Shown here: positions 1 to 64,000 of the stretch, piece after piece
How positions within the stretch are numbered: position 1 is the first letter of the stretch
Layout of the letters: the number at the start of each line of letters is the position of its first letter
Origin: an uncultured Erysipelotrichia bacterium
GTDB taxonomy: Bacteria > Bacillota_I > Bacilli_A > JBKEDG01
Direction: 5' to 3'
Length of the DNA: 64,000 nucleotides
Assembly: GCA_964593055.1 (NCBI GenBank)
Contig: CAZQIG010000006.1
Location: forward strand, 28,668 to 92,667
The notes under the pieces: model-generated
Databases searched by the model: none
Told to the model about the DNA's origin: nothing
What the model saw: only the letters and a program-made list of their open reading frames with translations
Program-made: the position numbers and the translations under genes

Positions 1-444
1 AGTAGTGTAGCTTTTGCAGATAAATTCATTAATATTGCAACAGAAAATGATGAAGTTGTAAAAATTACTGTAGATGATGAAGAAAAGGCAGCTGTTGAAA
101 GTTCTTTTAGTCAAAAAGTTGCCGTACGAGTGGCAGAAATGACTGAAAATTATATAGGTGATTTTCCTTTTACACTCCGTTGTCAGAGTGAATTTGAATG
201 TCGAATTTATAGTGTTTTAAATCAGTTACCTAAAGATAGAGTAATTAATTTAAAAGAAATTATTCAAGAATTGGATTTAAAAAAAGGAAGTGTGGCAGTG
301 GGGAAAGTTTTACATAATTGTCCATATCAATTTATTTTTCCAATCCATAATATAAAAACTAATAATCGCTATATAGAAGTCTTTAATGGTAATAGTAAAT
401 TATCGGCATTTATGCAAGATAATTTAAACAGTAATGTGGTATAA
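1..444 (+). CDS. Alkyltransferase-like / MGMT-fold DNA-binding protein, 5'-partial; the frame is open from base 1
   Basis: Reading from position 1 in the frame of the 130..444 ORF gives no stop, so this is the C-terminus of a longer protein. It carries the MGMT C-terminal helix-turn-helix (VAVGKVLHNCPYQFIFPIHNI). The canonical PCHRV active-site Cys is replaced (P-I-H-N). Confidence 0.5.
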   Translation, partial: SSVAFADKFINIATENDEVVKITVDDEEKAAVESSFSQKVAVRVAEMTENYIGDFPFTLRCQSEFECRIYSVLNQLPKDRVINLKEIIQELDLKKGSVAVGKVLHNCPYQFIFPIHNIKTNNRYIEVFNGNSKLSAFMQDNLNSNVV

Positions 445-452
445 TAATTGCG

Positions 453-2375
453 GTGAATATTATGAGAAAAAAATTAAGCTTTAAAAATATTTTTAACAAA
501 AAAAAATTATGGAGTAAGTACTTACTGATTTCAACATTCCTTTTAATTATTGTGAATGATATTTTACTACGTATTTTATTAGGAACTAATTTTTTGATTT
601 TGAAACCGTTTATTGCAAATTTGTTATTTTTAGTCTTAATCTTAGTACCCGTTTTATTTATTCCTAGAATTTTTCAGAAAACATATTTTATTTTTACATG
701 GTGGTTTTTAACAGTTATTACAGCGTTAAATTTTTTGTATTATTCTTATTTTTCAAATTTTCTTTCTTTTTCTCAGTTGATCCAATTAAAGATTATTTCT
801 GATGTTGGTTCTAGTGTTGTTGATGCTTTTAATCCATTAGTTTTCTTTTTCTTAATAATGCCGATTTTGTTGACCGTTATTTTTAAAAAAAATCGTCATA
901 AAATCAATTTGACACCATTAAGAGGTGGGGTGTATTCAATTGCTTATGTTGCTTCAACATTATTGTTATTACTTCTATTAAATGGAGCAATTTTAACGAG
1001 AACTGATATTTCAAGGGTATTTAAAATGTGGAATCGTGAGAGTGTAGTCAGTACAGTTGGGGTGTATACTTATCAGTTATCAGATTTTTATAAAGTAGTT
1101 TCTACTAATTTCTTTAGTAATGCGAGCGATTTTGAAAAGACGCAGGAAGATTTTGATAATTTCTTTTCAGTTAAAAAGGCTCCTGAAAAAAATGAGTATT
1201 CAAATATTTTAGAAGGAAAAGATGTCTATTATATTCATTTTGAAAGTGCGCAGTCATTTGCTTTAGATATGCTTGATGAGAGTGGAAGTGAGATTACACC
1301 TAATTTAAATAAGTTAAAAAACAATTCATTATATTTTAGCAATTTTCATTCACAAGTTGGCTATGGAACGAGTAGTGATACGGAATTGAATTTGTCAACA
1401 GGTCTTTATTCTTTACAAATGGGTTCAGCTTTTTTGAATAATGCTCATAATAATTATACTTCTTTTGAAAAACTTTTGAAGGAAAAAGGTTATGACATCT
1501 ATGCTTTTCATGGAAATAAAGGTGCTTTCTGGAATCGTGAAGAAATGTATAAAAGTTTAGGATATGATGATTTTTACAGTTTAGAAGATTTTAATTATAC
1601 AGAGGATGTTTTATTAGGAGCAAGTGGGTTAAAAGGGTTAAATGATGAATACTTTTTTAAAGAGTCAGTTGCAGAGATTGCTAGATTAAAGCAAAGTAAT
1701 AATAATCCGCTATTTGCTAAGCTGATTACTTTATCACATCATCATCCTTTTACCGATTCAGCTGCTTTAGGTAACCTTAATTTAGAAGGAATGAAAGAAA
1801 AAGCACCTAGTTTGGAGAGATATTTACAATCTTTAAATTATGCTGATTATGCTTTAGGTATTTACTTAGAAGAAATGGAAAAAGCAGGTTTGTTAGATAA
1901 TGCAGCAATTGTTTTATATGGTGATCATGATGCGAAGTTAAATGCAAGTAATTATAAGTATTTAGAGAAGCAAAAAGGTGATGATACTTTAACTACATAT
2001 GATCATAAGATGTATAAAAAGGTTCCGTTGATGATTTATACAAAAGATGGAGACTTGAGTAAAGAAATTACTAATGTTACTGGAATGATTGATGTTTATG
2101 CAATTATGACAAATATGTTAAATATTTATAATCCGTATTCATTTTCTGTTGATACAACTGTTGATGAATCACCGATATTTTTTGTAAATGGTAGTATTTT
2201 AACTAATGATTACTATTTTGATGCTACTGAATCTATTTGGTATTATAATGGAGTAGTAGATGATGAAAGTAATGCACTAGAATTAAAGAGTTCTTTACTT
2301 GAGTTAAGAGATATTGAGTTAAATTTATCTTCAGATATTATTTTAAACGATTATTTTGCAATATTATTGCAATGA
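453..2375 (+). CDS. LtaS-family membrane sulfatase (lipoteichoic acid synthase / phosphoglycerol transferase-like)
   Basis: The N-terminal roughly 170 aa form five hydrophobic helices. A large extracytoplasmic sulfatase-type domain follows (HFESAQSF, GTSSDTE, LSHHHPF, YGDHD). This is the LtaS architecture. Confidence 0.6.
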   Translation: MNIMRKKLSFKNIFNKKKLWSKYLLISTFLLIIVNDILLRILLGTNFLILKPFIANLLFLVLILVPVLFIPRIFQKTYFIFTWWFLTVITALNFLYYSYFSNFLSFSQLIQLKIISDVGSSVVDAFNPLVFFFLIMPILLTVIFKKNRHKINLTPLRGGVYSIAYVASTLLLLLLLNGAILTRTDISRVFKMWNRESVVSTVGVYTYQLSDFYKVVSTNFFSNASDFEKTQEDFDNFFSVKKAPEKNEYSNILEGKDVYYIHFESAQSFALDMLDESGSEITPNLNKLKNNSLYFSNFHSQVGYGTSSDTELNLSTGLYSLQMGSAFLNNAHNNYTSFEKLLKEKGYDIYAFHGNKGAFWNREEMYKSLGYDDFYSLEDFNYTEDVLLGASGLKGLNDEYFFKESVAEIARLKQSNNNPLFAKLITLSHHHPFTDSAALGNLNLEGMKEKAPSLERYLQSLNYADYALGIYLEEMEKAGLLDNAAIVLYGDHDAKLNASNYKYLEKQKGDDTLTTYDHKMYKKVPLMIYTKDGDLSKEITNVTGMIDVYAIMTNMLNIYNPYSFSVDTTVDESPIFFVNGSILTNDYYFDATESIWYYNGVVDDESNALELKSSLLELRDIELNLSSDIILNDYFAILLQ

Positions 2376-2403
2376 AAAAGCCCTATGATAGGGCTTTTTT
2401 ATT
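2376..2403. terminator. Bidirectional rho-independent terminator between convergent genes
   Basis: AAAAAGCCCTATGATAGGGCTTTTTT is a perfect hairpin flanked by A and T runs. Confidence 0.6.
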
Positions 2404-2488
2404 TGTGTTTTTACAAGTATCTAGTATTTATAGTTGATTATTTTTTATTTTAAAGTTGACATCATGGATTGGAAAATCATAATAAAGC

Positions 2489-3208
2489 TTAATCATCTAA
2501 TGATTTATTATTGTTGTTTAAATGATTTCTTAATTGCCAGTAACCGTATGATCCAGCGATTAAAGCACCTACAGTTGCAAGGGCAAAGTCAGACATTGTA
2601 TCACTTAATCCAGGATCAACATACCTTCCTGTTTCTAAAATATAAGGTTCAAATTGTTCTGGTTCAATGATGTTGGGGTCTTCTAAGACAATACTTCGTT
2701 GCATATTTCCCCCTGTAATTTGGTCATAACCGTATTCGTAAAATTCCCAAAATACAGCAATTGATAGGCTAGTTAAAACACCCATTACAACAATAAAGAG
2801 AATTTCTTTAGAGTTTTTGCTTTTTCCAAAGTTAGTAACAATGAAAAAGTTGATAATAATAATACTTGTCAAACCTAATAGGATTCCTGATGAGAAGTGT
2901 AATAAAACATCCCACCATCCAAATAGTTCATAAAAATTTAAATAGCTTCCTAAGTATAATGAGAAAAAGGCAAAAATCATCGCTACGTAATAAAATGGGG
3001 CAGGGATGTTAAAACTTTGATTTTTAAAAACTTTTTCACTAACGATATATGCAATTAAAAATAGTGCAGTAATAATCGTATTTGAGAAATCAACATTATT
3101 AATACCACTTTTTAAAATAATAATCGTATTGATTATTAGTCCTACTGATATTATTAAGCTAAATGAACCTATTATTAAATAGTCAGTAAATTTTTCGATT
3201 TTTTTCAT
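2489..3208 (-). CDS. Integral membrane protein, function unknown
   Basis: A 239-aa ORF on the - strand with about six hydrophobic helices. It converges with the LtaS gene at the shared terminator. Confidence 0.4.
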   Translation of the reverse strand: MKKIEKFTDYLIIGSFSLIISVGLIINTIIILKSGINNVDFSNTIITALFLIAYIVSEKVFKNQSFNIPAPFYYVAMIFAFFSLYLGSYLNFYELFGWWDVLLHFSSGILLGLTSIIIINFFIVTNFGKSKNSKEILFIVVMGVLTSLSIAVFWEFYEYGYDQITGGNMQRSIVLEDPNIIEPEQFEPYILETGRYVDPGLSDTMSDFALATVGALIAGSYGYWQLRNHLNNNNKSLDD

Positions 3209-3298
3209 AATTTATCACCTATAGTAATACTAACATGTTATTTCTAAAAAGAAAAGGAAAATAGTCTAAATATTTGAATAGTTAGTAGAGGTGATTGA

Positions 3299-4012
3299 AT
3301 GTTGAAGATTTCAAATTTACATTATGCATATCTTAATAATAAAGTTCTTTATGGGGTAGAAATGTGCTTAGAAGATAGTAAAATATATTGTTTAGCTGGT
3401 CATAATGGTAGTGGGAAAACAACCATTATTAATTTATTGACTAATATTTTAAAGTTACAAGAAGGTAGTATTAATTATAATAATTTAGAGATGAATGATT
3501 TTTTAAAGCAAAGAGAGATTTATTATATTGCTAGTGATTTTTATTTACCGGAATATTTTAGTGGCCGAGAATATTTGAAATTTATGGCTTGTCTTTATCA
3601 AGTATCTTTTAAAGAAACAGAGGTTCAACAACTTTGTGAATTATTTAAAATTAAAAATCGTTTAAGTGATTTGATAAGTGAGTATTCTTATGGTATGAAA
3701 AGAAAGTTGCAATTAATTTGTGCATTTTTATTGAAAAGACAATTGCTAATTTTAGATGAAACATTAAGTGGTCTAGATTTAGAAGCTTTAATTATCACGA
3801 AAAAGCTTCTGCGAAGATATGTTAGAGGAGGAAAAGTTATTTTATTTGCAACACATGATTTACATTTAGCTGAGCAACTTTGTGATGAAGTGTTTATTTT
3901 ACGATCGGGAATTATTGTAGCTAATGGTACTATTGAGAAGTTAAAGTGTGAGTATAAAAGAAGTTTTGAAGAGTTGTTTTTATATTTATCAGGATTAAAT
4001 TATGTTAAATAG
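3299..4012 (+). CDS. ABC transporter ATP-binding protein
   Basis: Walker A is GHNGSGKTT, the ABC signature is YSYGMKRKL and Walker B is LLILDE. Confidence 0.8.
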   Translation: MLKISNLHYAYLNNKVLYGVEMCLEDSKIYCLAGHNGSGKTTIINLLTNILKLQEGSINYNNLEMNDFLKQREIYYIASDFYLPEYFSGREYLKFMACLYQVSFKETEVQQLCELFKIKNRLSDLISEYSYGMKRKLQLICAFLLKRQLLILDETLSGLDLEALIITKKLLRRYVRGGKVILFATHDLHLAEQLCDEVFILRSGIIVANGTIEKLKCEYKRSFEELFLYLSGLNYVK

Positions 4013-5414
4013 GGATTATTATTATTTAGGGTTAATGTTCTATCGATATTTTAAAAGAAAGTTAATCAACAACAATTTTTTCAAAAAGTGGGAAAATCGT
4101 CTAATGTTTTTTATTTGCTGCATTACAGCGTATTTTTTATTAATTTATAGTATTTATCTATTTTTAGAAAAAGCACAAAATATCCCATTTTTATATTTAA
4201 GAATGATTATTTTATCATATAATAATAATTTTGTTTTATTAACAATGCTCGTTTTTATCTCACTTAAATTTATTACTTTAAGTAGTATGAAATTTTTAGA
4301 ATATACGTATACGTTACCTATCTCTATGAATGTTCGTAATAAAAGTTTTTTATTATTTGAATGTGTTAGCGCTTTTATTATTTTACTTATTTTAAGTAGT
4401 ATTTTTATTTTACCGTTTATTATGGTGTTTAAGCTTAGTAGTTTTATAGAATTATTGTTACCTATTTTATTTAATGTCGTAACGATAATTTTATTTAGTA
4501 ATCTTTTATTCTACTTCATTATTACAAAAATTAAGCTTAAAATTTATTTTAAATATACACTTGTTTTTACGAGTTATTTTATGTTAATCATTTTAGGATA
4601 TACGTATGCTCAAGAGCTGGCTTTTTTTATAAATTCTCATGATGTAAAACTTAATATTTTCAATTATTATTTGTACTGTTATTATAACTACGGTCTATTA
4701 TCAATGATTTTATTATTTGTAATGATTATTTCTATAAATATCTTAGTCATTTTATTTTTAAAATTTGATGTATATATTTATTACAACGAATATTATAAGA
4801 TAGGAAACTTATTCACTTGTCAAAATCCGTTAATAATGTATTTGCAAAAAGGCTTGTTGAGAATTATTCGTCATTTTGTGAATTTAAATTTTTTAATAAC
4901 ACTTATTTTCCTCTCATTATTAATAATATTATTTAAAGGTAGATTTAGCATTCAAGGATTAATTATTCTAGTAACTTTATTGAGTTATGAAGGATATGCT
5001 AAAACATATTTAGAAAGGCCATTTATGTATGTTTATAATGTTAAGCGATACTATCAATTAGTAGAATATATTATTTCGCCATTGCTAATTTTAGGAGTTT
5101 TTTCTTGTTGGATTTTTTGTTTAAATACTTTGTTTTTTGAAGAAGTTATCAACAGTAAGTACTATTTGCTTTGCTTATGCAGTTTGATCTTAAATGTTTT
5201 GTTAGGAATAATTTTTCCAGCGTATGATAATAATCCTTTGAGTCCTATTTTTAGTATAATGTTGATTTTAGTATTAGCAGTTATTTTGAATTTTTGTTTA
5301 GCATTTTTTGAAATAACATATTTTTATCATTCAAGAGCACTTATGGTGTATATATTTTTAGGTATTGTGGGATGTTATTGTTTACTGTGGTATAAAGATT
5401 GGTGGTTAAAATGA
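4002..5414 (+). CDS. ABC-2-type polytopic permease, partner of the preceding ATPase
   Basis: Its start overlaps the ATPase stop. The protein is 470 aa and almost entirely hydrophobic helices. Confidence 0.5.
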   Translation: MLNRDYYYLGLMFYRYFKRKLINNNFFKKWENRLMFFICCITAYFLLIYSIYLFLEKAQNIPFLYLRMIILSYNNNFVLLTMLVFISLKFITLSSMKFLEYTYTLPISMNVRNKSFLLFECVSAFIILLILSSIFILPFIMVFKLSSFIELLLPILFNVVTIILFSNLLFYFIITKIKLKIYFKYTLVFTSYFMLIILGYTYAQELAFFINSHDVKLNIFNYYLYCYYNYGLLSMILLFVMIISINILVILFLKFDVYIYYNEYYKIGNLFTCQNPLIMYLQKGLLRIIRHFVNLNFLITLIFLSLLIILFKGRFSIQGLIILVTLLSYEGYAKTYLERPFMYVYNVKRYYQLVEYIISPLLILGVFSCWIFCLNTLFFEEVINSKYYLLCLCSLILNVLLGIIFPAYDNNPLSPIFSIMLILVLAVILNFCLAFFEITYFYHSRALMVYIFLGIVGCYCLLWYKDWWLK

Positions 5415-5680
5415 ATTTTAAAATGCGTTTATTTTGGACTTTTATTATAGTAGTGTTAACGTTACTGCTTTTGTTTGTTTTTCTGTTAGTTAAAAGTGAA
5501 CCACTCGGAAAGCATGAAATTTTATTTGCAACACTTTTTTTAGAAGCTATTAAAGTAGGTGATGTTGTCAGTGTAGAAGTAGGGATAGGTGATAAGTTCA
5601 TAAGAAATTTTATAATAATCAGCGCTATTAGTTTTTGCTTGACGTTTATAGTAGATTTAGGAAAGGTGGTGAGAAAGTGA
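5399..5680 (+). CDS. Small membrane protein (hypothetical)
   Basis: A 93-aa ORF with two predicted TM helices. It overlaps the next ORF in another frame, so it could be one gene split by a frameshift. Confidence 0.25.
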   Translation: MVVKMNFKMRLFWTFIIVVLTLLLLFVFLLVKSEPLGKHEILFATLFLEAIKVGDVVSVEVGIGDKFIRNFIIISAISFCLTFIVDLGKVVRK

Positions 5681-5913
5681 TGATTCGCGTATATGATAAT
5701 TTTATGTTGATGCCCATATTATTAAAAAATCCTAAATTGTTATTTGCAGAGGGATTTGTAACAGTATTACTTGCTGTAGTACTAGCTTTTGCAGTTGTAA
5801 TTACAACTGGTTTAGCTATTTGGTGTGTTGTTAGTCAAAATGGAGAAGTACTAGTTGATTGGAAGTGGAGTATTTATGGAGTTAAAATAAAAGCTGAATG
5901 TGCAACTATTTAA
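5635..5913 (+). CDS. Small membrane protein (hypothetical)
   Basis: A hydrophobic 92-aa ORF. Confidence 0.25.
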   Translation: MLDVYSRFRKGGEKVMIRVYDNFMLMPILLKNPKLLFAEGFVTVLLAVVLAFAVVITTGLAIWCVVSQNGEVLVDWKWSIYGVKIKAECATI

Positions 5914-6328
5914 GTTATATTTTATTTTATGGTTTTATTTATTGAGAAGATATCATTTATTTTTTATATTATTTTTAATTTGGGCTTCATTTATCCAAGT
6001 TAAAAGTCATCTGGCCATATTGCTAATTTTTCATTTAGTACACAGTTTTGTTATTCATGAGCTATCACATTATTTCGTTAGTAAATATCTATTGAAAATG
6101 CCGACGATAACTTTTTTTACAGCTCATAAAATTAAAGTAGTTTGTGTTAGTCAACTTTCAAACTATAAATTACTATTTTTTTATAGTAGTGGAGCACTAG
6201 GTAGTAGTTTTTTCGCAATTATATTTCCCTCATATGCTTTATTTTATATTGCACAACTAGTATTTTTATTACCTTGCTTTAAAGATGGATATAATTGTTT
6301 GATGATTATGAGGTCTTTTGTAAAATAA
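5900..6328 (+). CDS. Small polytopic membrane protein with an HExxH motif (possible mini intramembrane metalloprotease)
   Basis: VIHELSHYF sits inside a predicted TM helix and a later KDGYN motif follows. This resembles the HExxH...DG pattern of M50-like proteases. Confidence 0.3.
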   Translation: MQLFKLYFILWFYLLRRYHLFFILFLIWASFIQVKSHLAILLIFHLVHSFVIHELSHYFVSKYLLKMPTITFFTAHKIKVVCVSQLSNYKLLFFYSSGALGSSFFAIIFPSYALFYIAQLVFLLPCFKDGYNCLMIMRSFVK

Positions 6329-6346
6329 GGTATTTTCTGTTATAAT
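6318..6346 (+). promoter_or_regulatory. Sigma-A-like promoter upstream of pepA
   Basis: TTGTAA, then 17 nt, then TATAAT, sitting 30 nt upstream of the GGAAGGTG ribosome-binding site (RBS). Confidence 0.35.
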
Positions 6347-6376
6347 CAAGTAAATTCGATTAAGGAAGGTGAAATA

Positions 6377-7717
6377 ATGTTTGACAGTAAAAAAAGTATC
6401 ATTGTCCATTTGAATGAAGAAGTAGCTGAGTATTTTAAAGATTTTGCACAATATTTTCCAAAAGAAGAGGATTTTAAACAAGTTGCTACTTTAGGAAAGT
6501 ATGATTTTAGTTATATTTATTTTACTAATTTTAAAAGTACTAAAGAAAATTTTGCTAAGCTTTTTAAAACAGTTGAAGAAGATGTAAAGTTATTTACTGC
6601 TACTTATGATGATTATAGTGATGTTGTTTGGGCCAGTACTTTAGCTTTTGAACTTGTGAATTATCGTTTCGAAAAGTATAAGAGTGAAAAAGATGTGATT
6701 AATCATACATTAGAATTTGATATTTTAAATGATGAAGTTCATAAAGCACAAATTTATAGTCGAGGGATTAATAATACAAGAACACTTGTGAATGAACCTA
6801 GTAATAGTTTGACAGTAACTCAATTGAGTGAATATATGAAAAATTTGGCTAGTGATTGCTCGATGAGTTATGATGAAGTTACGTATGAAGAACTAGTAGA
6901 AATGAAAGCAGGAGGAATTTTAGCGGTAAATGCGGGTAGTTCTGAAAAAGCACGTATTTCAATTTTAAAGTATCAAGGAAAATCAACATTTGAAAAACCA
7001 ATCGCATTAGTAGGTAAAGGACTGATTTTTGATACTGGTGGCTATAGTTTAAAACCTACTACTGGAATTGTTGGGATGAAAACAGATATGGGTGGTGCAG
7101 CAACAATGCTTGGGGTAATTGAAATAATTGCCAAATTAAAGTTGCCTGTTAATATTATTTGTGCTATTCCAATTACTGATAATTTAATTAATGAGAAGGC
7201 ATATCGACCTGATGATGTTATAAAGATGTTAAATAAGAAGACTGTGGAAATTATTTCGACAGATGCTGAAGGTCGTTTGATTTTAGCAGATGCTTTAACA
7301 TATATTCAAAAGTATGATCCCCAATTAATTGTAGATGCTGCTACTTTAACAGGGGCAGTTTTAGTAGCGTTAGGAACTAAAACGGCTGGTGTTTTTTCTA
7401 ATGAGTATGAATTAGGACAGAAATTTGTAAAAACTTGTTTAACAAATTCTGAGTTGGCTTGGCAACTACCAATTAATGAAAATCATCGTAGTATGATTAA
7501 AGGGAAAATTGCTGATTTATCAAATTCAGGTGGTCGTTATGGTGGATCTTCAACGGCAGCAGCATTTTTAGAAAATTTTGTAGAAGATAAACCATGGATT
7601 CATTTAGATATAGCTGGAGTTGCTGCTAGTGAAAAGCCAACGAATTTAGGAATTAAGGGAGGCACTGGTGCAATTGTGCTATCATTAGTAAAATTTATCG
7701 AAGATTATGGCATTTAA
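6377..7717 (+). CDS. pepA: Leucyl aminopeptidase, M17 family
   Basis: The M17 signature NTDAEGRL is present, together with GKGLIFDTGG, MKTDMGGAA and NTRTLVNEP. Confidence 0.85.
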   Translation: MFDSKKSIIVHLNEEVAEYFKDFAQYFPKEEDFKQVATLGKYDFSYIYFTNFKSTKENFAKLFKTVEEDVKLFTATYDDYSDVVWASTLAFELVNYRFEKYKSEKDVINHTLEFDILNDEVHKAQIYSRGINNTRTLVNEPSNSLTVTQLSEYMKNLASDCSMSYDEVTYEELVEMKAGGILAVNAGSSEKARISILKYQGKSTFEKPIALVGKGLIFDTGGYSLKPTTGIVGMKTDMGGAATMLGVIEIIAKLKLPVNIICAIPITDNLINEKAYRPDDVIKMLNKKTVEIISTDAEGRLILADALTYIQKYDPQLIVDAATLTGAVLVALGTKTAGVFSNEYELGQKFVKTCLTNSELAWQLPINENHRSMIKGKIADLSNSGGRYGGSSTAAAFLENFVEDKPWIHLDIAGVAASEKPTNLGIKGGTGAIVLSLVKFIEDYGI

Positions 7718-7970
7718 GATATTAGTAAGTTATTTAATATTTATTAATATTATTGGTTTTATTTTTATGTATTATGATAAAAGAATGGCAATCAAAGGTA
7801 AGTGGCGTATTAAGGAAAAAACTTTACTCTTATTAGGTTTATTAGGTGCAGCACCATTAATGATATTAGCAATGAAAACTTTTAAGCATAAAGTTAATAA
7901 AATAAAATTTTTGCTTATCTTTATTTTTAGTATAATTATGTGGACTTGGATAACAACTATAGTCATTTGA
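7707..7970 (+). CDS. DUF1294-family small membrane protein
   Basis: YYDKRMAIKGKWRIKEKTLLLLGLLGAAP matches the DUF1294 pattern D(K/R)xxA...WRIxE...G(G/A). Confidence 0.55.
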   Translation: MAFKILVSYLIFINIIGFIFMYYDKRMAIKGKWRIKEKTLLLLGLLGAAPLMILAMKTFKHKVNKIKFLLIFIFSIIMWTWITTIVI

Positions 7971-7987
7971 CTGTAGTTGTTATTATT

Positions 7988-8030
7988 TGACAAAAATTAA
8001 CAGAAGGTGTATAATCGAACAAATGTTTGC
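7988..8030 (+). promoter_or_regulatory. Promoter with an overlapping LexA (Cheo/SOS) box for the Y-family polymerase operon
   Basis: TTGACA, then 17 nt, then TATAAT. CGAACAAATGTTTG follows immediately, a near-consensus Bacillus-type SOS box (CGAAC-N4-GTTCG). Confidence 0.45.
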
Positions 8031-8044
8031 TTCGGAGGTGAGTT

Positions 8045-9289
8045 ATGCATCGTCAAATTGTTTGTATTGATTTGAAAACGTTTTATGCTTCATGTGAATG
8101 TATTGATAGAGGTCTAAATCCCCATAAAACTTCTTTAGTAGTTACTGATATCAAACGTGGTGGTAATAGCAGTATTACTTTAGCAGTAACACCTTATTTG
8201 AAAAAATTAGGAGTTAAAAGTAGATGTCGAGTATTTGAATTACCCCGTATTTCTAATATTATTTATGTACGACCAAGAATGCGTTTTTATTTACAAAAAT
8301 CGATGGAAATTTTAAATATTTATTACGATTTTTTTAGTGAAGAAGATATTTATGTTTATTCTGTTGATGAAGTTTTTATTGATTTAACGCCTTATTTAAA
8401 GCTCTATAATAAGTCGAGTGTAGAGTTAATAAAAATGGTTATCAGTAAAATTTATGAGCAAACTAAATTAGAAGCTTGTGCTGGTATTGGTGAAAATATG
8501 GTCATTGCTAAATTAGCTTTAGATATTAAAGCCAAAAAGCATAAAAATAGTATTTGCTATTGGTCTTTACAAGATTTTCAAGATAATCTATGGCCTATGA
8601 AAGATTTACATAAAGTTTGGGGAATTGGTTTTGCAATGGAAAAAAGATTGAATTCTTTAGGTATTAAAACAATTGGAGAGCTTGCTATATATGATCGTAA
8701 CTTAATGAAAAAGCAATTAGGAATTTATGGTGTATCTTTAATTGATAAAGCTAATGGAATTGATTATGATGTTATTTCTCATAGTCATCATGAAATATTA
8801 CCAAAAAGTATTGGTCAAGCTCAAACTTTAATGACAATGTATCGTAAAGAAGAGATTCCTCTGTTGTTTAAAGAAATGGCAGAAGAACTTTGTATGAAAT
8901 TACGTATAAAAAACATTGGTGCTAAAACAGTACAATTTTTTGTGAGCTATGATCGAAAATCAAACTCTAAAGTCTTTAACAAAGCTTTTAGTTTAGATTT
9001 TACAACTGATTCAGTTGAAGATATTATGGAAGTTATTAATTTCTTCGTGCATGAGTACTGTCTAAATTATGGAATAAAGAAAGTTGGATTGTCATTAACT
9101 AATTTATCTTATCTAAAATCTAAGCAATTAAATTTATTTTACGATGTAATTGAAAATGAAAAAATAAATCAAACTAGGGATTTAATTAGAACTAAATATG
9201 GGAAAAATAGTTTAGGTTATGCAAGTAAGCTTTTAAGTCATTCAACAGCTTTAAAACGCAGTAAGTTGATAGGAGGTCATCATGAGTAA
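8045..9289 (+). CDS. Y-family translesion DNA polymerase (UmuC/DinB-like)
   Basis: The N-terminus VCIDLKTFYASCE matches the UmuC/ImpB motif (xxDxxSFYASCE). The length of 414 aa fits the family. It is followed by a YolD-like gene and preceded by an SOS box. Confidence 0.75.
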   Translation: MHRQIVCIDLKTFYASCECIDRGLNPHKTSLVVTDIKRGGNSSITLAVTPYLKKLGVKSRCRVFELPRISNIIYVRPRMRFYLQKSMEILNIYYDFFSEEDIYVYSVDEVFIDLTPYLKLYNKSSVELIKMVISKIYEQTKLEACAGIGENMVIAKLALDIKAKKHKNSICYWSLQDFQDNLWPMKDLHKVWGIGFAMEKRLNSLGIKTIGELAIYDRNLMKKQLGIYGVSLIDKANGIDYDVISHSHHEILPKSIGQAQTLMTMYRKEEIPLLFKEMAEELCMKLRIKNIGAKTVQFFVSYDRKSNSKVFNKAFSLDFTTDSVEDIMEVINFFVHEYCLNYGIKKVGLSLTNLSYLKSKQLNLFYDVIENEKINQTRDLIRTKYGKNSLGYASKLLSHSTALKRSKLIGGHHE

Positions 9290-9593
9290 GAAAATAAAAA
9301 ATAAGACACCTTTTTATGCATTAGAAAATTTGCTTGATACGATTGATAAAACTAGAACTTCTAGGAATAAGGTAGAAAAATTAATATTGAGTGAAGATAA
9401 ATTACAAGAAATCAATAAAACTATCGGTGAAGCTATTAAGTTATCACTTGATATTGAAATTGAATATTTTAATAATGGTATTATTGAAACTCTACAAGGT
9501 AAAATTGAAAAAGTTGATGTTTTTCAAAAATGTATTGTTTTAAATACGAAATCTTTACAATTTCAGAATATTTTAGATGTTAACTTTATTTAA
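9282..9593 (+). CDS. YolD-like protein (UmuD-surrogate partner of Gram-positive Y-family polymerases)
   Basis: A 103-aa ORF translationally coupled to the polymerase gene. This matches the yqjW-yqjX / uvrX-yolD arrangement. Confidence 0.45.
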   Translation: MSKKIKNKTPFYALENLLDTIDKTRTSRNKVEKLILSEDKLQEINKTIGEAIKLSLDIEIEYFNNGIIETLQGKIEKVDVFQKCIVLNTKSLQFQNILDVNFI

Positions 9594-9627
9594 ACCATAG
9601 TAGTTATTAGATTTAATGTAAAATCTA

Positions 9628-9656
9628 TTGCATTTATAATAGTGAAGTGATATAAT
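9628..9656 (+). promoter_or_regulatory. Promoter of tRNA-Leu
   Basis: TTGCAT, then 17 nt, then TATAAT, about 17 nt upstream of the tRNA 5' end. Confidence 0.35.
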
Positions 9657-9673
9657 TATTAGGCGTAAAGCAT

Positions 9674-9757
9674 GCGGGTGTGGCGGAATTGGTAGACGCA
9701 CTAGACTTAGGATCTAGCGCCTTTGGCGTGGGGGTTCGACTCCCTTCACCCGTACCA
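9674..9757 (+). tRNA. tRNA-Leu (anticodon UAG)
   Basis: A cloverleaf can be drawn. The acceptor is GCGGGTG/CACCCGT. The anticodon stem CTAGA/TCTAG carries the loop CTTAGGA, which puts TAG at the anticodon position. A long variable arm CGCC-TTT-GGCG is present, the T-loop is TTCGACT and the 3' CCA is encoded. Confidence 0.85.
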
Positions 9758-9998
9758 TTTATTTTTGAACTAGCCCCAATAATTGGAGAAAAGTTCAAAC
9801 ATAATTAAATTATAATCAGGTAAGTTGTAAACAACTCAATCCTGTCAACGGAGGCTTCACCGCCCTCGTCAGTTGGGACGCCAGAGCCGAAGACTGGCCG
9901 ACCCAAGGTCAAAGTGGATTTTTTAATAAAGGTGATAGACACGAGAATGTTATTCTCGTGTCTTTTTGCGTTCATTAATAATTTAGGAGGGTGAATAA
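9758..9998 (+). promoter_or_regulatory. Left end of the inserted element: a 241-bp leader repeated identically at 38666..38906
   Basis: It starts with a short inverted repeat (TTTTGAAC...GTTCAAA) and a TATAAT box near 9819. An unusually GC-rich segment of about 90 nt follows (9833..9920, roughly 60% GC) and ends in a T-run. A perfect intrinsic terminator lies 30 nt before the RBS of the next gene. Confidence 0.45.
9938..9968 (+). terminator. Attenuator-type intrinsic terminator inside the leader, upstream of the possible replication-initiator gene
   Basis: GACACGAGAAT-gtt-ATTCTCGTGTC is an 11-bp perfect stem followed by TTTTTG. Confidence 0.6.
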
Positions 9999-10877
9999 AT
10001 GAATTATAGAGCCAAAGATAAAAATAATATCTTCATCGAATTTAAACATATGCTAGATTATGAATTATCTGAAGATATTATTAAAGCAAGAATTTTTCAT
10101 AGCAATTTAGGTAATCAAAAATCAACAATCGATGCTAAGTTAAGAAAATATCAATTGATTGATAAATTAAATAGACGACAAGCTGTTAATAATCGAAGTG
10201 CTTATGTCTTTGATGTAATGTTACCGAGAAACTATTTGATAAATAAAAACATTGGTAAGTTAAAAAACTATATTACTGAACTTGTAAATGATTTTAAAAA
10301 TGATCATAACTTAAAATACTACGCTTACTTTATTAAAATAGGTAAAGCACGAATTTTAAGAATTGTTATTTTAAATAGAATAATCGATTTTTCTACTTTA
10401 AAGTTTTATGAAAAAGATGGAAAATTAATCTATGATAAACAGATTGTCTATATTAGTAATAAAATAAGGATTCCACATTTTGCAACTAGAACAAAGGGTT
10501 CAAAAGAAATTTTTCAAGCAACAATTGAAGAATATAAACTATTACTCATTCGCATATTAACGATAAAAGTCATTCAAGTAAATGACTTTATCAAAAAGGT
10601 GAGCTATAAGACATGCGTAAAAACCTATGAAGGATACACACATCTTTTAATTACACATAATTACTATAATCACCTCAAAAAACGGAAAATTAAGGCAATT
10701 AATACTTATATTGGTGCTATTAATGAACACTTGATATTGAACCAGGAACATTCTAAAACAATTATTAGAAATGCAAAAAATAAGATTAAATTCTATAAGG
10801 GGTTTAAAGTGAAAGACTTATTAAAGTTAGAAGCAGAAATAATTATTGAAATTGCTATTATCAAGCAAAAAAATTAA
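9999..10877 (+). CDS. Duplicated 292-aa protein, the first gene of the element; a replication-initiator or regulator role is only a hypothesis
   Basis: It lies directly downstream of the attenuator leader and ahead of parA-parB, the position a plasmid-type rep gene would occupy. A near-identical N-terminal two-thirds copy sits at 38907. I recognise no catalytic motif. Confidence 0.3.
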   Translation: MNYRAKDKNNIFIEFKHMLDYELSEDIIKARIFHSNLGNQKSTIDAKLRKYQLIDKLNRRQAVNNRSAYVFDVMLPRNYLINKNIGKLKNYITELVNDFKNDHNLKYYAYFIKIGKARILRIVILNRIIDFSTLKFYEKDGKLIYDKQIVYISNKIRIPHFATRTKGSKEIFQATIEEYKLLLIRILTIKVIQVNDFIKKVSYKTCVKTYEGYTHLLITHNYYNHLKKRKIKAINTYIGAINEHLILNQEHSKTIIRNAKNKIKFYKGFKVKDLLKLEAEIIIEIAIIKQKN

Positions 10878-10977
10878 AAATTTAATATATGCAAAGAACT
10901 TTGCGTATTTATAGGATTAGTAGGAGCACATTTATGTGTGACAACCTTTCCGCCCATCAAAATAGAAAGTAGGTGAA

Positions 10978-11499
10978 ATGATGAAAACAAAGTACAACTT
11001 TTCTAAATTAGAAGATTTAAAAAGAAGAAATCGAAAGATTTTTAAAATTAAGAGTCATTTAAGAAATAAAATAGTTATTGAATTAGTTGATCCTAGTCAA
11101 TATTTAAAGAAAAAAGGGTATCGAGTAATTCATTTAAACAGTTTTTATAGATTTTTAAACTATTTAGAAGTCCATAAAGATGAACAACTTTTTAAATCTT
11201 TAGGTATTGATAAAACTATTGTTGACTTCTATATTATTTTCAATGGCTTTCCTTTAGAAAATGGCTTTACAGATAAACAACTTCAAGAATTAAAGAAAGT
11301 TAGTGATGAAAAACTTTATACAGTAGATGATTTATGGTTAGAAATTAGAATTAGAGAGAATAACAAATATTTAGCTCCTGAAAAAATTTACATTAAAGTG
11401 TGGGAACAAATTAATCTAGCTTATTATAACTATTTATTGAGCTTAGATTATCAAGATACAGCAATTGGAAAGAATTTGAAGAGGAGGATCTTAAGGTGA
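10978..11499 (+). CDS. Hypothetical protein, paralogue of 39912..40421
   Basis: A 173-aa ORF with shared blocks YRFLNYLEV and LWLEIRIRENN...IYIKVWEQIN. Confidence 0.45.
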   Translation: MMKTKYNFSKLEDLKRRNRKIFKIKSHLRNKIVIELVDPSQYLKKKGYRVIHLNSFYRFLNYLEVHKDEQLFKSLGIDKTIVDFYIIFNGFPLENGFTDKQLQELKKVSDEKLYTVDDLWLEIRIRENNKYLAPEKIYIKVWEQINLAYYNYLLSLDYQDTAIGKNLKRRILR

Positions 11500-11969
11500 A
11501 AGAAGAGTCTAAGCCAAAAACTAAAAGAGAAAAGATGAACCGTAGTTGTCGAAATGTTGAGTATTTAAGAAAAATAATTTCTCAAAAAGAAGTCCGTGAA
11601 TTGACTTCAATTAATGAATTTTGTGAAAAAAATAATCTTAATAAAGAAACTGCACATAGATTTGCAACATATATTGATCCTAAGATAAGAACAAAGGGAT
11701 TTGATTATGGAATTGACTTAGATATTTTAAAATTTTATTTGTATTACATAGGTCACACTAAAAAAGTAGAAAGTACTAAAAGAGCAAGGGAACTCAGAAA
11801 ACTTTCAACTAAAAATACTTATAGTGATAATTTATTATGGATCGAAATTAAAACAATGGATCAAAACAAATCAATTTATTTAGCTAAATCACATCATAAA
11901 ATTACTAAATACATTAATGTTGGATACTATAGATATTTAGTAGAAAGAAAAATAATTAATAAAAAATAG
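11496..11969 (+). CDS. Hypothetical basic protein
   Basis: A 157-aa ORF. A truncated 47-codon relic sits at 40450..40593 (RSCRNVEYLRKIISQKEV versus RSCNIEYVMKRISEKKV). Confidence 0.4.
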   Translation: MKEESKPKTKREKMNRSCRNVEYLRKIISQKEVRELTSINEFCEKNNLNKETAHRFATYIDPKIRTKGFDYGIDLDILKFYLYYIGHTKKVESTKRARELRKLSTKNTYSDNLLWIEIKTMDQNKSIYLAKSHHKITKYINVGYYRYLVERKIINKK

Positions 11970-11984
11970 AGGGAGGATTTAATT

Positions 11985-12755
11985 ATGAAAGTTATAGCTA
12001 TTTACAATTTTAAAGGTGGAGTTGGAAAAACTACCACTACAAAGTTTCTAGCAAAGTATTTTGCTGAAAAGAGAGGAAAAAGAGTTTTACTTGTTGATAT
12101 GGATCCACAAGCAAATTTATCGAGTCAATTTATAATATCAAATGAAACTAATCGGACAACATATCATTTGTTATTAGAAGATAGTGCAAGTTTAAAGAAT
12201 TGTATTTCTAAAACTACGGATAAAAACATAGATATTATCATAAGTGATTTCAACTTATTAAAAGCTAATAATGAATTATTGCAAGAAGCCATTACAAAAC
12301 CACCTGCTGGAAGGTTAGCAAAGAAAATGGTATCAAATGATACCAAAGATTATGATTATATTTTAATTGATTGTCCACCAACAATGGATTTACTTGTGAC
12401 TAATTCTTTAGTGATAACCGATGAAATTATTATTCCAGTTAAAGCTGATAGATATTCAGTAGATGGACTAGAAATGATGTTAGAAAAAATTAATGAGATT
12501 AAAAACTCTTATAATGAAAATTTAAAAATCTCATCTATATTTCTAAATCAATACAAACACACAAACTTACATAAAGAACTATTCACATTACTAAATGAAC
12601 AGTTAGAATATATGAATGCAAATTATATTGGTGATTATTCAATTGTTTCTAGAGACACGGTATCAGATGATACCAAAATTGAAAAACATAAAATAACTGA
12701 ACAGTATGATAAATTATTTTCCTCGATTATGGATGAGATAAATGAATTTAACTAA
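11985..12755 (+). CDS. parA: ParA/Soj-family partition ATPase
   Basis: The deviant Walker A KGGVGKTT is at the N-terminus and D(M)DPQ is present. It is followed by a ParB-like gene. Confidence 0.8.
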   Translation: MKVIAIYNFKGGVGKTTTTKFLAKYFAEKRGKRVLLVDMDPQANLSSQFIISNETNRTTYHLLLEDSASLKNCISKTTDKNIDIIISDFNLLKANNELLQEAITKPPAGRLAKKMVSNDTKDYDYILIDCPPTMDLLVTNSLVITDEIIIPVKADRYSVDGLEMMLEKINEIKNSYNENLKISSIFLNQYKHTNLHKELFTLLNEQLEYMNANYIGDYSIVSRDTVSDDTKIEKHKITEQYDKLFSSIMDEINEFN

Positions 12756-13470
12756 TTTAGAAAATTTGAATAAGAAAATTACCATGAGTAATGAAAAAAC
12801 CATTGGTCGAATAGCAGAAGTAGAAATTAATAAGTTGATTAAGAATCCTATTAATTTTTATGATGAATATTATGATCTGGATAACTTAGTAGCTTCCATT
12901 AAAGAATTTGGGTTAATAGAACCTATTCAAATAACCGCTAACTATCTTGTTATTAGTGGACATAGGAGACTAGAAGCTTGTAAGAGAGCAAAGTTAAATC
13001 AAATTAAGGTTATTTTTGTTGAAAGTGAAGATAAAGAAAAATTAGCTATCAAACTAATTGAAGCTAATCGTCATCGTGAAAAGACATCTGAGGAAAGACA
13101 AAAAGAAATTGCAATTTTAGAAAAATACTATCAAAATTTACAAGCTAAAGGTCTTAAACCTAAAGGTCGAATCAGAACTTTAATTGCCAAAGACTTAGGT
13201 ATATCAGAAGCTACAGTTTCGAGGAACTTAAAAAAGGTATCAAATGATACCAATAACAAAGATAATGGATTAAAGAATTTTAGAAAGTTAGATAAGATAT
13301 TAAGATTATGCAAGAAAGATTTAACAGAAGAGAAAGTAATATCTACACAATCACTCGAAGTGATAATTGATACGTTATTTGAAAATTTAGATCTCAAGCT
13401 TTTAGAACAACTTAATGAAGAACAAAACAATCACAAACAGTTTACGATTGACGATTGTATTACTGAATAA
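12742..13470 (+). CDS. ParB/Srx-domain protein (partition or nuclease-like)
   Basis: A ParB N-terminal domain (IEPIQITANYLVISGHRRLEACKRA), then an HTH region (LIAKDLGISEATVSRNL). Confidence 0.6.
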   Translation: MNLTNLENLNKKITMSNEKTIGRIAEVEINKLIKNPINFYDEYYDLDNLVASIKEFGLIEPIQITANYLVISGHRRLEACKRAKLNQIKVIFVESEDKEKLAIKLIEANRHREKTSEERQKEIAILEKYYQNLQAKGLKPKGRIRTLIAKDLGISEATVSRNLKKVSNDTNNKDNGLKNFRKLDKILRLCKKDLTEEKVISTQSLEVIIDTLFENLDLKLLEQLNEEQNNHKQFTIDDCITE

Positions 13471-13498
13471 TAATAAAATTTCTGTATTCATTGTTGGT

Positions 13499-13546
13499 TG
13501 TATAGCATTGATTACTTTCCCCCTCTATTGTAGTCAATGCTATACA
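13499..13546. repeat. Perfect 13-bp inverted repeat with a 22-bp spacer immediately downstream of parB
   Basis: TGTATAGCATTGA at 13499..13511 pairs with TCAATGCTATACA at 13534..13546. Confidence 0.5.
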
Positions 13547-13598
13547 GCTAATAATGAGTAATGGTTAAAAACTTTAATAGAATGGCGATTAATAAGTA

Positions 13599-14543
13599 TT
13601 ATTTTTGAATATACCATCTATATATTTTTATGCTGAATGTCAAAATGAATGCAAATACAAATAATTGAATAATTGTATCATTCCATAAAATTAAGAAATG
13701 ATAATCAAAAAGTAGCAGTGGTTCATTTTCTAGTTCTATTGCAATAGATATTGCTTTGATTGATATGCTTATTGATGCAAATAAAGCCACAGTGTAGTGG
13801 AATTGTCGAACAAAATCAGTTCTAGTATAAATAAATATGTCACTTTTTCTCTTGTAAAATATTTTTGAGGTCACATTTGACATGTAAGTTTCACCAGGCT
13901 TATATGATTTTGTAAAAACAATTTTTGTTACAACAAATAAGTAGAATACTAAAAAAAATAATGAGCTGAATAAGATTGCATTAAATACATATTTTTCTGC
14001 ATTGTTCAAAATGATAGTTCGGCTTGTTTCTACTACAACGTTTAATTGAGTGAATAATATAAAAGGCAAGAAATAGCCTAGGGATATCAGTACTCCAATT
14101 ATCAAATAATATTCAATATTGAGATTCGTAATATTATTATGTTTGTAGTCTAAATATAGTACTGTTGTAAAGATGGAGATAATAAAAATAAAAACAAATG
14201 CTAAGCCATGCATAGGAGTAACTATTAGTGATGAGAAAATTGAAAAATTAATTTTTAATATTACAAAGCAAATGATTTGAATAATCAATATCCTTATTAT
14301 TTGAAATTTTTCTATTTTTGAATTATAACAAAACCAATATATAAAACTACTTATAGAAGTTGTGAAAGCAATGGAAATTAAGATCATAAAAAAAATTTTT
14401 GGTAAAATAAATTTTTCTGGAATAAAGAAACAAATTATGCATATCATGATGGTAAAGCTGAATCCAACGTGAATTTGAGTTTTGTCACATGAGTGAACAC
14501 TGCTTAGTATTGATTTTTTAGTAATTTCAACTAATTTTCTCAT
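13599..14543 (-). CDS. Polytopic membrane protein, function unknown (the only gene on the - strand inside the element)
   Basis: 314 aa with eight or more hydrophobic helices. Confidence 0.4.
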   Translation of the reverse strand: MRKLVEITKKSILSSVHSCDKTQIHVGFSFTIMICIICFFIPEKFILPKIFFMILISIAFTTSISSFIYWFCYNSKIEKFQIIRILIIQIICFVILKINFSIFSSLIVTPMHGLAFVFIFIISIFTTVLYLDYKHNNITNLNIEYYLIIGVLISLGYFLPFILFTQLNVVVETSRTIILNNAEKYVFNAILFSSLFFLVFYLFVVTKIVFTKSYKPGETYMSNVTSKIFYKRKSDIFIYTRTDFVRQFHYTVALFASISISIKAISIAIELENEPLLLFDYHFLILWNDTIIQLFVFAFILTFSIKIYRWYIQK

Positions 14544-14819
14544 ATAATACCTCCTAAAATCAATTCACTTAAATTATAACAAAATTAAAAAACGATATAA
14601 AGCAACATTATCACTCAATAATTATAAAACTATCAAATAGTTTTTATAATATAAATAAAAACTGAATAAATAAATTTTATATTTGTATGTGGATATGAAA
14701 TTGTAGAAATAGGTTACGTGTTCCTTTGTAAAAAGCACTTGACACATATGTATGATTATTTATTATTAAGATATGAAAAATATGTTATAATAAAACTAAT
14801 TAGTGATACAATTTGAGAG

Positions 14820-15695
14820 GTGATACTTATGAATATTATTAGAAAAATATTATTGATATTAATATCAATATGTTCAATAATAAGTATTTCTACACTTATT
14901 TATATTAGTGCATTTCAAAAGGTAAAAATAGGATTTGTGGCAGTAGAACAAACTGTTCAAATTCGTGATTATAAAAATTATAATACTTATGCTGATTTTA
15001 TTGAAGAATTAGATTTTGATGAGTTGATGTTAGCATACAGTATTGAAGAAGATAGTTATGATTACATTAACTTAGCAATTTCTTTTGATCGAGAAGTAAA
15101 TTTTTATAATCATAATCATCCTGAATACTCGATAGATGAGTTCTTAGAAAAGTTTGGCGATCAAAAAATTCAAGATGGAGCATTAGTTCATTTTGTTTAC
15201 TATAAAGAAATAGAAAGTGAACAAGTGGAAATTATAAAATATGAAAGTTTTGAAGAAAAAGATGAGACACTTGATAGCGGTAGTACAGAAATCAAAGTTG
15301 AAGGTATTGATGGTAAAACTATTACACCTAAGATAGAAGTTTATCGTAATGGAAAATTAATAGATACTATTATAGGAGAAACAGAAAGAATTGAACCAGT
15401 TAATGAAATTGTTTTGGTGGGAACTAAATTGTCAAGAAACTATAGTAGTTCATCAACTTCAAGTAATAGTAGCTCAAGTCACTCAACTACTAATAATTCT
15501 TCAAATGACTCTAATAATACTTCTCCATCCAATGAAGCTACGAAACCTGTTGAAAAAACTTGGTACTTACGTGTGACACCTTTTGGAGGAACTCAATATG
15601 TTGATTCTACGTATACTAGTGAAAGCTCATGCATATCTGCTGGTAAAGCATGGGGAAATAGCAATTCCGGTTCGTGGGGTTGCAAAGATTGGTAA
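14820..15695 (+). CDS. Secreted or membrane-anchored protein with a G5-like domain and a Ser/Asn-rich linker
   Basis: The N-terminus has a TM/signal segment. A G5-type block follows (IKVEGIDGKTITPKIEVYRNGKLIDTIIGETERIEPVNEIVLVGTK), then an S/N/T low-complexity linker, then a Cys-containing C-terminal module. Confidence 0.45.
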   Translation: MILMNIIRKILLILISICSIISISTLIYISAFQKVKIGFVAVEQTVQIRDYKNYNTYADFIEELDFDELMLAYSIEEDSYDYINLAISFDREVNFYNHNHPEYSIDEFLEKFGDQKIQDGALVHFVYYKEIESEQVEIIKYESFEEKDETLDSGSTEIKVEGIDGKTITPKIEVYRNGKLIDTIIGETERIEPVNEIVLVGTKLSRNYSSSSTSSNSSSSHSTTNNSSNDSNNTSPSNEATKPVEKTWYLRVTPFGGTQYVDSTYTSESSCISAGKAWGNSNSGSWGCKDW

Positions 15696-15700
15696 TAGTT

Positions 15701-15728
15701 AAACGGTATCAGTTGATACCGTTTTTAT
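15701..15728 (+). terminator. Intrinsic terminator
   Basis: AAACGGTATCAgttgaTACCGTTTTTAT. Confidence 0.5.
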
Positions 15729-15751
15729 ATTGAATATAAAAGGAGTAAAAT

Positions 15752-17683
15752 ATGAAAAAACAAGTTAAATACTTAGGAATTATTGTAATGCTTTTTGGAT
15801 TATTAAATCTAGAAAGTATTTTTTATGTAAAAAAAATTGAGGCACAAAACTTTGATACATATAAGATACCTAATTATAGTCAAGAAATAATTGATTTAGA
15901 AAAAGAAGAAGAAGATGTATATTACGCCAATGGTGAATTAAATGCATCTCCTGGGGAAATTCATTCTACAGAAGTTGAGTTACAAAACTTTGTAGATAAA
16001 TATGCTGATACTGATAATAATGGCACAGTAATTATTAAAAATGCAACTAGAGCAGGTAATACTTTAACAGTTGTATTTGAAGGTGATTACGTAGGGACAG
16101 GAAATGTTTCAAATTTTGGATTGGTTTATAAATTTAATCAATATACTAGCGGTAGGACAGCATACGCTAGATATTATATTGATGGTGTCTACTCACTATG
16201 TATTGAACCAGGAAGAAGTGTTAGTCCTGGAACATCATATAATGTTAGTGCAGTAAATGGAGATTTAGTAGTAGATTGGAGTGCAGGATACTTTGCTAGT
16301 TATCATTCTAAAACATCGGTATTAACTGCTAATGAATCTAAAAGATTGTCGAGAATGGTCTATTATGCAAGTACTAAAGTAGATTTATCTAAAAGTAGTG
16401 ATTTTGAAAAAGCATTACGTTTAATAGCTACACAGTATACAACTGATATAGATGTTACTTTTACATACAATAACAGTGAATATAGCAATATTGAAGATGA
16501 AGTGTCTATTTTACATAAGTATGCTGATGAATTTGAAATTGCACCTGTAATTGGTAATATGCCTAATGAGTTTTTAGTAGGAGAAACAATAAATTTAAAT
16601 ATTAACAATGCTAGTCAATGGACTCATATTAAAAGTACCGATAGTAACTTGAAGCTAGAAAGAACTAGTGATGGTATAAAAATAACACCTTTAAATAAAA
16701 GTGCTAATCTTTCACAAATAAAATTTACCAAAGGAAATGAAATTTCATCAAAATATAAGTTGTTTAGTAATAGTAATTCTCAAGATATGATTGCTTATAC
16801 TGAGTCAGATCCATTTAATTATTTTATGGATATAAATGTTAGGGAGGCTAGTGGAAGTCTAGAAGTTTATAAGACTGATACTATAGGTAATAAATTAGAA
16901 GGAGTTGAATTTCAAATACTAGATGGATTTTATAATGATGTAAGTAATTTAGTAACAAATGAAGAAGGATATGCAAGATTAGATAAGCTTCCACTAGGAA
17001 TTTATTATTTAGGTGAAATAAAGACATTAGATAATTTGATACTAAATAAAAATTTATTTCCTTTTGAGATAGATGAGGATGGTGCAAAGATTGTTATTAA
17101 TGTCTCGAATACAGAATATGCTAATTTAACAATATTTAAAACTGATGCAAAAACAAAGGAAAAGCTAGAAGGAGCCAAATTAAAACTAAAGTATTTTGAA
17201 GATGAAACAGGTAATTATGAATCATATTACCATGGACTAAGTAATGAATATTTGAGTGCCAATGCGATAGCATACGTTTTAACAGGTGAGTATGATGATA
17301 ATAGTTATCACATCATTGAAGATGAAACAGGAGTATTTCTTGTTGAAGATTCTACTGGAAACAAAGAACACATTGACAAGTCATATTTTGATAAAAAATA
17401 TGATAATGAATATATAACAACAGTTGATGGAATAAACCTCAACATACCTATTGGCTTATATCAAGTTTGTGAGATTAAAGCTCCAAATGGTTATTTATTG
17501 AGAAATGATTGTCTGGAATTTGAAGTTTTGGAAGGAGAAAATGAAATCAAGATTGAATTTGATAACTACGAGATAGAAACATTAGTTAAAACAGGTAGTA
17601 GAAATGAATTATGTATTTATTTTCTTGTAATAATAGTTTTCTTATTAATGAAGGCGGTAAATCGTTTTTACAAGACATGCTAA
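15752..17683 (+). CDS. Surface adhesin-like protein with two CnaB-type domains and a C-terminal sorting-signal-like tail
   Basis: The N-terminus is a signal peptide. Two CnaB-fold blocks are present (LEVYKTDTIGNKLEGVEFQILDG...LPLGIYYLGEIKTLDN and LTIFKTDAKTKEKLEGAKLKLK...YQVCEIKAPNGYLL). The C-terminus reads LVKTGS, then a hydrophobic stretch, then a basic tail (KAVNRFYK). Confidence 0.55.
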   Translation: MKKQVKYLGIIVMLFGLLNLESIFYVKKIEAQNFDTYKIPNYSQEIIDLEKEEEDVYYANGELNASPGEIHSTEVELQNFVDKYADTDNNGTVIIKNATRAGNTLTVVFEGDYVGTGNVSNFGLVYKFNQYTSGRTAYARYYIDGVYSLCIEPGRSVSPGTSYNVSAVNGDLVVDWSAGYFASYHSKTSVLTANESKRLSRMVYYASTKVDLSKSSDFEKALRLIATQYTTDIDVTFTYNNSEYSNIEDEVSILHKYADEFEIAPVIGNMPNEFLVGETINLNINNASQWTHIKSTDSNLKLERTSDGIKITPLNKSANLSQIKFTKGNEISSKYKLFSNSNSQDMIAYTESDPFNYFMDINVREASGSLEVYKTDTIGNKLEGVEFQILDGFYNDVSNLVTNEEGYARLDKLPLGIYYLGEIKTLDNLILNKNLFPFEIDEDGAKIVINVSNTEYANLTIFKTDAKTKEKLEGAKLKLKYFEDETGNYESYYHGLSNEYLSANAIAYVLTGEYDDNSYHIIEDETGVFLVEDSTGNKEHIDKSYFDKKYDNEYITTVDGINLNIPIGLYQVCEIKAPNGYLLRNDCLEFEVLEGENEIKIEFDNYEIETLVKTGSRNELCIYFLVIIVFLLMKAVNRFYKTC

Positions 17684-17731
17684 TAATATTAGAACTGTAA
17701 TAATATTATATTAAACTATGGAGGGAGATTA

Positions 17732-18814
17732 ATGTTTTATTTCATTATTTTTGTTATAATATTAATAGATATTAATATTAATAATGGAGAGGGTTTAATG
17801 AAAGCAATTGAGTGGTTAAAAAATCTTAGCATATTAAAGAGAATATCATTAGCAATAATTACCGTAGTTGGACTTATCGCTGGACTTCTTGTTAATACAT
17901 ACGGTGAAAGGGTAGTCAACTATTTTGACAATCTATGTGAAATAGAAGTAATAGCTATAGATGATCTCGTTGATGTTTACAGTTATGGTTATACAGATGC
18001 ATATTTTAAAACTGAAGAAGATAGTGTAGTTTTTATTCAAGAGACTAAAATTCCAACACCGTATATTAAAATTGAAAGTAGCAAAAATAAATGTGTTGCA
18101 GATGCCTTAGTAACTTCCTACACAAAAAATTATGAACTTGATGTACATGTTAAAGATAACGAATTTAATAAACTTGGATTTCCTTATAGTGAGAATAAAG
18201 GTGTTGGATTTACTGAGAGAAATTTAGTCACTTACTCAGATAATGATGAAAGAATGGTTATAGAAAGCGTAGTAAATGAGATGGATAGAGGTGGAACTGC
18301 TGCTTTGAATCTATATGAAGAAGAAAATATCGCCAATAGTAAAGAATGGTGTAAAGAGAAAGAATGTTATGTGGGTATATATAATACAGCCTATGATTCT
18401 GAAATATATTATGAAAGTCCTATTACTACTTTTGCTTATAATGTTCTTGAAATTCAGTTAAATAATAGAGATGATAAATATAGGAAGTATGTTGTCTTCC
18501 ATATTAACAATACTGAAACTAAGTATTCAAGAGTTTTTGTGGAAAATATTATGACTTATAATTCATCAACACTATTAAGTATAATTGAAGAAGTACAAGA
18601 AGACATTGACACGCATGAATTATGTGGAAATACAATTCAAAATGTACTTACAAATTCTTATTATAATTACTGTAACTTTTTTTATGATTCAGATATGAAA
18701 GAAGGGGTGTTATTAAGTAATTATTTGAATGAAAACCATAGTGGTGACTTTGAAATAAACTCAGAATATTATTCCGAATATAATAATACTTTATTGGAAA
18801 GGATAGAAGAATGA
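17732..18814 (+). CDS. Membrane-anchored extracytoplasmic protein (candidate T4SS accessory)
   Basis: An N-terminal TM helix is followed by a 300-aa soluble domain. I see no recognisable motif. Confidence 0.4.
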   Translation: MFYFIIFVIILIDININNGEGLMKAIEWLKNLSILKRISLAIITVVGLIAGLLVNTYGERVVNYFDNLCEIEVIAIDDLVDVYSYGYTDAYFKTEEDSVVFIQETKIPTPYIKIESSKNKCVADALVTSYTKNYELDVHVKDNEFNKLGFPYSENKGVGFTERNLVTYSDNDERMVIESVVNEMDRGGTAALNLYEEENIANSKEWCKEKECYVGIYNTAYDSEIYYESPITTFAYNVLEIQLNNRDDKYRKYVVFHINNTETKYSRVFVENIMTYNSSTLLSIIEEVQEDIDTHELCGNTIQNVLTNSYYNYCNFFYDSDMKEGVLLSNYLNENHSGDFEINSEYYSEYNNTLLERIEE

Positions 18815-18865
18815 GCTTTTATATAAGAGCTATTCAATTGACGGCTTAATAGAAGAGTAATTTAA

Positions 18866-18890
18866 GGAGAGCTAATTAGCTCTTTTTTAT
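18866..18890 (+). terminator. Intrinsic terminator
   Basis: AGAGCTAATTAGCTCT palindrome followed by TTTTTT. Confidence 0.5.
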
Positions 18891-18908
18891 TGTATTAAGG
18901 AGAAAAGA

Positions 18909-19109
18909 ATGAAAAATAAATTAAATAATTTAATTATGGAAGTACAAAATCAACTTGATACTACATATAAAAGAAATACACGAGAAATTCTTTTATGTCT
19001 AACAGAAACTGACAAATATTATATAGAGTTATGTAATCTTTATGGTTCTGATAATATAGATGATTGGTATGATAAGCTAGAAAGGGAAGTAGCACAGTAT
19101 GTTAGGTAG
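18909..19109 (+). CDS. Small hypothetical protein
   Basis: A 66-aa ORF with an RBS, translationally coupled to the next gene. Confidence 0.3.
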   Translation: MKNKLNNLIMEVQNQLDTTYKRNTREILLCLTETDKYYIELCNLYGSDNIDDWYDKLEREVAQYVR

Positions 19110-19956
19110 AAAAAACAGTTCAAGTGATGAAACATACATTATCGACGACTTTAAAGTTTTAAAAAACCAAAAGTTCTTACAAAGACTGATTAATGGATCA
19201 GTCTTTGTTTTTATCTTGTTTGGAGCAATATTTGGGTATACATCTTTAGTATCAGATGATAGCGAAAATGTAACCTATGAAGATGATAATGAATATATTA
19301 CAGAAAGAGTATTTATGGAAAACTTTTTAAATTATTACTTTTCTAGTGAGAAAACAGAAGAAATGATTAATTATTTAGATAATCACTCTGTGAATACTTT
19401 AAACAAATTTAATTGCCTAGAGAAATGTATAGTTCAAGAAGTGAAAATTGAAAGCATTGTTTCAGACAACAGAATAGAAGAGAATGAATTAATTTCTACA
19501 GGGTCATTAAAAATTAATGATATTTTTTATGAATTTGAAGTAATTAGTAAGGCAGATAAATTGATTATAAAAACAATTAGCTTATTTGAAATAGAGAAAA
19601 TTAATTATCTAGAAGAAGATTTAAGTAATGATATAAGTAGCCAATTTATCGATTTAGAACCAGTAACAAATGAAGAGTTATCACAAGCTTTAGAATTGCT
19701 TAAAATTTTCTTTAATACATATAATAGTGACTTTGAAAATTCAAAATATTTATATTCTGGAATATCTAAGCTTCATAATGGTGTTTATTATGATGTAGCA
19801 ACTTTAAATGTTGAAGAAAGTGGTAAAGATGCAAATGGTGTAAAGCTTTTAATTGCGATTGAAGAACATGTTGAGAACATTGGAAGTTTTAAAGTGAATA
19901 TGTTAATTGAGATTGATTTATCAAAAAATAAAATTATAAAGATTGAAATAAATTAA
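19099..19956 (+). CDS. Membrane-anchored hypothetical protein
   Basis: A single TM helix (residues about 35-55) followed by an acidic soluble domain. Confidence 0.4.
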   Translation: MLGRKNSSSDETYIIDDFKVLKNQKFLQRLINGSVFVFILFGAIFGYTSLVSDDSENVTYEDDNEYITERVFMENFLNYYFSSEKTEEMINYLDNHSVNTLNKFNCLEKCIVQEVKIESIVSDNRIEENELISTGSLKINDIFYEFEVISKADKLIIKTISLFEIEKINYLEEDLSNDISSQFIDLEPVTNEELSQALELLKIFFNTYNSDFENSKYLYSGISKLHNGVYYDVATLNVEESGKDANGVKLLIAIEEHVENIGSFKVNMLIEIDLSKNKIIKIEIN

Positions 19957-19966
19957 GGAGGAAAAG

Positions 19967-20290
19967 ATGATTAATTTATTAGTTTCAAGTGGCAAGATAA
20001 GTGCAATATTTGAAATACCTATTGTTGGTGTTTTAATAGATATTATATTGTATGTTGTTATTATTGTCGCTTTTTTTAAAACAATTAGTAAAATACCTTC
20101 AGAATATAAAAGCAAAGGACTTAAGGGAATTATTAATGAAATACTACTATTACTGCTTTGTATTGTCTTAATTGCTTCATTATTAACAGGTTTTCTGATT
20201 GATGTTATTGATTTAATAGAATATATTGTAGTGTTGGTATGGGACAAAATAAAAGAAAGTATCAAATGGATAGTTGACTTAATCTTATGA
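19967..20290 (+). CDS. Small two- to three-TM membrane protein (VirB3/TcpE-like position ahead of VirB4)
   Basis: 107 aa and hydrophobic, immediately upstream of the VirB4-like ATPase. Confidence 0.35.
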   Translation: MINLLVSSGKISAIFEIPIVGVLIDIILYVVIIVAFFKTISKIPSEYKSKGLKGIINEILLLLLCIVLIASLLTGFLIDVIDLIEYIVVLVWDKIKESIKWIVDLIL

Positions 20291-20709
20291 AAGCTTATAA
20301 TTATTCAATTGTTTTTCAAACAGAAGAAAAATTTGTAATACCTTTCACAAATTTTAAGATAAAAAATAAATTTTATTTAGTTATTAGTGTTACTGTAAGT
20401 TTGTTAATCGTTACACTATTCCTATTAATATTTAAGAGAGTTTTTTATGGCAGAATACTGCTATTTTTATCAATTGCAATATTTATGATGATTAATGCAA
20501 GTTTTGTTTTTATAATTACTTCTGTTAATAGTGAAACGCAAAACTTAAAGATCCAGGAGTTCTATTATCAAAATATTAGAAAATATAAAAATGTAGTTGA
20601 TAGACGAGGTCAACAACATTTTTTAATTGTTAGGAAGTATCAACGTAACTTAGTTTATTTAGGAGGTGAGTATTATAAATTATTTGGGATCAAACGTGAA
20701 GATGATTGA
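20287..20709 (+). CDS. Small two-TM membrane protein
   Basis: A 140-aa ORF coupled to its neighbours. Confidence 0.35.
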   Translation: MKAYNYSIVFQTEEKFVIPFTNFKIKNKFYLVISVTVSLLIVTLFLLIFKRVFYGRILLFLSIAIFMMINASFVFIITSVNSETQNLKIQEFYYQNIRKYKNVVDRRGQQHFLIVRKYQRNLVYLGGEYYKLFGIKREDD

Positions 20710-22987
20710 TGAAAATGTTTTTTACAGTAATGAGACAGTAGGCTATGTTTATAAATGTGAGATGATCAATACACTTTATAGTAATCATAATATTAGTGAC
20801 AGCTTCAGTGAGTTATTTAAAAAGATAAACATGCCTGCTAATATTTATATTGTTCCTAAACGTTTAGACACTAAGAAAATTTGGAAGAATTATAAAAAGC
20901 AGATTAAAACAGTAGATGGGTATGGTAGATTACAAAAGAGATACTTGAAACAAACTCAGAAATTAGTCAATAAATATAAATATTATAACTACGATATTTA
21001 CATAGTGTTTCTGGAATATCATAAGAAGGGTGGATTGGAGAAAAAGGAACGATTACAAATTTTTCAAAATGAGTATCAATTATCTAGTAAACAAATAAGG
21101 TTGTTAAATTTAATTAATGAAGAAATGACGAAAAAGAGTCAGACTATTTTTGGAGAAAAATTTAGAAAATCTAGCTTAAAAGATACAAAGTTTTTATTTG
21201 AGTATCTATGTTTACCGACAGATGAAATAGTTCAAAATTTTGTTTCTAAACCTTCAGCTAATCACATAGAATATATTTATGAAAAAAATGGAGTGACCAA
21301 AAAGCTTTATACAAGAAGCTTTATTGTGAAGAGTTTTCCTGAGAAAACAGCAGGATTTAATATTTTTAAAGAAGCTAAAAACTTAGGAATTCCAGTAGAA
21401 GTGATTGTCAAAACAGAACCTAATTTAAATAATTTTAAAATGCAAAATAAGATTAAAAAGCAGAAAAATCTTTTACGTAAATATTTACAGAAATATAAAA
21501 GAGATAATGAAATAAGTGATGATGATTATGAACAGGCAAATTATATGGCCAATATTGCTAATAATGAGATGAAAGACATGGATAAGATGATTATCGACAC
21601 ACAGATGATTATTAGGTTAAAAGGTGATAATTTAGAAACTTTAGAAAAATATTCTGAGAAAATTGTCATGAAATTTCTTTCTGAAAAGATTCAGTTAGTT
21701 TCATTATTAGGACTACAGCAGATTTGTCAAAAACATATTTTACCACAACATAATTTAATAGCGAATAATATTCATAATTTAGATAACAATTATTTTGATT
21801 TCTTTAATTTATTGGGTGGACTTAAAATAGGTGATGATGATGGAATAATTACAAACTACGTATTTCAAAATAAAAAGCCTGTTTTAGGATATGAATTTAA
21901 TCCATTGAAAGGGGTTACTAATGCTACTACCGCTAACATGCTGTATAGTGGTGTTAGTGGTAGTGGGAAAAGTCAATTAGCTAATGGCGACATTTTTAGG
22001 TTGTTATTATTTGAACAAGCTAAAACATTATTAATTGATCCTAAAGGAGATCGCAAAGGCTTTTCTAAAAAGATTAAAGATGCAGAATCATTAATAAATG
22101 AAATTGTGATTGGTAGTGATTTGAAATATAAAGGGTGTTTAGATGTTTTTAAGTCGCGTGACAATGATTCTGAAGTTCTAACAAAGTTGATAGATATAAT
22201 TATTAGTTTAGTTAGAGCGAGTAATGAAATAGTTGTAAAAACAGAACATATTACAAATGCTTATCATGAATATATTTCTAAAGATAGTACAAAGAAATGT
22301 TTTTGTGACTTCTTAGAAGTTTATAAGAAGTATGATGAGGATATTTATTATAACTTGAAGGCTTTAGAGAATGTTCAACATGCTAATTTGTTTTTTGGTG
22401 AACAAGCTTCAAATGAGTTTGATTTTTCAAAGAAATTTACAATTATTATTTTAGAGAAAGTGAATTTAAGTATGACAGATTCATTTACTAATAAATTAAT
22501 TAAAGTTGTGATGGATAATGTTGATAGTATTACTTATCAATTTATGAGAAAAGATGGTATTGAAAAGAAAGTTGTTGCTTTTGAAGAATATGAATACTTT
22601 AAAAATCTTATGAATTCAGCAGAAAAAATGGTTAATAGTATGATTAGATTAGTTAGAGGTTTTGGTGGACTATTAAAATTAATTACTCAACAATTTAGTG
22701 ATGTGTCAATTGCTATTTTAGATCAGATGGGGCAGTTTTATATTGGCAGAATGAAAAGTGTGAGTGAACTAAAGCTAGTATGTGAGTATTTTGATTTAAA
22801 TTTTGAAAAGTTCAAATTTTTGATTAAGAAAGATGACCAAGTAGAAACAGAACAAGAAAAATATAGATTCCTGTACGTAGATTATAATAATCGAAAAAGC
22901 ATTGTTAGACAACAATTTTTAGATATGTTTCAAACAGCATTTACTACTCATTTGAAAAGAGATGATGTTTATGAAAAACGTGTTTAA
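20666..22987 (+). CDS. VirB4-family conjugative T4SS ATPase
   Basis: 773 aa. Walker A GVSGSGKS sits in the C-terminal half and DE-type Walker B regions follow. Size and domain order match VirB4/TrsE/ConE. The exact start codon is uncertain (GTG at 20666 or ATG at 20702). Confidence 0.55.
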   Translation: MSIINYLGSNVKMIDENVFYSNETVGYVYKCEMINTLYSNHNISDSFSELFKKINMPANIYIVPKRLDTKKIWKNYKKQIKTVDGYGRLQKRYLKQTQKLVNKYKYYNYDIYIVFLEYHKKGGLEKKERLQIFQNEYQLSSKQIRLLNLINEEMTKKSQTIFGEKFRKSSLKDTKFLFEYLCLPTDEIVQNFVSKPSANHIEYIYEKNGVTKKLYTRSFIVKSFPEKTAGFNIFKEAKNLGIPVEVIVKTEPNLNNFKMQNKIKKQKNLLRKYLQKYKRDNEISDDDYEQANYMANIANNEMKDMDKMIIDTQMIIRLKGDNLETLEKYSEKIVMKFLSEKIQLVSLLGLQQICQKHILPQHNLIANNIHNLDNNYFDFFNLLGGLKIGDDDGIITNYVFQNKKPVLGYEFNPLKGVTNATTANMLYSGVSGSGKSQLANGDIFRLLLFEQAKTLLIDPKGDRKGFSKKIKDAESLINEIVIGSDLKYKGCLDVFKSRDNDSEVLTKLIDIIISLVRASNEIVVKTEHITNAYHEYISKDSTKKCFCDFLEVYKKYDEDIYYNLKALENVQHANLFFGEQASNEFDFSKKFTIIILEKVNLSMTDSFTNKLIKVVMDNVDSITYQFMRKDGIEKKVVAFEEYEYFKNLMNSAEKMVNSMIRLVRGFGGLLKLITQQFSDVSIAILDQMGQFYIGRMKSVSELKLVCEYFDLNFEKFKFLIKKDDQVETEQEKYRFLYVDYNNRKSIVRQQFLDMFQTAFTTHLKRDDVYEKRV

Positions 22988-24743
22988 GACTTGCTGTGTT
23001 TTACTTTTAACTTTAAATTTATCTAGTTCTGTTTTAGCAGAAGAACAACAAGATGATTGTGAAAATTCGGAATGGGAATGTTATGAAGAATACGCTACAG
23101 AACTTGATGAAACAGAAGCAAACTTTTTCTCTAAATCATTCATATCCAATGATGAAGAAATAAGAGAGTTAGAATTGGAAGAATTTTATGTGAAATATTT
23201 TTTTGAAACAGCAACAGTACCTTATCAAGCAGTTGATACATTTGGGGTTGATGTTGTTGAAAATTCCATCTTAACTATTATTATTGCTGCTGCAACTTTA
23301 TTAGAATTTGTGGGCTTGATGTTTACACTACTGATTATGATAGTTACTAACTTAGTAGAAAATAATTTCTTTGTAAATATAGTTATTGAAGGTGTTAACA
23401 GTTTGTTGGACATCGTATTTGATTTTGATAATCCTACAGGTACTTTTGCAATAATAGTTATTTTTATCACATTAATTAGTATTATTAGAGAAATTTTTAA
23501 GATTATTAGTAATAGTTTGCACCACTTCAACAAAGACTTTTTTATTAAGTCATTTAGAAAGATGATTATTGCTATTTTTATAGTTATTGGTTACACTTCG
23601 ATTTTGCCAATTTACAATGATATTAGTAATTCATTAGAAGAATTTATCATGACAACCATTTTTCAAAGTGAAGAAGAAATTGAGAATGAAACTCCGTATG
23701 AAATTACAGCTAAAAGAGAAATTTTTAATGCAATGCAATTCTATCCGTATATGCAGAAAAATTTTTGTGTGGCGACAATTGATGAACTTGCTGAGAAAGA
23801 TCAAATGAATATTGAAGAAACTAACAATAGAGTTACAGGAGTATTAGTCTTGGATGCAGGTGCTATCGGAAGAGAAGTGGATGATTATAATAATGAATGT
23901 ATTACACAGTCAGTTGCAACTGGATTTTTAAGTTTAGCTTTCTCATTAATATTCTTTATTCATAAACTCCTTTTCTTTGTATTAATCTTTATTTTGAAAA
24001 TTATGCTATTAATCATTAATTTGTTAGCAGAATTAGTCATCGTATTTTTATTCATTCCACTAATTCTTTTAATTTATGATAACAGTAGTAAAATTAGTAC
24101 TGTAATTATTAAGAGAATAGAATGGGTTTTAGCCTTAATAGTTGTTGAGGTTATTTTTACATTTATCATTACAATTTTATCGAGTATTGTTTTCAAGCTA
24201 TTATCTATCAATATGTTTTTATTACTAACGTTTGATATTACACTAATATTAATTGGTGTTCTAATTTATTCTAATCGTGAAGTTATTGCAGAATTTGCTT
24301 CTAAAATGATTGCTAATAATGCACTTAAAGGAATTTTAACAGGCAATTATTCTGTAAAAGAAGGATATAGTGATGTTAAAAGTGCAACTCTAAAAATTCA
24401 AGAAAATATCTCTAAAGTGTTCTCGCAAAAAACAGAAATTATTGACGAGGATGAAAAAACAAATGATAATGAAAGTACTTCTAATATAGAAAGTTTTGAT
24501 GAGAATTTGATGGTGAAAACTGAACATAACCAAAGAGATAATCATGATAAGGAGGATATGAAAGCTGAGAATACAAATGATGATTTGAATATAGTACAAG
24601 AAGAAGTTGATGATGTAGAAGATAACATTAAAATTGAAAATGATAATTTTTCTGCAGAGAATAATTTGGATATAAATGAAGACTTAGTTTTGAATGATGA
24701 GGAAACACATACTGGTGATAGTGATGAGGATGATAATTTATGA
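22962..24743 (+). CDS. VirB6-like polytopic membrane protein with an acidic C-terminal tail
   Basis: A signal peptide, six or more TM helices, then a D/E-rich C-terminus, lying between VirB4 and the cell-wall hydrolase. Confidence 0.45.
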   Translation: MMFMKNVFKTCCVLLLTLNLSSSVLAEEQQDDCENSEWECYEEYATELDETEANFFSKSFISNDEEIRELELEEFYVKYFFETATVPYQAVDTFGVDVVENSILTIIIAAATLLEFVGLMFTLLIMIVTNLVENNFFVNIVIEGVNSLLDIVFDFDNPTGTFAIIVIFITLISIIREIFKIISNSLHHFNKDFFIKSFRKMIIAIFIVIGYTSILPIYNDISNSLEEFIMTTIFQSEEEIENETPYEITAKREIFNAMQFYPYMQKNFCVATIDELAEKDQMNIEETNNRVTGVLVLDAGAIGREVDDYNNECITQSVATGFLSLAFSLIFFIHKLLFFVLIFILKIMLLIINLLAELVIVFLFIPLILLIYDNSSKISTVIIKRIEWVLALIVVEVIFTFIITILSSIVFKLLSINMFLLLTFDITLILIGVLIYSNREVIAEFASKMIANNALKGILTGNYSVKEGYSDVKSATLKIQENISKVFSQKTEIIDEDEKTNDNESTSNIESFDENLMVKTEHNQRDNHDKEDMKAENTNDDLNIVQEEVDDVEDNIKIENDNFSAENNLDINEDLVLNDEETHTGDSDEDDNL

Positions 24744-25303
24744 AAAATACTACTAAATTAGCAATTTTAATTAAACTATCACCAATAATTATTATTATAT
24801 CAATATTTTTGTTTGTACTTATTACAATTTCTTCAACAGTTATAAACAATCTTTATACAACAAGTCATAAGACAAATTATGATTCATATATTACCGATAG
24901 TGAAATCAATTTACCATTAAAGCAACTAGTAGTTACTTCTTCATACGGACAAAGATGGGGTAGACTTCATAAGGGAACAGACTATGATTGTGTGAATATT
25001 GCAGATGATGGAGCAAGAGAAGATGATTTAATATATGTAATTTTGCCGGGAAAGGTTACATATGTTAGAGATAGTGTTCAATATGGAAACATTATTAAAA
25101 TTGATCATGGAGTAGTAAATGGTAAACATTTAGAATCAATCTATATTCATATGTATAAAAACTTTGTTAGTGTTAGTGATAAAGTTGAAAAAGGGGAAGC
25201 ATTAGGAGTATGTGGAACAACTGGACGTTCTACTGGAACACATTTACATCTAGAATTAAAAGTTGATGGTGAATATGTTGATCCCCACAAATTTTTTGAA
25301 TGA
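24740..25303 (+). CDS. M23 (LytM-type) peptidoglycan endopeptidase, membrane anchored
   Basis: An N-terminal TM helix, then the M23 motifs HKGTDY and TGRSTGTHLHLE. This is the usual position of the conjugation-associated cell-wall hydrolase. Confidence 0.65.
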   Translation: MKNTTKLAILIKLSPIIIIISIFLFVLITISSTVINNLYTTSHKTNYDSYITDSEINLPLKQLVVTSSYGQRWGRLHKGTDYDCVNIADDGAREDDLIYVILPGKVTYVRDSVQYGNIIKIDHGVVNGKHLESIYIHMYKNFVSVSDKVEKGEALGVCGTTGRSTGTHLHLELKVDGEYVDPHKFFE

Positions 25304-25323
25304 TATAAGTAGAGGTAGGTGAT

Positions 25324-26067
25324 ATGATGATTGAACAATATCTCAAAAGAGAGCAGAAAAGATACTCTTTAATAAAAAAGGCTAGAATAATTATAGTTAT
25401 TCTGGTCTTTTTCATCTTTTTAGTTATAATCTATCTTAGGTTTGAAACTAGTGAAAAACATACCATATTTTTAGAATATGCAGGTGTAGAAGAAAAACTT
25501 AAATGTGATGAGGGTGTCTATCTAGAAAAATGCTTAATAGATAAAAATATTGAGAAATATGATTTATTATTTATTAATAATAAAGAAGCTACATATGATG
25601 AATTTATTTATTATCAATCAGAGGATACAATTAATGTTAAAGTCATAAAAGTAGATAAAGTATATGATTTTGAAACTGAGGTTATTAAGTTTCAAATTGA
25701 GGAGAAAAAAGATAATACATTGATGGAGGGAGAGACTAAACTAGATATAAAAGGAATAGACGGTGAGAAATTATTAATATATCAAGTAATTTATCATAAC
25801 GGTATATTATATGAAAAGGTTCAAATTAAGGAAAAAATAACTAATCCAACTAATCAAGTAGTTTTAGTAGGTACAAAAGTAGTTTCGACCACAAATAGTA
25901 TAAATGCTAGTGAAGTTAAAAGAAATGATTATAAAGCTAATAGTAAAAAATCAAATAGTGAATCAGATGAAAAAATAGACAATCCATCAAATACTATTCA
26001 TCAAGAAGAAACAATAGAAGAGAAGTGTACTATTACTATCAATGGTAAAGAATATGACTGTGATTGA
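25324..26067 (+). CDS. Membrane-anchored G5-domain protein
   Basis: An N-terminal TM helix and a G5-like block (LDIKGIDGEKLLIYQVIYHNGILYEKVQIKEKITNPTNQVVLVGTK). Confidence 0.4.
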   Translation: MMIEQYLKREQKRYSLIKKARIIIVILVFFIFLVIIYLRFETSEKHTIFLEYAGVEEKLKCDEGVYLEKCLIDKNIEKYDLLFINNKEATYDEFIYYQSEDTINVKVIKVDKVYDFETEVIKFQIEEKKDNTLMEGETKLDIKGIDGEKLLIYQVIYHNGILYEKVQIKEKITNPTNQVVLVGTKVVSTTNSINASEVKRNDYKANSKKSNSESDEKIDNPSNTIHQEETIEEKCTITINGKEYDCD

Positions 26068-26184
26068 ATTAAAAAGATAGATTAGAAATATTGTAAAAAA
26101 GTCAGCTTAATAATTTAAATGTATTTTACACTACCTATTATTATGATAAAATTGTATTATAAAGAACTTAAAGGGGAAATGATA

Positions 26185-27381
26185 ATGAACATTTTAAAAA
26201 AAATATTGATTGTTGGAAATGGATATGACCTTTGGTGTGGAATGAAAACAAGTTATGGAGATTATAAAGAATGGTTAGAGAACTATTTATATCAAAATAG
26301 TACTTATATTACCAATACTATTGTTAGAATTGCAGTAGATGAAGGGATATCTAGGGAAGTTTTTAGTAATGATAAAAGTGCGCTTGAATATGGACATAGC
26401 TTAAGATTGGCAGATTTTAAAAATAGATCGATAGTAAGATTATACCTTAATAAAGATAATGAAAGTGAATGGATATCAGCACTATATTCTTACAGTGTAT
26501 CTTTCTTTAAGTGTGAAAATTCAGAATTTGACTCAAAAATGACAAGAATAAATAATGAATTAGGATATACAACAGGTAAATCGGAATTAAATATTTTGTT
26601 TTTTTATTTTATGTTATTTTCAAACATTTCTTCAAAATATGGGTATACAAATGAAAGTTGGGGTTGTTTAGAGAGTAGTTTGAATCATTTTTATAATGAT
26701 AGTGAATTTCAAGCTTTAAAAACGTTTAGTAGTATAAGTTCGTATATTATTATTAGTTTTAAGCTATTTAAACAACATTTTGTTACTTATTTTATTGAAA
26801 GAGCCATTGCTCAAAGCTCTATTCAAAATCTAAATAAAAGACGTCCACATAACCTTAAAAATATGAATGATTATGTAGTCGTAGATTTTAACTATACAAA
26901 TAGATGGGAATTGTTCACGGATAGTTATTTAAAGATTCATGGAACAATTAAAGATAACTCAAATATTGTTTTTGGTGCAAATTTGAATATTAATAAAAAG
27001 GTAGACACTTTAAAACTAGTTTTGGATAAAAAGTATCAAAAAATGTTTTTGAAAAGTTCGGAAGCTAGAAATGATTTCTTGAATAAAATTACTGAAATAT
27101 ATACGCTAGGATTTAGCTTTTCACAAAACGATGACTATTTTATTCATGGAATACTCCATGCCAATCCAGAAATTAAAATAAATATAATTGACTTTGAAAA
27201 TGGGTATGATGAATCTGAGGATAGATTTGTCATTAATCAATTACAAGGATTGTATAGATCACTATCAGCATATGAGCATGATAAAAAAATATTAGAATTA
27301 AAAATATATCGAGATGAAATAAAAATAATTTCGGAACAAAATTTTGATAGAATGTTAAGAGGGAAAGAAATGATTTTATAA
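26185..27381 (+). CDS. AbiH-like abortive-infection family protein
   Basis: The N-terminus LIVGNGYDLWCGMKTSYGDYKEWL matches the AbiH N-terminal signature (IIGNGFDL..GL.TSY.dF). The start was moved to the ATG of MNILKK, which has better RBS spacing. Confidence 0.4.
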   Translation: MNILKKILIVGNGYDLWCGMKTSYGDYKEWLENYLYQNSTYITNTIVRIAVDEGISREVFSNDKSALEYGHSLRLADFKNRSIVRLYLNKDNESEWISALYSYSVSFFKCENSEFDSKMTRINNELGYTTGKSELNILFFYFMLFSNISSKYGYTNESWGCLESSLNHFYNDSEFQALKTFSSISSYIIISFKLFKQHFVTYFIERAIAQSSIQNLNKRRPHNLKNMNDYVVVDFNYTNRWELFTDSYLKIHGTIKDNSNIVFGANLNINKKVDTLKLVLDKKYQKMFLKSSEARNDFLNKITEIYTLGFSFSQNDDYFIHGILHANPEIKINIIDFENGYDESEDRFVINQLQGLYRSLSAYEHDKKILELKIYRDEIKIISEQNFDRMLRGKEMIL

Positions 27382-27409
27382 ATACAAAAAACTTTTGAGG
27401 GGGTTTAAT

Positions 27410-27919
27410 ATGAAAATATACTGTTGGTTTGATACGTCATTTGTAATAAATTTAATTACTATGAATGAAGAGCTATTTAAAAAATTTATTGATTTTTATA
27501 GCAATGATAGTTATGAAATAATAATATCAAGTATAGTAATAGATGAATTGAAAAGAAATAAGAAAAAGATTTTTTCCAAAAATTCAGAATATTTGAATTT
27601 AGATAGAGAAAAAAAAGCAATAACTTCGCTTACTGATAGTATGAAAAAAATAATAGTTCATTCTTGGCATTATGATACTGGAATTAGTGAAATATCATTT
27701 CGTGGACTAGTAATGAGCTTAGAAGATTGTGTAAGAATATGGAGTGAAAAAAATGATGTTCAATTGGATGAAAATCAAAAAAGTAATCAAAAAAACTATT
27801 ATGAATTTCTTAAATTTGTAAATGATTGTGTTTTGGAAATATCTGATTCTCAAAAAGTGAATTATTTTATAAAAGCACAAGCAAGATTAGAACTAAACAT
27901 ACCACCTGGTTATATATAA
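27410..27919 (+). CDS. PIN-like domain protein, possibly the N-terminal part of a frameshifted gene
   Basis: The D...E pattern MKIYCWFDTSFVIN...IIISSIVIDEL is PIN-like. The next ORF opens in another frame exactly where this one stops. Confidence 0.3.
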   Translation: MKIYCWFDTSFVINLITMNEELFKKFIDFYSNDSYEIIISSIVIDELKRNKKKIFSKNSEYLNLDREKKAITSLTDSMKKIIVHSWHYDTGISEISFRGLVMSLEDCVRIWSEKNDVQLDENQKSNQKNYYEFLKFVNDCVLEISDSQKVNYFIKAQARLELNIPPGYI

Positions 27920-27986
27920 AGATAGATCAAAGAAAACTGATACAAAGTATAATGATATAATAATATGGTTACAACTTATTGATTAT

Positions 27987-28529
27987 ATGAAAAACAAGGC
28001 TTGTTCTAAATTACTTATATTTACTAATGATATTAAAGATAAAGACGAAGAAAGACAAGTAAAAGAGCTTAGAGAAATTTCAAAATATAATAATGAAGTT
28101 ACATTTTATGATTCCAATACTGGTTACGAATCCATTTTAGGTGAATTAAAAGTGCCTAAATCTATTTGGGAAAAAATAAATCATGGTACTAGAGAAAACA
28201 TTGATAAAGAGATTTCTTCTGAAAAGGGGAGTATACTATATGATAAAATTTCTTATTCAGGTATTATGTTAGAGGAAGTTTTTTTTGAAGAAGAAAAAGA
28301 AGAAGGATATAATTTTCGATTTATGTCAAGTGCAGACATTGAAATAACATATGTAACAAAACTAAGGTATTATTATAAGTATACTACTGATTACTCTGAA
28401 TGTGGTAGCGGTTATATAAATGAAATTTTTAAGCTTAAATTTATTTATAATCGTGTTGAAGAAGTATATGTACTTTTAGATAAAGAAATTGATTTTAAAA
28501 TAGAGGAAGATAATAGTAATTTGAACTGA
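27987..28529 (+). CDS. Hypothetical protein, possibly the C-terminal part of the PIN-like gene
   Basis: Its frame is open from 27923, directly after the stop of the previous ORF. Confidence 0.3.
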   Translation: MKNKACSKLLIFTNDIKDKDEERQVKELREISKYNNEVTFYDSNTGYESILGELKVPKSIWEKINHGTRENIDKEISSEKGSILYDKISYSGIMLEEVFFEEEKEEGYNFRFMSSADIEITYVTKLRYYYKYTTDYSECGSGYINEIFKLKFIYNRVEEVYVLLDKEIDFKIEEDNSNLN

Positions 28530-28583
28530 TTATCTAAGTCAAATACAAAAAAGTTTATATGGAATAGATAGAAAGGAGTTTTA

Positions 28584-30632
28584 ATGTTAAGAATATTACT
28601 AAAAGATGATTACAAAACGGATGTAAGGAACTATAAATTGTTCTTAAATCAAATTCGAGCATTATTTGATAAAAGTTTTGTATCGATGTTTAAGAAGAAA
28701 ACAATTATCACCTATGTGATTAATTGTAATAAAGATAATGAAATAGAATTTTATTTTGATGTTAATAATGAGGATAAGAAAGAGTATTTAAAAGGGTTTT
28801 TAAAAACTCTTTTTTTTGATACAGAAATTATTGATGTTGATTTTAAAGATGAGTTTAGATATAGTAATGCTATTTCAAAATATAAATATGCTAAAGAATA
28901 TCAGTTATTAGATTTTGATCACACTTTGACAAAATATATTTTGAATAGTATGAGTAAGAACACAGCAATTGTTTTAAAGTATTATGTTGACCAGGATGAT
29001 AGTTATTTTTTGAGTGTTAATGTTGCAACTGATTATGAAGAGAGTTTGCAAGGTATTAAAAATATCTGTAGTACTGTTCAACAGACGACTGCTGCTGATG
29101 AAAGTGTTAGAGGCAAGAAGATAAAGTTATATGTTAAATATAATAGTCATAAAAATAATTATATGAAGTTAAGTGTTGAGGAAATACTTAACTTTTTATT
29201 TATACCTTATGATATGAAAAAGATTGCTACAATTGATAAGTATCAAATAATTTCTACAAATGAGCAAGGAATAGTTGTTGGAAGATCATTGCATCCATTA
29301 TCAAAAGATAAAGAGTTCAAAATACCTTTTGAAGTTATGCGAAAGCATGGTTTTTTATCTGGTCAAACAGGTAGTGGTAAGAGTTCTCTATTTGAAATGA
29401 TAGTTAAATCCGTTATTCAATGTAAGAGTGATGGAACTAATGTAGGATTTACTTTATATGACCCTAAAGGTGCATCATGTGTAGGAGTAGTCAATGCTAT
29501 TGAATATTTTTGTAATAAGGGACTTATTAAGAATAGAAATGAGTTTTATAAGAAAGTTCGTTATATTGATTTGAATTTGAAAAATACTTTGTTTTCAATT
29601 AATTTAATTGATAAGTCAACAGATGTAACTTTTTTAATTGATTTTTTTAGAAATGTATTTAATTCTAGTGGTGTAAGATTAGAAAGATACATTACTTCAG
29701 CAGTTGGCTTATTACATGCTGATGAAGATATTCATTATGTTGATGATATTTTAAAGTTATTTGATGATGAAGAATATCGAAGAAAAATAGTTCATAGAAA
29801 TTTAAACAAACCACATGCTAAGAGATTTATTACTGTTTTTCGTGATGTTAGCTTTAAAGAAGAAGAAATTGCACCAATTAGAAATAGATTAGAACCTTTT
29901 ATGAATACTTATAAAAAGGAATTGATGTTTAATTCTGGCCATGATTTACATGAAGTTAGAAAATGGATGGATGAAGGGTACATTGTTATTTTTAATTTAA
30001 ATGGATTTTCTAAAAATGAGATTGAATTGATTATAGGTTATATTACATTACAATATCATTTAAAGGCTAAAAAGCGACCTAATGGTGCTAATAGTCATTA
30101 TATGTTTATAGAAGAGGCTCACAATGTTCAATTAGATATAACTGAAAAGATTATTGCTGAAGATCGTAGTCAAGGTTTACATATTTTCCCAATGACTCAA
30201 TTTTTAGAACAGTATAAGAAAAATCTATTAGAATCGATTACTGGAAATGTTGCTAGTAAGATTGTTTTACAACAAGGTAATAGTAGTAGTTCTCGTGCAG
30301 GTGCAATTGTTGGAGTAAAAGCTAATATTTTGGAAAATATGAAAAAATTTCACGCCTATGTAGTAAGTGAGAATGATGAAGGTGAAGTTGTAACTTCATA
30401 TGTGAAAATAGATCCTCCGTATCGTTATGATAAAAAAGGGAATATTCTAGATTATGATATTTCTGATAAAAAGAAGATGTTTGAGATTCAAAAACGAGAG
30501 GAAGAATTGCTATTAATTTTAAAAGATAATATGCGAAAAAATTATCCAATGAAAAATGTAGTAGTAAATAATGATTCTGTTTCAAATATAATAAATCTTG
30601 ATAATGATATTTTTGTAAAGGATGGTGATTAA
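28584..30632 (+). CDS. FtsK/VirD4-like P-loop ATPase (candidate type IV coupling protein)
   Basis: Walker A GQTGSGKS and Walker B-like FIEEAH are present. It sits next to the putative relaxase. No N-terminal TM helix is obvious, so a HerA/TraC-like role is an alternative. Confidence 0.45.
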   Translation: MLRILLKDDYKTDVRNYKLFLNQIRALFDKSFVSMFKKKTIITYVINCNKDNEIEFYFDVNNEDKKEYLKGFLKTLFFDTEIIDVDFKDEFRYSNAISKYKYAKEYQLLDFDHTLTKYILNSMSKNTAIVLKYYVDQDDSYFLSVNVATDYEESLQGIKNICSTVQQTTAADESVRGKKIKLYVKYNSHKNNYMKLSVEEILNFLFIPYDMKKIATIDKYQIISTNEQGIVVGRSLHPLSKDKEFKIPFEVMRKHGFLSGQTGSGKSSLFEMIVKSVIQCKSDGTNVGFTLYDPKGASCVGVVNAIEYFCNKGLIKNRNEFYKKVRYIDLNLKNTLFSINLIDKSTDVTFLIDFFRNVFNSSGVRLERYITSAVGLLHADEDIHYVDDILKLFDDEEYRRKIVHRNLNKPHAKRFITVFRDVSFKEEEIAPIRNRLEPFMNTYKKELMFNSGHDLHEVRKWMDEGYIVIFNLNGFSKNEIELIIGYITLQYHLKAKKRPNGANSHYMFIEEAHNVQLDITEKIIAEDRSQGLHIFPMTQFLEQYKKNLLESITGNVASKIVLQQGNSSSSRAGAIVGVKANILENMKKFHAYVVSENDEGEVVTSYVKIDPPYRYDKKGNILDYDISDKKKMFEIQKREEELLLILKDNMRKNYPMKNVVVNNDSVSNIINLDNDIFVKDGD

Positions 30633-31488
30633 AATGGATATTAGGAATGTACCTATTATCTCAAATAGAGATAAACTGCTTTTTGAATATCTGAACGTTT
30701 TTAAATTATTAGATATCAATTTTGTGAAAAAACATATTTACAATCATCGTTCACAAACATATGTGTACTCCAGGATCAAACAATTAGAGTATCATGGTTA
30801 TATTAAATCAATTATATTATTTGAATTGAATAGTAGTAAAAATAATACTAATCAAAAGAAGATTATCTTTAATTCAAAGAATGCCGAAGAATTTTTAGAG
30901 TTTCACCTCTTTCATACAAATAAGGTTAATAATATTAGTAATCAAATTATTAATCACCAATTATTTTTAGCACATTCTTTAGTTTATTTTTATGATGAAG
31001 AGATTAGTGTTGCTAGTAATACTAATGTTCAAGTAGAAAGATTAGTTAGTGAAAATGAATTATCTTTAGCAAGAAAGGATTATTTAAGACCAGATGGGGG
31101 AGTTATTTTTTCCATCAATGATCAAAATATTTTAGTATTTGTAGAAGCAGAAAGAAGTTATGCTAAATTATCGGATGTTAGTAGGAAATTAGTTGATCAA
31201 TATGGAAATATTTTCAAGTATGCTAGTAAACTTAAAGTAGTTGAAGAAGAAGATATAAAAGCTTTAAGAATTATGTTTGTTAGTGAAAATAGAAATAAGA
31301 TGATGAATATTATTGAGAAAACAAATAATGTTATGAAAAGAAGAAAAGATTTTAGTTTAAGTAAAAACATTATTTTTACTTGTACTGAAGACATTGAAAA
31401 AATTATGAGAACTAATGGTAAAATATTATCGTTGTTATACTATACATTAAGTGGTTATCAAGTTAAGATCTATGAACCGATTGATTAA
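30622..31488 (+). CDS. Replication-relaxation (Replic_Relax) family protein, putative relaxase
   Basis: The N-terminal winged-helix block (ISNRDKLLFEYLNVFKLLDINFVKKHIY...YVYSRIKQLEYHGYI) is typical of Replic_Relax proteins. It is coupled to the ATPase gene. Confidence 0.4.
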   Translation: MVIKMDIRNVPIISNRDKLLFEYLNVFKLLDINFVKKHIYNHRSQTYVYSRIKQLEYHGYIKSIILFELNSSKNNTNQKKIIFNSKNAEEFLEFHLFHTNKVNNISNQIINHQLFLAHSLVYFYDEEISVASNTNVQVERLVSENELSLARKDYLRPDGGVIFSINDQNILVFVEAERSYAKLSDVSRKLVDQYGNIFKYASKLKVVEEEDIKALRIMFVSENRNKMMNIIEKTNNVMKRRKDFSLSKNIIFTCTEDIEKIMRTNGKILSLLYYTLSGYQVKIYEPID

Positions 31489-31685
31489 AATATAGGGGTG
31501 TAATTCAAGTAATAATTCGTGTATCTTTTCAAAGAAATGTAAAAGTAACTGAATTACACCTCAAAGATTAATAATAAATACTACTATATAACATTTTAAA
31601 TATTAAGATAATATCAAAAAAAACTTATTCATTCATTTATAAAATAACAACCTTTGTCTTTATCTTCTAAATTATTGAATAAGCA

Positions 31686-31757
31686 GTAACTAAATAACTA
31701 TACACGCATTAGTTACAAAATGGTTACAATGTAACTAAAATGTATTTATAATGTAAC
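31686..31757. repeat. GTAAC repeat cluster (candidate oriT or operator)
   Basis: GTAACTAA at 31686 pairs with TTAGTTAC at 31709 as an inverted repeat. GTTACAaTGTAAC at 31723 is a palindrome. AATGTAAC is repeated at 31750. Confidence 0.3.
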
Positions 31758-31871
31758 GAGGAAGATTTTGATTAAGTTTGCTGAATTAGTAAGTATTGTT
31801 CTAAGATATAAAAATATGTTATTATAAATGTATACAATGCGCTTATAAAATTAATAGTAGGGGGAATTCTA

Positions 31872-33338
31872 GTGGATGAAATGATTAATAGTGTAATGAT
31901 TTATAAAATTTGCGGAAGAGATTTAAACGATATTGAGGATATTTTACGTCGAGACAACTACGAAAAAACAGATTATGAATTCAATATCGAGGGTAATGAT
32001 TTATATATTTATCAAAAGCATATTACTCAACAAAATGATTATGCATTACCTTTTTTAAGTAATAATGTTAGTATTAAAAGGTATGTTTATATTATTTTGA
32101 TTCCAGATTTAGATAATGATAAAAACTTCTACTGGTTTAGAAGAGGGAGTGATAGGTCAAGGATAGATAGTTTTAAAAATAGCAATTTTGCATTTCATTA
32201 TCTTGCAAACTGTAGAGATCATGGAGAATATAATGTAGTAAGTAGTGGCAAAATAGAGTTTTCAACATTTTCGGGAGAATCTAGAACTTCTATTATCAAA
32301 GATAAAGATATGACTAAATTAAGTGATATTAAAAGTGAATTAAATACGTATAAAGAAAGTATAGATGATTTAGTATTGAAGGTGAAAAAAAATTCACAAA
32401 TATATGATGACTTGTGTATGGATAAAACTAGAGAAGTAAGAATTTCAAATGGAATAAAGGTCTATTTAGATATGAGTTCTGATGAATGTTTTAGAAAAGC
32501 TTTTAAAATCTGTAAAAATATTTCCAAGAGGCAAAGAAATGGTGAGAAAACAAACGTGTTTAGAAAAATTAGAAAATCAAATGTTGTTATTGATAGTGAA
32601 ATAAAGGTGATTAATTTGTTTGAACTCAAGAAATCGAGTGATTTAGATATAGAGTATGTTGAGAATTCTGCAAATATTTCAAGTGATAAAAATTATTTTG
32701 GTATTTTTTCAAAAGATGACATTTACTATTACATTAATATAAAGCAAGAAAAATATAAGATGGATTTTAATGAAGAAAAGCTTTCAGAAAAACTCAATAC
32801 GGAAGAGGAAAAAAGAATTTTAGAGTTGTTAAATGTGAATGAATACAAAAACGAAGCAGATTACATAGGTAAAATAAAAAATGTCAATAATGAGGATTGT
32901 TTGGTTCATGTTTTTCATCCTAAACACTATTGTCATACTAGCAAATCAAAATTTGAGTTGTGTGATGTATTATTATATGATAAGTCAAATGATAATTTAT
33001 ATTTAATTTTTATCAAGTATGAATTTTTAGCAAAAAGTTCTGAGGTTTTTTGGCAATCAACATTTGTCAAAGAATTTATATTAAAAGATAAACTAAGTCA
33101 AGATAAATTAGAGCGTTATTATGATAATGCTGGGTTTCGTTATTCTGATTATCGAAAAAAACTTTTTTTAGACAAAGCAAACTTTGTTAATATAATATTG
33201 CCTAGAGGTAACAACAGGAGTACAGATAATTTAGATCATGTCTATACATTAATTAAGCATATCGAAGGTAGAGAAAGACTTAAAATCATAGTTCCTGAGA
33301 CTACAAGTAATGGGAATAGCACAAGGATTGAAATTTAA
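31872..33338 (+). CDS. Hypothetical 488-aa protein
   Basis: A long ORF with a GGGGAA RBS. I recognise no motif. Confidence 0.4.
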   Translation: MDEMINSVMIYKICGRDLNDIEDILRRDNYEKTDYEFNIEGNDLYIYQKHITQQNDYALPFLSNNVSIKRYVYIILIPDLDNDKNFYWFRRGSDRSRIDSFKNSNFAFHYLANCRDHGEYNVVSSGKIEFSTFSGESRTSIIKDKDMTKLSDIKSELNTYKESIDDLVLKVKKNSQIYDDLCMDKTREVRISNGIKVYLDMSSDECFRKAFKICKNISKRQRNGEKTNVFRKIRKSNVVIDSEIKVINLFELKKSSDLDIEYVENSANISSDKNYFGIFSKDDIYYYINIKQEKYKMDFNEEKLSEKLNTEEEKRILELLNVNEYKNEADYIGKIKNVNNEDCLVHVFHPKHYCHTSKSKFELCDVLLYDKSNDNLYLIFIKYEFLAKSSEVFWQSTFVKEFILKDKLSQDKLERYYDNAGFRYSDYRKKLFLDKANFVNIILPRGNNRSTDNLDHVYTLIKHIEGRERLKIIVPETTSNGNSTRIEI

Positions 33339-33395
33339 GATAATTGCAACAATTTTTATTATTGAAACAAAAAATACTAATAAGGGGGAGTTAGA

Positions 33396-33818
33396 ATGAG
33401 AAAGAATATTCTTTTAGTTTTAATGTTTTTCATAACTATAAATTTGGTAGGATGCTTTAAATCAAATATTAAAGAAGAAGATGTAAAAAAAGAAATTGAG
33501 AATCAATTACAGCTAGAAAACATTGAATACGAATATAAAGAATTTGGTGATTTAAATTTCGAGTATTGGATTAGAGCATTTGCTGAGGAAAATGTTTCAT
33601 TAAGATATGAAGATTTTAATAGTGGTGGTTCATATGAAATGAATGAAGGAATTATATTTTATCTTGAAATAAATGATGATGATACACTAGCTCAAATGGA
33701 AGAAGCTTATTCTAAGTTTGAGTATGATCATCCAATGTGTTATAAAGATAGCTTTGCTGTTTATGTACAAGAGGGTGACTTCAGTAAATTAGTGGAAGAG
33801 TTATGTGATAATCTTTAA
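33396..33818 (+). CDS. Lipoprotein
   Basis: Signal peptide with the lipobox LVGC. Confidence 0.5.
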   Translation: MRKNILLVLMFFITINLVGCFKSNIKEEDVKKEIENQLQLENIEYEYKEFGDLNFEYWIRAFAEENVSLRYEDFNSGGSYEMNEGIIFYLEINDDDTLAQMEEAYSKFEYDHPMCYKDSFAVYVQEGDFSKLVEELCDNL

Positions 33819-33860
33819 AATAATACTTTTTAAGTAGCGATGATTTATATTTTAGAAAGT

Positions 33861-33887
33861 GTACTAGCGAAAGCTAGTACTTTTTTA
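33861..33887 (+). terminator. Intrinsic terminator
   Basis: GTACTAGC-gaaa-GCTAGTAC followed by TTTTTT. Confidence 0.5.
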
Positions 33888-34002
33888 TTGCAAAAATATA
33901 GCAATAAATTACCTAATCTTCTTTAGAAAACTTATAAATGTTAAACTATGTAAACTAATATATTGTACGAATATAAACATTATAGAAGTAAGAGGTGGAT
34001 TC

Positions 34003-35163
34003 ATGAAATTAAAAAAAGTTGCTGCATATGTAAGAGTATCAACAAATGAACAAGCTAAAAAAGGCTTTTCTATCGAAGGACAAAAAAGAGATATTGTTGA
34101 TTATTGTAATTATAAGCTTAAAGAGGGGTATAATATAGATTTTTTTGTAGATGAAGGAAAAAGTGCAAAAACTATGAATCGTAAGTCTTTAAAACAACTT
34201 ATGAATGAAGTTAATAATTATGATTATGTAGTTGCATGGAAAATTGATCGTATTGGTCGTGGAGTACTAAATAATGAAATATTTAGAAAAGAGGTTACTG
34301 GTAGAGGTGCTTGTTTATTGTTTGTATTAGACAATATTGATTTATCGACAGATTCAGGAGTTATGCAGTATCAAATTATATCAGCTGTAAGTGAAAATGA
34401 AATTGCAAACACAAGTACCAGGACAAAAATGGGATTGCTTCAAAAAGCACGTAAAGGTGAATATCCATATGGGAATAAGCCTCCAATTGGTTTTTCTAAA
34501 GATAAACATCATCGACTATATTACAATAATGAAATAGAAATAATTAGAGAACTTTATGACTTGTATGTTAACTACGGTTATAGTTTTGAGTTTATAGCCT
34601 ATTTATTTAGAGATAAGTATCCACAGTACAAGTGGGGGAAAAATTACCCTTGTGAATTATTGAAAAAAACAATTTATAGAGGATATTTAGAAGTGCAGGG
34701 AGAAAGGTTTGATTTGGTTGATCCTTTTTTTAGTGAAGAAGAAATTGAAAAACTAAAGTTTTTAGAAAATAGGAGTAGAGTTATAACTGATAACTTCTAT
34801 AAATATAAAGGTCTTATTTTTTATAAAAATCAAGAGATGTGTGCTTATACTAAAAATAAAAAAATGAAAGACGGCAAGATGAAAAAGTATGTTTATTATT
34901 ATGTTCGAATTAATGGTAAGAAAGTTATAAACATAGCTGAGAGTGTTATTGATAAAGAGGTATTTAAATATGAAAGAAGTGTTTTTCAAAGTAATATTGA
35001 TGCTAGACAAAAATTAATAAATAATTTAGAAATATTACTAAAACAAGGAAGGATTACCAATAAAAAGTATGATTATTTAGTGTCTCAAAAATCACATCGA
35101 CATTTTTCCATATCAAGAATAAATGTGATGGATAAAAATAGGATAATTATTGATTGGACTTAA
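34003..35163 (+). CDS. Large serine recombinase (integrase), a short 386-aa version
   Basis: The N-terminal resolvase catalytic domain has the AAYVRVSTNEQ nucleophile motif. A recombinase domain follows (YPYGNKPPIGF...KTIYRGY), with a degenerate zinc-ribbon region. Confidence 0.75.
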   Translation: MKLKKVAAYVRVSTNEQAKKGFSIEGQKRDIVDYCNYKLKEGYNIDFFVDEGKSAKTMNRKSLKQLMNEVNNYDYVVAWKIDRIGRGVLNNEIFRKEVTGRGACLLFVLDNIDLSTDSGVMQYQIISAVSENEIANTSTRTKMGLLQKARKGEYPYGNKPPIGFSKDKHHRLYYNNEIEIIRELYDLYVNYGYSFEFIAYLFRDKYPQYKWGKNYPCELLKKTIYRGYLEVQGERFDLVDPFFSEEEIEKLKFLENRSRVITDNFYKYKGLIFYKNQEMCAYTKNKKMKDGKMKKYVYYYVRINGKKVINIAESVIDKEVFKYERSVFQSNIDARQKLINNLEILLKQGRITNKKYDYLVSQKSHRHFSISRINVMDKNRIIIDWT

Positions 35164-35292
35164 CATATATTTATAATTTTATAAAAGTATTTAAAAACAG
35201 CTACACTTGGATATAGATAATTATTTTGATATAATATATTTGAGATGTATTGTAACTAATTGTAAAAAAGTTTTTTTAGAGGGGTGTTTTAA

Positions 35293-38200
35293 TTGAGTAT
35301 ATTTCATATAAAAGATTGCGTTATTGAAGATTTTGATTCAAAAGATTTTTTTAGTGGTAAAAAATATTCTAATACTTTGGCAAAAGCTATTGAAAATGAT
35401 GAAATAACATCAATTGCAGTATATGGTAAATGGGGAGTTGGAAAAACTACAATTGTAAGAAATGCATTAATTAATCAGAAAAAATATTCCGACAAGAATA
35501 TAGTTACTTATAATGCTTGGAAGTACAGTAAACATGATTTTATGCGTGATTTTTTGATTGAATGCTCAAAAAGAATTGAAGGTGAAGAAAAAGCAGCTAC
35601 TAGAGAAGAAAGATACTATTCTAATCAAGTAGATCAAATAGAAGCACAAAGCTTATTTGATAGTTCATTGGGAGTATGGATAAGAAAGAATTGGAAGTCC
35701 TTGAGTATATTTGTGGTTATTTATGTTATTGTAGTTGTTGCAACAATAGTAATTAATAACTATAAACCCAATTTGTATAGGGTTGGTGATATTCTTATTC
35801 CGCTAACAACAATTTTCTTTTCGTTGCTTATACCTGTCATAATCGCTAAGACAATTACTGTAAAAGCTGTGGATAAGATTTTTTCACCAGAACAATTTGA
35901 AAGACAGTTTAAAGAAATAATAGGTAAAAAAGAAGTCTTAATATTTATTGATGATATTGATAGATGTGAAGTAGACGATATGAAAACAACATTAGATACA
36001 ATTAAAACTTTTATTATTGATAATGAAAAACATAGTAGTAATGTAAAATTTATTATATCTATCGATCCAAATGTCATGTTGCCAAAATTAAAAAATACAT
36101 CAAGCGATTATTTTTTCAAAATATTTAATCATGTACTTTTAATAAAAAATTATGTAAATGTAGATTATGAAAAAATGAGAAAAGAAATTTTGAGTATGAT
36201 TAAGCAGTCAGAATATAAGTCGGTTGTTGATGATGGTTTAAAACTGGCGATTAATTATTATATTGATACACCTAGAAAATTAAAAATGTTTGCCAATGAG
36301 TTTATTAATGAGTTATATAATTATAAAATCGATGATATTAAAAGTTTTGGTGAATCATTCGCAAAAATTATTATTCTGAAAAATGAATATCCGGAGTTTT
36401 ACGATTGTTTATCAAAAAACTATAATAGAAATATAAAAAAAATGAATGACCAAATTGAAGATTATGAACGAGAAAGAAATCAAGAAGAGATATCCTTACC
36501 ATATTCTGAAGGGCTATTAAAATTTTTAAGTGAAACAAAAGATGTATCTTTGGAATGTTTTTCACTATACGCTTTAGGTATTAGTTATAGTCAATATATG
36601 CTTCAGGAATTTATTAAGAATCCAATCCCAAAAAATGCAATTGATAAGAAATCATCAGTTGATTTTGAATCAAACTTCTCTTTAATAAAAAAATCAATAA
36701 GAGATAATATAGTATACCCACTATCAGTTCGTAAGGAATATCAACCAGGGGATAGATTTACAAAGGTGATATTTTTATTGACAGAACTTGAAGATAAACT
36801 AAGTGAGGATAGTTTGAAATTGATTAAAGCGGAAATAATCAAAGTGTGGGATGAATTATTTAGAGATGAAAAATTGTTTCGTGAGATAGAAGATGATGAA
36901 GAATATTTTGAAGTTGTAGATTTTAGTTTTTTAAATGATACTATAAGAGAATATATGCTTAAACTTTTAGAAAAAAATTCTAATATTATTAATGATGCTA
37001 TTGTAAATAAGATATTAAGTTCTATTGATTCTTCAGAGAAAAAATCTATAGGATTTGATTTGAACTTCTTTTCATTTATTGATTTTTTTAAAAAACAAGA
37101 TGAACTTACTGAAAAAGCATTTATAAATATTATAAATAGTGCTATGAAAGATAACTTTGTGGTGTGTTTCAAACGCTTATCTTATTTATTTAGTAATGGA
37201 AATAAGTGTAATGAAAAGACATATGTGAAGAAGGTATTTGATAATTTAGGTGACGAAAAATTAGATGAAGAATATAAAAGTATTTCTACAAAATATATTG
37301 CAAATAGATATTCTGATGATAGGGGTCAAAATAATTTGATAATGGGATTAAACTCTATTTTTCCTCTTAAGGATGAAGATACTATTAACGAGTATATGTT
37401 TATTTTTGAGGTAATTGAGCGAATTATTCGTGTAAATACCTCAGATTATGAAAAAATAAAAGAATTAATATTAAATTTAATTGATTATTTTGATGTAGAC
37501 GAAACAATTGATAAATTGATTGTTAAAATACTTTTATCAGTAAAGTATTCGAAGAATTTTGATTCAAGTGATTATGAAGGTGTATTGAATCAAGTAGCTG
37601 ATAAATTTAATACTGCAAATTACGGAAGTGCTACTTTGAGCCGATACATTTCTCAATTAAATGAAGCAGAATTTAATAATTTTTTAAACTATAGTATAGA
37701 AGAGCACTATTATAATAATAGTAATATTATTTCTCAAAACAAAGGAATATTTGTTAATTTTCTAAAAGACAAAAATGTATTTTGTACATTAGCTAAGACT
37801 ATTGACAAAAATGAAGGTAGCATTACTTCTGATTTGATTGAAGATTATGGGTTTAGTTTAAAGTTTCATATTGATTCAATTAAATATTTAATAAGTACAG
37901 ATGTTGTTGGATACATTTATTTGCTTTCACCTTTTAGTTTTGGTGATATTAAGGATGTTAAATTAAACATTAGTGAAAATAATTATAATCAAATTGATTT
38001 TTCGCTCATAAAAGGCGATGCATTGTGGAAAAAAATAAAAGAAATTTACAAAAAGATTTCAGAAGAAATGTATAGTGATATCAAAGCCAATGAAGGTTCT
38101 GATATAAACATATTCCATGGATCTGTAAATAAATATATTGAATTTATAAAATTTTACTACAATAAACTGAATGTTGAAAATAAAAAAATTGATCACAGAT

Positions 38201-38382
38201 TATTATGGAAACATTTATTAGAAATTGAGGGAATTTATCGTATTAAAGGTGACATTAATCTGTATAAAAGGTATTTACAAGAAGACCAAGAATTTAGAAA
38301 TGTAATTAAAAATGGAAACTATAAAAAAAATCTAAATAAAAGTTCACTTAAAGAAACAATAAAATATTTAATTAATGATTAA
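35293..38382 (+). CDS. KAP-family P-loop NTPase (1029 aa)
   Basis: Walker A is IAVYGKWGVGKTT. Two TM helices are inserted in the P-loop domain, between the Walker A and Walker B motifs. The KAP signature FIDDIDRCE (DDxDRC) follows. Confidence 0.7.
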   Translation: MSIFHIKDCVIEDFDSKDFFSGKKYSNTLAKAIENDEITSIAVYGKWGVGKTTIVRNALINQKKYSDKNIVTYNAWKYSKHDFMRDFLIECSKRIEGEEKAATREERYYSNQVDQIEAQSLFDSSLGVWIRKNWKSLSIFVVIYVIVVVATIVINNYKPNLYRVGDILIPLTTIFFSLLIPVIIAKTITVKAVDKIFSPEQFERQFKEIIGKKEVLIFIDDIDRCEVDDMKTTLDTIKTFIIDNEKHSSNVKFIISIDPNVMLPKLKNTSSDYFFKIFNHVLLIKNYVNVDYEKMRKEILSMIKQSEYKSVVDDGLKLAINYYIDTPRKLKMFANEFINELYNYKIDDIKSFGESFAKIIILKNEYPEFYDCLSKNYNRNIKKMNDQIEDYERERNQEEISLPYSEGLLKFLSETKDVSLECFSLYALGISYSQYMLQEFIKNPIPKNAIDKKSSVDFESNFSLIKKSIRDNIVYPLSVRKEYQPGDRFTKVIFLLTELEDKLSEDSLKLIKAEIIKVWDELFRDEKLFREIEDDEEYFEVVDFSFLNDTIREYMLKLLEKNSNIINDAIVNKILSSIDSSEKKSIGFDLNFFSFIDFFKKQDELTEKAFINIINSAMKDNFVVCFKRLSYLFSNGNKCNEKTYVKKVFDNLGDEKLDEEYKSISTKYIANRYSDDRGQNNLIMGLNSIFPLKDEDTINEYMFIFEVIERIIRVNTSDYEKIKELILNLIDYFDVDETIDKLIVKILLSVKYSKNFDSSDYEGVLNQVADKFNTANYGSATLSRYISQLNEAEFNNFLNYSIEEHYYNNSNIISQNKGIFVNFLKDKNVFCTLAKTIDKNEGSITSDLIEDYGFSLKFHIDSIKYLISTDVVGYIYLLSPFSFGDIKDVKLNISENNYNQIDFSLIKGDALWKKIKEIYKKISEEMYSDIKANEGSDINIFHGSVNKYIEFIKFYYNKLNVENKKIDHRLLWKHLLEIEGIYRIKGDINLYKRYLQEDQEFRNVIKNGNYKKNLNKSSLKETIKYLIND

Positions 38383-38449
38383 TGAATTTTTAGACTAAAG
38401 AGGTATAATAACAGGTATAAAATAATTTTTCAAATTTCTATTTGTTATT

Positions 38450-38461
38450 AAAAAGTTCGAC
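38450..38461. repeat. AAAAAGTTCGAC half-site, recurring about 100 nt upstream of each small-RNA promoter
   Basis: Full palindromes of the same word occur at 45049..45076 and 56502..56530. A half-site occurs at 51155..51168. Confidence 0.3.
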
Positions 38462-38530
38462 ACTTAAATTTAATTAATAGAATATATTTATTGTTGAAAT
38501 AGCTAAATTATAACTACTTATATAAAAAAC

Positions 38531-38665
38531 TTGCAATAGTTTTCGGGATATGATATCATCAAGTTAATGAATAACACGTCAAGCGTGTCTATTTATTAAA
38601 AAATCCACAATACGCTACCAGTTTGCCTATCTATAGTTCGTAGTTAGTCAACGTGACTGGTACCA
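38531..38665 (+). ncRNA. Copy A of the conserved promoter plus structured small RNA / leader; its 3' terminator is replaced by the inserted element
   Basis: TTGCAA, then 17 nt, then TATCAT, then ATG exactly 8 nt later (MNNTSSVSIY, then stop). A hairpin ACACG/CGTGT follows, then CCAGT...ACTGG around an inner 7-bp stem, ending ...ACTGGTACCA at 38665. Confidence 0.45.
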
Positions 38666-38906
38666 TTTATTTTTGAACTAGCCCCAATAATTGGAGAAAA
38701 GTTCAAACATAATTAAATTATAATCAGGTAAGTTGTAAACAACTCAATCCTGTCAACGGAGGCTTCACCGCCCTCGTCAGTTGGGACGCCAGAGCCGAAG
38801 ACTGGCCGACCCAAGGTCAAAGTGGATTTTTTAATAAAGGTGATAGACACGAGAATGTTATTCTCGTGTCTTTTTGCGTTCATTAATAATTTAGGAGGGT
38901 GAATAA
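38666..38906 (+). promoter_or_regulatory. Second copy of the 241-bp leader (identical to 9758..9998), including the attenuator terminator at 38846..38876
   Basis: The copy is base-for-base identical by eye. The spacing to the downstream start codon (241 nt) is also identical. Confidence 0.5.
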
Positions 38907-39785
38907 ATGAATTATAGAGCCAAAGATAAAAATAATATCTTCATCGAATTTAAACATATGCTAGATTATGAATTATCTGAAGATATTATTAAAGCAAGAA
39001 TTTTTCATAGCAATTTAGGTAATCAAAAATCAACAATCGATGCTAAGTTAAGAAAATATCAATTGATTGATAAATTAAATAGACGACAAGCTGTTAATAA
39101 TCGAAGTGCTTATGTCTTTGATGTAATGTTACCGAGAAACTATTTGATAAATAAAAACATTGGTAAGTTAAAAAACTATATTACTGAACTTGTAAATGAT
39201 TTTAAAAATGATCATAACTTAAAATACTACGCTTACTTTATTAAAATAGGTAAAGCACGAATTTTAAGAATTGTTATTTTAAATAGAATAATCGATTTTT
39301 CTACTTTAAAGTTTTATGAAAAAGATGGAAAATTAATCTATGATAAACAGATTGTCTATATTAGTAATAAAATAAGGATTCCACATTTTGCAACTAGAAC
39401 AAAGGGTTCAAAAGAAATTTTTCAAGCAACAATTGAAGAATATAAACTATTACTCATTCGCATATTAACGATAAAAGTCATTCAAGTAAATGACTCTATC
39501 AAAAAGGTGAGCTACAAAACATGCATAAGAACGCATGAAGGATACACGCATCTACTAATGACACATACTTACTATAATCACCTCAAAAAACGGAAAATTA
39601 AGGCTATAAATACATATATAGGCGTCATAAACGAGTATTTAATATTCAATCAAAATAATTCAAAAGCAATCATTTCTAAAGCTAGAGACAAAATCAAGTT
39701 TTACAAAAGTTTCAAGGTGAAAGACTTGCTACCTTTAGAACAAGAAATAATCAACGAAATTAGCTTAATAAAGGGAAAAATATAA
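38907..39785 (+). CDS. Second copy of the 292-aa initiator-like protein; the C-terminal third has diverged
   Basis: It matches 9999..10877 through about residue 195 (DFIKK versus DSIKK) and diverges after that. Confidence 0.3.
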   Translation: MNYRAKDKNNIFIEFKHMLDYELSEDIIKARIFHSNLGNQKSTIDAKLRKYQLIDKLNRRQAVNNRSAYVFDVMLPRNYLINKNIGKLKNYITELVNDFKNDHNLKYYAYFIKIGKARILRIVILNRIIDFSTLKFYEKDGKLIYDKQIVYISNKIRIPHFATRTKGSKEIFQATIEEYKLLLIRILTIKVIQVNDSIKKVSYKTCIRTHEGYTHLLMTHTYYNHLKKRKIKAINTYIGVINEYLIFNQNNSKAIISKARDKIKFYKSFKVKDLLPLEQEIINEISLIKGKI

Positions 39786-39911
39786 AATTTTCAAAAAAAA
39801 CTTATATATGCAAAGAAATTTGCGTATTTATAAGATTAGTAGGAGCACATTTATGTGTGACAACCTTGTCATCCCAAAGTATTATATACAATTAAGTATA
39901 TAAGAAAGTAG

Positions 39912-40421
39912 GTGAAAGAAATGAAAAAAAGTCTTAATTTATTAAAAGATTCTGAATTGAGTAAATTAAAACTTAAAAATAGAAAAGTTACGGTAGCTAA
40001 GAAGTATTTTAATAGGAAAAAAGTTTTAAGTTTAGTTTCTCCTAGTGAATATTTAAAAGAAAATGGCTTTGAAGAGCTTGAAAAGTATGAAATTGATAAA
40101 TTTTACAGATTTCTAAGTTATTTAGAAGTAAGTTATGAAAAAAAGTTGTCAAGTAAGTTGATAGATAAAGATATTCTTGACTTTTACATTGATTATAACG
40201 GAATTCCAATTAGAAACGGATTTAATCAAAAACAGCTTGATGAAATAGAAAAAGCGTATGAAAAAAGAGGTGTTCAATGTAAAAAAAATTACACATGCGA
40301 GGACTTATGGATTGAAATTTGTGTGAGAGAGAATAATCGTAATTTAGGTACAAAAAAGCTTTACATCAAAGTGTGGGAACATATCAATATGTCCTATTAC
40401 TATTATCTAATCCAATTATAG
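39912..40421 (+). CDS. Hypothetical protein, paralogue of 10978..11499
   Basis: Shared blocks YRFLSYLEV and LWIEICVRENN...LYIKVWEHIN. Confidence 0.4.
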   Translation: MKEMKKSLNLLKDSELSKLKLKNRKVTVAKKYFNRKKVLSLVSPSEYLKENGFEELEKYEIDKFYRFLSYLEVSYEKKLSSKLIDKDILDFYIDYNGIPIRNGFNQKQLDEIEKAYEKRGVQCKKNYTCEDLWIEICVRENNRNLGTKKLYIKVWEHINMSYYYYLIQL

Positions 40422-40449
40422 AATCTAAAAATTGAAAGGGGATTTTAAA

Positions 40450-40593
40450 ATGAGAATGAGAAGAAATTTACAAAGAAAGAGTAGGAAAGATAGATTGGCT
40501 GAAAGGAGTTGTAACATTGAGTATGTTATGAAGCGGATTTCAGAAAAAAAAGTTAATAATACAACAACGATTGATGATCTCATTATTTTATAA
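40450..40593 (+). pseudogene. Truncated 47-codon relic of the 157-aa gene at 11496..11969
   Basis: MRMRRNLQRKSRKDRLAERSCNIEYVMKRISEKKV aligns with the N-terminus of the 157-aa protein and then stops. No parAB follow. Confidence 0.35.
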
Positions 40594-41165
40594 ATCTATC
40601 ACAAAGCATACATACAAAAAGCGTCCTTTGAATGGAATATATGCCAAATCACTTGTAACAACTTTTTTAAGCTTATTTTGTGTTAACTATAGTATCAACT
40701 CTTTGTTTAAAATCATATCTAATTTGTTGGTATGGTTTGTACTTTTTTGTTATACAATGAACTTATGCCATTTACCTTTTGCCTCCATAGATTTAAGTAC
40801 CTTATATGCTAATCAATATATCACTTTTTTATTAAACATGAACTGATTTTTTACTCTCATATATCAATCTTGAGGAGTTATATATCGCTTTTATTCGTTC
40901 ATTAATTCTCAGCTCTTCTTCAACGATTTTAACATCTACTACATTTTGTTTTAGCTTCAATAACTTGTAATAACATATTCTTGATATTTTCAGTAATTTG
41001 CACATTATTTTAATTTGATGCTTGTGTTTATTTGCGCTAATAACTATTTTTTATCCCATTTTCAGTCCATCTTATTTTTATAAATTAACAATATTTATTG
41101 ACTATTCTAAAAATTAATTATAAACTTATGATGTAAAAGATAAGTTGCTTGTAATCTTTTGCTAA

Positions 41166-41675
41166 CGGTAATGTTCAAAATTAACTTATTAGGAGGGAAT
41201 TTTATGAAAAAGAGATTTTTTGCTACAATTTTCATGGTATTTGTATTATTATTAACTACTTCTAGTGGAGAAAATGTTCATGCATATAGAGCATCAAAAA
41301 CTGTATCTTCAGTTACTTCAAAAGCTGATTTACCTTATTTTTCGGATTTTAGTGGTTGTGGTAAATACAAGGCTTATAGTTCTACATCAAGAAGTGGATT
41401 TAAAAATTTAGAACATCATGTTAGTTTTTATACAGTAGGTGGAAGTGTTTCATTTAAAGGGGCAGGCTTAAGTGGATCGTCAAGTAGTCCAGGTTATAGT
41501 AAATCTACTAGTAGTAAGTCATACTATTCATCAGGAAATGTTTGCGGTAGCTTTCTATCAGTATATCTTGGAATGTACACAACAACACATGTAAATTATT
41601 CTAGTAGAACATACACTGCAACCGCAAAAATTTAATTATTTAAAGTATTATAGTTATTAATTTTGAACATTACCG
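41166..41675. repeat. Perfect 19-bp inverted repeat bracketing the small secreted-protein gene
   Basis: CGGTAATGTTCAAAATTAA at 41166..41184 pairs with TTAATTTTGAACATTACCG at 41657..41675. Confidence 0.5.
41204..41635 (+). CDS. Small secreted Ser/Gly/Tyr-rich protein (bacteriocin-like candidate)
   Basis: The start was moved to MKKRFF, which has a GGAGGG RBS. A Sec signal ends at ...VHA. The mature part is about 118 aa with two Cys. Confidence 0.45.
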   Translation: MKKRFFATIFMVFVLLLTTSSGENVHAYRASKTVSSVTSKADLPYFSDFSGCGKYKAYSSTSRSGFKNLEHHVSFYTVGGSVSFKGAGLSGSSSSPGYSKSTSSKSYYSSGNVCGSFLSVYLGMYTTTHVNYSSRTYTATAKI

Positions 41676-41687
41676 AATAATCTTTAT

Positions 41688-43181
41688 GTGAGGAGAATTA
41701 GAATGGAATTCAAAAAAACATGCATAATAATTTGCTGTTTCATATCCCTCGTTGGTTGTAGTCACAAGAAGCAATATGGTGATATTTATAATGAGAATTT
41801 TAAGAACGCGCTTTCTTCAGGTGTGATTGAAATTGAAGGTGGAAGTTTTTTTGAAATTAAGGGGCAGTTTGAAACAACATCAGAATTAGCATCAATAATG
41901 GCTTATTATTATAGAACTGAAGTTGCAGAAGGAAAAGATTTAGGTGATTATAATTACAATTGCGAAGAGACTGTGAATAATTTTTATTGTGATATTGCTA
42001 TGACTTATTTAGAAAATGACTTTAAAATCGAAGTTTCTGAAATTGATAACATCAATTCTTTTTTAGATTTATATTTTGTTTATGAATTGTCTTTGAAAAT
42101 TAATGATTTAGAAGTATTATCTCTTTTGGAAGAGCAGTTTAGCAATATCAATATAAAATCTGATACAAATATTTTAGAAACAAGGTATTATGATATTTTA
42201 AACTATTATTTAAATAATGTGAAATTGAATTACACAATTTCAGATTTAAATGAAGAAATGAGCTTAGTAACACAGATTGATTTAATTGATTATGATCAAC
42301 CTTTTTACATATATTCCAATCTTGTAATAGGAAATATTTTGGAAGGGGATATAAACACTCGTAATTTAGAGAACTTATACGAATCAACGTCAGTTATTAA
42401 CTCATTAATATTGAATGAAGAATTAGTTTTTTTTATCAATATCAAGATATTAGAGAAACTGCACCAAAAAGAATCATATGTTAGTCAAAAGCTTATTGAT
42501 AAACTCCAAGAAGAGCCCGAAATATTTGAAGTATATTCATATAATTTAGAAGGGTTGCGTAATTTATACATGCTTGCAAATATTTTAAGCAAAAAAAACT
42601 ATGAGTATCACGAACTCGCACATGATACGTTGTTGAGATACTATTCTTCTTTAAATATAACAGATAAGGATATTTCTTGGCAAAATCAATATTATATAAG
42701 TATATTGAATTATTTTTTTGAAACAGAGTACTATATTATAGAACATAGTGAAACTAATTGTGAAAAGGAAGTACAACTTATTGAAAAGTATTACTGTGCA
42801 TTAATTAATGAGCAGGAAATTAGTTTTGAGAAAGAAAGTTTTGAAAATAATGATTTATATCTTAAAATTTTAGAATTAAGCACAAAAAAATCTCTTTCAG
42901 CGGATGATAAAAAAGAATTAGAAAATTTGTTCGAAGAAGTTTTAATGTATGATTCAAGTTTAGACTACATTACACAAAACATCTATATTCAGATGTTAAT
43001 TAATCATAATATTACATTTGATGGAAATAAAGTAGAAAAATTGATTGGAAGTTTTGAGTGTTCATTTGGCTATTGTGGTAAGGAAGGGAACTACGATGTA
43101 GAAAGAGGTATTTATTATAACAATATTTTAATATTATTGGATTATGAAGAGGGTGTTGAATATGCACAAAAGTTTAAATAA
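41688..43181 (+). CDS. Large lipoprotein
   Basis: Lipobox LVGC at the N-terminus. 497 aa. Confidence 0.45.
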   Translation: MRRIRMEFKKTCIIICCFISLVGCSHKKQYGDIYNENFKNALSSGVIEIEGGSFFEIKGQFETTSELASIMAYYYRTEVAEGKDLGDYNYNCEETVNNFYCDIAMTYLENDFKIEVSEIDNINSFLDLYFVYELSLKINDLEVLSLLEEQFSNINIKSDTNILETRYYDILNYYLNNVKLNYTISDLNEEMSLVTQIDLIDYDQPFYIYSNLVIGNILEGDINTRNLENLYESTSVINSLILNEELVFFINIKILEKLHQKESYVSQKLIDKLQEEPEIFEVYSYNLEGLRNLYMLANILSKKNYEYHELAHDTLLRYYSSLNITDKDISWQNQYYISILNYFFETEYYIIEHSETNCEKEVQLIEKYYCALINEQEISFEKESFENNDLYLKILELSTKKSLSADDKKELENLFEEVLMYDSSLDYITQNIYIQMLINHNITFDGNKVEKLIGSFECSFGYCGKEGNYDVERGIYYNNILILLDYEEGVEYAQKFK

Positions 43182-43824
43182 GATTGAAGCAAACAAATTA
43201 AATTTCAAATACGCTTCTAATCATGTTATTAAAAATTTGTCCATAAATATAGAGGGGAATGGAGTATTTGTTATTTACGGCGAGAGTGGATGCGGTAAGA
43301 CAACACTTTTGAATATACTTTCATTAATCAATAAATCTCAAGGAGAACTTTTTATTAACAATACATTGATTAATCACAATGATAGTATACAAATTGAGGA
43401 ATTGAGAAAAAATAAAATTGCATATTTTTTTCAAGATTTAAATCTAATTTCTTCATTAAGTGTTGTAGAAAATTTAGAAATAATCTCTTTAATTAAAGGA
43501 GAATTACTTGATTATAGTAAATTAGAATACTATTATAAATTACTTGATATTGAAAACTTAATAACAGTAGCAGTTGAGAACTTGTCTGGTGGTGAAAGGC
43601 AAAGGATTGCCTTACTTAAAACACTTGTATTTGATTATGAAATAATTTTGATAGATGAACCTACTAATAATCTTGATGATAAAAATATTGAAACTGTTTT
43701 AACGGTCTTGGAACATTTAGGTAATAAAGCAATAGTTATTGTTGTTTCTCATTCTAAGAAATTATATTCTATTGCTACTAAGTTAATTGATTTTAATGAA
43801 ATAAATGGTGATCAGAGTGAATAA
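43144..43824 (+). CDS. ABC transporter ATP-binding protein (MacB/FtsE-like)
   Basis: GESGCGKTT, LSGGERQRIAL and ILIDEPTNNLD. Confidence 0.8.
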   Translation: MKRVLNMHKSLNKIEANKLNFKYASNHVIKNLSINIEGNGVFVIYGESGCGKTTLLNILSLINKSQGELFINNTLINHNDSIQIEELRKNKIAYFFQDLNLISSLSVVENLEIISLIKGELLDYSKLEYYYKLLDIENLITVAVENLSGGERQRIALLKTLVFDYEIILIDEPTNNLDDKNIETVLTVLEHLGNKAIVIVVSHSKKLYSIATKLIDFNEINGDQSE

Positions 43825-44920
43825 GAGCATTTTTGAGTATATTATTACTAAGCATAGAAAACAAATTTTTAAATTAAAGATTTTAAATTATCTGATGTTA
43901 ATAGTTTTATTTTTCTCATTTTTAACAGTTCTTTTTTCTTTTTACAACATAAATGATAATCTTCTAAACAATTCGCAGTTAAAAATTATTTCGATAGATG
44001 GATATAACGATTTAGGTGAAGGGTATGAATATGATATAAATGAAATTAAAAAAATGGAAAATGTAGCAAGTGTATTTTATGATTATCCTTATGTTATATC
44101 CTTTGCTATCGATCAAGATATTGAAATGCTTACATGTTTACCCCTAAATGAAGTAACTGAGAGTACAATAAATTATTCTGGTGAATATGATGTGTTATTA
44201 CCAGAAAGCTATAAAAATCATGTTGTTAATATCATAGAACTTGAGAATTATCAAGAATACACAGTTGGATTTTATGAGGGAGAAGGTCAAATGTTTTTAA
44301 GGGATTACTGTTATGTTTCAGAAGATATTTACGATTATATTAGTCAATTTTATGTTGTTGGCGATAATTACATTAGTAATAAAAATCTTTTGGTGCTTGT
44401 TGATGAAACAGAACATATTGGAGACTTTGTTAAAACTTTTAACTTAAAATATGATGAAGAAGATGTTTTTATTTATTATCAATCTGCAGGATTAGAAAAC
44501 TTATTTTCTTCTTCAAAGATTTCACAGTATTTGATTATTGCATTTGAAGCTATTTTAATATTAAGTATTAGTGTGATATATCATAATGCTATTTCATCAC
44601 TATTTTCCATTTTGAATAAAGATATTGTTTCTTTATACTTGAATGGACTTTCAAGAAGTAAAATTGTTAGTAATCTTTCGAAAACAATTATTGCAATTAA
44701 TACCAAAAGTTATATAGTTGTATTTGTATTTAATTTATTTTTGAATTTATCTTTATACTTAAGCCCTTATAGTTTGTTTTCAAAAAAAATATTTATAATA
44801 ACTAATATATTTGTGTTTATAATAATCACAATCAATACTTTTTTAATTAGAAAATCAATTAAACGCTTAATGAAGAAAAACATGTCAAATACTAATATTA
44901 CTTCATATATAAAAAATTAA
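43805..44920 (+). CDS. FtsX-like ABC permease
   Basis: An N-terminal TM helix, a large extracellular loop, then three C-terminal TM helices. It is coupled to the ATPase. Confidence 0.45.
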   Translation: MVIRVNKSIFEYIITKHRKQIFKLKILNYLMLIVLFFSFLTVLFSFYNINDNLLNNSQLKIISIDGYNDLGEGYEYDINEIKKMENVASVFYDYPYVISFAIDQDIEMLTCLPLNEVTESTINYSGEYDVLLPESYKNHVVNIIELENYQEYTVGFYEGEGQMFLRDYCYVSEDIYDYISQFYVVGDNYISNKNLLVLVDETEHIGDFVKTFNLKYDEEDVFIYYQSAGLENLFSSSKISQYLIIAFEAILILSISVIYHNAISSLFSILNKDIVSLYLNGLSRSKIVSNLSKTIIAINTKSYIVVFVFNLFLNLSLYLSPYSLFSKKIFIITNIFVFIIITINTFLIRKSIKRLMKKNMSNTNITSYIKN

Positions 44921-45048
44921 TATGGATAAATTAAGTTAGTGTAACTCAGTCAAATATATTTTAAATAGTTATTTGTTAATCTAGAACAGTAGTGTGTAAA
45001 AAAATTACATTACATATAGACAGTGTAAAATTTAAAACAATCGCAAAA

Positions 45049-45076
45049 AATAGTCGAACTTTTTAGTTCGACTATT
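45049..45076. terminator. Palindromic hairpin ATAGTCGAAC-ttttt-GTTCGACTAT
   Basis: A perfect 10-bp stem. The same GTCGAAC word recurs upstream of every small-RNA copy. Confidence 0.4.
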
Positions 45077-45150
45077 TTACTATAAGGGTTAATCGATAAG
45101 CGTGAATTGTTAAAGAAAAGTTGAAAAATATCACAATTTTGAAATAAACC

Positions 45151-45343
45151 TTGCGAAATGATTGAAAGTATGTTAGTATGTGATTAATGAATAACACGCT
45201 TAGCGTGTCTATTTATTAAAAAATCCACAATCTGCCAGTTTGCCTATCTATAGTTCGTAGTTAGTCAACGTGACTGGTACCATAATTGAATGAAATGGCC
45301 CCAAAAGTTGGAAATAATATTCTAGCTTTTGGGGATTTTTATT
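45151..45343 (+). ncRNA. Copy B of the conserved promoter plus structured small RNA, with its own intrinsic terminator
   Basis: TTGCGA, then 17 nt, then TAGTAT, then ATG 8 nt downstream (MNNTLSVSIY, then stop). Hairpin ACACGC/GCGTGT follows. CCAGT...ACTGG encloses TTGCCTA...TAGTCAA, ending ...GGTACCA at 45282. The terminator GGCCCCAAAAG...CTTTTGGGGATTTTTATT is at 45297..45343. Confidence 0.5.
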
Positions 45344-45792
45344 ATGCACATATACAGTGGAAGGAGAGAAAAATTAAAAATGATATTCTGACTTTTTTTA
45401 GTGATTAAAAAGCATAGATTGATTTAAAAAATTAATCTTATTAAATAATTACTATTTTTTATAGAAATGTCAATAATGTTTATTTATTGAATTAAACCTT
45501 TACATTTAAAAAAAAAAATGTTAATCTGAAATGGACAGTATATAATTATACAAATATTATTTGAAAGAAATATCTTATTTAGAAGCTGTTGAGTTTTTCA
45601 TAGTTGTTACTGCTATTTATATTAGTTATAACTTATCTAAAAAGCAAGATTCAATTGTACTGTATTGAAAAAATGGTAATTATGTTGAAATATCATATTA
45701 TGCATATGATAAGAGAATATTGCTAAAAAAATTATTGTTAGATATATGAAATATAAACATGTTATTTACATAATTTTAGATTGGGGGAATCT

Positions 45793-46983
45793 ATGGAATC
45801 TTGCTTCATTTGTATTGGTGATCTCTCTGCTGGAGAGTATCAAATAATGTTCTCCTTTATTAAAAGTCTTGATTTAAAATCAATAAAAATCATAATTAAT
45901 GAAAATTATAAACATCTTGCATTTGATGTTAATATTAATTGTGAGTATGTTTCACCTAGAAATGATATTTTAGAAAATAAGAATATTATTTTTAGAAATG
46001 TGTCAGAAGCTGATAATGTTTTTTTATTTGACCCAAGTACTTTTAACTATTCTTCTAGCTGGAGCGGTGTTGCTTTTTTTGAACTTTTGAAAATGGGTAA
46101 AAAAATTATTGGATATGATGAGTTTGGTTACTCTTTATTCTCAAACACAAAGGATTACTATCCGAATGATATCATAACGCATCCACCATTTATAGCTTTT
46201 TGTGATTACGTTATTTTAAGCGCTTCTTATGCTAAAAAGAAAGAATATAAACAAATGTACGTTTATAACTCAAGCTTTTTATCAGGAGAAACATCATTTA
46301 TCAATAAAAGAAATACCGATACAAAAAAAATTTTGATTACCTTTTCTAAATGGGAAATTGAAGGTTCAAAAAATGAAGAATCTAAAATATTAGGTAAATT
46401 ATTATTACCGATGTTAATTTCACTTTTAGAGCTCGTTAACACAGATTTTGAGGTAATAATAGTAGGTGAGTGTGTTATCGATTTCTTGAAAGAAAAATCT
46501 AGATTGAAAATCATTCAATATGATCAATTGAAATCTGACGAATATACTCAATTACTAAGTAGCATTGATTTATATCTGACTTTTAATATTATGTCAGTGA
46601 CATTAAATAGGATGCTTGAACTTGGTATTCCTTCAATTGTTTTGAATAACTCAATGGATTTATTAATAGAAAATATTGATGAATTGTATAAAAAATATGT
46701 TGCTTTCAAAAAGGATTTGATTATAAAAAAGTTTTCAGCTAGTACATTTGGTTGGCACGATTTTATTATGAAACGTCAAGAAACAAAATATATGGAGTCA
46801 TTGTGTGTATTAGAATTTTTTGATAGTGATGAGATAGTTAAGACAGTTTTAAAAATTTTAAATTCGGAAAATACTTTTGATGATATACATCCAAAGTATT
46901 TAGAGTATGTTAGTTTTGTAGAAGGATTGGATGATGCACAAACAATTTATAATAATATTATAGAAAGGGGATATAAATGTTAA
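45793..46983 (+). CDS. Putative GT-B-fold glycosyltransferase-like protein
   Basis: The C-terminal half has a MurG/GT28-like pattern (KKILITFSKWE...EVIIVGE...LSSIDLYLTFNIMSVTLNRMLELGIPSIVL). The start was moved to the ATG at 45793, which has a GGGGGA RBS. Confidence 0.3.
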   Translation: MESCFICIGDLSAGEYQIMFSFIKSLDLKSIKIIINENYKHLAFDVNINCEYVSPRNDILENKNIIFRNVSEADNVFLFDPSTFNYSSSWSGVAFFELLKMGKKIIGYDEFGYSLFSNTKDYYPNDIITHPPFIAFCDYVILSASYAKKKEYKQMYVYNSSFLSGETSFINKRNTDTKKILITFSKWEIEGSKNEESKILGKLLLPMLISLLELVNTDFEVIIVGECVIDFLKEKSRLKIIQYDQLKSDEYTQLLSSIDLYLTFNIMSVTLNRMLELGIPSIVLNNSMDLLIENIDELYKKYVAFKKDLIIKKFSASTFGWHDFIMKRQETKYMESLCVLEFFDSDEIVKTVLKILNSENTFDDIHPKYLEYVSFVEGLDDAQTIYNNIIERGYKC

Positions 46984-47846
46984 TTGTAGAAAAATTATAC
47001 AAAAATTTTGGGACAGCAGAGGTTTTAAAAGACATTTCTCTTAATGTTGAGAAGAATAATATAGTTGCATTAATTGGTAAAAATGGTGCGGGTAAATCAA
47101 CTTTATTAGAAATTATTGAAGGATTAAGTGATTGTGATTCCGGTGATGTAAAAAGAAATTATAAAAGATTAGGAGCACAACTACAAAAAGGAGGATTACC
47201 TGCTGAATTTAGTGTTATGGAAGTTATTAAGCTTTTTTCGAATTTTAGAGATGAATATAGATACGATGAGGGTATTTTTGAGTTTTTTAAAATAAATGAG
47301 CTAAAAAATAAGAAAATAAAGTTTCTTTCAGTTGGAGAATACAGAAAAGTAATTTTAACACTTTGTTTTATAAACAAACCAGATTTTTTGATTCTAGATG
47401 AACCCACGGCAGGTTTAGATATTGAGACTAAAGTTGAATTATATGAAATAATACAGGAGTTAAAGAAAAATAATTATAGTATTTTATTTGCAACGCATGA
47501 TATGAATGAGGTTGTGAAACTTGCTGATTATGTTTATTTTATGGAAAATGGGGAAATTAAAAGAGGGTTATCAAAACATGAAGTGGAAGTAATCATTAAA
47601 AATAAGTTTGAAATTCATTTGTCAAATAATAGTGATAAATATGTTAAAAGAATTCAAGAGTACACTGATTCTTTTACAGTTTCAGATGAAAAAATAGTCG
47701 TAGAGAATATTGATTTGGAAACGAAAATTAAAATTTCAGAAGATTTTAAGGGAAAAATAATCAATGAAATAGAGTACAGTGTAGAAGAAATATTGCTTAA
47801 AGAGATTTTTGTAAATAAAAAGGGGGATAACAACTGTGAAAAGTAA
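46977..47846 (+). CDS. ABC transporter ATP-binding protein
   Basis: GKNGAGKST, LSVGEYRKVIL and LILDEPTAGLD. Confidence 0.75.
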   Translation: MLIVEKLYKNFGTAEVLKDISLNVEKNNIVALIGKNGAGKSTLLEIIEGLSDCDSGDVKRNYKRLGAQLQKGGLPAEFSVMEVIKLFSNFRDEYRYDEGIFEFFKINELKNKKIKFLSVGEYRKVILTLCFINKPDFLILDEPTAGLDIETKVELYEIIQELKKNNYSILFATHDMNEVVKLADYVYFMENGEIKRGLSKHEVEVIIKNKFEIHLSNNSDKYVKRIQEYTDSFTVSDEKIVVENIDLETKIKISEDFKGKIINEIEYSVEEILLKEIFVNKKGDNNCEK

Positions 47847-48639
47847 TTTGTTTTATTTGAAGTTTGAATTTTTATCGGTCATAAAGAAAGTTACGATGTT
47901 TTTCTTGATATATATATTTCCATTAATATTTGTATTAGTAGTTTCAGAAGTTTTAATTGTACAACACCCAGAAGCACAAAATTTTATTTTATACGGAATG
48001 ATGATATTTCCAGTTTTAGTTGTTGGTATGATTGTTCTCCCAGAGCATGTAGTTTTGTTGCGAAATACAGAGGTATATAAAAACTATAAACTATATGGTG
48101 CAAAAAAATATCAGATTATGTATACTCCTATTATAAGTTTATTAATACATCTTATTATTGTTGAGGTGATAATATTTATGTATTTTAAATTATTTAAAAC
48201 AGTTATTTTTCCAGAAAATATTGTTCTTTTTTGGGGATTGATAACATTTTGCATTCTATATTTTTTGGTATTAGGTGCATACATTGGGACTGTAATAAAA
48301 AATTCAAAACAAGCACTTATGATTGGATTGACTATTTTTGTTTTATCAATGTTAGTTGGAGGGATAACCGGTAATCTTTCTTCACTGGATGAAAATTTAT
48401 TGAAGTTTAGTCTAGCGATTCCGACATCACACTTTTCAAATATTTTCGGATATCTTTTTGAAAGCGAGAAAATTTTAAGTTTAACTGTTTCAGCTATTAT
48501 TTTAATGGCAACATTTATCACCACTTTATTCTGCTACAATTCTCTTTTTACATACGATGTAAGGAATGTAAAAAAAAGAGGTTTGTTGATATTGATAGTT
48601 ATCTTGGCTTCATTTATCTTAACTTTAGGAGGGAAATAA
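47836..48639 (+). CDS. ABC-2-type permease
   Basis: Six TM helices, coupled to the ATPase. Confidence 0.5.
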   Translation: MKSNLFYLKFEFLSVIKKVTMFFLIYIFPLIFVLVVSEVLIVQHPEAQNFILYGMMIFPVLVVGMIVLPEHVVLLRNTEVYKNYKLYGAKKYQIMYTPIISLLIHLIIVEVIIFMYFKLFKTVIFPENIVLFWGLITFCILYFLVLGAYIGTVIKNSKQALMIGLTIFVLSMLVGGITGNLSSLDENLLKFSLAIPTSHFSNIFGYLFESEKILSLTVSAIILMATFITTLFCYNSLFTYDVRNVKKRGLLILIVILASFILTLGGK

Positions 48640-48640
48640 A

Positions 48641-48901
48641 ATGAATGAAAGTACATACGAAAAAATAAAAGGGATATTAGAAAGATTAATTGTTGACAAA
48701 GATTACAAAGCTAGATTTCTAGCAAATAAAGATGAAGCACTTGAGGAATATGACTTGACTGATGCCCAAAAACTATTGTTTATGTCTTTAGATGAAAGCG
48801 AAATTAGTTCTTTAAATAAGGAGAATTTGGACGAATATTTTTCAGCTGATTCAGCTGTATATACTCCAGATATTGAAGATGAAGAGACAACTTATGAGTA
48901 G
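48641..48901 (+). CDS. Small acidic protein with a Nif11/NHLP-like leader-type N-terminus
   Basis: ERLIVDKDYKARFLANKDEALEEYDLTDAQ resembles NHLP/Nif11 leader helices. The C-terminus is acidic and lacks Cys. Confidence 0.3.
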   Translation: MNESTYEKIKGILERLIVDKDYKARFLANKDEALEEYDLTDAQKLLFMSLDESEISSLNKENLDEYFSADSAVYTPDIEDEETTYE

Positions 48902-49760
48902 AAAATACAAAATTGAAATGAAAAACAGGAAAAATGACGAATTGTCTGAACTAGTTATGTGGTATACCGTCATGAATAAAGGGTTTATTGATGATAACTG
49001 TATGCTACAAGAATTTTTAATCGAAAAAGTTATTTATAAGTGTGATGACTTAGAAAAGGAGTTTACCTTTATAAAGGATAAAACCTTTACAAACATTGAC
49101 TTTAGGATTGATAAGCATAATTTTAGAGAAAAATTTTCTAAAAATGGAAACATGTTTGATAGACAACAAGATCAACTACAAGTGGTTAAAGACTTAATAA
49201 AGCCATTATTAAAAACTCAGAGTACGTACTTGATTGTAATGCAAATTTTTGATATTTTACTATTTGAAACTGTCAAGTCACTTTCAAATTCTAAACAAGT
49301 TACTATTAGTGATAACTATTCCATTATCAAAGAGATGACAGACAAAAAAGTAGAAATAGGGGCAGGAATCTTTAGTGATGACAGTTTTTTTCTAAAGAAA
49401 GATTTCTATATGAAAAATAATGCTCATAATATAACAAATTTTTATTCTTTCAATAATGAATATGAATACAAAGTATATAAGGTCACTACTTCAAGTAGTG
49501 GAAGCAATAGATATAATTTAGCTACTAGAGGAAAAGTAATTAATTGGGCTCAATCTAAATTAGGTAGACCGTATGATAAAGGTTTTTCAAATAACAAAAA
49601 ATTTACTTCAAGTGAAGATGAAAAATACAATTGTTCTGAACTAGTATGGAAAGCGTGGAAATCAGAAGTTGGTCTTGACTTAGATAGCAATGGTGGATTA
49701 GGAGTTTATCCTAATAATATTACAAACTCTAGTAGAACAAAGTATGTAACTAAGGGGTAA
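48873..49760 (+). CDS. NlpC/P60-family (CHAP-like) cysteine peptidase domain protein
   Basis: The C-terminal block GRPYDKG...YNCSELVWKAW has the catalytic Cys in the NlpC/P60 context. Confidence 0.5.
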   Translation: MKMKRQLMSRKYKIEMKNRKNDELSELVMWYTVMNKGFIDDNCMLQEFLIEKVIYKCDDLEKEFTFIKDKTFTNIDFRIDKHNFREKFSKNGNMFDRQQDQLQVVKDLIKPLLKTQSTYLIVMQIFDILLFETVKSLSNSKQVTISDNYSIIKEMTDKKVEIGAGIFSDDSFFLKKDFYMKNNAHNITNFYSFNNEYEYKVYKVTTSSSGSNRYNLATRGKVINWAQSKLGRPYDKGFSNNKKFTSSEDEKYNCSELVWKAWKSEVGLDLDSNGGLGVYPNNITNSSRTKYVTKG

Positions 49761-49764
49761 ATTT

Positions 49765-51084
49765 ATGAAGAAAAAGCTATTAATTGTCCTTTCTGCATTA
49801 TTAGCAATAATATTAGTTGTTTCTATATATGTATACTTTCGTTTTTTCAACTATGATGAAAAAATTAAATTAGATGAAAACACGAGAATAATTATTACTT
49901 ATACAAATGGGAATAATGCAAGTGTTCCCTTTCCAGTCCCTGAAAGAGGTGAACTTTTTCAAATCGATAATAATGGTGAAGTAGCAGGTTTTACTGCTGT
50001 AAATAGTGTAATAAATCCTTATGCTATAAACTATGAAAATGGATTATTAGAAATTTTTACAAATGACAATGTATATTATGCTAGTAAAGATGGAAAAACA
50101 GAAACTATTAATAATCCAGATTTGAAAGGTGAGTATAGTCTTGCGAACAAAAATGGAAGAGATTTTGTAAATGACTATGCTTATATTGAAAAATACGATA
50201 CAAGTGTTAGAGTAGTTCCTCATGGACTTGCTTATGCTATAGAAGAGAAGGTTTTTTTTGACTTACTTGTCTTTAGTAATGAAGAAGAAGTTTACAATAT
50301 AGAAGTAGGTAGTGTGAATTATCGTGGTATGACAATAGATCAAGAAAGTGGAGACATAATATTAGTTGAAACAAGACCAATGGGTGAAGATTCAAATATC
50401 CCTATTGATTATATACCATACCATATATTGAGCTATAACGAAGATACACAAAGATATGAAACAAATAGATATGTTAATGTCCCTTATGAAGGGAGTGAGA
50501 TACCTGAAATTGTAGAAGGTAGGAAACAAGAAGACGGACTGTATGTAGCTAGTGTAGATGCATATTTTCATAACGGATTTTTATATAGCATTCAAAGTGT
50601 GACTGACCAAGAAGCTATGAAATATGGAGGTCGATACATTGAAAAAATCGATTTAAAGGAAGAGAAAATAGTATCTACACGTAAAATAGATGCGTCTGAG
50701 GATAGAATTAATCACGCATTTATGTATTACTATGAAATTGATGGAACAATATATATGTTTTCAGAGTTAATAGATAAAGATGAATATTACTATGACACAT
50801 ATAACATTGAAACCAATGTATATGAGGAGTATAAAATAGACTTTTTTGAAGAAAATGAATACATTGATGAATGCGAAGAAGCAAGCTCTTGCGGTGTTTA
50901 TTTTAAACTAAGCAATAATAAGATATATGCATTTCAATTTAATAGTGAGACACAAAAAGGAACAATTATAGATTTTGATTACCAAAACAATGAAACTCAT
51001 GGAGTTGTTTTAAATTTTGACATTCCAGATGTTAAGGGCATTGAATATGCATTTTTTAGTGACTTTGAAGTTATTGAGGATTAA
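49765..51084 (+). CDS. Membrane-anchored or secreted hypothetical protein
   Basis: An N-terminal TM/signal segment followed by 400 aa with no recognisable motif. Confidence 0.4.
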   Translation: MKKKLLIVLSALLAIILVVSIYVYFRFFNYDEKIKLDENTRIIITYTNGNNASVPFPVPERGELFQIDNNGEVAGFTAVNSVINPYAINYENGLLEIFTNDNVYYASKDGKTETINNPDLKGEYSLANKNGRDFVNDYAYIEKYDTSVRVVPHGLAYAIEEKVFFDLLVFSNEEEVYNIEVGSVNYRGMTIDQESGDIILVETRPMGEDSNIPIDYIPYHILSYNEDTQRYETNRYVNVPYEGSEIPEIVEGRKQEDGLYVASVDAYFHNGFLYSIQSVTDQEAMKYGGRYIEKIDLKEEKIVSTRKIDASEDRINHAFMYYYEIDGTIYMFSELIDKDEYYYDTYNIETNVYEEYKIDFFEENEYIDECEEASSCGVYFKLSNNKIYAFQFNSETQKGTIIDFDYQNNETHGVVLNFDIPDVKGIEYAFFSDFEVIED

Positions 51085-51256
51085 TGAAAATAGAGCAATA
51101 GAGCTAGATTAATAGCTCTATTTTTTAGTACTTCCTTTTCCCAAAAAATACAATAAAAAAGTTCGACCATTGATATTTTAATTGAAAATAGTATATCAAC
51201 ATTAAAAAACTATTATTGAGGAATTGTTAAGAATTATTATATTTACGTTATATTGC

Positions 51257-51466
51257 TTGCTGTAGCAAAATAAGTGTGTTAGTATGTTAGTAATGAATAG
51301 CACGCAAGACGTGTCTATTTATTAACATTTCATCAACACACTACCAGTTTGACCATCTATAGTTCCACCGTGGTCAACGTGACTGGTACCATAATTGTTT
51401 AAAGAATCTCCAAAAGTAAGTGATGGTATATTTATATATATCATGCTAACTTTTGGAGATTTTATA
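51257..51466 (+). ncRNA. Copy C of the conserved promoter plus structured small RNA, with terminator
   Basis: TTGCTG, then 17 nt, then TAGTAT, then ATG 8 nt downstream (MNSTQDVSIY, then stop). The hairpin GCACG/CGTGT has a different loop. CCAGT...ACTGG encloses a perfect TTGACCA/TGGTCAA stem, compensatory relative to copy B. It ends ...GGTACCA at 51391. The terminator ATCTCCAAAAGT...ACTTTTGGAGATTTTAT is at 51405..51466. Confidence 0.5.
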
Positions 51467-51726
51467 TATTTTAACACTAATATAAAAGTGTATTATTCAA
51501 AAACCAATAATCTTAAGTTGTATAAAATCATTATAAGATATAAAAAAATATTGTAGTTTTCTTTGTATGAGATAATAACTTGTTTAATTATGATCAGCTT
51601 TAAACAAAACATTGAATTTTATATTTACATATGTTATTATAAAAATATATTGAATTATATTTAAGTATATTTAATAATAGGATAACATTTATTTAGTATA
51701 AACAACTTCAATTGAGGAGGAATATT

Positions 51727-52149
51727 ATGAAAAAAGTAATTTTAGCAACTGGAGTGTCAATTTTTTTATTTTTAAGTATTGCAAACCAAGTAAGTGCAGC
51801 TGATCATAATCATGAATTTGTATTTAAAATCAAAGGTTACTATCAAAATTCATATTCTAGTCAAAGATATCGTCAAACTGGTTCAAAGGATAATCCATGG
51901 AAAGCGAATCTCGTAACGTCTAGTGAAGGTAGCGGAACGAAAATGCATTTTTGGTTAGATGCACCAGGAAATGTTATTAGCAGCCCAGTAGCTTCTAAAG
52001 TTTATAAAGTAACACAAGGGACTGGAGCAAATTATTATCCTGCTTATAGTCGTGCTAACAAAAGAAATGTACGTCTAGGATCAGAAAATAATAACTATAG
52101 TACACGTGCATATACTATCTCAGGATTTTGGGATGAGGAAACTTGGTAA
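51727..52149 (+). CDS. Small secreted protein, candidate lactococcin-972-like bacteriocin
   Basis: A Sec signal ends at ...VSA. The mature part is about 115 aa, Ser/Tyr/Asn-rich, and ends ...GFWDEETW. An ABC plus membrane-protein immunity-like operon follows. The start was moved to MKKV, which has a GAGGAGG RBS. Confidence 0.35.
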   Translation: MKKVILATGVSIFLFLSIANQVSAADHNHEFVFKIKGYYQNSYSSQRYRQTGSKDNPWKANLVTSSEGSGTKMHFWLDAPGNVISSPVASKVYKVTQGTGANYYPAYSRANKRNVRLGSENNNYSTRAYTISGFWDEETW

Positions 52150-52227
52150 GATTTAACGTTATAATAGTATCTTAGTTTAATGCAAACATCAATAAATGTT
52201 ATCCACTTTTAAAGTGAGGGGTATATT

Positions 52228-52971
52228 ATGAAAGCACAGCTATATAGAATCAATATTGGAAGAGCTAAATATATTACACTTGTATACTTTATGGTACTAG
52301 CTATTTATGATTCTATTTTAATTTTGAGTAATAACGATATTTTTTTTGGTGATCGATATTTTTATGGGAACTATCTATTTATCCAATCAGGGTTAATAGG
52401 CCATTTTGCAATTTTCTTCTTTTTTCTTACATTTCCAATAATATTTTATATTCTATTTTTTAGGCATCTTAGTACAGACAGTAAAAACAATATTTTGTAT
52501 ACACAAATATCAAGGATGAAAATCGCTAAATATATTTATCGTAACTATATCGTTATTTCTTTATCTACTTTTATTATTATGATGATGTTTCAAATTGTAA
52601 ATATATTTATTGTTTGGACGCTGTTTTATATAGGAGGACTAGAGTTAGATATTCCATTGGAATCTATGTATATTTTCAAGAAAATTGTAATTCACACTTT
52701 AATGTTTTCAACAGTTATTACTTTATATAATACTTTGTTTACAGGGGTATATTTATTAAAGATTAATCAATATATTTCTTTGGCTGTGACTATAGGATAT
52801 GTCTATATCGCACAAATGGTTTTTAATTTAGGAAATATTTTACAGCCATTTACAGAATATTCTTCAGAGTATGTTTTAAAAAACTTTTCATCATTCGCAA
52901 TTTTCAATTTACTTTTAATAATAATGTTCATAATTTATAATGTAAATAAGAAAGACTTTTTAAATGAGTAG
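52228..52971 (+). CDS. Polytopic membrane protein (ABC-2 / immunity-type permease)
   Basis: 247 aa with six TM helices. Confidence 0.45.
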   Translation: MKAQLYRINIGRAKYITLVYFMVLAIYDSILILSNNDIFFGDRYFYGNYLFIQSGLIGHFAIFFFFLTFPIIFYILFFRHLSTDSKNNILYTQISRMKIAKYIYRNYIVISLSTFIIMMMFQIVNIFIVWTLFYIGGLELDIPLESMYIFKKIVIHTLMFSTVITLYNTLFTGVYLLKINQYISLAVTIGYVYIAQMVFNLGNILQPFTEYSSEYVLKNFSSFAIFNLLLIIMFIIYNVNKKDFLNE

Positions 52972-53677
52972 AAGACAGATCATAAAATATTTAATATTAT
53001 TATGTAGTATTGAAGTAATTATAGCAATTATTTCAAATTTTTCCATTTATAGTTCTAAACTAGGTGAATTTGATAAAGTATTATCTGTAGTTACTTCAGG
53101 GATAGGCTATAATTCTTTTCTTTTTTATTCTTTCATTGTAGTATTATGTTATTTGATTCTGATAAACAAATCTTTAATAAATGATAATAAAATTGTAATA
53201 AGATATGGACGAAAAAAAATAAATGTTAATAACTTAAAAAAAGTTGTTATGTGGGCTATAATCTTTGGTTTTTCAAATATAATGGGTACTTTTTTTACTA
53301 TAGCAATTTTGTACGGTCATACTTATTATAGTATTGAATATTTATTCTTTGTTTTGGTTAATTTCTTATTTTACAGCAGTATCCTTTGTGTTTGGGGACT
53401 CTTGCTGATAATGGTGAAAAGGTATACTGGATCTATACAATCCATTTTAATACTAATTATATCCAGTAGCTCTATTTATATTTCTTTAAAATATAGTGAA
53501 CACTATTATTTGTATGAATATTTAAATTTTACTAGGTTTTATTGGGCTATGCAGAATGACATTACTATTAGCATTAACATGATAAACTTAGCTTATCATT
53601 TATCATCATTGTTTTTAATAATATATGTACTATACTCATTTTCCAAAAAGGTGGTTTATACACATGATTATTACTAA
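52964..53677 (+). CDS. Polytopic membrane protein
   Basis: 237 aa with six TM helices. Its start overlaps the preceding gene. Confidence 0.45.
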   Translation: MSRRQIIKYLILLCSIEVIIAIISNFSIYSSKLGEFDKVLSVVTSGIGYNSFLFYSFIVVLCYLILINKSLINDNKIVIRYGRKKINVNNLKKVVMWAIIFGFSNIMGTFFTIAILYGHTYYSIEYLFFVLVNFLFYSSILCVWGLLLIMVKRYTGSIQSILILIISSSSIYISLKYSEHYYLYEYLNFTRFYWAMQNDITISINMINLAYHLSSLFLIIYVLYSFSKKVVYTHDYY

Positions 53678-54332
53678 AGATAGAGTAATTCTAATAATAA
53701 TGATTCTATTGATAACATTTGTACAGGCACTTTCACATGGGTTTTTCACAGATTCGAATGAATTTATATTTTTGACTAAATTGTTCATTGAATCTCCCAT
53801 AATTATGTCATCACAATTAATAATGTTTGTTGTTTTGATAATATCATTTAAGGGATATTTAAAAAGTATGTTTTTAAATATTGAATTACTAAACTTTGTT
53901 AGACAAGATAGAATTTATAAAGTATTAATAAAATATTTATTAAGGTTAGTAGTTTCATTGATAATATATCTTGCCTTACATTTAGTGCTATATCAACTTT
54001 TTTGTAATATATTTGGATATAGTGAGGGAATTATTTTCTTTAACAATATAACTTTTGTAGAATTGATTAATTACAATTTATGCATTTTACTTTATCTTCT
54101 GTCTTCTAATCTCTTACTATGTTTATTTCGAACACATATTTTTGATGTAATTATAATTGCTGCTATAATATTAGAAAACATCAGAGTAATTAGTACAAAT
54201 GCTGACTTTAGTATAATACCATTGTGGAATGCTAATATAATCGAGCTTCCTTATTTAATAATTATGATTATATCGCTTATTGTAGCAACTTATTTTTTTA
54301 TAAAAAAAGGAGATAAATTAAATGACTATTAA
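53625..54332 (+). CDS. Polytopic membrane protein
   Basis: 235 aa with six TM helices. Confidence 0.45.
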   Translation: MYYTHFPKRWFIHMIITKDRVILIIMILLITFVQALSHGFFTDSNEFIFLTKLFIESPIIMSSQLIMFVVLIISFKGYLKSMFLNIELLNFVRQDRIYKVLIKYLLRLVVSLIIYLALHLVLYQLFCNIFGYSEGIIFFNNITFVELINYNLCILLYLLSSNLLLCLFRTHIFDVIIIAAIILENIRVISTNADFSIIPLWNANIIELPYLIIMIISLIVATYFFIKKGDKLNDY

Positions 54333-54957
54333 AGTAGAGAATTATAGTAAAACAATAAAAAAAAATCAAGTTTTAAAGAATATTAATGCTACTTTTGAAA
54401 GTGGTAAAATTTATGGTTTAATTGGACATAATGGAAGTGGTAAAACAATGCTGTTAAGAGCTATAACAGGTTTAATATGTCCAACTAAAGGTAAAATATA
54501 TTTAGATAACAAGGAAATGTTTAAAGATTTTGATATTATGCCAGATGTTGGTATTATTATCAATAATCAAGAAATGATTCCTTCCCTTACTGCCAAAGAA
54601 AATATGGAATATTTACGCAAAATTAACCTTAAAGTTCAACCTGAAAGGATTTTGGAGGTTTTAAAAAGAGTTGGCTTAGAAAGACAAATAAATAATAAGG
54701 TGAAAAATTTTTCATTAGGTATGAAGCAACGTTTAAACATTGCACAAGCTATTTTTGAAGATCAAAAAGTTATTTTGTTAGATGAACCTACAAATGCTAT
54801 AGATAGTGAAGGAATTATAGATATATTAGAGTTGTTGAAAGAACTGAAAAGTGAAGATAAAATAATTATTATCGCAACACATGATACAGGATATTTCAAA
54901 GAAGTGTTTGATGAAATTATCAAATTAAAGGAGGGAGAACTTGTTGAAGTTTCTTAA
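54322..54957 (+). CDS. ABC transporter ATP-binding protein
   Basis: GHNGSGKTM, LSLGMKQRLNIA and ILLDEPTNAID. Confidence 0.8.
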   Translation: MTIKVENYSKTIKKNQVLKNINATFESGKIYGLIGHNGSGKTMLLRAITGLICPTKGKIYLDNKEMFKDFDIMPDVGIIINNQEMIPSLTAKENMEYLRKINLKVQPERILEVLKRVGLERQINNKVKNFSLGMKQRLNIAQAIFEDQKVILLDEPTNAIDSEGIIDILELLKELKSEDKIIIIATHDTGYFKEVFDEIIKLKEGELVEVS

Positions 54958-55555
54958 GAGTTGGATTTTAACTATAATTTTAATATGCATACTAGTTGTT
55001 TCTTTGTTTGTGTATTATAATAATATGATTTTATCTTATAGTGATAGGAACATCATCGATGAATTTTATGCTGAATTTGAAAATATGACACTTATAGTTG
55101 GTGAAGATATATCAAAAGGTTTTTACGATATTCAGTTAAATGATGGTACAATAATATTGCATAACGATATTTTGGAATATCGTAATTATGTTAGAAGTGT
55201 TCCTTTAAATAATGGAGATAGTTTAAAAATTGAGGGTCAAGCTGTAATTAGAAATCATCAAAAGCGTGAAAGAACAGATGATGTTACAGAATCAGGTTAT
55301 TATCTTATTGAAGAGGATCTTTTCACTCTAGATGATGAGTTAGGAAATACATATAGCGTTTATAGTGAGTCTCTAAATTGTGCTTTTTCACTTATAACAT
55401 TTCAAAATTTTGGATTAATCTTTTACAGCGATATTTATGAACAATACTATTCAAATGGTTATGCAAAGGTTGTTCCATTTACTACTAAGGATGCAGTACT
55501 TTATATAAAAAATGATAATGAATGTCAATTAACTACATCTAGGGGGCTTAAATGA
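54941..55555 (+). CDS. Membrane-anchored hypothetical protein
   Basis: An N-terminal TM helix and a soluble domain. Confidence 0.35.
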   Translation: MLKFLKSWILTIILICILVVSLFVYYNNMILSYSDRNIIDEFYAEFENMTLIVGEDISKGFYDIQLNDGTIILHNDILEYRNYVRSVPLNNGDSLKIEGQAVIRNHQKRERTDDVTESGYYLIEEDLFTLDDELGNTYSVYSESLNCAFSLITFQNFGLIFYSDIYEQYYSNGYAKVVPFTTKDAVLYIKNDNECQLTTSRGLK

Positions 55556-56010
55556 TAAGAAATATAATTTTAGTATTAATGATAGCTTTTCTCATAATAA
55601 TGTACTTTGTTTATCCACTTCCTAGTGAATATGCATCAAATATTTCTTATGTAAAAAAAGACTTTAATATCATTCAAGAGGAACAAAATGACTATTTTGT
55701 ACTGAAGTATAATGAAGACTACTCTTTGTTTATCACAGCAGATCTAAGCAATAATATCAAGATTAGCGTTGCTATATTAGATGCATATACAGGAAATTTA
55801 ATAAAAGAGCTTGCTTCAGACATTACATATGAGCTATATCGTGAAAAAGAATTAATTAATTATGAATTTTTATATGACGATTCAAAAAATTGTGTAAGTG
55901 AAGGATTAGAATTGAAAATTATTTATAATGATGATTTTGAAAATCCAAACACAATAAATATTGGCCTAGATTTAGATGATGATTTTTGTGGAAATGAGGC
56001 AAATTTATGA
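55552..56010 (+). CDS. Membrane-anchored hypothetical protein
   Basis: An N-terminal TM helix. Confidence 0.35.
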   Translation: MIRNIILVLMIAFLIIMYFVYPLPSEYASNISYVKKDFNIIQEEQNDYFVLKYNEDYSLFITADLSNNIKISVAILDAYTGNLIKELASDITYELYREKELINYEFLYDDSKNCVSEGLELKIIYNDDFENPNTINIGLDLDDDFCGNEANL

Positions 56011-56465
56011 AAAAAAATTTACAATATATAGCTATTGTATTTTCAATTGTATTATCAGGATGTAATAGAAGTCCCGAAGAGGAACTAGACTATGGAAACG
56101 AATTTTCAGATATGGGTGAAGTTGAGCATGTGGTTGATAATAATATTAGTGTAATTTTTCACAAAAAATTTGATACAGAAAAATATGAGCTTAAGATAGC
56201 ATATTTTGATAGAAAGACTAACAAAAAGGTAAAGGAATTTGATTTTTTAATAGTTGATACACTTGGAGATGATGAGTTATTATATTCAATAAATGGCGGA
56301 GGGTTAACTGTTAAGCCAATCTATAATGCTAATACACAATGCTATACTACAGAAATGGATATTACTATTGCATATGCTAAAGACAATAAACTATTTGAGA
56401 CAAAAGATATAACAGTTGATCAAACAAATGATGGATATCCATTTATATATTGTATAGATAAATAA
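56007..56465 (+). CDS. Lipoprotein
   Basis: Lipobox LSGC. Confidence 0.45.
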   Translation: MKKNLQYIAIVFSIVLSGCNRSPEEELDYGNEFSDMGEVEHVVDNNISVIFHKKFDTEKYELKIAYFDRKTNKKVKEFDFLIVDTLGDDELLYSINGGGLTVKPIYNANTQCYTTEMDITIAYAKDNKLFETKDITVDQTNDGYPFIYCIDK

Positions 56466-56501
56466 GGATGATTTAAAAATATTCAATTATTATGATTGAT
56501 T

Positions 56502-56530
56502 AAAAAGTCGAACTTTTCAGTTCGGCTTTT
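56502..56530 (+). terminator. Intrinsic terminator using the GTCGAAC hairpin word
   Basis: AAAAAGTCGAAC-ttttca-GTTCGGCTTTT. Confidence 0.45.
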
Positions 56531-56602
56531 ACAATGAGTAGTATTATTATAGAGAAAATGATAATGAAAATAGATTTTTTTATAACAAATTACATATAAT
56601 AC

Positions 56603-56675
56603 TTGCATGCGTATTTTGAAAATGTTATTATGTGATTGATGAATAACACGTTAAGAGTGTCTATTTATTAAAAAT
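56603..56675 (+). ncRNA. Copy D of the conserved promoter plus 5' part of the small RNA, with a divergent 3' half
   Basis: TTGCAT, then 17 nt, then TATTAT, then ATG 8 nt downstream (MNNTLRVSIY, then stop). Only the first hairpin and the A-run are conserved. Confidence 0.4.
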
Positions 56676-57007
56676 ACGTCATTTACAGTAGTTGATAACC
56701 GATTAGGACTTAAAGGTTGTTAAATTGAAAGATAAAAACTATTGCAACGGACAGTTGAACAAAAATTGTATAGAACTGTATGTAACTAATTATTATAAAT
56801 AAAATATATTGCAAAGTTTAAAAGAGTGCTAGTAAGATAAGAACTAGCACTCTTTTTGTTTGCAATAATATAACAGTAATTTAGTGATTCGTTAAATAAT
56901 GTTAAGAAAATGTATAATAGAAAATGCAGGGATTTAGTTACTATATTTTGTATTAAAAAAAATTAAAACTAATTTTTAAATATATCGCACATAAGGGGTG
57001 GTTTAAC

Positions 57008-58180
57008 TTGAAGAAAGATAGTAAAAAGATTTATGGATATATACGTGCATCTACAGAAGATCAAAAAAAGCATGGATATAGTGCTGAGGAACAAAAACGT
57101 AAAATAAAAGGCTATTGTGAATTACACTATGATAGTTATGAGCTAATCATAATTGATGATTCAGGATACTCTGCGTGGAAGAAGAACGTAAATAGACCAG
57201 GAATGACAAAAGTGATGAAAGAGGTAGATGAAATTGATATTTTTATCTTTTATGACATTGATAGGTTTTCAAGATAAATTTTAGATGGTCTAACTTTTTT
57301 TACAAAACTTCAATCAGCTAATGTTAAGATAATTTCATTAGTAGAAGAATTGAATTTAGATACAGCAGATGGAATGGCATTTGCACAGATTAAACTTGTG
57401 CTTTCACAATATAAATCATCCAAGATATCAGAAAAAACTAGATTTGGACTTTTAGGAAAAGCAAAAAAAGGTCAGTACCCCTTTGGTAACAAACCACTCA
57501 TAGGTATTTCAAAGGACGAGAATGATATCTTATATTATGATGATGAAATTCATATTGTACGTGAAATTTATGAGTTGTATGTTAATTGCGAATATAGTTC
57601 TGAATTCATAGCGTACTTATTTAGAGAAAAATATCCGCAGTATAGTTGAGGAAAGAACTATCCACTTGTATTGCTTAGAAAAACTATTTATAGAGGCTAT
57701 ATTATGATTTCTGATGAAAAAATTTATTTAATTGAGCCAATATTTAGTGAGGAAGAAATTGAAAATTTAAAAAGTATTCAAAATAATGAAAGGTTTATTA
57801 CGAACAATAACTATAAGTATAAAGTCAATGTTTATTATAAAAACAAAAAGATGCATGTATATTCAAAAAGTAAAAAAATGAGTAATGGTAAAATAAAGAA
57901 TTATGCATATTATTATGCACGTGAAAATGGAGAGAAGATATTGAATATACCTGAGAGCAAAATCGACAAAGAAGTTTTAAAACATCAAGTCATAGCAAAA
58001 CGTAAAAATATTGAAGAAAGATTGAAAACCCTAAATCATGCTGATAAGTTATTGAAACAAGGAAAGATAACAAAAGAAAAGTATGCCTATATTGCGAAGA
58101 TCAATTCTAAAAATAAAAATAGCACAATGAAAATAATTGTTAAAAGCAAAGATTTGATAGTTATAGAAGAAAATCAGTGA
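57008..58180 (+). pseudogene. Serine recombinase pseudogene in three frame fragments, paralogue of 34003..35163
   Basis: The first fragment has IYGYIRASTEDQ. Fragments 2 and 3 align with the intact recombinase (KAKKGQYPFGNKPLIGISKD... and KTIYRGY...KNYAYYYAREN). There is an in-frame stop at 57278 and a stop/frameshift near 57650. Confidence 0.6.
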
Positions 58181-58207
58181 TGTCCATTTTGTTTAACAAT
58201 TCTATTA

Positions 58208-58236
58208 TTGACAGACTTTGTTTGAAATAATATACT
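58208..58236 (+). promoter_or_regulatory. Consensus-like promoter TTGACA, 17 nt, TATACT
   Basis: The hexamers and spacing are near consensus. It reads into the IS remnant, towards the rSAM cluster. Confidence 0.3.
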
Positions 58237-58251
58237 CATGTTATAAAATAA

Positions 58252-58407
58252 CAATACTTATTTAAAAAGCTGATTAAAAGTAATTATAAATCCATTGAGG
58301 AATTAGAAGTGGATGCAGAGTTTGTAAATAACTATAATTACTTTAGAACACATGCGACACTTAATTATCGATTACCTGCTGGATATAGGTTAAATAATAT
58401 TAGATAG
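58252..58407 (+). pseudogene. C-terminal relic of an IS3-family (DDE) transposase
   Basis: The open frame with no start codon reads ...SIEELEVDAEFVNNYNYFRTHATLNYRLPAGYRLNN. This matches the IS3 OrfB tail (IEELE...YI.YYN..R.H..L.Y.SP..Y). Confidence 0.35.
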
Positions 58408-58605
58408 AATAAAATATCAACTAATTACTTGAAAGTTTAGAATTGCACAATTGTAGCATTTTTAATTTGAATTATTCTTTGTAATGTTTCATTTGGTTCG
58501 CCTACTATGATTTTATTTTATCATAGAATTTCTTGATTACTTTATTTTAATTAATTCAATATTGCTAAATTCACAAAATATTATATATTAAAAAGAGGGG
58601 GAAGT

Positions 58606-59772
58606 ATGAAAAGAGAAATTGAATGGTATACACAAGAATATTTAAGAGTAAATAATAATTCCAAGTATGAAAGAAAAAATAAAATATCTAAAGAAAACTT
58701 TGTCAGAATGATAGAGGATAATACTTGTATAAATGGAAGTCAAGCCTTAAATACACCTGTAAAAATTGAATGGCACATCACAAAAAAATGCAATTTAAAA
58801 TGCAAGTTTTGTTATTCTTCTGCTATTGAAAAAAAAGTTGATGAATTAAGTAGAAATGAAATTGATAAAGTTATCAATGATATTCATAAAAATAATGTAT
58901 TAGAAGTTCAAATTGAAGGAGGTGAGCCTTTTTTACATTCGGAACTTACATACATATTGAAAAGATTGAAGGAAAATCATATTAGGGTTAGGTTATTAAC
59001 AAATGGAACTGTGGTAAATGAAAGCGTCTTAAAAACTGTAAAGGAATTGTTTGATGAAAATGATGTATTACAAGTCAGTCTTCATGGTCACGATAGTGAA
59101 ACTCATGATAATATTGTTGGACTAAAAGGTTCATTTCAAAACGTTATCAGATTCTTTGAAAAAACAGAAGAACTTAATATAGCAACTAGAGTGAGTTGTG
59201 TTGTATCAACTAAAAATATTCAGTATTTGAGAGAAATGATAGAATTACTTTTAAACTATAAAAATATTGTAACATTTGTTACACAACCTATAATACCTAT
59301 TGGAAGAGCTGAGAAGAAAGAAACTGTTCCCAAACATGATTTACTGAAAGCTTATTATGATTTGAGAGATCTATCTAATTCTATCCATCTAGCATTGTTG
59401 TTAGGTCATGCTTATGAAATAGAGTTATTAGCAGAGTACATGCTAAAATTTGGTAAAAAACAAGACCGCACTTATTGTGCTGCAGGAAGAGCAAGGCTAC
59501 ATATTGATGAGTCAGGAAATATATATCCATGTCATTTTTTGGTCGATGAGGAATTTCATTTAGGAAATATAAGAAAAGATAGTTTTGCTAAAGTTTGGCA
59601 TGGCGAAAAAATCCAGATTATTAGAAATGGAAGAAGTGAAGATAATTATTGTTCAAAGTGTAAATTGAAGAAAAATTGTACAAGAAAAGGGTTATGTACC
59701 TCATATGTAAACGGTGGAATAAACAATAAGCCGATAAACTGTAATATTAATGAAAATATGATTATTAAATAG
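58606..59772 (+). CDS. Radical SAM / SPASM-domain enzyme, the first RiPP maturase
   Basis: The CxxxCxxC motif (CNLKCKFC) is at residues 62-69, after a 55-aa N-terminal extension. A Cys-rich SPASM-type C-terminus follows (CAAGRARLHIDESGNIYPCHF...CSKCKLKKNCTRKGLC). Confidence 0.8.
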   Translation: MKREIEWYTQEYLRVNNNSKYERKNKISKENFVRMIEDNTCINGSQALNTPVKIEWHITKKCNLKCKFCYSSAIEKKVDELSRNEIDKVINDIHKNNVLEVQIEGGEPFLHSELTYILKRLKENHIRVRLLTNGTVVNESVLKTVKELFDENDVLQVSLHGHDSETHDNIVGLKGSFQNVIRFFEKTEELNIATRVSCVVSTKNIQYLREMIELLLNYKNIVTFVTQPIIPIGRAEKKETVPKHDLLKAYYDLRDLSNSIHLALLLGHAYEIELLAEYMLKFGKKQDRTYCAAGRARLHIDESGNIYPCHFLVDEEFHLGNIRKDSFAKVWHGEKIQIIRNGRSEDNYCSKCKLKKNCTRKGLCTSYVNGGINNKPINCNINENMIIK

Positions 59773-59781
59773 GGAGGAAAT

Positions 59782-60843
59782 ATGCAAAATATATTAGCTG
59801 ATTGGTTAGATAATCATAATAAAACTAGAATTTTAACATCATCTGAAACTACATATGATAAAATGGTGCATGATAAAAAATGGAACAAAATGTATTTAGA
59901 TAATTCGAAAGGAATTTTTAGACCACTAACTCCACAAGAACCGATAAATTGGCAAAAAAAAGTATTCATCGAACTATATAAAGATAAAATATCAAAGTGT
60001 GGGATAAATCCAGTAGTACTTGATATAGGATCAGGTTCAGGATATCCTTCAATCAGTGTTTGTGATATTGCCAAAAAGGTTTATTCAGTAGATTTTTCAA
60101 AAGAGTTACAAAAAATTGCTAAAAAAAATATTTTGGAATTTGAAAAAAAGAATATTGAAGTCGTGCATGCGAGGGGTGAGAATCTACCTTTTGAAGATAA
60201 TGTATTTGATTGTGTAATTGCTTCACATTTTATTGAATTTTCAAAAGATGCGAACAAGTGCATGCAAGAAATTTCTAGAGTTTTAAAAAAAGGAGGATCT
60301 TTTGTATCGCTTACTAGTAATTGGGATATGGCTTTGAATTCTAGTTTTGGATATTTAGATGGTGAAAGAATTTTATATCCTGCATTAAGAGCAGAAAAAG
60401 TTTCGATTAAAGGTGTAGAATATTTAAAGTATAGAGTGTGTAGTAAGGAACCGATGCTTGAAAATACATACTATGTACTTCTAGGTGATAATGAATATAT
60501 TGATGTGTTAGTAAAAATCATAAATAATGGTTATTTGAATCTTGCAATCGAAACGTTAAACAAAATTGAGATCAAACAGATTGATAATGCAAGGTGTCAT
60601 CAATATAATGAGAAAAGCATTGTAAATTTATTTAATGATAATAATTTTGCGATTGAATCAATGCATGGGGTTAGAATTCCTATATATGAGTTTATAAAAA
60701 AATTGATGGATAATAAAGACTTTGATTTTAGTTTTTTTGAAAAAAACTATGAATTATTATCAAAAGAAATGATAAACATCGTGAGAACAACTTCACCAAT
60801 ACTTGGATTTGATATGTTCATAAGTTCAATAAATAATAAATAA
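59782..60843 (+). CDS. Class I SAM-dependent methyltransferase
   Basis: Motif I is VLDIGSGSGYPS and the post-I motifs are VYSVDFS and FDCVIAS. It sits between two rSAM genes. Confidence 0.7.
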   Translation: MQNILADWLDNHNKTRILTSSETTYDKMVHDKKWNKMYLDNSKGIFRPLTPQEPINWQKKVFIELYKDKISKCGINPVVLDIGSGSGYPSISVCDIAKKVYSVDFSKELQKIAKKNILEFEKKNIEVVHARGENLPFEDNVFDCVIASHFIEFSKDANKCMQEISRVLKKGGSFVSLTSNWDMALNSSFGYLDGERILYPALRAEKVSIKGVEYLKYRVCSKEPMLENTYYVLLGDNEYIDVLVKIINNGYLNLAIETLNKIEIKQIDNARCHQYNEKSIVNLFNDNNFAIESMHGVRIPIYEFIKKLMDNKDFDFSFFEKNYELLSKEMINIVRTTSPILGFDMFISSINNK

Positions 60844-60846
60844 CTG

Positions 60847-62151
60847 ATGGATGGTGAGAAAATGAACTTAAGATTAAACAAGAGGGCACAGCTAATTGAA
60901 GGAGAAGATAGTGCTGTTTTAAACATTATCAAAAAAAATTACAATTATACTTATAAAATAAATAAATCTTTTTATAAAATTTTAATTTTTTTACTGACAA
61001 ATAATGATTATAAAAAAATTATTAATGAATTAGTACAAAGAAGCGATATGGTGAGTGCTAAATTTCTTGAAGAGATTAATGAAATGATTGATAAAGAAAT
61101 TTTAATTGAAACTGAGGAATTAGTTTATGATCAATATCAAATCAAAAAATATGATAGCCATGTGGGTATTTCAAGAATATTTTTTGAAGTCACAAATGAT
61201 TGTAATATGAAGTGTATCCATTGCTATAATGAACGCAATCAAGATAATAAGTATCTGGATTTAAATATTTTAGAAAAATTATTAATGGAAGCACATGAAT
61301 TAGGAGTTTGTTTTGTAGATGTTACTGGAGGAGAAGCAACTCTACATCCACAAATTAGAGATATTTTACTTCTTTTTACGAAGTATGGTATGTTTATAAA
61401 TCTTTATACAAATGGATTATTATTAGATGAAAAATTTTTACTTTTTTTAGAAAAAGAATGTAGACTATCAAGCATAATTTCAAGTATAGATAGTATAAAT
61501 CCTGAGGTTTACAATAACTTTAGAAAAACAGAAAAAGCTTATGAAGTAGTAGTTGATAATTTAAAAGTAATCAAAGATATAGATATTGATTTACGTATTA
61601 ATGTTACTATACATGAAGAAAATATAGGTGAAATTGTAGAAATTGCGAAATATGCAAATGATATATTGGGGGCTGAGTCAGTAGTAATTGCTCCAATAGT
61701 ACAGGCTGGCAATGGTAAGTTAACATCTACTGCAGAAATTGATAAAAATGAAATCTTAGATGCACAATTTGAAGCATATAAGAAGCTTGATTTTGAGACA
61801 ATTAATAATATAAACCTTGGAACAAATACAAGGTGTGGAGTATTTGAAAGCATGATTTATTTCTCACCTGAATTCGAAGCTTATGTTTGTCCGACACTTA
61901 CGAAATACGAGAGTGATGAATTTATTTTAGGAAAATACCCTAAAGACAATCTCTTAAAAATTTTTAGAAGTCTTTTGGATAGAGAACATAATTATGTTTG
62001 TGAAGAATATGATAATTGTAAATATTCAAAACTTTGTATGAGTGGTTGTAGAAGTAGAGCATTCTTAGAAACGAGTAAAATTAATGGTATTGACAAATAT
62101 ATGTGCGAATTTTACGAGCATTTATCAAAAAAATATCCGAACCTTTTCTAA
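60847..62151 (+). CDS. Radical SAM / SPASM enzyme with an N-terminal RRE-like (PqqD-like) domain
   Basis: The N-terminal 110 aa have a winged-helix-like pattern (KSFYKILIFLLTNNDYKKIINELVQRSDMVSAKFLEEINEMIDKEILIE). CNMKCIHC follows, then the SPASM Cys cluster (C...CPT...CKYSKLCMSGCRSRA). Only 60 nt separate it from the precursor gene. Confidence 0.8.
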   Translation: MDGEKMNLRLNKRAQLIEGEDSAVLNIIKKNYNYTYKINKSFYKILIFLLTNNDYKKIINELVQRSDMVSAKFLEEINEMIDKEILIETEELVYDQYQIKKYDSHVGISRIFFEVTNDCNMKCIHCYNERNQDNKYLDLNILEKLLMEAHELGVCFVDVTGGEATLHPQIRDILLLFTKYGMFINLYTNGLLLDEKFLLFLEKECRLSSIISSIDSINPEVYNNFRKTEKAYEVVVDNLKVIKDIDIDLRINVTIHEENIGEIVEIAKYANDILGAESVVIAPIVQAGNGKLTSTAEIDKNEILDAQFEAYKKLDFETINNINLGTNTRCGVFESMIYFSPEFEAYVCPTLTKYESDEFILGKYPKDNLLKIFRSLLDREHNYVCEEYDNCKYSKLCMSGCRSRAFLETSKINGIDKYMCEFYEHLSKKYPNLF

Positions 62152-62212
62152 TTTTGTCACATGCTTTTCCTTGTTATGTCAATTAAGAAGAATGTTGAAG
62201 GGATGATTAATT

Positions 62213-62368
62213 ATGAATAATAAAAAAATTGATAAAGAAATAGAAAAATTAATATCTGATTTAAAGATTGAAATTACTCCTGAAGTTTTAGAAGTAGTAG
62301 AAATAAGTCCTGATATTCCATCTGGTGGAACTAGTCATTGTTCAGGAACAAGTACAAGTGTTTATTAA
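62213..62368 (+). CDS. 51-aa RiPP precursor peptide candidate, not in the supplied ORF track
   Basis: Translated by hand: MNNKKIDKEIEKLISDLKIEITPEVLEVVEISPDIPSGGTSHCSGTSTSVY, then stop. The RBS is GAAGGGA. The leader-like part is acidic and helical and ends in GG. The core is Ser/Thr/Gly-rich with one Cys. Confidence 0.55.
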   Translation: MNNKKIDKEIEKLISDLKIEITPEVLEVVEISPDIPSGGTSHCSGTSTSVY

Positions 62369-62447
62369 ACAGTTTAAGTAATATAGATTAAGCACTTAGA
62401 TATAATGTGTGAAAAGCATGTGCTAAAGTTAAAGAAAAGGGGATTAT

Positions 62448-63596
62448 ATGGTTTTTTGTGAAATAACATTATTGTGTAATTTGAATTGTGACTTTTGCTA
62501 TAATATAAAGTCAGAAAGTTATTTAATGAATAACAAGATATTTGAAAGAATACTTGATATATTGAAAGAAACAGATTTACTACTCCATATTACAGGTGGA
62601 GAGCCAACGATACATCCTAAATTAAAGGAATATATTTCTTTGTGTAAGAAAAACAGTTTAAAATATAGTATTAGTAGTAATGGTACTAGTGTTTCAAAAA
62701 TTATTAATGTTTTAGAAAAATATAAGCCAATTTCAATACATTTAAGTCTTGATGGTAATGAACAATATCATGATAATATAAGAAGTTCAACTGGACTATA
62801 TAAAAATAATATGCAAATTATTAATTGTGCTAATATCAATGGTATAGAAGTTGGGGTTCAATTTACTGTAACGAGTAAAAATGTTTCTATGCTTGAATCT
62901 GAAGTATTAAACATGTGCAATAATTTGAATGTAAATACAATTAAAATTACCAAGAACTGTTATATAGGAAATGAAATATTTGATAATGATATTATTAATG
63001 CTGTTAAATCGACTCACGGTAATAATAAATATAATATTAATGTATGTACTGAAGTAATGAATAATCAGCAACTTAAATATCATGTAAATAAATTAATTAA
63101 TAGTCAATCAATGATTGTGTTTAAGCCTAATGGATACATTCATCCGTATTTTGGTTTATCCTCTGACTGGGATTATATTCATGTAGATGATATTAACGAT
63201 ATCTCTTTGATTGATAAGTATTTTAAATATATTTTTTTGATAATTTTGTCTAAAAATAATGAAGTTTTTAATTTTGAAACAGTTGATTTTAATAAAGTTC
63301 TTTATGATGGATATATTGATTTAAAAAATAAAAAAGCAAAATACAAACTCAATTCAAGATACATAATTAGATATGATTTTGTTTCGTATCTATATGACTG
63401 CGAAATGAAAAGTGTTTTAAAAATAAGTAATGTATTAGGAGCAGTTCTAGATTATTGCAGAGAGGGATGGAGAGATGATTTAGAAATACTTTATTATTTA
63501 ATGCAAAAATGTTATGATGTAGACTATGAAGATGTACAAAAAATATTAAAAATTTTGCGATATAAAAACTTTATTACAACGAATTTAATTGATTAG
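62448..63596 (+). CDS. Radical SAM enzyme (third) with no clear SPASM cluster
   Basis: CNLNCDFC is at residues 10-17. HITGGEPT is the SAM-binding GGE motif. Confidence 0.7.
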   Translation: MVFCEITLLCNLNCDFCYNIKSESYLMNNKIFERILDILKETDLLLHITGGEPTIHPKLKEYISLCKKNSLKYSISSNGTSVSKIINVLEKYKPISIHLSLDGNEQYHDNIRSSTGLYKNNMQIINCANINGIEVGVQFTVTSKNVSMLESEVLNMCNNLNVNTIKITKNCYIGNEIFDNDIINAVKSTHGNNKYNINVCTEVMNNQQLKYHVNKLINSQSMIVFKPNGYIHPYFGLSSDWDYIHVDDINDISLIDKYFKYIFLIILSKNNEVFNFETVDFNKVLYDGYIDLKNKKAKYKLNSRYIIRYDFVSYLYDCEMKSVLKISNVLGAVLDYCREGWRDDLEILYYLMQKCYDVDYEDVQKILKILRYKNFITTNLID

Positions 63597-63606
63597 GGGT
63601 TGTGAA

Positions 63607-64000
63607 ATGATAAAAATTAAGAATATGACATTTGCTTACGAAGAAAAAAATATTTTTGAAAATTTGGATTTAGATATCAAAAATGGTGAAAAGGTTGCAC
63701 TTTTAGGTCATAATGGTGCAGGGAAAACAACTTTAGTTAAGTTAATTGCTAAGTTATTAAAACCACAATATACTGATAAATTTAATACTTACGATAGTAT
63801 TTCTGTAGTTTTTAATAGTAATCAATTATATGATGATTTAACTGTGTTAGATAATTTGAAATTGTTTGCTCACTTGTATAAAAAGAATGTTAGCGATGAT
63901 TTTATTCAAAAATATTTAATACAAGTTGGAATACAAAAATATATTGATGCAACTGTTGGTTCACTGTCTACTGGATATAAACAGAGAGTTAATATTGCTA
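63607..64000 (+). CDS. ABC transporter ATP-binding protein, 3'-partial, probable exporter or immunity component of the cluster
   Basis: Walker A GHNGAGKTT. No N-terminal C39 peptidase domain is present. Confidence 0.75.
   Translation, partial: MIKIKNMTFAYEEKNIFENLDLDIKNGEKVALLGHNGAGKTTLVKLIAKLLKPQYTDKFNTYDSISVVFNSNQLYDDLTVLDNLKLFAHLYKKNVSDDFIQKYLIQVGIQKYIDATVGSLSTGYKQRVNIA

Follow-up and report, generated by a model that had tools for sequence, protein, structure and literature searches.

Positions 58606-64000 of the window, the full 64,000-nt stretch of DNA, very likely carry a functional RiPP operon of a rare and uncharacterized radical SAM (rSAM) family in its minimal form, a reading to which we assign a probability of roughly 0.8. 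A RiPP-type cluster comprising three rSAM enzymes, a class I methyltransferase (MT), a precursor peptide, and an ABC system had been proposed in a first-pass annotation, and that description holds. The six genes are co-directional on the plus strand and lie 3-79 nt apart (successive gaps of 9, 3-18, 61, 79, and 11 nt), within the limit of 100 nt claimed for them, and the biosynthetic genes span about 5 kb. As is general for RiPP BGCs, the precursor gene adjoins those of the modifying enzymes, one of which, rSAM2, displays an RRE by AF2 and Foldseek, and the cluster probably encodes a natural product. The cluster and the elements directly upstream of it are as follows:

57008-58180, plus strand: large serine recombinase pseudogene in three ORFs (89, 99, and 169 aa) with in-frame stops
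58309-58407, plus strand: 32-aa remnant that, as judged by eye, looks like the C-terminal end of a transposase of the rve/IS3 type (...YNYFRTHATLNYRLPAGY)
58606-59772, plus strand: rSAM1, 388 aa, radical SAM with a full seven-Cys SPASM domain
59782-60843, plus strand: class I SAM-dependent methyltransferase (MT), 353 aa
60847-62151, plus strand: rSAM2, 434 aa, RRE, radical SAM, and a seven-Cys SPASM-like domain
62213-62368, plus strand: precursor peptide, 51 aa, between rSAM2 and rSAM3
62448-63596, plus strand: rSAM3, 382 aa, radical SAM with a C-terminal RRE-like domain
63608-64000, plus strand: first 131 aa of an ABC transporter ATPase that runs past the end of the window

None of the six ORFs is disrupted; they possess ribosome-binding sites, their Fe-S motifs are complete, and their catalytic residues are conserved. 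A contig from a sibling assembly (L001) shows 99.97% identity over the region. Immediately upstream lie the recombinase pseudogene (ORFs at 57008-57277, 57350-57649, and 57671-58180), whose first fragment matches Resolvase (PF00239) at 52.8 bits, and the putative IS remnant. Such neighbors would suit a decaying, non-functional cluster left beside dead mobile elements, a scenario that the intact ORFs, the near identity across sibling assemblies, and the family-wide purifying selection on the peptide (below) render extremely improbable. Horizontal acquisition had also been suggested from this neighborhood; the recombinase is borne out, the IS remnant is recognizable by eye only, and base composition along the window does not shift at the cluster, so that only mobile-element adjacency and patchy distribution speak for the suggestion.

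The CxxxCxxC motif previously read in all three rSAM enzymes is present (CNLKCKFC, CNMKCIHC, and CNLNCDFC), and the Pfam search proposed at that stage detects PF04055 in rSAM1, rSAM2, and rSAM3 at 86.9, 73.0, and 62.2 bits, respectively. rSAM1 additionally displays a SPASM domain (PF13186, 48.8 bits) and is extended at its N-terminus by a conserved stretch of about 50 aa, and contains no RRE; its invariant cysteines are residues 62/66/69 and 291/309/349/352/358/364/379. Orthologues with 39-48% identity occur in every complete locus, and across loci the rSAM1 gene usually adjoins the MT gene. PDB profile searching with rSAM1 retrieved SkfB, CteB, and SuiB, and its top NCBIfam match is the mycofactocin maturase MftC (TIGR03962), which aligns over the full length at 138.1 bits against a cutoff of 265. 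As in mycofactocin biosynthesis, the RRE on which rSAM1 relies is probably provided in trans.

The MT matches Methyltransf_11 at 81.1 bits and consists of a Rossmann domain (about aa 58-190) followed by a family-specific C-terminal half (aa 190-353), with orthologues at 30-49% identity in other loci. Its PDB profile matches are confined to aa 58-190 and consist of generic class I MTs, including LahSB (6uak, 1.2e-14) and CypM (7wzg, 8e-8). LahSB and CypM methylate RiPP termini, but the likeness resides in a Rossmann domain that is generic to class I MTs, uncharacterized archaeal and bacterial MTs outscore both, and the C-terminal 160 aa are specific to the family.

The first-pass annotation had assigned rSAM2 an RRE-like N-terminus and counted it, together with rSAM1, as a SPASM enzyme. 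Pfam HMMs call neither domain in the window protein; both were recognized through orthologue alignment and structure prediction. Pfam detects SPASM in two rSAM2 orthologues, the orthologue alignment reveals seven invariant C-terminal cysteines with CX5CX5CX3C spacing, and the AF2 model (pLDDT 83.3, pTM 0.86) is consistent with this domain and places an N-terminal β-sheet followed by three helices where the RRE is predicted (aa 7-89, 60865-61113). Full-length Foldseek matches are CteB (1.4e-17), SkfB, SuiB, and TigE, while PDB profile searching ranked SkfB first (1.3e-26) with the N-terminal domain within the alignment. By predicted structure, rSAM2 is a CteB/SkfB/SuiB-type peptide maturase. 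Its true start is probably M6 at 60862, given that orthologues begin with MNLRL and a GGAG lies upstream. One distant rSAM2 homologue is annotated as ScmE.

rSAM3 combines a radical SAM core (aa 1 to about 170) that is devoid of auxiliary-cluster cysteines, a middle region bearing the family-specific motif KPNGY[IV]HP[YF]FGLxxxW[DN], and a C-terminal RRE-like winged-helix domain (aa 298-378, 63339-63581) that the first reading had missed. In other loci, this domain is encoded by a separate gene of 93-110 aa. The topology predicted by AF2 fits a winged-helix fold of three strands and three helices. PF05402 (PqqD) scores 12.9 bits (E = 0.15) on the window domain, which is weak against the cutoff of 23.4, and 20.3 bits (E = 6.8e-4), still below that cutoff, on the 93-aa protein of L010. 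hhalign placed the domain in register with the rSAM2 RRE at a probability of only 3%, and NCBIfam and PDB profile searches with it returned no match.

The precursor gene is preceded by the ribosome-binding site GAAGGGA and encodes a putative leader, MNNKKIDKEIEKLISDLKIEITPEVLEVVEISPDIPSGG (aa 1-39, 62213-62329), and a putative core, TSHCSGTSTSVY (aa 40-51, 62330-62365). The core indeed contains a single Cys, as noted at first pass, and one invariant Cys likewise characterizes the family-wide motif E-[VI]-S-[PA]-[ED]-[LI]-P-S-G-G-x-S-H-C (x listed as T, G, or S), which is found in all 15 homologous precursor clusters; the invariant region corresponds to aa 30-44 (62300-62344) in the window. The tail that follows Ser-His-Cys is variable: -VY is seen only in the window's lineage, while orthologues end in -SVSS, -SVGS, -GSRMGSR, -SVCP, and others. 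Because all 15 precursor clusters retain the motif even though its invariant residues are encoded by differing synonymous codons, including AGY/TCN switches at Ser, sequence comparison demonstrates purifying selection at the peptide level across the family. The precursor reached no curated NCBIfam family and matched no SCIFF or sactipeptide model. A thiopeptide precursor model (NF033400) gave 14.6 bits, below its cutoff of 30, the similarity being confined to the leader region, and no YcaO, dehydratase, or pyridine synthase is encoded in the cluster.

An invariant PSGG directly precedes the core, and the leader would be cleaved after Gly-Gly. The classical double-glycine leader consensus is LSxxELxxIxGG, with which the window precursor is out of register. 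The ABC ATPase (Walker A motif GHNGAGKTT) can be followed beyond the window in L001, where it is a 289-aa protein (PF00005) with two downstream ABC-2 permeases of 227 and 224 aa; the permease matches ABC2_membrane weakly. The gene located 560 nt past the permeases encodes a secreted protein of 531 aa that contains a C39-like peptidase domain (Peptidase_C39_2, 27 bits, cutoff 24). Together with the Gly-Gly junction, this protein supports the proposed cleavage site, but it was not found in the other loci and, given this and its distance from the permeases, may be unrelated to the cluster. An exporter closes every complete locus, whether an ABC-2 system, ABC_membrane half-transporters, or an MFS protein (L102).

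The window cluster is not unique. The set of peptide, rSAM1, MT, rSAM2, and rSAM3 was retrieved from at least six independent metagenomic lineages with GC contents of 26-50%, and its retention in several unrelated lineages indicates that the cluster is not a chance assembly. Minimal loci (window/L001, L002/3, L013/14, and L015) are distinguished from extended ones (L004/5, L006-9, and L011), which add a B12-type rSAM methyltransferase and an HprK-like protein and whose precursors end in -SVxS; these additions and tails fit tail-specific tailoring on a common SHC scaffold. The human-gut loci L006 and L007 directly adjoin an agr-type module consisting of AgrB, a histidine kinase, and a LytTR regulator. 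The family is extremely rare: about 15 precursor clusters were found among 5.8 billion proteins and five motif matches among 241 million metagenome records, with none among 185,579 species-representative genomes, 72,556 plasmids, and 2.9 million viral contigs. A literature search found no paper on it. No cluster enzyme reaches any NCBIfam family cutoff, MftC coming closest (138 vs 265 bits), in agreement with the earlier claim that the cluster matches no characterized family.

Among known systems, sactipeptide and ranthipeptide maturases share the most with rSAM2; the peptide epimerase EpeE/YydG (8ai1), also a radical SAM enzyme, is likewise counted among the closest. SkfB (6efn), CteB (5wgg), and AlbA possess the same N-terminal RRE, radical SAM core, and C-terminal Cys-rich auxiliary-cluster domain, and in their loci, too, the maturase gene is accompanied by a small precursor that contains Cys and by an ABC system, the latter exemplified by the subtilosin alb operon. 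The peptide could accordingly be viewed as a divergent sactipeptide or ranthipeptide with extra tailoring enzymes, which we consider unlikely. Identity in the structural alignments is 15-18%, and the AlbA, SkfB, StsB, and PapB models, whose cutoffs are 300-850 bits, yield 44.8-94.3 bits (on rSAM2, AlbA 71.8/850 and SkfB 62.3/300; on rSAM1, StsB 93.2/625 and PapB 93.8/340; on rSAM3, PapB 60.8), architecture being all that is shared. One core Cys stands against the three to six that define known hairpin topologies and against the nested S-C(alpha) bridges of a multi-Cys sactipeptide core. The ...PSGGxSHC... precursor family is unrelated to known sactipeptide and SCIFF precursors, and rSAM1, rSAM3, and the MT, three of the four conserved enzymes and conserved equally with rSAM2, have no counterpart in those pathways.

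Maturation of a peptide-derived redox cofactor resembling mycofactocin or PQQ, rather than of a secreted peptide, is less probable still and would be surprising. What recommends it is the full-length MftC match of rSAM1, a short invariant core such as cofactor precursors have, and the terminal -VY of the window peptide, MftA ending in -GVY. Yet the MftC score is far under its cutoff, -VY is not a family-wide feature, MftB, MftD, MftE, and MftF were not found in the window or L001, a partner dehydrogenase is likewise missing, and every complete locus includes an exporter. Nor are the homologues confined to cofactor-maturation contexts, an outcome the first-pass annotation had allowed for, as every true homologue adjoins a homologous small peptide. 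SynChlorMet (Scm) loci are similar in combining several PqqE-like radical SAM/SPASM enzymes (ScmE, ScmF) with a PqqD-like domain (ScmD), and the extended loci share with them a 750-aa protein resembling the HprK-like ScmC, which the window's minimal form lacks. Scores are low against the respective cutoffs (ScmE 115.4/400; ScmF 86.4/400; ScmC 30.5/125, on the extended-type protein), and the 93-aa protein gave no match.

Radical SAM-modified peptides are a rich source of new enzyme chemistry, narrow-spectrum antibiotics, and signaling molecules, and the appeal of this family, which matches no curated family and, at the functional level, none with a solved structure, lies in two putative leader-recognition domains and in four conserved tailoring enzymes that would act on a single-Cys core of about 12 residues bearing the invariant Ser-His-Cys motif. 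For the RiPP operon favored here, we envisage a pathway in which two RRE-type domains, one at the N-terminus of rSAM2 and the other, a putative one, at the C-terminus of rSAM3, probably bind the PDIPSGG junction and a conserved β-strand-like stretch of the leader, PEVLEVVEIS. The core would start at the invariant x-S-H-C-S and continue into the variable tail. rSAM2, with two auxiliary Fe-S clusters, could plausibly abstract a hydrogen atom and cross-link the sulfur of Cys43 to the carbon of a nearby residue, yielding a small thioether ring. Since a single Cys precludes the classical multi-bridge sactipeptide or ranthipeptide hairpin, the thioether is suggested solely by the fold class of rSAM2. 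SuiB, TigE, and PqqE have the same fold, yet form C–C bonds or other products. rSAM1, a SPASM enzyme with no RRE of its own, may perform a second oxidative step, and the MT may methylate the product of rSAM1 or a neighboring His, Cys, or terminus. rSAM3, which has no auxiliary cluster, would contribute a third radical step, such as epimerization or another C–H functionalization. The ABC-2 transporter would provide export and/or immunity, and the leader would be removed after Gly-Gly, possibly by the downstream secreted C39-like peptidase of the window's lineage.

A bolder and more tentative proposal is that the invariant Ser-His-Cys triad is the substrate of undescribed chemistry, in which the three rSAM enzymes (two with SPASM domains) and the MT would convert the adjacent Ser, His, and Cys residues into a compact methylated pharmacophore, either cross-linked or heterocyclic. 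Such a product, perhaps with Cys linked to His or Ser and with a methylated imidazole, might define a new RiPP class in which two RREs order the enzymes on one leader. The compact operon and its natural minimal and extended variants make the family directly amenable to heterologous expression, which stands a fair chance of bringing to light a new cross-link or residue modification.

The same biosynthetic logic could also serve a different role, the product being a secreted signaling or quorum-sensing peptide rather than an antimicrobial. We regard this as conceivable, if somewhat doubtful. A link to quorum sensing is known for radical SAM peptides of the streptide type. At the window locus, no sensor or regulator adjoins the cluster, an ABC-2 ATPase with two permeases is an arrangement typical of immunity/export systems, and the mobile-element linkage and patchy distribution recall bacteriocin islands. 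In favor of signaling, the motif is invariant over hosts ranging from 26% to 50% GC, a pattern more in keeping with a conserved receptor or target than with a bacteriocin engaged in an arms race, and L006 and L007 lie beside their agr-type module.

The radical SAM RiPP cluster at the 3′ end of the window is real, intact, and very rare. All six co-directional genes described in the first-pass annotation were found on the + strand, 3–79 nt apart.

Genes of the RiPP operon (window coordinates, strand, product)
58606–59772, +, radical SAM enzyme rSAM1, 388 aa
59782–60843, +, class I methyltransferase MT, 353 aa
60847–62151, +, radical SAM enzyme rSAM2, 434 aa
62213–62368, +, precursor peptide, 51 aa
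62448–63596, +, radical SAM enzyme rSAM3, 382 aa
63608 to window end, +, ABC ATPase, cut by the window end

The start of rSAM2 is probably M6 (60862), because its orthologues begin MNLRL. No terminator-like sites were detected within the operon, and promoter-like matches were no more frequent in this AT-rich DNA than in shuffled sequence. The spacer between the precursor and rSAM3 contains no RNA stem-loop or attenuator (minimum free energy −6.7 kcal/mol, z = +1.17). A contig from a sibling metagenome assembly (L001, GCA_019826165.1), 99.97% identical over 11.5 kb, supplies the full-length ABC ATPase (289 aa), followed by two ABC-2-type permeases and, after a 560-nt gap, a secreted protein of 531 aa that scores above the Peptidase_C39_2 threshold in its C-terminal domain.

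Pfam identified Radical_SAM in each of the three rSAM enzymes and Methyltransf_11 in MT, in agreement with the initial assignments, while no cluster protein reached an NCBIfam family cutoff. The SPASM domains proposed for two of the enzymes fared differently: Pfam recovered that of rSAM1, in which CxxxCxxC is joined by seven invariant C-terminal Cys spaced as in canonical SPASM domains, but missed that of rSAM2, probably because its seven invariant C-terminal Cys display an unusual CX5CX5CX3C spacing. rSAM1 additionally carries a conserved N-terminal extension of ~50 aa and lacks an RRE. MT is a generic class I enzyme with a family-specific C-terminal half, and its matches include the peptide methyltransferases LahSB and CypM.

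The RRE predicted at the N-terminus of rSAM2 went undetected by Pfam PqqD and draws its support from structure. The AF2 model (pLDDT 83, pTM 0.86) begins with a β-sheet followed by three helices and aligns over its full length with CteB, SkfB, SuiB, and TigE, each an RRE-bearing peptide maturase. Full-length but weak alignments to AlbA and SkfB were also obtained with NCBIfam. Proof of the RREs by sequence profile was dropped: besides the negative PqqD result, PDB profile searches with alignments of the rSAM2 candidate domain and of the RRE-like C-terminal domain of rSAM3 were negative for both, NCBIfam returned no RRE match, and hhalign assigned a probability of 3% to the pairing of the two domains.

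Profile searching recovered 15 precursor clusters, all of which share the motif E-[VI]-S-[PA]-[ED]-[LI]-P-S-G-G-[TGS]-S-H-C-[SL]. Synonymous codons differ beneath the invariant residues, including AGY/TCN serine switches, which places conservation at the level of the peptide. What follows the motif depends on the architecture of the locus, being -V-x-S in extended clusters and a longer, variable, mostly Gly-initial tail in minimal clusters (e.g., GTSTSVY, GSRMGSR, GNRLTTK, and GTSVCP). In NCBIfam, the window precursor produced a sub-threshold match to thiazolylpeptide precursors that is confined to the leader region.

About five true homologues of rSAM2 were found among 5.8 billion clustered proteins, and each is encoded at a locus that also specifies a homologous small peptide. 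Reciprocal BLAST placed orthologues of rSAM1, MT, rSAM2, and rSAM3 in every sufficiently long locus. The minimal form, rSAM1-MT-rSAM2-peptide-rSAM3 followed by an exporter, is represented by the window/L001 and the metagenomic loci L002/3, L013/14, and L015. The extended form was seen in L004/5, L006–9, L011, and L010, the last a short contig that breaks off among the extra genes. These genes specify a second SPASM enzyme, a protein resembling B12-type radical SAM methyltransferases, and a ~750-aa HprK/ScmC-like protein; the rSAM3 C-terminal domain is here encoded separately, by a gene of 93–96 aa. A further locus, L102, is of the minimal type, with that domain also separate (110 aa) and an MFS protein as exporter. 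In three of the four architectures, rSAM1 adjoins MT.

Two features of the extended clusters merit description. Their ~750-aa proteins (L004 15198–17483, L006 15510–17783, and L011 15921–18179) contain two weak HprK/ScmC-like P-loop regions, and the precursors of the extended clusters all end in Ser (-SVxS). The combination is reminiscent of certain lasso peptide systems in which an HprK-like kinase phosphorylates the C-terminal Ser. In human-gut relatives, including one from a Hadza sample, the extended cluster adjoins an agr-type quorum-sensing module (L006 3725–7040 and L007 947–2067) encoding AgrB, a 47-aa peptide, a histidine kinase, and a LytTR regulator; this proximity suggests that peptide production in these bacteria is controlled by cell density.

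The family is very rare. An exact degenerate-DNA scan for the motif returned five matches from 241 million JGI metagenome records; the same scan of 2.9 million viral contigs was empty. The 185,579 species-representative genomes held no homologue above 29% identity, the best being generic maturases at 26–29%, and plasmid records contained no member of the family. For rSAM3, word-indexed homology searching retrieved the query itself only; it took exhaustive HMMER searching of 1.84 billion representatives to find relatives, and only approximately six proteins had alignments extending past the generic radical SAM core. A literature search for the motif, the accessions, and comparable multi-rSAM/HprK RiPP systems yielded nothing relevant.

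These results support the original interpretation of the locus as a RiPP cluster, with additions and corrections, and bear out its claim that no characterized family matches. When tested for membership, the cluster did not qualify as a sactipeptide, ranthipeptide, mycofactocin, SynChlorMet-cassette, or thiopeptide system. Mycofactocin had been considered since its maturase MftC is the top NCBIfam match of rSAM1 and the window precursor terminates in -VY. The score lies far below cutoff (138 bits versus 265) and -VY is not conserved in orthologous precursors, so the analogy was removed. In its workings, the cluster resembles RRE-dependent radical SAM RiPP pathways, with sactipeptide and ranthipeptide maturases as its closest mechanistic relatives. 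New radical SAM RiPP families are regularly found; this one is a good discovery target given the enzyme load on a one-Cys core, the invariant Ser-His-Cys motif, the dual predicted RREs, and its rarity.

We infer a pathway in which the RRE domains would bind the conserved alternating leader segment PEVLEVVEIS as a strand, with PSGG marking the leader/core junction and Ser-His-Cys serving as the modification site. For rSAM2, thioether formation using the lone Cys is the most plausible role. rSAM1 would carry out a second oxidation tied to methylation, and rSAM3 may catalyze a step independent of auxiliary clusters, such as epimerization. In extended loci, tail-specific C-methylation would also occur, and the C-terminal Ser might be phosphorylated. 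The product would be exported by the ABC-2 system, and leader removal in the window/L001 lineage may fall to the C39-like peptidase.

Horizontal acquisition had been suggested from a recombinase pseudogene and an IS remnant upstream. The former was confirmed as a serine recombinase broken into three ORFs; of the latter, a 32-aa ORF resembling a transposase tail was found. Mobile elements also adjoin several relative loci (a resolvase in L002 and IS66 in L013/14). Orthology between the window recombinase and the L002 resolvase was rejected, as the two share only generic serine-recombinase similarity (26% identity). Composition gave no sign of recent transfer, with GC at 0.24–0.29 in the cluster versus 0.23–0.29 in the flanks. 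The 540-nt spacer before the pseudogene contains a perfect strong hairpin followed by a T-run (AGAGTGCTAGT...ACTAGCACTCTTTTT, 56822–56857) that a simple terminator scan did not report. Beyond the window end (L001 13926–17194), the C39-like 531-aa protein (13926–15521) is followed at some distance by a truncated paralogue of 215 aa, whose C-terminal part matches a 152-aa window protein (55552–56010, ASDITYELYREKELINYEF...); this match indicates domain shuffling or duplication to either side of the RiPP cluster.

Elsewhere, window positions 1–45000 encode host genes such as an LtaS-like lipoteichoic acid synthase, PepA, DinB, and tRNA-Leu (9674–9757). Most large ORFs there are unmatched in NCBIfam, and the region has ~25% GC. 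The host appears to come from a low-GC Gram-positive lineage that is poorly sampled and missing from the species-representative genome set. At 45781–48639, genes for an ABC ATPase and ABC-2 permease come directly after that of a DUF6365 protein (PF19892, 86 bits), which is preceded by an 860-nt gap with very short ORFs only; the group may be a further small unit for a secreted product or for immunity. A co-directional gene run at 48873–56465, close upstream of the RiPP cluster, includes genes for a Peptidase_C92-like protein, an unassigned 439-aa protein, a secreted DUF2712 protein (105.7 bits), three ~240-aa polytopic membrane proteins, an ABC ATPase (54322–54957), and three small proteins (204, 152, and 152 aa) whose hydrophobic N-terminal stretches resemble signal peptides by eye. 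This run resembles a second module for transport or immunity.

Follow-up and report, generated by a model that had tools for sequence, protein, structure and literature searches.

The locus analyzed here raises the question whether a short open reading frame (ORF) between two radical SAM (rSAM) genes is a genuine gene and, if so, whether it encodes the precursor of a RiPP that is matured by the enzymes surrounding it. The ORF is located towards the end of the window, i.e., the whole stretch of 64,000 nt that was analyzed, in an operon-like array on the + strand comprising rSAM A, a methyltransferase, rSAM B, the peptide gene, rSAM C and an ABC ATPase. The features of this array are as follows:

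58606 to 59772, + strand: rSAM A, a radical SAM/SPASM enzyme of 388 aa (Pfam Radical_SAM and SPASM)
59782 to 60843, + strand: class I SAM-dependent methyltransferase of 353 aa (Pfam Methyltransf_11/25)
60862 to 62151, + strand: rSAM B, 429 aa, with an RRE-like N-terminus of ~100 aa, a radical SAM core and a SPASM-like C-terminus with seven Cys
62197 to 62203, + strand: Shine-Dalgarno-like GAAGGGA, 9 nt before the ATG of the peptide gene
62213 to 62368, + strand: probable precursor peptide gene, 51 aa plus stop, with the ATG at 62213 and the TAA ending at 62368
62448 to 63596, + strand: rSAM C, 382 aa (Pfam radical SAM, alignments)
63339 to 63593, + strand: C-terminal domain of rSAM C, ~85 aa (alignments, AF2 secondary structure, weak PqqD matches)
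63607 to 64000, + strand: ABC transporter ATPase, running off the end of the window (Pfam ABC_tran)

The ORF itself is exactly as it had been given in the preliminary description, since translation of the + strand returns the same coordinates and the same product, MNNKKIDKEIEKLISDLKIEITPEVLEVVEISPDIPSGGTSHCSGTSTSVY, and the GAAGGGA proposed there as ribosome-binding site (RBS) is found at the position listed above. This does not apply to the statement that the ORF exactly fills a gap of 61 nt. The gap between the stop of rSAM B (62151) and the start of rSAM C (62448) comprises 296 nt, and the ORF is flanked by spacers of 61 nt before and 79 nt after it, i.e., 61 nt is merely the length of the spacer ahead of the ORF. 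Likewise, the term unannotated is correct for the supplied track with its cut-off of 60 aa, whereas the same 51-aa product has already been called, without a name, on the NCBI contig JAHMFL010011176.1 and in four Logan assemblies. A cut-off of this kind conceals the key gene of the cluster.

The length of the ORF alone is weak evidence for a gene. Complete ORFs of 51 aa or more were obtained in 450 of 5000 shuffles of the 296-nt gap and in 381 of 5000 random 296-nt sequences of window composition, i.e., in 8–9% of such sequences; the DNA around the peptide ORF has a GC content of 26–27%. This frequency speaks for the reading that the ORF has arisen by chance, its conservation reflecting an RNA or DNA element, a reading that is considered here together with that of an unmodified accessory or regulatory protein. 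Both have to be measured against the pattern of conservation among relatives of the peptide.

Relatives were found in metagenomes by three kinds of search. A word-indexed search of 5.8 billion proteins returned three homologs besides the query, an exhaustive scan with a profile against 1.84 billion cluster representatives yielded three further peptides, and a scan of metagenome DNA added two more. The nine distinct homologous peptides comprise 45–56 aa, and the DNA hosting them has a GC content of 26–58%. The viral contigs and plasmids searched contained no relative of the peptide, and its motif is absent from all 80 unrelated rSAM loci obtained in a GTDB scan with the rSAM B alignment. Conservation within the family is bipartite, with a variable N-terminus, a near-invariant block (L..L....PE[VI]LEVVE[VI]SPELPSGGxSHCS) and a variable tail. 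The stretch E-[VI]-S-[PA]-[ED]-[LI]-P-S-G-G-x-S-H-C-S, with T, G or S at x, is common to all nine peptides; the leader pattern upstream of it, L..L....P-E-[VI]-L-E-V-V, is looser, and H-C-S is followed either by G and 5–10 variable residues or by V-x-x and the stop. In the copy of the window, three segments can be assigned on this basis:

62279 to 62329, + strand: conserved C-terminal half of the leader, P23-G39, PEVLEVVEISPDIPSGG (alignments; mostly synonymous codon differences between loci)
62333 to 62344, + strand: S41-H42-C43-S44, invariant in nine of nine family members
62345 to 62365, + strand: variable C-terminal tail, GTSTSVY in this copy, differing between members

The family alignment also changes the picture of the peptide that had been derived from a single copy. 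An acidic N-terminal segment had been proposed, which agrees with the nine D/E as opposed to five K/R among residues 1–39, and the lone Cys (C43) and the terminal Tyr are both present in this copy. However, neither the Ser/Thr-rich tail nor the terminal Tyr, which had been stressed as core features, is conserved across the family: the tails of the other members read GTSVCP, GSRMGSR, GSQLPSGDGAM, GNRLTTK, VSS, VST, VGS and VAS, so that the part beyond H-C-S comprises 3–10 aa and varies in sequence as well. Of the proposed core of 12 residues, the S-H-C-S part is constrained, while the remaining tail differs in length and sequence, and the alignment suggests that the functional core corresponds approximately to S-H-C-S rather than to all 12 residues. 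These four residues are presumed to contain the site or sites of modification, and the leader half P23-G39 is presumed to combine a recognition sequence for RRE domains with a linker. The proposed two-part layout was recovered insofar as conservation of the leader/core type is seen; the invariant block, however, spans the proposed boundary, and the cleavage site after G-G remains a guess for this reason.

At the nucleotide level the loci are much less alike, with an identity of 54–81% over the 21 most conserved codons, and most codon differences in the conserved block are synonymous. Between loci L005 and L006, 13 of these 21 codons differ and every change is synonymous, and Ser codons switch between AGY and TCN from locus to locus with the amino acid unchanged. 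A purine-rich RBS is located at the matching position in all seven homologous peptide genes examined. Due to the low nucleotide identity combined with mostly synonymous differences, the AGY/TCN switches at Ser positions and the RBS, the alignments identify the peptide ORF as a protein-coding gene under purifying selection at the protein level. Retention of the amino acids in this manner argues against a chance ORF or a conserved nucleic acid element, as do the RBS in every locus examined, the layout of leader and core with the invariant part at the C-terminus, the lack of an Rfam match at the peptide gene and the lack of a conserved RNA structure 3′ of the gene across the loci compared. A chance origin or an unmodified accessory protein is thus regarded as extremely unlikely, despite the share of shuffled gaps that reach this length.

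Strong stem-loops were observed directly 3′ of the peptide gene in L005 (8480–8503) and L006 (682–731), with z values of about −3 compared to shuffles. A stem-loop following a precursor gene is what is expected for attenuation of a transcript encoding precursor and enzymes. No equivalent stem-loop follows the peptide gene in the window, L008 or L096, and an attenuator was therefore rejected as a conserved feature. Within 58100–64000 of the window, no terminator-like sites were found and promoter-like sites occur at chance level.

The preliminary description had suggested looking for conservation of the small ORF next to orthologous rSAM clusters. This is indeed observed, as the nine peptides adjoin orthologs of rSAM B and/or rSAM C; the synteny count takes in loci with enough flanking sequence, and all of these place the peptide beside B and/or C. 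Related clusters without the small ORF or with a frameshifted copy, which had been named as the finding that would speak against it, were looked for, and no frameshifted copy or cluster of this kind was found. Each locus contains one copy of the peptide gene, and the conserved gene set consists of rSAM A, a class I methyltransferase, the RRE-rSAM-SPASM enzyme B, the peptide, rSAM C and an exporter. The order A-methyltransferase-B-peptide-C-exporter is found in the window with L001, a public contig that is identical to the window and extends past base 64000, as well as in L005, L008 with L009, and L096. In L006, the order is peptide-C-(82-aa ORF)-MFS-A-methyltransferase-B; in L092, L093 and L099 the peptide is followed by B, and in L095 B precedes the peptide. 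Throughout, rSAM A adjoins the methyltransferase, and each of the five full clusters has an adjacent exporter, which is of ABC-2 type here and an ABC half-transporter or MFS protein in the others. The identities among orthologs amount to 41–62% for A, 43–60% for the methyltransferase, 35–52% for B and 19–40% for C, i.e., the enzymes are far more diverged than the core of the peptide.

An expanded relative of the cluster is present in L093 (10001–20153) at 58% GC. It additionally contains a B12-binding rSAM C-methyltransferase (493 aa), a second rSAM/SPASM enzyme and a protein of 752 aa in which two regions are HprK/ScmC-like. The C-terminus of the peptide in this locus reads SHCSVST. The seemingly split rSAM B of this locus is due to a scaffold gap (a run of N).

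The linkage of a small ORF to maturases across genomes and a leader/core type of conservation under purifying selection are general characteristics of rSAM-RiPP systems, and both are found here. The homologs with their invariant core, the synteny and the purifying selection support the proposal that the ORF encodes a genuine RiPP precursor belonging to the surrounding rSAM operon. On these comparative grounds we consider this reading probable, and the same confidence extends to the general scheme of maturation outlined further below; the reaction assigned to each enzyme, which relies on analogy, is much less certain.

Neither any of the three rSAM enzymes nor the methyltransferase reaches the cut-off of a curated NCBIfam model, and since every curated model stays below its threshold, no reaction can be transferred by homology. 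For rSAM A, the best NCBIfam match is the MftC model (138 bits as opposed to a cut-off of 265) and the nearest solved relative is SkfB (E 8e-16); its orthologs are 41–62% identical across six loci, and it has no RRE of its own. The methyltransferase consists of a Rossmann domain (residues 67–190) and a conserved C-terminal part of ~160 aa without a family match. Its PDB matches are generic and include the lanthipeptide methyltransferase LahSB (1.3e-8).

The ORF of rSAM B has its first ATG at 60847, corresponding to a form of 434 aa; orthologs and gene callers start at MNLRL (60862). Alignment of the orthologs revealed seven invariant cysteines (C330, C348, C385, C391, C397, C401 and C420), a SPASM-type set that is missed by Pfam. 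The best NCBIfam matches of the enzyme, both below cut-off, are the tungsten-cofactor maturase and ScmF. A scan with rSAM B as single protein against one genome each of 185,579 GTDB species detected no ortholog, and a GTDB scan with the B alignment gave generic rSAM matches only, with most best segments at 21–32% identity.

rSAM C contains a CX3CX2C motif (C10/C14/C17) and a family-specific KPNGYIHPYFGL motif. Its orthologs share just two other conserved Cys, C171 and C337, and no SPASM or auxiliary-cluster Cys set is evident from Pfam or from the ortholog alignment. The best NCBIfam match is NirJ, again below cut-off, and the AF2 core matches SuiB and SkfB. The family is isolated: in a profile search of 5.8e9 sequences the orthologs scored 559–622 bits and the next match 117 bits. 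A first homolog search at E ≤ 1e-10 had returned the query alone, so that the orthologs required a profile search, and plasmids searched with rSAM C yielded generic rSAM matches only. By sequence, the nearest solved relatives of the three enzymes are SkfB, BlsE, SuiB, CteB and PqqE, with E values from 1e-9 to 1e-16; BlsE is a cytosylglucuronate decarboxylase.

The preliminary description had referred to the upstream rSAM enzyme as RRE-containing, and an N-terminal RRE-like domain in rSAM B is moderately supported by three observations. Firstly, a profile of the B N-termini aligned by hhalign with PF05402-annotated domains over 84 columns (probability 71%, E 3.7e-5). Secondly, the AlbA and SkfB models and the sequence of the SkfB structure align to rSAM B from about residues 27–41 onward, which means that the N-terminal domain is included. 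Thirdly, the AF2 model of rSAM B (pLDDT 79) finds CteB and SuiB as best PDB matches over ~435–440 columns. An RRE of the kind expected for a maturase of rSAM-RiPPs is thus seen at the N-terminus of B, with the domain itself modeled at low pLDDT; for the RRE-like domains of this cluster, the pLDDT is only 29–61. For rSAM C, the indications of a PqqD/RRE-like C-terminal domain are suggestive. Its sole Pfam match is PqqD (E 0.14), hhalign against PF05402-annotated domains gave 56 columns in register (E 1e-3, probability 22%), and AF2 predicts three strands followed by three helices at low pLDDT. In L006 (82 aa) and L093 (94 aa), the same domain is encoded by an ORF of its own, and a second recognition domain is probably located at the C-terminus of rSAM C. 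Sequence profile searches of the PDB with the putative RRE domains and an hhalign comparison of that of B with that of C gave nothing significant.

With regard to known systems, the cluster resembles the sacti- and ranthipeptide pathways (CteA/CteB, AlbA-subtilosin, SkfA/SkfB, PapB) in architecture, judging by its domains, while failing their family models. Shared features are a short precursor whose leader is acidic and whose core contains a Cys, an enzyme with N-terminal RRE, radical SAM domain and 7-Cys SPASM domain (B), and an adjacent exporter; moreover, CteB and SuiB are the best structural matches of B, and the AlbA and SkfB models align to it over nearly the full length. In contrast, there is only one Cys here and no obvious conserved acceptor outside S-H-C-S, three different rSAM enzymes and a methyltransferase are present, and one of the rSAM enzymes lacks an auxiliary cluster, its RRE-like domain being C-terminal. 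While B shows the RRE-rSAM-SPASM architecture and the auxiliary-cluster cysteines that characterize the sacti- and ranthipeptide enzymes, the curated families do not include it: the AlbA, SkfB, StsB and PapB models score 41–94 bits with A, B and C as opposed to cut-offs of 300–850.

Mycofactocin (MftA/MftB/MftC) is another point of comparison, with MftC as top match of rSAM A, a free-standing, MftB-like PqqD-like protein in two loci, a similarly tiny invariant core, and a copy in the window that happens to end in V-Y. However, the conserved end of mycofactocin is G-V-Y, whereas S-V-Y is found here and the orthologs end in CP, SR, AM, TK, SS, ST, GS or AS, and exporters are present here. An assignment to mycofactocin was rejected because of the low MftC score, the lack of MftB/D/E/F in the cluster and the unconserved V-Y. 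A broader reading in the same direction would be that the peptide is the precursor of a cofactor, a redox shuttle or a metal-binding molecule (PQQ-, mycofactocin- or methanobactin-like) that is carved from S-H-C-S, and not of a peptide with antimicrobial or signaling function. A core that remains invariant in hosts of 26–58% GC is unusual for bacteriocins and seen more typically in cofactors derived from peptides. Moreover, His and Cys are well-known ligands of metals, and the tail is variable and presumably dispensable; the MftC match of rSAM A and the free-standing RRE in two loci, as in the case of MftB or PqqD, fit this reading as well. Nevertheless, we regard it as unlikely, since exporters accompany all five full clusters, several clusters adjoin genes or gene remnants of recombinases or transposases, the family is extremely rare instead of lineage-wide, and neither MftB/D/E/F-like nor PqqB/C-like genes are encoded in the cluster, to which the lack of conservation of the V-Y end has to be added.

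The invariant H42-C43-S44 is formally also an aromatic-X-X motif as in the triceptides (HaaB, HtkB, YhhB), although this is a formal match only. In HAA, HNR and HTK motifs, rSAM/SPASM enzymes cross-link the C2 of His to the C-beta of residue 3 (PMC11499958). Among the fold matches of rSAM B, the triceptide synthase ChlB (9gm3) ranks 45–48, and the top 25 NCBIfam matches include no cyclophane-synthase model. Precursors of triceptides usually contain repeated motifs and are processed by a single rSAM enzyme.

A further likeness is to the HXS system (HxsA-D), in which an S-H-x-S motif is likewise the target of several rSAM enzymes and a small partner. A study from 2026 reports an undefined modification of +8 Da (+C/−4H) on S-H-R-S-S of HxsA, for which the His and the two outer Ser residues (first and last) are essential (PMC13128918). 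Of the HXS systems surveyed, more than 99.8% comprise four proteins, namely HxsA-D (PMC13128918), and HXS therefore has no methyltransferase. It could be imagined that the peptide is the effector of an HXS-like defense, in which paired rSAM enzymes modify S-H-x-S-S of a secreted protein that blocks the entry of phage DNA. The invariant S-H-C-S, several rSAM enzymes with a small partner domain, the mobile island and an exported product would be compatible with this. However, the HxsB model scores 84 bits with A as opposed to 268, and the HxsC model 39 bits with C as opposed to 370, PADLOC gives generic viperin-like rSAM matches only, and the viral contigs contain no relative of the peptide. The substrates differ as well: HxsA is larger and contains five repeats as well as a domain that binds peptidoglycan, in contrast to a 45–56-aa peptide with a single H-x-S, and the enzymes here are non-orthologous. 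A defense function of this type is therefore considered very unlikely, and the resemblance of S-H-R-S-S to S-H-C-S serves as a lead only, because the Hxs models are far below cut-off and the substrates are different.

ScmE and ScmF of the SynChlorMet cassette (ScmC/ScmE/ScmF, NCBIfam) are among the better model matches of A and B, and a ScmC/HprK-like protein occurs in the expanded relative L093; the scores of 86–122 bits nonetheless contrast with a cut-off of 400, and a literature search found no mention of this cassette. A thiopeptide precursor (NF033400/TIGR03892) was rejected as non-specific, with 14.6 bits as opposed to a cut-off of 30 in two of seven members (E 0.016–0.025). Pfam detected no YcaO, dehydratase or pyridine-synthase genes in the cluster.

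For the favored reading of the peptide as RiPP precursor, the following scheme can be proposed. The binding of the leader by a recognition domain is established for RRE-dependent rSAM maturases, namely PqqD/PqqE, SuiB, CteB and AlbA. Here, the acidic leader, and especially PEVLEVVEISPDIP, would dock on the PqqD-like domains, which are N-terminal in B and C-terminal in C, and the domain of C may also serve rSAM A, as A has no such domain. A flexible S-G-G linker would place S-H-C-S into the active sites; S-G-G might be either this linker or a cleavage site. rSAM B would most likely introduce an intramolecular cross-link, either a thioether via the single Cys (sacti-/ranthi-type) or a three-residue cyclophane of His-X-Ser, whereas a second oxidative step might be carried out by the MftC/anSME-like SPASM enzyme rSAM A. 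rSAM C, with one conserved extra Cys (C171) and no auxiliary cluster, may perform simpler H-abstraction chemistry, e.g., epimerization. The methyltransferase would methylate the product before it is exported by the neighboring transporter.

Information on the last steps comes in part from L001, where the ABC ATPase is followed by two ABC-2-type permeases beyond the window. After a gap of ~560 nt, and ~2.6 kb beyond base 64000, a secreted protein of 531 aa is encoded (14161–15756). It comprises a signal peptide, a long linker rich in D/E/N/K and, at the C-terminus, a papain-like Peptidase_C39_2 domain (27 bits as opposed to a cut-off of 24, with the motifs GNCV and GGHTVVVDGY). This protein is a candidate peptidase for cutting behind the invariant G-G. 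The G38-G39 pair at the leader end recalls the double-glycine leaders of bacteriocins processed by PCATs; however, leader positions −4 and −7 are Pro here and not hydrophobic residues, and the exporters are half-transporters of 546–585 aa without C39, an MFS protein or of ABC-2 type. A C39 domain is absent from the exporters of L005, L008 and L096, a C39 peptidase is missing from four of the five full clusters, and a separate C39_2 peptidase is found in this locus only; no dedicated leader peptidase is shared by the loci. Removal of the leader at or near G-G is plausible, although cleavage directly after this invariant pair is uncertain.

The surroundings of the cluster contain traces of mobile DNA. 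Upstream of it, a serine recombinase (Resolvase; window 57008–58180) is split into three ORFs in succession (89, 99 and 169 aa) and probably represents a pseudogene, and a 32-aa ORF, VDAEFVNNYNYFRTHATLNYRLPAGYRLNNIR (58309–58407), resembles the C-terminal remnant of a DDE transposase. A resolvase is located upstream of the cluster in L008, and IS66-like genes lie downstream in L096. On account of these genes and remnants, the cluster seems to travel on mobile DNA. Directly upstream of the recombinase remnant, a block of seven genes (52228–56465) may represent a second transporter or immunity set. It encodes an ABC ATPase (54322–54957), four proteins without a Pfam match, a 152-aa protein with a lipoprotein-type signal (56007–56465) and a second 152-aa protein without a Pfam match (55552–56010). 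With regard to the host, a lipoteichoic-acid-synthase-like (LtaS) protein (453–2375), the GC content of 26% and a single tRNA (Leu, 9674–9757) in 64 kb point to a low-GC Gram-positive-type organism. Eight of ten large ORFs of the window that were tested match no NCBIfam model at E ≤ 1e-10.

A literature search for the motif, SynChlorMet, the accession numbers and clusters with three radical SAM enzymes returned nothing relevant. The cluster therefore apparently represents an undescribed and rare rSAM-RiPP family that in several loci has recombinase or transposase genes as neighbors. The invariant S-H-C-S target, the set of three orphan rSAM enzymes and a recognition domain that can be fused or free recommend this family for experimental work. 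A more far-reaching idea, put forward tentatively and with more doubt than confidence, is that S-H-C-S is the substrate of an undescribed radical chemistry, in which three rSAM enzymes and a methyltransferase generate a compact, cross-linked and methylated His/Cys/Ser moiety. Such a moiety could be a heterocycle with a His-Cys or His-Ser bridge or a warhead that binds metal, and by analogy it may possibly be related to the +C/−4H modification of S-H-R-S-S in HXS. If this idea were true, a new RiPP class would result that includes an rSAM enzyme without auxiliary cluster and with its recognition domain at the C-terminus.

Pathways for rSAM-based RiPPs are among the main sources of both novel peptide chemistry and antibiotic leads, and uncharacterized families of this type are numerous. 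The present family offers a clean and testable system, with a substrate of 45–56 aa, an invariant target of four residues, a methyltransferase, a recognition domain that is either fused or free, and three rSAM enzymes that are distant from one another and cannot be placed in any curated family. The structure of the product would give functions to three orphan rSAM families and could clarify the undefined modification of S-H-x-S motifs.
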